DNA of 20,000 nucleotides from IMG/VR virus record IMGVR_UViG_3300021958_000055. One strand, given 5' to 3'. Shown here piece by piece: positions 1 through 20,000 of the stretch (position 1 is its first letter; each line of letters starts with the position of its first letter). The notes under the pieces are model-generated. The model saw only the letters and a program-made list of their open reading frames with translations. It was not told the origin of the DNA and ran no database searches. A program made the position numbers and the translations under genes. Source of the DNA: an uncultured virus (IMG/VR IMGVR_UViG_3300021958_000055) (taxonomy: Duplodnaviria; Heunggongvirae; Uroviricota; Caudoviricetes).

Positions 1-788
1 TATTAACTCAATCTCAAATGAGAATGGAGTTGATTGCAAGAACATTTGCTGAAACTGGTGTTAAAGATCTAGGTATTAAGATATTCGAATTACTTTGCAA
101 ATATCAGCAAAAAGAAAAATTAGTTAGAATTAGAGGTGAGTTTGTTCCTATGACTCCATATGAATGGAGAGATAGAGTTAATCTTTCTGTTAAAGTAGGA
201 TTAGGTACAGGTTCAAAAGAACAACAACTTATCCTTCTTAATGGTATTTTACAAAGACAACTACAAGCTATACAACTACAACAGAATGTATATGGCCCAG
301 TTGTTAATCTTAAAAATATTTATTCTACATTACAAAAACTTGTAGAGAATGCAGGTCTTGGAAGTGTAGAACCATTCTTTATGGATCCTGAAGTAGGTGC
401 TGCACAAATGCCACCACTTCCTCCTAAACCACCAACTGAGTTTGAGAAGGTATCTCTAGCACAAGTACAGGGTGAAAACCAAAGAGCTATATTAGATTCT
501 GAAGTACAAATGAAGAAATTAGAATCTTCATTAAGACAGAAACTATTAGACTTTGAGCTTCAAGTAAAAGAAATGGAGCTTAAATATGGTACTAAAATAA
601 ATGAGCTTGAAATGCGTAACAGATCTATGATAGAACAACAACAAGTTAGACAATCAGGTGATTTGTTTAAAGAGATAATGAAAGGTCAAAAACAATTCTT
701 CGATGGCAAAGGATCTAAACAAACAGATTTCACAAGGGACGAAAGCCCAGCATCTACTGGACGATCCCCTAATGAAAGAGGCGTTTGA
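1..788 (+). CDS. Portal protein, C-terminal part (gene starts upstream of the window)
   Basis: The frame is open from the window edge. It contains V.VGLGTG..EQQ, then ..FF.DP, a Pro-rich linker and a Gln/Glu coiled-coil tail, as in P22-like podovirus portals. It lies directly upstream of scaffold and capsid. Confidence 0.85.
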   Translation, partial: LTQSQMRMELIARTFAETGVKDLGIKIFELLCKYQQKEKLVRIRGEFVPMTPYEWRDRVNLSVKVGLGTGSKEQQLILLNGILQRQLQAIQLQQNVYGPVVNLKNIYSTLQKLVENAGLGSVEPFFMDPEVGAAQMPPLPPKPPTEFEKVSLAQVQGENQRAILDSEVQMKKLESSLRQKLLDFELQVKEMELKYGTKINELEMRNRSMIEQQQVRQSGDLFKEIMKGQKQFFDGKGSKQTDFTRDESPASTGRSPNERGV

Positions 789-972
789 TTATTTAAAAAC
801 TCGTTATAGAGAAGAAATATTCAACACGTCTTATAATGATCACGATCAAAGACAAGTTCTTTGGATGGCCTATAATATGGTCGAAAAAATCAAAGGACAT
901 CTTGAGTCTGTGATGAATGAAGGCAAACTAGCTGCCAAAGAGCTAGATCAACTACAAGACTTAACTAAGTAA
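703..972 (+). CDS. Conserved small phage protein between portal and scaffold
   Basis: 89-aa helical ORF (A..LL.DPL..EAF..L...Y......S...D...R..LW) of the type found at this position in related podoviruses. It overlaps the portal end by 86 nt. Confidence 0.75.
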   Translation: MAKDLNKQISQGTKAQHLLDDPLMKEAFDYLKTRYREEIFNTSYNDHDQRQVLWMAYNMVEKIKGHLESVMNEGKLAAKELDQLQDLTK

Positions 973-985
973 TTAGAAGTCTATT

Positions 986-1024
986 TCGCCAATCCCATTA
1001 AGGAAGCGATCAACCTAAAAGGAG
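986..1024 (+). promoter_or_regulatory. Small bulged hairpin plus Shine-Dalgarno upstream of the scaffold gene
   Basis: TCGC(986-989)/GCGA(1006-1009) and TCC(993-995)/GGA(1002-1004) can pair. AAGGAG at 1019-1024 precedes ATG 1030. Confidence 0.4.
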
Positions 1025-1029
1025 AATCT

Positions 1030-2022
1030 ATGCAAGTAGATAAAACAGTACAAGGTGCTGCTGACAAAATATCAGGATTACTGAATCCTCAAGAAGGACA
1101 ATCAGAACCTGAAAAAAAACAGACAGAACCACAAGAGCAAACACAGGAAAAACCAGTTCAAGAAACTGCACCTGATGTTGTTGAAGAAGTTAGCCAAACC
1201 GAGACTGAGGAAGCTAAACCTGAAACTGAAAGCTCTGAAATAACTGAGACAGAACAAACTGAACAACAAGAAATACAAGAACCTTCACTCCACCGAGTCA
1301 AAGTACAAGGTCAAGAGTTAGAGGTCAGCTTGGACGAATTGAAATCAGGTTATTCAAGAGACTCAGATTATAGACAAAAGACTCATGCTTTAGCTGAGGA
1401 AAGAAAAATCCTTGACGAACAAAAGACAAGTCTTAGTCAAACGTATGACAGTAAGCTAAAAGAATTGAATGATTTAATTGGTGTTGCCAATACATATATC
1501 AGTCAATCATCTGATGTTGATCTTCCAAAATTATATGAAGAAGATCCTACTGCTGCTGCTAAAATAGATTTTCAAATGCGTCAGCAAAGAGAATCTTTTA
1601 ACAAGTTAAGGCAACAAGCTGAAACTGTTAAAGCACAACAGTATAACCAATATCTAGATGAACAAAAAAAGTTAGCTGCAACTAAAATTCCAGAATTTAG
1701 TGATCCACAAAAATCAGTACCATTCAGAAATCAGATGAGATCAACTCTTGCTGATTATGGATTTAATGATCAAGAAATTGGTTCACTAGCAGATCATAGA
1801 TTCCTTATGGTTCTAAAAGATGCTATGGAATTTAAAAACCTTAGAAGCAAACCTGTTACTGCTAAAAAAGTAACAACAGCTCCGAAGGTAGTTAAATCAG
1901 GAACTCCTAAAATGGACGATTCTAGACGTGCTTCTGTTAAACAAAAAATTGGTAGATTGAGAAAGTCAGGTAAACTGAACGATGCTCATTCTGCTATTCT
2001 TGAAATAATCTCAAAAAAATAG
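1030..2022 (+). CDS. Capsid scaffolding protein
   Basis: Acidic E/Q/T-rich N-terminus, VKVQGQELEVSLDELKSGY.R..DY..KT motif, coiled coil and basic C-terminal helix (..LRKSGK..DA...I). Located immediately before the capsid gene. Confidence 0.88.
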   Translation: MQVDKTVQGAADKISGLLNPQEGQSEPEKKQTEPQEQTQEKPVQETAPDVVEEVSQTETEEAKPETESSEITETEQTEQQEIQEPSLHRVKVQGQELEVSLDELKSGYSRDSDYRQKTHALAEERKILDEQKTSLSQTYDSKLKELNDLIGVANTYISQSSDVDLPKLYEEDPTAAAKIDFQMRQQRESFNKLRQQAETVKAQQYNQYLDEQKKLAATKIPEFSDPQKSVPFRNQMRSTLADYGFNDQEIGSLADHRFLMVLKDAMEFKNLRSKPVTAKKVTTAPKVVKSGTPKMDDSRRASVKQKIGRLRKSGKLNDAHSAILEIISKK

Positions 2023-2031
2023 GAAAATAAC

Positions 2032-2979
2032 ATGGCACAACCAACAAACACATTTGATACGTACGATGCAGTAGGTATCAGAGAAGATCTACAGGATGTT
2101 ATTTACTCAATTTCTCCAACTGAAACTCCTTTCATGAGTGCAGCTGCGAGAGAGCAAGTAAAAAATACATTCCACGAGTGGCAAACAGATTCATTAGCGG
2201 CTGCTGCAACTAACAATGCAGTAATCGAAGGTGATGAAGCTACTCTTGATGCATCAACTGCTACTACAAGAATCGGTAACTACACACAGATTATGGATAA
2301 GACTGTTGTTATTACTGGTACACAAGAAGCAGTAGACAAAGCTGGTAGAGCAAGTGAGCTTGCATACCAAATCGCTAAAAAATCTAAAGAGTTAAAAAGA
2401 GACATCGAGTCTACTTTATTAACTAACCAAGCAAGAGCAGCTGGTAACTCATCAACTGCTAGAACATTTGCTTCTATCGGTGCTTGGATTGCAACGAACG
2501 ATGACTTCGGTGCTAGTGGATCATCTCCAACAGCATCCGATGGTTCTGACGCTAGAAATGACGGAACTCAAAGAGCTTTAACTGAAGCTCAATTGAAAGG
2601 CGTTATTAAAAACTGTTGGAACGCAGGTGGTAACCCATCTGTAATCATGGTAGGCCCATTCAACAAACAGAAAATCTCAGGATTTACTGGTGGATCTACT
2701 AGATTCGATGCATCTGAAGATAAGACTTTATACACTTCAATCGATGTGTATTCATCTGACTTCGGTGATTTAGAAGTAGTACCTAACAGATTCTCTAGAG
2801 AAAGAGATGCTTTAGTCCTAGATATGGACTACTGGTCTGTAGGGTTCTTAAGAGACTTCACAATGCATGAACTTTCAAAAACTGGTGACTCAGAGAAAAG
2901 ACAACTACTTGTTGAGCTTACTATGATCTCTAGAAATGAAGGTGCTTCAGGTGGAGTATTCGACTTAACAACTTCATAA
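2032..2979 (+). CDS. Major capsid protein (DUF5309/SU10-like, HK97 fold inferred)
   Basis: Motifs G.REDL.D.IY.ISPTETPF, HEWQTDSL, NYTQI..K, K..KELKRD.E, Y.SDFG...VVPNRF and L.KTGDSEK recognised as typical of this capsid family. Confidence 0.93.
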   Translation: MAQPTNTFDTYDAVGIREDLQDVIYSISPTETPFMSAAAREQVKNTFHEWQTDSLAAAATNNAVIEGDEATLDASTATTRIGNYTQIMDKTVVITGTQEAVDKAGRASELAYQIAKKSKELKRDIESTLLTNQARAAGNSSTARTFASIGAWIATNDDFGASGSSPTASDGSDARNDGTQRALTEAQLKGVIKNCWNAGGNPSVIMVGPFNKQKISGFTGGSTRFDASEDKTLYTSIDVYSSDFGDLEVVPNRFSRERDALVLDMDYWSVGFLRDFTMHELSKTGDSEKRQLLVELTMISRNEGASGGVFDLTTS

Positions 2980-2986
2980 TATATAA

Positions 2987-3063
2987 ATACTTGGGGGGAG
3001 TAATCCCAATATATACTTCCCCCAGTATCAATCTTGACTATGAAGTCTTATGGGATTATAGAC
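2987..3063 (+). promoter_or_regulatory. Structured intergenic RNA element after the capsid gene (long hairpin whose loop is complementary to a downstream segment)
   Basis: Stem 2987-3002/3014-3028 (15 bp with one bulge and one G-U). TAATCCCA (3001-3008) is the exact reverse complement of TGGGATTA (3051-3058). No U-tract follows. Confidence 0.6.
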
Positions 3064-3085
3064 GGAACGTAGAAGGAGAATAAAA

Positions 3086-3433
3086 ATGAGAACATTAAAC
3101 GACTATTTTTTAACAGCAAAAGTTACTGACATTAGTACAGCAGGATCTACATTCGTAGCTGTACCTGACGGTGGTAATATTGTTAAAATTATAACAACAA
3201 TTAAGAATGCTATTACAACAGCTGATGCTGCTATAACATTTGAAATTGGTGGAACTGCCGTTACTAATGGTGCAATCACAGTTACACAATCAGGCTCTGC
3301 TGCTGGCGATGTTGATACATCTGTACCAACTGCTGCAAACAGAGTAGAAGAAGATGGAACTATCGAAATTATTTCTGATGGATCATCTGCAACTGCTTGT
3401 GAAATGATTGTTACATTCGTAATAAGAAGATAA
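3086..3433 (+). CDS. Putative head decoration / minor virion protein
   Basis: 115-aa Thr/Ala/Gly-rich, beta-rich ORF with a strong AAGGAG RBS, first gene after the capsid. Function inferred from position and composition. Confidence 0.6.
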   Translation: MRTLNDYFLTAKVTDISTAGSTFVAVPDGGNIVKIITTIKNAITTADAAITFEIGGTAVTNGAITVTQSGSAAGDVDTSVPTAANRVEEDGTIEIISDGSSATACEMIVTFVIRR

Positions 3434-3440
3434 TTAATTA

Positions 3441-3458
3441 GGGGGTGGCAACACCCCC
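3441..3458 (+). promoter_or_regulatory. GC-rich hairpin with GNRA tetraloop (stabiliser, processing signal or atypical terminator)
   Basis: GGGGGTG-GCAA-CACCCCC is a perfect 7-bp stem. It is followed by an RBS (AAGGAG) rather than a U-tract. Confidence 0.7.
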
Positions 3459-3475
3459 AACTAAAGGAGAAATAA

Positions 3476-3742
3476 ATGCACATAGCAATGAGACCAACAA
3501 CAACAGAAAAATTAACATCTACAGGTACATCATCTCAGACAGCTGCTTTTGCTGATAATATAGAATACGTTAGAGTAGTATCTGATGCTGCTGTTCATAT
3601 TGAGTTTGGTGTTAATCCAACAGCAACAGCATCTACAATTTATGTACCAGCTGATGATATTGAATACTTCAAAGTTTCAGCAGGTGAAAAACTAGCTGCT
3701 ATTGGTTCAGCAAATGTTTACGTAACTCAATTAAGTGAATAA
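3476..3742 (+). CDS. Small beta-rich putative virion/head protein
   Basis: 88 aa with a strong RBS. The pattern YVRV.....VHI.FG.NPTAT......PA...EYF.V..GEK.A.I resembles small structural proteins of head modules. Confidence 0.6.
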   Translation: MHIAMRPTTTEKLTSTGTSSQTAAFADNIEYVRVVSDAAVHIEFGVNPTATASTIYVPADDIEYFKVSAGEKLAAIGSANVYVTQLSE

Positions 3743-4068
3743 TGAGTATACTGAGAGATCAGGAATCTGACGGAACTAAATACTTCGTAGAAGCTGATGG
3801 AAAAATAACAGTTAAAAGATCACAAGACGTTAATCCTATTCTTCAAAAGAATAAAAGATTATATAACCTTAATGATGGTTATTCTCAAACAAAAGATATT
3901 AAACGTGTAGCTAGTATTCCAACTATGGTTTTAGAACTATGGGCTAGAGAATATAATGGAACTAATAATTGGTGGAGAATACCAAAAGAAGAAAGAACAA
4001 AGATTTTAAAGTTAAAATTAAACAGTAGCGAATATCGTTATTTTAGAACAGCATCAGGAAGAATGTAA
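3742..4068 (+). CDS. Conserved phage head-module protein of unknown function
   Basis: TAATG coupling to the upstream gene. Motifs QDV.PIL..NK, RVASIP..V...W and LN..EYRYFRT..G. Confidence 0.7.
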   Translation: MSILRDQESDGTKYFVEADGKITVKRSQDVNPILQKNKRLYNLNDGYSQTKDIKRVASIPTMVLELWAREYNGTNNWWRIPKEERTKILKLKLNSSEYRYFRTASGRM

Positions 4069-4733
4069 TGGCATTATCAACATATACAGAACTTAAATCA
4101 TCAATAGCAAATTTCTTAAATAGATCAGATTTAACAACTGAGATACAAGATGATTTTATAAAACTTACTGAAGCTGATTTTAATGCTAAGCTACGTATAA
4201 GACAAATGGAACAGAATGATGATGTTACAATTAATGCTGAAACAGTTGCAGTACCATCAGGATTTATTGCTGTAAGATCATTTCATATATTATCAGCTGA
4301 TACTAAGTATCATTTAGAATATATAACACCAGGAAATTTATTTGAAATCAAAGGAGGATCTACATCAGGTATGCCAAGAACATACACGATAGAGTCTGAT
4401 AATGGAACAGAAAGTTTTAGATTTGCCCCACAACCTGACACAAGCTATACAGGAAAGCTTCAATACTATAAAGCTTTTGATGCTTTATCTGATAGCAATA
4501 CAACTAATTACATTTTATCTAGCCATCCTTCTATTTACTTATATGGCTCATTGTATCACGCAAGTAATTTCATCGGTGGTATCGATCCTAACCAAACGCA
4601 ACAATGGCTAGGTATGTATTCAGCATCTCTTGAGAGATGTGAGAATAACGATAGACAAGATTCATATGGATCTGCACCTGTTGTTCAAAGAACAGACGTA
4701 AGTACAGATCTATCATTCTATAGGAGAAAATAA
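4068..4733 (+). CDS. Head-tail adaptor / tail tubular protein A-like
   Basis: Y.ELK.SIA.FLNRSDLT...DFI.L.EA.....LR.R.ME, FAP.PD..Y...L.YY and L..HP.IYLYGSL. Position before the nozzle-like gene. Confidence 0.8.
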   Translation: MALSTYTELKSSIANFLNRSDLTTEIQDDFIKLTEADFNAKLRIRQMEQNDDVTINAETVAVPSGFIAVRSFHILSADTKYHLEYITPGNLFEIKGGSTSGMPRTYTIESDNGTESFRFAPQPDTSYTGKLQYYKAFDALSDSNTTNYILSSHPSIYLYGSLYHASNFIGGIDPNQTQQWLGMYSASLERCENNDRQDSYGSAPVVQRTDVSTDLSFYRRK

Positions 4734-6199
4734 TGCAGATACCTTTTGGAGAGTGGCTACCTGATCAACCTAAACATTTGAATCCAGGTGCTAACGTAGC
4801 AACAAATGTATATTATGCATTAAATTCTTATAAAAGATTTCCTTCATTGGTAAGCTATAGTTCTAATAATATTGGAGCTGATGCTAGAGGTGGTGGATCA
4901 TTTAGAGATAATGCTGGTAATGTATATAACTTTGTTGCAAAGAATACAGACATCTATCAATTAGATGGTGGTACATTTACTTCTAGAAAAGGATCTCTTA
5001 CAGGTACAAATACAGACTACTGGACATTTACACAGTTTGGTAATTATGTGATAGCAAGTAATGGTGTTGATGCACCTCAATATTATTTAATGGGAACATC
5101 AACTAATTTTGCTAATCTTTCAGCAATAGCAACATCTGGAACTGTACCTACATTTAGAGTTTCAGGTGTAGTTAGAGATTTTTTAATAACAGGTAATCAA
5201 CCTACAAATCAAAATAGAATACAATGGTCAGGTATCAATGACATTACTACTTGGTTAGCAGGAACTAAACAAGCTGATCAACAAGATCTACCAGGTTCAG
5301 GTGGTGAGATTGTACATATAACTTCAGGCGAATATGGATATGTTTTTAGACAAAATCAAATCATTCGTATGGACTATGTGGGTGGTGCAACAGTATTTAG
5401 ATTATCAGTTATATCTCCTAATAGAGGAGCTGTTTATGGTAAGACTGTAGCACAAGATAATAGACGAGTTTTCTTCTATGCTGATGACGGATTTTTTGAA
5501 ATACAAGGAGATAGTGTTATCTCAATAGGAGCTGAGAAAGTTAATAGATTTTTTGACCTTGATTTAAACAAGGCATTTGCTGATAGAATATGTGCAGCTG
5601 TAGACCCATTTAATCAATTAGTTATGTGGCTTTATCCATCAGCACAAAATACTAATAATACAACTGGTATTTGTGATAGAATTATCATATATAATTATGC
5701 TACTAAAAAGTGGTCTCTAGCAGAAGCTAATGCTAGTTTTATATTTAGCCAGTTTGTAGGAGCTTATACAGTAGAGCTTATGGATATTATCTCTCAAAAC
5801 CTTGAGAATATTAATATAGCTTTAGATACTGATTTTTGGTCAGGTGGACAAAGGTTTTTAGGAGCTATAAATAACTCTTACGAAGCTGCAATTTTCAGTG
5901 GAACTTCTAATGAATCTGAGATAGAGACTTCAGAAGTTGAGATATTTCCTGGTCATAGATCTTCTATAACTGGTGTTAGACCAATAGTAGATGCTCAAGC
6001 AACTGTAACTATTAAAACTAGAGATAGACTTGCAGATACAGAAACAGAATCTAGCTCAGCGACTATGACAAATAGTGGTATTAATCCTGTAAGACAATCA
6101 GGAAGATACTTTAGAGCAAATGTCAAAGTACCAAGTGGTACGATATTTAATCATGGTCAAGGGATAGATATAACATTTGTTAAAGCAGGTTTAAGATAA
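4733..6199 (+). CDS. Tail nozzle / head-closure protein (tail tubular B or P22 gp10-like)
   Basis: 488 aa starting IPFGEWLPDQP, with repeated beta-propeller-like segments (W.FTQFG, RIQWSGIND, QDLPG.GG, FF.A.DGF) and ending RQSGRY.R. Confidence 0.8.
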   Translation: MQIPFGEWLPDQPKHLNPGANVATNVYYALNSYKRFPSLVSYSSNNIGADARGGGSFRDNAGNVYNFVAKNTDIYQLDGGTFTSRKGSLTGTNTDYWTFTQFGNYVIASNGVDAPQYYLMGTSTNFANLSAIATSGTVPTFRVSGVVRDFLITGNQPTNQNRIQWSGINDITTWLAGTKQADQQDLPGSGGEIVHITSGEYGYVFRQNQIIRMDYVGGATVFRLSVISPNRGAVYGKTVAQDNRRVFFYADDGFFEIQGDSVISIGAEKVNRFFDLDLNKAFADRICAAVDPFNQLVMWLYPSAQNTNNTTGICDRIIIYNYATKKWSLAEANASFIFSQFVGAYTVELMDIISQNLENINIALDTDFWSGGQRFLGAINNSYEAAIFSGTSNESEIETSEVEIFPGHRSSITGVRPIVDAQATVTIKTRDRLADTETESSSATMTNSGINPVRQSGRYFRANVKVPSGTIFNHGQGIDITFVKAGLR

Positions 6200-6288
6200 T
6201 GAAATTTATTTTAGGTTTAATAGAAAAATATTCATCTAAGTTAAATGTTTGGGCTTGGAATAAAAGATGGAATAAACGTGACAGATAG
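6199..6288 (+). CDS. Unannotated 29-aa Trp/Lys-rich micropeptide MKFILGLIEKYSSKLNVWAWNKRWNKRDR
   Basis: ATG overlaps the upstream TAA (TAATG) and the ORF fills the gap between flanking genes. It shares 13/23 identical residues, without gaps, with the peptide at 19719. Confidence 0.75.
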   Translation: MKFILGLIEKYSSKLNVWAWNKRWNKRDR

Positions 6289-6427
6289 AACAGATATAGA
6301 TAACGTAAGATATAGTTTTGAGACACAAGAGTTTTTTCAAAGACAAATTGAAGAAGCTATTAACACATTAATTAACGAAAAAAATACAGAAAATAATAAA
6401 GCATATGCTTGGTTTATAGGAGAATAA
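6278..6427 (+). CDS. Small tail-associated protein (49 aa; GTG start at 6278 preferred over ATG 6245)
   Basis: In-frame GTG at 6278 is preceded by GGA and overlaps the end of the micropeptide. Helical acidic peptide ending AYAWFIGE. Confidence 0.65.
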   Translation: MTDRTDIDNVRYSFETQEFFQRQIEEAINTLINEKNTENNKAYAWFIGE

Positions 6428-6428
6428 A

Positions 6429-8060
6429 ATGGCAGGTATAAAAGATTATAGTACAACAGCAGCAAGTAATACTTCAGTAGGAGGTGTTTCTATAGCTGAA
6501 GGTATGTTACCTTCAAATATTAATAATGCATTTAGAGCTATTACTGCTGATATTAGAGAATGGTTTAATGATTCACAATGGGTAGAATATGGTGATGGTG
6601 ATGGAGCATTTACAGCTGCATACGCATCTTCAACTTCTTTTACAATTGCAGGAACTGATGTTACATCTTTCTATCATGCTGGTAGAAGAATTAAATTAAC
6701 TGCAACAACTCCAGGTACAATTTTTGGAACAATATCTAGTTCTTCATTTTCTACAAACACAACAGTAAATGTAACTTGGGATAGTGGATCTTTATCTAAT
6801 GAAGCAATCTCAAATGTATATGTAGGTATTTTATCTAAAACTAATGATGCTATTCCAACAGGTATTGGAGCAACAAAAATTGCTGATGGTTCAGTATCTG
6901 ATACAGAGTTTCAACATCTTAATGGTGTTACTTCAGCTATTCAAACACAATTAAATGCTAAACAAGCAACTATTACTGGATCTGCTACAACAATAGATAC
7001 AGAGTCTTTAACAGCTAATAGAGCTGTAATATCTAACGGATCTCAAAAGATTGCAGTATCAGCTACAACAGATACTGAATTAGGATATTTATCAGGAACT
7101 ACATCTGCTGTTCAAACTCAATTAGATGCAAAAAATGTAAAAGCAAATAATTTAAGTGATGTTGCTTCAGCTTCAACAGCAAGAACAAACTTAGGTTTAG
7201 CTATAGGAAGTGATGTTCAAGCATATGATGCACAGTTAGCTGATATTGCAGGATTAACTCCAACAGACAGTAATTTTATTGTAGGAGATGGATCTAATTT
7301 TACAACAGAAACTGGAGCAACTGCTAGAACTTCTTTAGGACTTGGAACGATTGCAACTCAAGATGCTAATAGTGTTGCTATAACAGGTGGATCAGTAACA
7401 GGTATGTCTGCACCTTCATCAGCATCAGATGTAACAACAAAAAGTTATGTAGATGATTTAGTTGCAGGACTTAAAACTAGAATTATTACAAGAGTAGCAA
7501 CAACAGCAAACGTAAACTTATCAAATGCTTTAGAAAATGGTGATACTTTAGATGGAATTTCACTAGCAACAGGTAATAAAGTTTTAGTTAAAAATCAAAC
7601 AGATGCTACAGAAAATGGTATTTATTTAGTTCCAGCAAGTGGTGCAGCAAGTAGAGATCCAGATTTTAATACAGTAGATGAATTAGCTGGTCAGCTTGTT
7701 ATCATACAAGAAGGAACAACAAACGAAGATACAATATTTTTATGTACAACAGATACTGGTGGTAGCATTGGTAGTGTAAATATTACATTTACACAAGTAC
7801 AACCTCAGTTTACTGGAACAGTAAGTTCAGTAGCTGTAGCAGACGCAGGATCATCAGAATTTACAGTAACAGGTTCTCCAATAACTACATCAGGAACAAT
7901 TAATTTAGCAGTTAATAGTATATCAGCAGCTAAAATTGGTAATGGAGACGTAGATAATACAGAATTAAGTTATGTAAATGGAGTAACTTCAGCAATACAA
8001 ACACAAATAGATAATAAAGCTGGAGCAGGATTTGCGATTGCAATGGCGATAGCATTATAA
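6429..8060 (+). CDS. Long tail fibre protein
   Basis: Ser/Thr/Gly/Ala-rich. N-terminal I.DYSTTA..N......IAEGMLPS.INNA.R anchor, three TE..(Y/H)L.G.TSA.QTQ repeats, ARTNLGL/ARTSLGL repeats, an RVATT.N...DG......VLVKNQT..TENGIY fibre module and a C-terminal GFAIAMAIAL. Confidence 0.85.
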   Translation: MAGIKDYSTTAASNTSVGGVSIAEGMLPSNINNAFRAITADIREWFNDSQWVEYGDGDGAFTAAYASSTSFTIAGTDVTSFYHAGRRIKLTATTPGTIFGTISSSSFSTNTTVNVTWDSGSLSNEAISNVYVGILSKTNDAIPTGIGATKIADGSVSDTEFQHLNGVTSAIQTQLNAKQATITGSATTIDTESLTANRAVISNGSQKIAVSATTDTELGYLSGTTSAVQTQLDAKNVKANNLSDVASASTARTNLGLAIGSDVQAYDAQLADIAGLTPTDSNFIVGDGSNFTTETGATARTSLGLGTIATQDANSVAITGGSVTGMSAPSSASDVTTKSYVDDLVAGLKTRIITRVATTANVNLSNALENGDTLDGISLATGNKVLVKNQTDATENGIYLVPASGAASRDPDFNTVDELAGQLVIIQEGTTNEDTIFLCTTDTGGSIGSVNITFTQVQPQFTGTVSSVAVADAGSSEFTVTGSPITTSGTINLAVNSISAAKIGNGDVDNTELSYVNGVTSAIQTQIDNKAGAGFAIAMAIAL

Positions 8061-8073
8061 TAAAAGGAGTAAT

Positions 8074-8400
8074 ATGGCACAAAACTTTAGACGATACACA
8101 AGCAATGATGTAGGAGCATCAGCTGCAACATTATTCACAGCAAACAGTTATGATACTGTTGTTGGAATATCTGTAGCAAATGTAACAGCATCAGCAGTGA
8201 ACGCATCTGTTTACATTAATGATGCATCAAATGATATTTATCTTATCAAAGATGCACCTATACCTGCTGGTTCAGCTTTACAAGTATTAGATGGTGGAGC
8301 TAAATTTGTAGTTCAATCAGGTGATGCTTTAAAAGTTGTTTCTGATACAGCATCTTCATTAGATGTTTGGGTATCAACAGTAGACGATATTAGTTCATAA
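8074..8400 (+). CDS. Small beta-sandwich tail-fibre-associated protein
   Basis: 108 aa with RBS AAGGAG. Shares N-terminal MA.., ..(V/I)(A/T)N and V(V/L)..GDALK motifs with 12282..12623. Confidence 0.65.
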   Translation: MAQNFRRYTSNDVGASAATLFTANSYDTVVGISVANVTASAVNASVYINDASNDIYLIKDAPIPAGSALQVLDGGAKFVVQSGDALKVVSDTASSLDVWVSTVDDISS

Positions 8401-8412
8401 GGAGAATAACAA

Positions 8413-9144
8413 ATGGGATATGTAGGTAAAAAACCAACAGCAGCACCTTTAACTTCAAGTGATGTTACAGATGGAATTATATCTAATGCAAAATTAGCAC
8501 AAGATATTATTTCTGCTGAAACTGCTTTAACTTCTGAACCAGCTGATACAGATGAGTTTATTTTATCTGATGCTGGAACTTTAAAAAGAATTGATTACAG
8601 TTTAATTAAAGGTGGTGGAGGATTAGTTCCTTTATCACACACAACTATTTCAAGTTCTACAGCCAGTGCTGCATTTACTTCAGGCATTGATAGCACTTAT
8701 GATGCTTATAAATTTGTTCTTTCAGGTGTAAGACCTGTAACAGATGACGTAGATTTTCATTTATTATTTTCGGTTGATGGTGGATCAAGTTATCTTAGTA
8801 GTAGTTATAAGTATTCAGTAACATCAAGAGATTCAGGTACAAATGTAGAAGATGGAAGCAGTGATACTGCTAGTTTTATATTACTTACAGGTGATGATGT
8901 TGGAAGTGAATCTGATGAAAGTTTTAATGCAGAAATGGTTTTATATCATCCATCAAATACTACTTTTCATAAGCAAATAGCTTTTCAAGGTGTTTATTAC
9001 GATCATGCTGCTTTACCTAATTACTTTTTAGGAATGGGAGCAAATTCAGGTTCTGTTGCGGCAGTAAATGGTATTAAATTTCAATTTGCTAGTGGCAATA
9101 TAGCAGAAGGTAGTTTTACAATGTACGGAATAGCAAAAGCATAG
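8413..9144 (+). CDS. Putative tail fibre tip / receptor-binding protein, paralogue 1
   Basis: MGYVGKKP N-terminus, DTDEF..SDAG.LKRIDYSLIKGGG anchor, then a ~170-aa domain (FTSGIDSTY..Y.F, S.DGGSSY, SGNI..G...MYG). Confidence 0.7.
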   Translation: MGYVGKKPTAAPLTSSDVTDGIISNAKLAQDIISAETALTSEPADTDEFILSDAGTLKRIDYSLIKGGGGLVPLSHTTISSSTASAAFTSGIDSTYDAYKFVLSGVRPVTDDVDFHLLFSVDGGSSYLSSSYKYSVTSRDSGTNVEDGSSDTASFILLTGDDVGSESDESFNAEMVLYHPSNTTFHKQIAFQGVYYDHAALPNYFLGMGANSGSVAAVNGIKFQFASGNIAEGSFTMYGIAKA

Positions 9145-9154
9145 GAGATAAATT

Positions 9155-10135
9155 ATGGCATATATAGGTAGAGAACCAACAATAGGAAACTTTCAAGTCT
9201 GCGATGCTATTAGTGTAGTTAATGGTCAAGCTGCATATACGATGCAAGTATCATCTGTAAATGTAGTACCTGAAACAGCTAACCACATGATCGTATCTTT
9301 AAATGGTGTTATTCAAGCACCTGGTAGTTCTTATACTGTATCAGGTTCAACGATTACATTTGCATCGAACCTTGTAACAGGTGATGTTATAGACTTTATT
9401 CATATACTAGGATCAGTTCTTGATCTTGGTGTACCAAGCGATGACACAGTAACAGCAGCTAAAATATCTTCTAATGCTGTGACAGGTGCTAAATTAAATA
9501 CAGATGTTATATCAGCTCAAACTGCTTTGGCTACTGCACCTGATGATACTGATGAGTTTTTAGTTAGTGATGCTGGGGTTTTAAAAAGAATTGACTATTC
9601 ACTTATTAAAGGTGGTGGACAATGGGAATTTATTTCTGAACTAACAGGTTCTTCATCAACTTCGACACTAGATTTTACAACCTTATCTACTGACTATAAA
9701 GATTTTTGTTTTTCAATGCAAAATCTGCATCCTGAAAGTGATAATGTAAGAGTATATATGAGAGTATTTACTGGTACTGGTGGATCACAGGCAATTGATA
9801 GTGGTGGTAATTACGGATATGCTGGAATAGTAAGATTTGATAGCACAACCACAGGTAATGGTGAATCACAAAATCAAATATATATTACTGACCTAGTAGG
9901 AAATGCCGATACGGAAAATGCTGCAGGAGAAGTTTTTTTATACAATCCACATGAAACAACATTTCATAAACTTATAAAATCACATTCTGTTACTATGAGA
10001 AATGATAGTGTTGTTGGTATTGGTAATTACGCTGGTAAATATAATAGTACTGTAGCAGTTACTGGTGTTAGATTTTATTTTTCTGCTGGTGAAATAAGTG
10101 GCAAAATAGCAATGTACGGCAGAAAACGATCATAG
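9155..10135 (+). CDS. Putative tail fibre tip / receptor-binding protein, paralogue 2
   Basis: MAYIGREP N-terminus, an extra V.LNGV.Q.P...YTVSG.TITF module, the same anchor as paralogue 1 and a divergent copy of the C-terminal domain. Confidence 0.7.
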   Translation: MAYIGREPTIGNFQVCDAISVVNGQAAYTMQVSSVNVVPETANHMIVSLNGVIQAPGSSYTVSGSTITFASNLVTGDVIDFIHILGSVLDLGVPSDDTVTAAKISSNAVTGAKLNTDVISAQTALATAPDDTDEFLVSDAGVLKRIDYSLIKGGGQWEFISELTGSSSTSTLDFTTLSTDYKDFCFSMQNLHPESDNVRVYMRVFTGTGGSQAIDSGGNYGYAGIVRFDSTTTGNGESQNQIYITDLVGNADTENAAGEVFLYNPHETTFHKLIKSHSVTMRNDSVVGIGNYAGKYNSTVAVTGVRFYFSAGEISGKIAMYGRKRS

Positions 10136-10144
10136 GAGTAATCA

Positions 10145-10744
10145 ATGGCTCTTAACTTTGCTAACAACAATTCCTTATCAGCAATCACAGCAATACCAGC
10201 TAGTATTAGTGGTGGTGGATTAAATTTAATATCTACACAGACAGCTAGTAGTAGTGCTAATTTATCTTTTACAAGTGGAATAAACAGTACGTACAAGGAA
10301 TATATTTTTAAGTTTTATAATATTCACCCATCAGCAACTTCTAATTTAACTTTTCAAGGTAGCACAAATAATGGCAGTTCTTATGGAGTTACTATTACCT
10401 CATCATTCTTTCAAGCTGAACATTCTGAAGCTGGAACAAATCCAGCATTAGGTTATCAAACATCAAGCGATTTAGCACAATCAACTGCATTTCAAAGAAT
10501 ATTTAGTAGTGTAAGCACAAATGCTGATGATAGCGGAAGTGGAACTTTACACTTGTTTGAACCATCAAGCGACACATTTGTGAAGCATTTTATATCAACA
10601 TCAAGCAATGTTGCTAGTGCTTATGAACAAAATTCATATATGGCAGGATATTTTAATTCTACGTCTGCAATAAATGCCATTCAATTTAAAATGTCATCAG
10701 GCAATATAGATTCAGGAGTTATAAAATTATATGGCGTTAGTTAA
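10145..10744 (+). CDS. Putative receptor-binding protein, paralogue 3
   Basis: MAL..ANNNSLSAIT leader plus the shared domain (TASSSA..SFTSGI.STYKEY.F.F.N.HP, LFEPSSDTFVKHF, MSSGNIDSG.IKLYG). Confidence 0.7.
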   Translation: MALNFANNNSLSAITAIPASISGGGLNLISTQTASSSANLSFTSGINSTYKEYIFKFYNIHPSATSNLTFQGSTNNGSSYGVTITSSFFQAEHSEAGTNPALGYQTSSDLAQSTAFQRIFSSVSTNADDSGSGTLHLFEPSSDTFVKHFISTSSNVASAYEQNSYMAGYFNSTSAINAIQFKMSSGNIDSGVIKLYGVS

Positions 10745-11345
10745 ATACAATAACAATTCTATAAGTGCTATTACTGAAACAGGTTTAGCAACAGGTTCAT
10801 TAGTTTTAATTAAAACTCAAACTGCATCAGGTGATACTGCTGTTGATTTTACTCATGGAACAAATGACGTAGTATTTGATGGAACATATAACACTTATGT
10901 TTTTAAATTTATTAATATTCATCCATCTACTGAAAACATTGGTTTCAGTTATAATTTTAGTACAGATGGTCAAGCAACTGCAGCTGTTAAAACAACTGTT
11001 GCTTGGAGATCATTTCATAATGAAAGTGGAAGTGGTGGAGTATTAGATTATCAATCTGCTAAAGATGTAGCAAATGCGGCTGGAGATCAACCTATTACTT
11101 GGGATATGGAAAGTGATGATGATGCTTCTGTTTCAGGTGAACTTTTTGTTTTTTCACCTGCTTCAACTACGTTTGTTAAACATTTTATGCATCAATCAAA
11201 TGGTATACATTCAAACCCAGCTTGTTTTACAAATTTTTCTGCTGGATATGTTAATGTTACGGCAGCAGTTAATTCTGTTAGATTTTTAACAACATCAAAT
11301 ACATTTGATGGAACAATTAAACTATATGGATTAAAAGAAAGTTAA
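10731..11345 (+). CDS. Putative receptor-binding protein, paralogue 4
   Basis: MALVKYNNNSISAIT leader plus the shared domain (F.FINIHPS, FSP.STTFVKHF, DGTIKLYG). 14-nt overlap with paralogue 3. Confidence 0.7.
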   Translation: MALVKYNNNSISAITETGLATGSLVLIKTQTASGDTAVDFTHGTNDVVFDGTYNTYVFKFINIHPSTENIGFSYNFSTDGQATAAVKTTVAWRSFHNESGSGGVLDYQSAKDVANAAGDQPITWDMESDDDASVSGELFVFSPASTTFVKHFMHQSNGIHSNPACFTNFSAGYVNVTAAVNSVRFLTTSNTFDGTIKLYGLKES

Positions 11346-11346
11346 G

Positions 11347-11952
11347 ATGGCAATAGTTAAATTAAATAACAGAGCAGTAAAAGATGCAACAGCTTTTGGT
11401 AGCATAACAGGATTAGGTAATTTAGTTTTTATATCTAAACAAACTGCCAGTTCATCTGCTAGTGTTAGCTTCACATCAGGTATTGATAGCACTTACAAAG
11501 AATACATATTTTTTTTTTATAATATGCACCCAGCTACTGATGGAGCAAACGTAACTTTTAATTTATCAACCGATGGTGGTTCTAATTATAATGTTACAAA
11601 GACTACTACATCTTTTAATGCTTATCATGGAGAAAGTGGTTCTCCAGCAGGTTTAGGTTATGATACAGGTGATGATCTTGCACAAAGCACAAATTATCAA
11701 ACAATAGCTACAGCGATAGGAAGTGATGATGACCAAAATACCTCAGGTTATCTTCACCTTTTTGATCCATCAAACGACACATTTGTAAAACATTTTATAG
11801 CAAAATCAAATGTAAGTAATTTAAATGATAGAAGTGTTAATTGTTTAACTGCTGGCTACGGAAATACTACGTCAGCAATTAATGCAGTAGATTTCAAGAT
11901 GTCGTCAGGCAATATAGATGCTGGCGAAATAACACTTTTCGGAGTAGCTTAA
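11347..11952 (+). CDS. Putative receptor-binding protein, paralogue 5
   Basis: MAIVKLNNR leader plus the shared domain (FTSGIDSTYKEY, STDGGSNY, LFDPSNDTFVKHF, MSSGNIDAG.ITLFG). Confidence 0.7.
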   Translation: MAIVKLNNRAVKDATAFGSITGLGNLVFISKQTASSSASVSFTSGIDSTYKEYIFFFYNMHPATDGANVTFNLSTDGGSNYNVTKTTTSFNAYHGESGSPAGLGYDTGDDLAQSTNYQTIATAIGSDDDQNTSGYLHLFDPSNDTFVKHFIAKSNVSNLNDRSVNCLTAGYGNTTSAINAVDFKMSSGNIDAGEITLFGVA

Positions 11953-11985
11953 TTATGATAATAACAAACCAACAAGGAGAACAAT

Positions 11986-12282
11986 ATGCCTAGATATAAA
12001 ATGGTAAATGGTGAACGTATTCAGTTCACAGCAGAAGAAGAAGCAGCTAGAGATGCTGAAGAAGCAGCTTGGGCTGATGGTGCTAAAGATAGATCAATGG
12101 TTAATCTAAGAGCAAAAAGAAATAATTTGCTTAAAGAAACAGATCACTATGGTTTATCTGATGTAACTATGTCTGCTGATATGGCAACATACAGACAAAA
12201 TCTTAGAGATTTGCCTGGTACTGTTACTGATGAAAATACTGCTGCTGAAGTTGATGCTATCACATTTCCAACAAAACCATAA
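11986..12282 (+). CDS. Phage tail (fibre) assembly chaperone-like protein
   Basis: LR.KRN.LL.ETD....SD.......YRQ.LRDLP......FP.KP signature of Phage_tail_APC-type chaperones. Strong RBS; follows the fibre genes. Confidence 0.8.
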   Translation: MPRYKMVNGERIQFTAEEEAARDAEEAAWADGAKDRSMVNLRAKRNNLLKETDHYGLSDVTMSADMATYRQNLRDLPGTVTDENTAAEVDAITFPTKP

Positions 12283-12623
12283 TGGCTAATATATACAAAA
12301 ATGCAATGTTTGATCTTACAACGACAGACAAAACAACTGTATATACTTGTCCTACAAATAGAACTGCATTAATTAAATCTATACAGATTACCAATATACA
12401 TAGTGGTACTGTTGAAGTAGAAGCATTTACAACAGACGCATCTGATTCTGGTGCAGAGTATGAAGTAGCTCACATATCATTAGGATCAAAAACAGTAGAG
12501 AATTTAGTTAAAGGAACAATGGTTTTAGAAGCTGGTGATGCCTTGAAGTTAGAAGCTGCATCTGCTAATCATATAGCTGGTATTGTTAGCTATTTAGAAA
12601 TTTTTGACGAAAAAAGTCCTTAA
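12282..12623 (+). CDS. Small beta-sandwich tail-associated protein (paralogue of 8074..8400)
   Basis: TAATG coupling. Motifs MANIYKN, VYTCP...TALIKSIQITN and MVLEAGDALK. Confidence 0.65.
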   Translation: MANIYKNAMFDLTTTDKTTVYTCPTNRTALIKSIQITNIHSGTVEVEAFTTDASDSGAEYEVAHISLGSKTVENLVKGTMVLEAGDALKLEAASANHIAGIVSYLEIFDEKSP

Positions 12624-12647
12624 CAAAGATAAGATATTAGTGTATTT

Positions 12648-13091
12648 ATGGAATTAGTTAGAATACCTGTCAAAGAACTTGATAAGGTTTGGGCAATCGT
12701 AGAAAAAGATATTAAAAATGCTCTAGCTTATTCAAGTCAACTTACTAGCTCAGATTTTGTTTTAAATAAAACCAAAGAAGGAAAGTTTCAAATTTGGGTT
12801 TTATGGGATAAAACAAAACCTACATCAGTAGAAAAATATTTTGGTGTAGTCGTAACTGAGATTATAAAAAGACAGTTAGGAAAAGTTTGCCACATATATA
12901 TTATGACCGGTAAACAAAGACACAAATGGCAACATTTAGTCAAAGACATTGAGCAGTTTGCAAAAGACGAAGAATGTCAAATGATGGAATTAATTGCTAG
13001 ACCAGGTTGGAAAAAAGTTTTAAACAATTTTGGTTATAATATGACTCATGTTGTATTAGAAAAAAAAATTAAACAAGAGGAGAAAAAATGA
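12648..13091 (+). CDS. GNAT-fold-like protein preceding the ejection genes (positional analogue of P22 gp14 / T7 gp13)
   Basis: GVVVTEI.......CHI....G.....W......IE.FAK...C..MELIARPGWKKVL...GY pattern. Located directly before the internal virion genes. Confidence 0.65.
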   Translation: MELVRIPVKELDKVWAIVEKDIKNALAYSSQLTSSDFVLNKTKEGKFQIWVLWDKTKPTSVEKYFGVVVTEIIKRQLGKVCHIYIMTGKQRHKWQHLVKDIEQFAKDEECQMMELIARPGWKKVLNNFGYNMTHVVLEKKIKQEEKK

Positions 13092-13795
13092 GTTTTGGAG
13101 GAGGATCATCAGGAGGTGGTCAAACAACTACACAATCAGTTCAACCTTACGCAGCAGCACAACCAGCATTAAATCAAATTATTTCAGAAGCAGGTCAACT
13201 TTATGCTCAAGGTCCACAAGCAGCAGGTTATGTTGCACCTACAACTCAAACTTTAACAGGTCTTGCACAACAAGAACAATTAGGAACAGCAGCACAACAA
13301 CAATTAGCTGCAACTCTTGGCGGACAATATTTAAATCCTTTTCTTTCACCTTTAATACAAAAATCTGCTGGAGATATTTATACTAATGTAGCTCAACAAT
13401 TTAGTGGAGCAGGTAGAACACCTACATCACCATTAGCACAACAACAAGTAACTTCTCAAGTTGCTCAAGCTGCTTTACCTTTAGCTTTTCAACAATACGA
13501 TGCTGAAAGAGCTAGACAATTAGGTATTGCAACAAGAGCTCCTTCATTATTACAAACAGGTCAACAATTAGAACAAATACAAAGACAACAAAACTTAGCA
13601 CCAGCTCAAGCCTTACAACAATATGCTGGTTTAGTTTCACCTATTGCATCAGGCTTTCCTGTAACAGCAGGTCAAGTAGATACAAGAGCAAACCCATTAA
13701 CAACTGCAGCAGGTGGAGCATTAATAGGTTCTGCTATTCCTGGTGTAGGACCATTAATAGGTGCTGGAGCAGGATTATTAGGAGGATTACTTTAA
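13088..13795 (+). CDS. Small ejection / DNA pilot protein
   Basis: MSFGGGSSGG..TTTQ..PY start, Gln/Ala-rich body, NP(F/Y)L and F..AGR motifs, and a C-terminal glycine zipper (GGALIG...GAGAGLLGGLL). Confidence 0.7.
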   Translation: MSFGGGSSGGGQTTTQSVQPYAAAQPALNQIISEAGQLYAQGPQAAGYVAPTTQTLTGLAQQEQLGTAAQQQLAATLGGQYLNPFLSPLIQKSAGDIYTNVAQQFSGAGRTPTSPLAQQQVTSQVAQAALPLAFQQYDAERARQLGIATRAPSLLQTGQQLEQIQRQQNLAPAQALQQYAGLVSPIASGFPVTAGQVDTRANPLTTAAGGALIGSAIPGVGPLIGAGAGLLGGLL

Positions 13796-13914
13796 TGGAT
13801 AAAATAAGAAAGATCATGTATGACTTTGACATTAAGATACAAAAAAATCCTAGCAAAGCCTTAATAGGAATGTTTATAGCTTTTTGTTTAGTTATTATAA
13901 TTTTTGGAGGTTAA
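13795..13914 (+). CDS. Unannotated 39-aa single-pass membrane peptide MDKIRKIMYDFDIKIQKNPSKALIGMFIAFCLVIIIFGG
   Basis: TAATG coupling, preceded by GGAGGA. Fills the gap exactly and stops just before ATG 13916. Hydrophobic C-terminal stretch. Confidence 0.7.
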   Translation: MDKIRKIMYDFDIKIQKNPSKALIGMFIAFCLVIIIFGG

Positions 13915-13915
13915 T

Positions 13916-14806
13916 ATGAGTTCAGGTTCAGGATCTGATTCTGGAAGTTCAGGCGAAGTAACAGCAGATTACTATGGTCCAGATTCTTCATTAGTAGATG
14001 AAGTTGCTTTAACTGGTGGTTCAACTTATTCAACAGGTTTTGAAGGATCACCTGAATTAGGTGGTCAAGGAACTAGAACTGAAACAACGTATGGAGGTGG
14101 TGATGATAATTTTAGTAATGGTGACGATATTGATGCTACTTACACAACAGGAACAGAGTTTAATGTAACACCAACTCAAGAACAAACATTTGGTGATAAA
14201 GTTACAGATTATATTACAAGTGGTGGTTTAATAGGTGCAGGTATTAGAACTGTATCAGATATTTTTGGAACACCTGAAAATCAATATGCTGGTATTACCG
14301 GTGAAGATGGATATGGAGAGGGTGATTATGTTTCTACCCTTGACGACTTTGCAGAATCAAGAGGTTTAGGAACATCTTATGCTGATTTAGATTTAGAGGG
14401 TCAAGCATTTATAGATCAAGAAGCATTTAATGCAGGTTACAGATCACCAGCTTTTCAAGACTTATATCAATCAGGAGATACTCAAAACATACAAAATTTA
14501 AATCAACCTGAGTCTGACTTAGTGAAACAACTTATCCCCCAAGCACCTTTTGCTATAAGTGGTGGTCAAGCACCTAAATCTATGGTAAACGATTATTTTG
14601 CTAATATAGGTAATCAATCAGGGCTTTCATCTCAGTTAGAAAGCGACTATAATGCTGCAAAAGCTAATGTAGCACAAACTATGGCTATTACCCCTTTAGC
14701 ACAACAGTTTGGCTACTCTACGCAGCCGTATGGAGCTTTAACGGCACAAAATTTAGGTACGAACCCTTTTAACATTCCGTATCTACAAACAAGAGGATTA
14801 ATATAA
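13916..14806 (+). CDS. Acidic Gly/Ser/Asp-rich putative internal virion protein (ATG 13916 preferred over 13904)
   Basis: GGAGG RBS just upstream of ATG 13916. Low-complexity acidic N-terminal half. Lies within the ejection module. Confidence 0.6.
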   Translation: MSSGSGSDSGSSGEVTADYYGPDSSLVDEVALTGGSTYSTGFEGSPELGGQGTRTETTYGGGDDNFSNGDDIDATYTTGTEFNVTPTQEQTFGDKVTDYITSGGLIGAGIRTVSDIFGTPENQYAGITGEDGYGEGDYVSTLDDFAESRGLGTSYADLDLEGQAFIDQEAFNAGYRSPAFQDLYQSGDTQNIQNLNQPESDLVKQLIPQAPFAISGGQAPKSMVNDYFANIGNQSGLSSQLESDYNAAKANVAQTMAITPLAQQFGYSTQPYGALTAQNLGTNPFNIPYLQTRGLI

Positions 14807-15783
14807 TGGCAATAGAAGATAATAGATTTAGAAAAATGTTGATGATGGACTACGCAACCAAACAACAACAAAAAGGATTGTTAGATCAACCTCAAGTTGG
14901 AGGAGGTTTATTAAATAATTTAGGAAATATAAATCCTAATATTTTAATTGGTGCAAGTATTGCTGGTCAAGGATTAAAAGGTCAAGATCCTTTTAGTTCT
15001 TTAATACCTGCTGTAACTCAAACTGCACAAATACAACAATTACTAAGACCTAAAAGTAGAGGAACTAAATCTGTATATAATCAAAAAACAGGTAAAACAG
15101 AATTTGCAACTGAACAAGATATTGCACAAAACCCTAATTTAGTACCTGTACCTACAGGCACAGTAACAAGATTTAATACTGAAACTGGTCAAGTAGAAAT
15201 TTTACCAGCAGGTTTAGCAGGACAACAAATTAAAGATCAAACAAAAGCAAAGGGTTTAGAAACTCAATACAATATTTTAACAGAATTTATTGGCGATATG
15301 AAAACAAGATTACCTAAAACAAAAACAGGAGTTGTTGGTGTAGGTTACGCTGTAGCTGAAGGTTTTGCAGATCAAACTTCACAATTAGCTGAAAGTTTAG
15401 GTGTTAAAAATACATTAATTATAGAAGATACAGAAGCTATTGATAAATATTTAAAATCAAAAGGTTTTACAGAAGGTGCAAAAAATTATGCAACAATGAA
15501 ATCTTCAGTAACTAATTTAGGATATGCTTTAGCTAAAATTGCTGAACCTAATAATCCAAGATTATCTGAAGGGGATATTATAAGACAATTAAATAGAATA
15601 AATTTTGGTGGTTCAAGAGAAGTATTTTCTTCATCTTTAGATCAAATTTTAAAAGAAGAAGGTATAAGAGCTAAAGCAGAAATAAAATCATTAGGTGGAG
15701 ATATTTCAATTTTTGAACCTAAAAAGAAAAAGAAAAAAGAAGAAGGTAAACCAGAAGGTTACGATCCTTTAGGTATTTTATAA
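14806..15783 (+). CDS. Putative ejection / internal virion protein
   Basis: GLL-repeat, Gln-rich N-terminus, A....P..RLS.GD motif and C-terminal DPLGIL, typical of mid-size podovirus ejection proteins. Confidence 0.65.
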   Translation: MAIEDNRFRKMLMMDYATKQQQKGLLDQPQVGGGLLNNLGNINPNILIGASIAGQGLKGQDPFSSLIPAVTQTAQIQQLLRPKSRGTKSVYNQKTGKTEFATEQDIAQNPNLVPVPTGTVTRFNTETGQVEILPAGLAGQQIKDQTKAKGLETQYNILTEFIGDMKTRLPKTKTGVVGVGYAVAEGFADQTSQLAESLGVKNTLIIEDTEAIDKYLKSKGFTEGAKNYATMKSSVTNLGYALAKIAEPNNPRLSEGDIIRQLNRINFGGSREVFSSSLDQILKEEGIRAKAEIKSLGGDISIFEPKKKKKKEEGKPEGYDPLGIL

Positions 15784-15784
15784 T

Positions 15785-18469
15785 ATGTCATCTATAGCTG
15801 ATTATAAAAAACAGCATCCTGAGTATGCAAATATACCTGATATAAAATTGGCTGAAACTTTGTATGAAAAAGCATACAAAGGAAAAATTGATGAAAGTGA
15901 TTTTTATAAACAAGCATTTCCTAATATAGCTTCTAAAAGACTTAGTGAAGAAATTATATTTCCTGATGATGAATTTGGAAGTAATTTTGAATTTAAAGAA
16001 ACAGAATCAAAATTTAAACCTATAACATCTGAAATAGCTAAAGTTTCTGGTGTTGCTGTAAATGATCCTGCTTCAAGTAAAGCAAGATTTGGTGCTTCAT
16101 TAGGTTATAATCAAGAACAAAAAAAATTGGCAGTAAAAAATAGTTTATCAAAATTATATAATCAAGATGTAGATGTAAGAGTAGGTCCTAATACAGGAGA
16201 GTTAGAATATTATAATCCTAAAACTAAACAATATGCTTTAGTAGATGCACCAGGAGTTGATTTAGGTGATTTTGCAGATTTAGGAGGAGATGCTATGATT
16301 GTTATTCCAGATTTAGTTGCAACGATTGGTGTAGGAGCTGCAACAGGAGGTGCAGGAGGAATAGCGGCAGGTGCTTTAGCTGCAGGTGCAGGTGAATATG
16401 CAAGATTAAAATTAGGTCAAAAACTTTATAACATAAATGAAGATTTAACAGATCAAGAATTATTTAATGAAGCTCTTAAAACAGCAGGAATATCTCTTGC
16501 TGCTGGTACTGCTGGATTAGCAGTTGCTAATACTATTAAAGGTGTAAACAATTTAATCAAAGGAAGAATAGTTGGAGATGATGCTTTAAAAGTTTTAGAT
16601 GATGTAAAAGAACCTGATCAAATAGCTAAAACTATAAATGACACTTTAGATAAAGCTAACATAAACTCAAAAGTTAAATTTACTTTAGCACAAGCTATAG
16701 ATGATGCTGATATGTTATCAACTCAACAAGCATTTGAAAATGTAAAAAGACTTGGTTACATGAACGAATTTAGAGAATTTGGTAGAAATCAAGCAACAGC
16801 ATTAAATGATTATTTTACTGTTTTAAAATCTGGTTTTGGAACAGGTTCAGGAACTAAACCAATAAATACTTTTGATGCAGGTGTTTTAATTCAAGATGTT
16901 GTTAAAAAAAGACAAAATCCTGTTATACAAAATATTATTAAAAAACAACAACAATCAGAAGAATTACTTACAAAATCTATATTTAGACTACCTGATGGAA
17001 GTTCAAAAGTAACTGGTGTTGAAGCTAGATCAATTATAAATGATTTAGGAAAAACTTATAAACAAAATGTAGATAAAGCAGGTAAAGCGTTAGATGCTGC
17101 AACAGGTCTTAAAATGATAGATGCAGATGAAATAGCAAAAGCTCTTAAAACTCTTACAGAAAAAGAAAAAAGAAATTTAATTAGTGTTGCAAAGACAGAA
17201 GGTATATTTAAACCTGGTATTTATAAAGATTTATTATCTCCAAATGCAAAAATTATGCTTACTGATGTAAGAGAAACTATGCAAACTTTAGGAAAAAAAA
17301 TTAGAGATAAAGAAGTTGGTAGTGTTACCGGAGAAACAGTTGATGTAGGTAATTTAAAATTTTTAAATAATGCCTTTAGAACACAAGTTAAAAAAAACGC
17401 AGGAACAGAATATTTAAATGAATTAGAAAAATTTAATACTTTAGTTATAAATAATAAACAATTATTAAATAATCAAACTTTATCAAAATTAACTTCAATA
17501 GAAAATGGTATATTAAAAGTTGCAGATGAAGATGTTTTTGCAGAAACATTTAAAAGAGGTACAGGATCAGGAAAAACAGCAAGAGAAATATATGATGTAA
17601 TTAGTCAATCTCCAGATGCTTTGACTGCTTATAAAAATTCTATATATGATTTTTATAAAAGAAAAGTTTTAAAAGATAATGTTCCTAATTTAACAAGACA
17701 TAAAGCATTTATGCAAGACTACGAAGCACCTTTAAAACAATTTTTTTCACCTGCAGAGTATAGCAAAATTACTAGAATTGGTGGTTTGAAAAAATCTGTA
17801 GAAGATTTAACAAAATTAAGAAAAACAACATCTGATAAGTTAATAAAATCATTTGAGGGAAGATTAGAAACTTTAGCTCCACAAGAAATATTTAATAAAA
17901 TTTACAAACCAAATAATATTGGTGAAATTATAAAACTTAAAAACATTCTTAAAAATGATCCTGAGGTTTATAGAGCGTTTCAAAGAAATGTATTAACTGA
18001 TTTAAATGAAAGAGTTATGGCAACTTCAGACAGATTAGGAATGAAAATTATAAGTCCAAAAAGATTTGATAATTATTTAAATGGTAGTGGAGGTGAAAGA
18101 GGATATAGAGTGGCTTTAAAAGAAATATTTGGTAAAGAATATATAGGCAATTTAGATATTTTAAATAAAGCATTACAAATTACAGGAAGAAAAGGACCAT
18201 CAAGAGCAGCAGAGGGAACTGTTGGATCTGCGTTTTCTGATTTTATTAGAGCAGGTACAGGTCAATTTACTCTTACAGGTAGATTATTTACAGCTTTTAG
18301 AAGAATCGGAAAAGGTGCAAGAGAAAGAGTTATAGCCAATGCTTTACAAAATCCTCAATCTTTAAAAGAATTAATAGAATTAAGAAGATTAAAACCTAAT
18401 TCAAAAAAAGCTGCTATTATTTTAGGTAAACTTGGAGGAAGTGTATTTACTACTTCTGAAGGAGAATAA
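15785..18469 (+). CDS. Large ejection / DNA-transfer protein
   Basis: 894 aa. N-terminal HPEY..IPD.KLAE.LY.K.Y motif, a hydrophobic Gly/Ala zipper near residues 170-205, then a long Lys-rich helical region. Last gene of the virion module. Confidence 0.7.
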   Translation: MSSIADYKKQHPEYANIPDIKLAETLYEKAYKGKIDESDFYKQAFPNIASKRLSEEIIFPDDEFGSNFEFKETESKFKPITSEIAKVSGVAVNDPASSKARFGASLGYNQEQKKLAVKNSLSKLYNQDVDVRVGPNTGELEYYNPKTKQYALVDAPGVDLGDFADLGGDAMIVIPDLVATIGVGAATGGAGGIAAGALAAGAGEYARLKLGQKLYNINEDLTDQELFNEALKTAGISLAAGTAGLAVANTIKGVNNLIKGRIVGDDALKVLDDVKEPDQIAKTINDTLDKANINSKVKFTLAQAIDDADMLSTQQAFENVKRLGYMNEFREFGRNQATALNDYFTVLKSGFGTGSGTKPINTFDAGVLIQDVVKKRQNPVIQNIIKKQQQSEELLTKSIFRLPDGSSKVTGVEARSIINDLGKTYKQNVDKAGKALDAATGLKMIDADEIAKALKTLTEKEKRNLISVAKTEGIFKPGIYKDLLSPNAKIMLTDVRETMQTLGKKIRDKEVGSVTGETVDVGNLKFLNNAFRTQVKKNAGTEYLNELEKFNTLVINNKQLLNNQTLSKLTSIENGILKVADEDVFAETFKRGTGSGKTAREIYDVISQSPDALTAYKNSIYDFYKRKVLKDNVPNLTRHKAFMQDYEAPLKQFFSPAEYSKITRIGGLKKSVEDLTKLRKTTSDKLIKSFEGRLETLAPQEIFNKIYKPNNIGEIIKLKNILKNDPEVYRAFQRNVLTDLNERVMATSDRLGMKIISPKRFDNYLNGSGGERGYRVALKEIFGKEYIGNLDILNKALQITGRKGPSRAAEGTVGSAFSDFIRAGTGQFTLTGRLFTAFRRIGKGARERVIANALQNPQSLKELIELRRLKPNSKKAAIILGKLGGSVFTTSEGE

Positions 18470-18471
18470 AA

Positions 18472-18678
18472 ATGGCTACTCAATCCCAAAAAAATTCCCA
18501 AGAGATTATAAAACTTCAAGGCGAAATTAAATTGGTAAATGAGAAAATTACAACTATAAAGGACAATCACCTTGCACACCTTGACGCAAAGGTTAATACT
18601 ATTTATAAACTTTTATGGGTAGCTGTAACAATAAGTTTAAGTGGTCTAATAAACTTAGTCGTAAATCTTCTGTCTTAA
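18472..18678 (+). CDS. Coiled-coil plus C-terminal TM protein (XhlA/holin-like, tentative)
   Basis: RBS AAGGAG, heptad N-terminus, NHLAHL motif and hydrophobic tail LLWVAVTISLSGLINLVVNLLS. Confidence 0.55.
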   Translation: MATQSQKNSQEIIKLQGEIKLVNEKITTIKDNHLAHLDAKVNTIYKLLWVAVTISLSGLINLVVNLLS

Positions 18679-18977
18679 AAGGCAAACAATCTTCAATTAA
18701 AGGTACTGTTGGCGAATACGATGCAATCGCAAAACTTACAAAAGCTGGTTACTATGTAGCAAAGAGCTGTGATCCTGCTTGTCCTTTTGATATTGTTATT
18801 GTTGACAAAAATGGTAAAATACAACTTTTAGATATTAAAACAAATACATATCGTAAAAGAGCTAAAGGAAAAATATTAAAGAACAAACCTAAAGGTTCTT
18901 ATAAAATACATAGAACACCAACTAAGGAACAAAAGAAATTAGGCATAAGACTTTTGATGGTAGATTATGAAGATTAA
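18615..18977 (+). CDS. Small PD-(D/E)XK endonuclease (Hjc-like)
   Basis: KG.VGE..A...L...GY.V......PFDIV........LLDIKT provides the E, D and D-x-K catalytic motifs. Start codon uncertain (64-nt overlap with the upstream gene). Confidence 0.75.
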   Translation: MGSCNNKFKWSNKLSRKSSVLKGKQSSIKGTVGEYDAIAKLTKAGYYVAKSCDPACPFDIVIVDKNGKIQLLDIKTNTYRKRAKGKILKNKPKGSYKIHRTPTKEQKKLGIRLLMVDYED

Positions 18978-19335
18978 TGAAAACACAAATGTAAGTATGC
19001 CTTTAAAAAATATGGGTATGATAATTCTTGGCGTTGTAATGGGTGTGGTTGCATACACAGAAGTTACAGCTAGACTTACATCATTAGAAACATCAAGAGA
19101 ATTATTTTCTGCTGATTTACTTAAAAAATCAGAGCAATTACCGGTAGATCAAGAACAGCTAATGCTTTTGGAAAACCTATATAAAACTGTAGAAAAGTTA
19201 GAAAAGAATCAAGAACAAAATATGACTAATAAAGTTAATATACAATTTTTAAAAGACCAAGTAGAGAAAGCATTAAAAGATATTGAAAAATTAAAAGACA
19301 AACAAAGAGAGTTTGCTAATGGTAACGGACACTAA
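18967..19335 (+). CDS. N-terminal TM plus coiled-coil protein
   Basis: Hydrophobic MGMIILGVVMGVVAY followed by long heptad repeats. Confidence 0.65.
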   Translation: MKINENTNVSMPLKNMGMIILGVVMGVVAYTEVTARLTSLETSRELFSADLLKKSEQLPVDQEQLMLLENLYKTVEKLEKNQEQNMTNKVNIQFLKDQVEKALKDIEKLKDKQREFANGNGH

Positions 19336-19504
19336 AAAAGGTATTAAACATAATGGTAAATCAAGACCATTTAATGAAGCCTATAAAAATGGTTGGAATG
19401 AAATATATCTTAATAAAGTATTAAAAGAAGAAGTTGAGATAGGTGCTAATGGCACACAAAAATATGTAATTAAAGAGGGAAAAAATAAAGGTAAAGTATT
19501 ATGA
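19319..19504 (+). CDS. Small basic hypothetical protein (ATG 19319 likely)
   Basis: In-frame ATG two codons after TTG 19313. Motifs GKSRP.N..Y..GW.EI and G.NGTQ.Y.IK.G.NKGK. Confidence 0.55.
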   Translation: MVTDTKKGIKHNGKSRPFNEAYKNGWNEIYLNKVLKEEVEIGANGTQKYVIKEGKNKGKVL

Positions 19505-19719
19505 TTGTTCAAGGCGTTGTAGCTTTATGTATGTTTATTAATGGTGAGTTAAAAGAACATAGAATACAACCAGCTATGTCTGATTGTTTAAAAGGTAAAA
19601 GAGAAGCTAGTAGAGATTTAAAATCCAACATGGAATATAAATGTGGTAAAGTTCAAGCCGAATTAGAAACCAATATAGATGGCAGTAAATCTATAAAGAA
19701 AATTATTAAGGATGAATAA
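19501..19719 (+). CDS. Small Cys-containing hypothetical protein
   Basis: ATGA coupling. VVALCMF.NG.L.EH, MS.CLK.KR.A.R and Y.C motifs. Confidence 0.65.
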   Translation: MIVQGVVALCMFINGELKEHRIQPAMSDCLKGKREASRDLKSNMEYKCGKVQAELETNIDGSKSIKKIIKDE

Positions 19720-19823
19720 TGGATTTTATATACAGAATTATAGAAAAGATCAGTTCAAAAATAAGTACATGGTGTTGGCACAAAAGAGTTAATTTACTTT
19801 ACAAAAAAAGAGATAAGAAATGA
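19719..19823 (+). CDS. Unannotated 34-aa Trp/Lys-rich micropeptide MDFIYRIIEKISSKISTWCWHKRVNLLYKKRDKK
   Basis: TAATG coupling with AAGGA upstream. Paralogous to 6199..6288. Confidence 0.75.
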   Translation: MDFIYRIIEKISSKISTWCWHKRVNLLYKKRDKK

Positions 19824-19921
19824 ATATAGGATTTAGACCATCACCTTCTCAACCTAACCCACCTATGAATCGGAAACTGTTGAAAACTGTTGTTATTGAT
19901 GAATCTAACAAGGAGAAACCC

Positions 19922-19987
19922 ATGAAATACATTAAAAAATTATGGAAAAAATATATGGACTGGTTGTTCAAAGACTTTTATAAATAA
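19922..19987 (+). CDS. Unannotated 21-aa cationic amphipathic peptide MKYIKKLWKKYMDWLFKDFYK (or a 55-aa form from ATG 19820)
   Basis: AAGGAG lies 6 nt before ATG 19922. The same frame is open from ATG 19820, which overlaps the previous stop (ATGA). Confidence 0.6.
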   Translation: MKYIKKLWKKYMDWLFKDFYK

Positions 19988-20000
19988 CTTATGTGGATGA

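Follow-up and report, generated by a model that had tools for sequence, protein, structure and literature searches.

A family of WxW micro-genes inserted at gene junctions in marine phages of Pelagibacter

Pelagiphages rank among Earth's most abundant viruses, and the majority of their genes are without known function; the genetics of SAR11 is difficult. Phage morons and the small-ORF cassettes of hyperplastic regions are familiar examples of small accessory ORFs that are gained and lost between conserved genes and pass from one phage to another. Short helical phage and bacterial peptides that bind membranes are also known, with lambda CIII and B. subtilis SpoVM both inhibiting FtsH. Disruptin, gp28 of phage phiKT, is a cationic protein of 56 aa with a net charge of +7, predicted to be helical and lacking a TM segment and signal sequence; according to the available part of its description, it comes from a spanin-less phage, is membrane-bound, disrupts the outer membrane at lysis and complements a spanin defect (10.1101/515445). 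The leaderless bacteriocins aureocin A53 and lacticin Q have a length of 51–53 aa, with conserved Trp21 and Trp32 (PMC11580447). The WxW micro-genes analyzed here resemble each of these systems in part. The string WAWNKRW was not found in the literature, a search on pelagiphages and small proteins found no pelagiphage paper, and the available part of one pelagiphage paper does not discuss these genes (10.1101/2019.12.14.876532).

The window is a 20,000-nucleotide stretch of an uncultured virus (IMG/VR IMGVR_UViG_3300021958_000055) and carries two micro-genes, ORF A and ORF B.

6199..6288, + strand: micro-gene ORF A, 29 aa, MKFILGLIEKYSSKLNVWAWNKRWNKRDR, a type-A family member
19719..19823, + strand: micro-gene ORF B, 34 aa, MDFIYRIIEKISSKISTWCWHKRVNLLYKKRDKK, with a short N-terminus and a type-B-like C-half

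A preliminary description of the window had reported both ORFs with these coordinates and translations, and both exist as reported. Their ungapped 13/23 identity, the KRD near both C-termini and the TAATG overlap of each start with the upstream stop can be read directly from the sequences. The ATG of ORF A overlaps the TAA of the gene at 4733..6199, and its TAG stop falls 11 nt within the next gene (6278..6427). ORF B starts in a TAATG overlap with the gene at 19501..19719, with AAGGA positioned 8–12 nt 5′ of its ATG, and ends in an ATGA stop/start overlap with the next ORF. By BLASTP the two products share 17/33 residues (E 1e-9) and are thus paralogues. In a six-frame search of the window and further loci, the family profile matched ORF B at E 2e-17 and ORF A at E 4e-16; because the profile contains both, these values are partly circular, and the membership of A and B is independently supported by the homologues found in other genomes. 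Both products carry E9, K14, W18, W20 and R23, which make up the core E-x4-K-x3-W-x-W-x2-R. Position 2 of ORF A is K instead of the usual D, which is present in 90/98 distinct family genes.

Both ORFs are almost certainly genuine protein-coding genes, belonging to one phage-restricted family of 28–60-aa products that behaves as a small accessory cassette. The family core is D-x6-E-x4-K-x3-W-x-W-x2-R, followed by a basic tail, and type-B members have an additional N-terminal MIDxFxYxFFGxxD segment that is absent from copies A and B. The earlier proposal of a dispersed family, to be checked with an HMM, held up: homologues with preserved frame and Trp motif occur in many phage genomes, protein clusters and IMG/VR stretches. 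There are 122 family clusters (50% identity, E ≤ 1e-3) among 1.84 billion proteins, and 49 of 52 candidate protein clusters matched at E ≤ 0.01. In IMG/VR, 254 of 432 pattern matches were confirmed, with 55/111 more for type A; positions and contexts were examined for the best 80 of the 254 and for the 55 type-A matches. At least four marine phage genome types that are unrelated to one another carry the family, usually as one copy per genome. Matching GenBank phage records are Pelagibacter phages in 14/15 cases, and the isolates with a named host that carry the family are Pelagibacter phages only. Skadi, HTVC100P, HTVC024P, Greip and Lederberg are among the carriers. Across 185,579 species genomes there were only 2 family matches, both on contigs of single-cell-style assemblies.

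GenBank members include HTVC100P gp27 (QPZ53589.1), Skadi-6 gp35 (UWJ03785.1), Lederberg_60 (QOI68953.1), URG13093.1 of phage 023Pt_psg01 and cds37 of the uncultured Chosvirus KM23C739 (ANS05507.1), which share the core motif, size and basic tail of the window copies but lie at other genomic positions. KT997847 cds37 and ORF A share 69% identity over 26 aa (tblastn E 4e-5). BAQ94147.1 of Pelagivirus S35C6, which is without the otherwise invariant E and R and matched at E 1 only, is probably also a member. Two other candidates were rejected: KT997847 cds36, the tandem upstream neighbor with a C-terminal hydrophobic tail, scored 2.3 bits against the profile as a possible paralogue, and the MKYIKKLWKK... 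C-terminal stretch of the 55-aa ORF after ORF B scored −0.9 bits. A T4-like myophage label for the loci with a GroES-like gene was dropped, as the complete 023Pt_psg01 record is 59.8 kb and circular.

No family member has a match in Pfam, PHROG or NCBIfam, and these searches show no nuclease or recombinase domain, as of a self-mobile gene or homing endonuclease, in the 28–60-aa products. In the ESM Atlas, the matches were "hypothetical protein" clusters only, scoring 0.75–0.80, below the lead threshold. The family is uncharacterized, and individual relatives are already annotated as "hypothetical protein". The two genes had been called hidden, and this is true of the 60-aa ORF list, from which both are missing. 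However, relatives are annotated CDSs in Pelagibacter phage isolates, and the exact 29-aa product of ORF A is already public on 21 contigs (P0034), so the genes are not truly hidden.

Selection acts at the protein level, as had been suggested from the differing codons of residues identical in A and B (Lys AAA/AAG, Ser TCA/AGT and Ser TCT/TCA). The coding frame is open in all 95 genes compared, while frames +1 and +2 contain stops in 91/95 and 94/95. pN/pS is 0.55 in the coding frame versus 0.94 and 1.15 in the other two, and the median dN/dS over gene pairs is 0.36 in type A and 0.31 in type B. The core E, W, W and R are found in every one of 98 distinct genes, and their codons vary, with AGA, CGT, AGG and CGA used for R and GAA and GAG for E.

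ORF A lies within the virion structural module.

4733..6199, + strand: virion structural protein, 488 aa, phrog_3287
6197..6278, + strand: inserted cassette of 82 nt, by alignment with relatives without the micro-gene
6278..6427, + strand: conserved 49-aa gene with a GTG start, homologue of HTVC106P gp55, given as 6245..6427 in the ORF list
6429..8060, + strand: tail-fiber-like protein, 543 aa, phrog_11518 and others

ORF A had been placed between nozzle and tail fiber genes. It is indeed directly downstream of 4733..6199, whose product would be the nozzle by its position after the SU10-type adaptor gene 4068..4733, but on the other side the conserved 49-aa gene precedes the tail-fiber gene. 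Regions homologous to 6429..8060 are annotated as tail fiber in other pelagiphages. The 49-aa gene overlaps ORF A by 11 nt and starts with ATG in the relative locus L034 and in HTVC106P. Compared to close relatives, ORF A is a clean 82-nt insertion at the gene junction (...TTTAAGA / insert / TGACAGA..., with the boundary ambiguous by 1 nt), in line with the earlier proposal, and the insertion restores the stop/start overlaps on both sides. Related nozzle/fiber junctions have the cassette in 10/70 cases and are without it in 60/70, including HTVC106P. In runs X1, X15 and X16, contig ends match from 6279 and are preceded by ...AAGA, the cassette-free form. RNA runs X16 and X18 gave short pieces starting at or after 6279 only, which are uninformative on ORF A expression.

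ORF B is part of a cluster of late small membrane proteins, which adjoins the endolysin in relatives.

18967..19335, + strand: 122-aa phrog_20984 protein, whose N-terminal part has a hydrophobic segment at about residues 11–37
19313..19504, + strand: small phrog_32989 protein, a recurrent neighbor of family members
19501..19719, + strand: phrog_24646 protein, 72 aa, with a hypervariable slot at its downstream junction
19820..19987, + strand: 55-aa ORF without a known family, coupled directly to ORF B through the ATGA overlap

The family is present in the hypervariable ORF B slot in 2/79 relatives. The phrog_20984 protein also recurrently neighbors family members; its remainder is long, charged and, by eye, coiled-coil-looking. 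The protein is a spanin-like candidate from hydropathy alone. At E ≤ 10, Pfam assigned none of the recurrent membrane neighbors to a holin or spanin family.

Members sit exactly at gene junctions in 55 distinct ±2-gene contexts. Small TM proteins account for 55/220 genes within ±2 of a member compared to 47/304 elsewhere in the same loci, a modest enrichment in loci that are not independent samples (odds ratio 1.8, p 0.007). Endolysin-type genes are 1–4 genes away in HTVC100P, Skadi-6, Lederberg and locus L080. Phrog_2524 proteins and an M15 endolysin also belong to these surroundings. Many other copies are distant from lysis genes, at the nozzle/fiber junction, beside SSB, between RNR subunits, upstream of a GroES-like gene, or between scaffold and capsid. 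Extremely basic small proteins often adjoin members, such as HTVC100P gp28 and the DUF6321 proteins that lie upstream in 8 distinct contexts. The cassette was found to have no promoter or terminator of its own and overlaps the stop and start codons of its neighbors; late synthesis of copies A and B through translational coupling is thus most likely, with lateness judged from operon position only. Like morons, the WxW genes are small accessory ORFs present or absent between conserved genes. Unlike morons, the cassette lacks a promoter and terminator and is spliced in at ATGA or TAATG overlaps.

The AF2 model of the ORF B product is one helix spanning residues 2–33 with a pLDDT of 92. The peptides had been described as cationic and amphipathic. 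The charge is clear (A, +6; B, +7; family, +6 to +9), while amphipathicity depends on the region. At the profile level, columns 1–20 are amphipathic, with 2/5000 shuffles scoring as high, compared to 138/5000 for columns 13–30 and 3836/5000 for the WxW/basic half, which is not amphipathic. Compared to their own shuffles, neither single peptide is convincingly more amphipathic (A, about 560–585/1000; B, 56–73/1000). Maximum 19-residue Kyte–Doolittle hydropathy is 0.27–1.02 in 11 members (A, 0.43; B, 0.27), below the threshold of 1.6, so no TM segment is predicted. No Cys-containing lipobox was seen by eye in the member sequences. Holin, antiholin and spanin identities were rejected on these two grounds. 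The best 19-residue Wimley–White interfacial energy has a family median of −2.64 kcal/mol versus +2.72 in 157 small non-TM neighbor proteins used as controls, 14% of which reach the family median. Trp makes up 6.1% of family residues versus 0.9% in the controls, and W18 and W20 are on opposite faces of the single helix. D2/K30 and E9/R23 would be symmetric about residue 16, an arrangement that may suggest an antiparallel dimer; a homodimer prediction with two copies of B (alignment A3) scored 0.02 against a mark of 0.42, which speaks neither for nor against a dimer.

Tentatively, we propose that the product is an accessory peptide that binds membranes peripherally and acts on the host envelope. 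It would form one continuous α-helix that does not span the membrane, with the amphipathic N-half and the Trp/Lys/Arg-rich C-half seated in the interface of an anionic membrane. It may then act late on the envelope, either as a lysis accessory, for example by destabilizing the outer or inner membrane or by tuning a holin-type protein, or as a superinfection block. The evidence lends membrane affinity modest, indirect support. Counted in its favor are the helix model, the N-half amphipathicity, the interfacial energy, the Trp content, and the TM and endolysin neighbors. Counted against it are the single-peptide shuffles, in which A is least amphipathic, the non-amphipathic WxW half, the opposed W18 and W20, the many copies far from lysis genes, and neighbors that are holin- or spanin-like from hydropathy alone. 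The invariant E and R suggest an additional specific contact, either with the peptide itself or with a partner.

By description, the WxW family is disruptin-like in its small size (29 and 34 aa), its charge of +6/+7, its lack of a TM segment and its frequent proximity to lysis genes. Unlike disruptin, the family appears amphipathic over only one half, keeps invariant polar residues and often lies outside lysis cassettes, and its phages carry spanin-like candidates. Aureocin A53 and lacticin Q act on membranes and, like the WxW family, are cationic and Trp-rich; the family differs from these leaderless bacteriocins in being a single predicted helix of 29–55 aa from phages of a Gram-negative host. 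Membership in the bacteriocin group was rejected. Lacticin Q resembles the family core locally, at KYGSK...WAW (E 0.39, profile A3), a match that was absent at E ≤ 10 with the type-A-only profile A4 and is treated as chance.

Polar residues (E, R, D and K) predominate among the invariant positions, a pattern better matched to a specific binding interface than to membrane damage of a non-specific kind. A helix docking through its invariant E/W/W/R face onto a specific SAR11 host protein, for host takeover, protease or division inhibition, or anti-defense, in the manner of other small helical phage peptides with a single host-protein target, is a somewhat unlikely explanation. It accounts for the retention of the polar residues and both Trp in 98/98 genes while the rest varies, and for a family common to otherwise unrelated phage genome types, with Pelagibacter as their only named host. 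Presence or absence among close relatives and hot-spot sites are typical of accessory host-interaction genes, and positions range from early-looking to late modules and thus point to no fixed partner among the phage genes. Lambda CIII and SpoVM, of comparable size, helical and partly amphipathic, offer a lead by analogy. However, high charge and Trp are equally explained by binding to lipid or nucleic acid, and a stable specific inhibitor of 29 aa would be very small. Binding of the basic aromatic C-half to DNA or RNA, with a self-associating N-half, as in a small regulator or in a protein that is packaged or condenses nucleic acid, is unlikely. The charge, K/R-rich tails such as KKRKRK, the extremely basic neighbors and the location of copy A among virion genes would agree with it, but tail length and sequence vary greatly and the conserved part is the less basic core. 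Domain searches gave no recognizable DNA- or RNA-binding domain, and unsystematic inspection brought up no conserved partner site in DNA or RNA.

The peptide might also be functionless in itself, a junction filler or coupling adaptor, or a stretch conserved on account of the frame 6245..6427. Both ORFs do bridge two genes by start/stop overlaps, and the 6245..6427 frame runs without a stop through part of ORF A. Against this, the peptide core is conserved in 55 different contexts, and the alternative frames are closed by stops in nearly all genes and have pN/pS near 1. Between the window and the relative loci L034 and L083 there are three substitutions in 6245–6277, all of them synonymous for the micro-ORF but non-synonymous for the 6245..6427 frame, and homologues of the downstream gene start at the equivalent of 6278. 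The codon analysis largely refutes a functionless peptide, which is highly improbable.

Under the proposed envelope role or that of a host-protein ligand, one promoter-less cassette family may be common to most major SAR11-phage lineages and hit one SAR11-specific component, whether the envelope or some essential host protein, though we consider this broader idea unlikely. If true, its sharing across lineages would follow from the single cellular target, and the family would be a common effector of host takeover or superinfection exclusion in the most abundant virus–host pair of the ocean, with two diverged copies in this window. The family is one of few genes common to otherwise unrelated pelagiphage genome types, and the cassette is a worked example of gene gain that leaves translational coupling undisturbed. 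The peptide is small enough for chemical synthesis, making its function directly testable despite the difficulty of SAR11 genetics. Forms with and without the cassette coexist in the same samples and thus provide natural isogenic-like comparisons.

The window comes from a podovirus related to Pelagibacter phage HTVC106P and covers a late, structural part of its genome; 74% of 4000-9000 aligns to that phage at 74% identity.

Features of the window, in gene order
start of the gene order: portal, scaffold and major capsid genes
4068..4733: SU10-type adaptor (PF24175)
4733..6199: 488-aa virion protein (phrog_3287), called nozzle-like from its position
6199..6288 (+): micro-gene A, 29 aa
6278..6427: conserved gene of 49 aa homologous to HTVC106P gp55, located after the nozzle-like gene and ahead of the tail fibre
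after the 488-aa gene: tail-fibre-like genes
8413..11952: five consecutive phrog_14820 matches (243, 326, 199, 204 and 201 aa), a tandem array of paralogous tail-fibre-associated proteins
13088..18469: large proteins without a family
end of the window, after the large proteins: run of small genes
19719..19823 (+): micro-gene B, 34 aa, after the 72-aa phrog_24646 gene
19820..19987: 55-aa ORF coupled to micro-gene B

Micro-genes A and B translate exactly as in the preliminary description. The start of each overlaps the upstream stop as TAATG, and their products share 13/23 residues without gaps, with synonymous differences at conserved Lys and Ser, again as described. BLASTP aligns the two at E 1e-9 (52% identity over 33). 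The closest match to A is KT997847 cds37 (tblastn, 69% identity over 26 aa, E 4e-5); since A is nearer to this product than to B, we read A and B, from pairwise identities, not as a recent duplication but as copies that probably either diverged anciently or were acquired separately. Inside 19820..19987, AAGGAG precedes an ATG at 19922 that would open a 21-aa Trp/Lys-rich peptide, MKYIKKLWKKYMDWLFKDFYK, which profile scoring rejected as a family member.

The two genes belong to a real family with a WxW core and a basic tail. Searching 50,697 phage records (tblastn) recovered same-motif CDSs annotated as hypothetical proteins in HTVC100P, Skadi isolates, Lederberg, HTVC024P, phage 023Pt_psg01 and two uncultured Autographiviridae. 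A five-member profile run against a 90%-identity protein collection retained, out of 52 candidates, 49 clusters at E<=0.01, including the window's own 29-aa product, present on 21 contigs. When 1.84 billion representatives were searched exhaustively with a profile, 122 clusters reached E<=1e-3 and 17 of these E<=1e-10; nearly all are 28-110 aa long. In IMG/VR, relatives are encoded by 254/432 pattern matches and 55/111 type-A matches, of which we inspected the best 80 of 254 and all 55, respectively. Only two matches occurred in 185,579 prokaryotic species genomes, both in single-cell-style assemblies, one on a 32,453-bp contig of the same size as an IMG/VR viral contig in the set. A type-B query matches 15 GenBank phage records, 14 from Pelagibacter phages and the other from a phage of unknown host. 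The family has no match among Pfam, PHROG or NCBIfam models and our literature search found no description of it, yet members are already deposited as hypothetical proteins; "hidden", as the genes had been called, was therefore too strong. The family is tractable and ecologically widespread rather than a surprise.

Two subtypes can be distinguished. Type A reads ...IEKYSSKLNVWAWNKRWNKR..., often extended with GTGY or WIKGYRxWKK, and type B reads MIDxFxYxFFGxLDNxxSxxETYSIKxTxWCWHSRVxLLxKKRKRK. Micro-gene A is type A, and B combines a type-A short N-terminus with a type-B C-half. One public protein from outside the window (P0052) was called as a fusion of the micro-ORF with the gp55 frame, followed by a second change of frame; the probable cause is a frameshift error of assembly or sequencing within the A-rich run AAAAGATGG.

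The selection analysis used the window and the loci, which together supply 99 distinct gene sequences; 98 were aligned for invariant columns, leaving out a relative in L081 that has only the N-terminal module. E, W, W and R never vary among the 98, although E is encoded by GAA (90) or GAG (8) and R by AGA (85), CGT (8), AGG (3) or CGA (2); D is retained in 90/98, and so is K. In the contiguous core, the coding frame contains a stop in 0/95 genes, with a pN/pS of 0.55, compared with 91/95 and 0.94 in frame +1 and 94/95 and 1.15 in frame +2. Over all match columns, pooled pN/pS is 0.47 for 53 type-A and 0.45 for 46 type-B genes, and median pairwise dN/dS is 0.36 and 0.31, respectively; because synonymous sites are near saturation, these ratios are upper-side estimates. 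Read by eye, none of the three differences among the window, L034 and L083 at 6245-6277 alters the micro-ORF product, and all three are non-synonymous in the overlapping 6245 frame. With homologues found, this pattern and the frame and codon results uphold the proposed selection on the protein.

Micro-gene A is an insertion. In HTVC106P, the stop of the 488-aa gene overlaps the start of gp55 (49 aa) as ATGA, with no micro-ORF between them. The 488-aa protein has at least 587 relatives in IMG/VR; in the best 80 of these, 70 junctions could be scored (in seven the gene end lay outside the locus and in three too little sequence followed); a micro-gene is present in 10 and a direct overlap or 0-31-nt gap in 60, including relatives in which the final 120 residues of the 488-aa protein are 88-89% identical. 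Alignment places the window insertion at 6197..6278 (82 nt). It replaced the A of the downstream ATG, and the 49-aa gene consequently starts with GTG; this gene is matched in 69/70 scorable loci and has no family hit itself. In L152 and L157, the micro-gene starts at the old ATGA and a new (A/G)TGACAGA follows the insert, so the cassette is flanked by short repeats of junction sequence. In contigs of public runs, the two junction forms coexist within samples. One 975-nt contig of a metatranscriptome library (X15, record 9) spans 5700-6346 with the micro-gene present, which is no proof of transcription as RNA libraries can contain DNA; other contigs in runs X15, X16 and X1 fit only from 6279, preceded by ...AAGA, the form without the insert.

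The junction at 19719, downstream of the phrog_24646 gene, is a plasticity hot spot. That gene has at least 571 relatives; of the best 80 (L232-L311), 79 were scorable, and a full family member follows in only two, in both of which the 72-aa protein is 100% identical to the window's. In five, the junction holds an HTVC106P-gp36-like gene (one flagged by profile, four by eye), which has in common with the family only an N-terminal MIDKxxYxFxGWLD module, followed by a Cys-rich tail. About a dozen other genes occupy the remaining junctions, among them M15-type endolysins, membrane proteins resembling phrog_2524, small signal-peptide-like proteins and small, very basic ones. The gp36 type fills the slot that micro-gene B takes in the window. 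HTVC106P gp36 (L089:1360-1557) and L081:5649-5816 carry just the type-B MIDKxxYxFFGxxD module before unrelated tails, and the module seems to be reused.

In loci that extend two or more genes to either side, the family occupies 55 distinct ±2-gene contexts. Most frequently it lies among phrog_2524, phrog_38283, phrog_20984, phrog_24646, phrog_32989 and endolysin genes. It also occurs between the nozzle-like gene and gp55, beside SSB, between scaffold and capsid, before the small terminase, upstream of a GroES-like gene in a ~60-kb genome type, and, as a divergent member without E and R, between the RNR alpha and beta subunits. Together with the open coding frame and its pN/pS, these contexts support a dispersed, selected family at gene junctions. 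HTVC100P, Skadi-6, KT997847 and the near-complete IMG/VR genomes G002, G003 and G007 have one copy each and HTVC106P none, so the window's two copies are unusual. The micro-genes are phage-only, accessory and cassette-like, and lie within late operons in which stops and starts overlap; expression would be late and translationally coupled. Such cassettes are similar to morons, and differ in having no promoter or terminator of their own: at 5900-6600, around micro-gene A, no sigma-70-like promoter was found (4.1 expected), and the sole terminator-like site lies within the upstream gene. A homing endonuclease was rejected, with no Pfam or PHROG match.

The product is a conserved, selected, cationic, Trp-rich, non-transmembrane peptide that is predicted to be helical. 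AlphaFold2 (31-row alignment) returned a single helix over residues 2-33 with a mean pLDDT of 92, which in so short a peptide means little beyond "helical". Scored members have net charges of +6 to +9, and none has a transmembrane-grade stretch (maximum 19-residue hydropathy 1.02 versus a threshold of 1.6); a holin or spanin was rejected for lack of such a stretch, and an A53/lacticin-Q-type bacteriocin by profile comparison. "Amphipathic", as the peptides had been described, was too broad: amphipathicity is significant in the profile's N-terminal part (columns 1-20, 2/5000 shuffles; columns 13-30, 138/5000) but not for the WxW/basic part (3836/5000), and A and B individually are not clearly above their own shuffles. 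Trp makes up 6.1% of the family versus 0.9% of neighbouring small proteins. On literature values of the Wimley-White scale, the best 19-residue window has a favourable interfacial energy, with a median of -2.64 kcal/mol versus +2.72 in 157 controls, 14% of which reach the family median.

This physico-chemistry leads us to propose, tentatively, that the peptide binds an anionic membrane interface and may act on the envelope. Small TM proteins are also enriched near family members (55/220 versus 47/304 compared genes; odds ratio 1.8, p 0.007), a modest effect among non-independent loci, and endolysins lie close by in several isolates. Against the envelope reading stand weak amphipathicity, polar invariant residues and many copies outside lysis regions. 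It is somewhat less likely that the conserved, charged peptide instead binds a specific host protein, and less probable still that it binds nucleic acid; that a peptide under such selection lacks function is very improbable. The family would work most like the phiKT disruptin, which is also small, cationic, phage-encoded and without a TM segment (10.1101/515445); its membership of that group is putative.

At the start of the small-gene cluster, 18472..18678 encodes a 68-aa protein with a charged N-part that looks helical by eye and a hydrophobic C-terminal segment (residues 46-68). It weakly matches phrog_937 "hemolysin" (E 0.007) and is a possible candidate for a holin-like or XhlA-like lysis protein.
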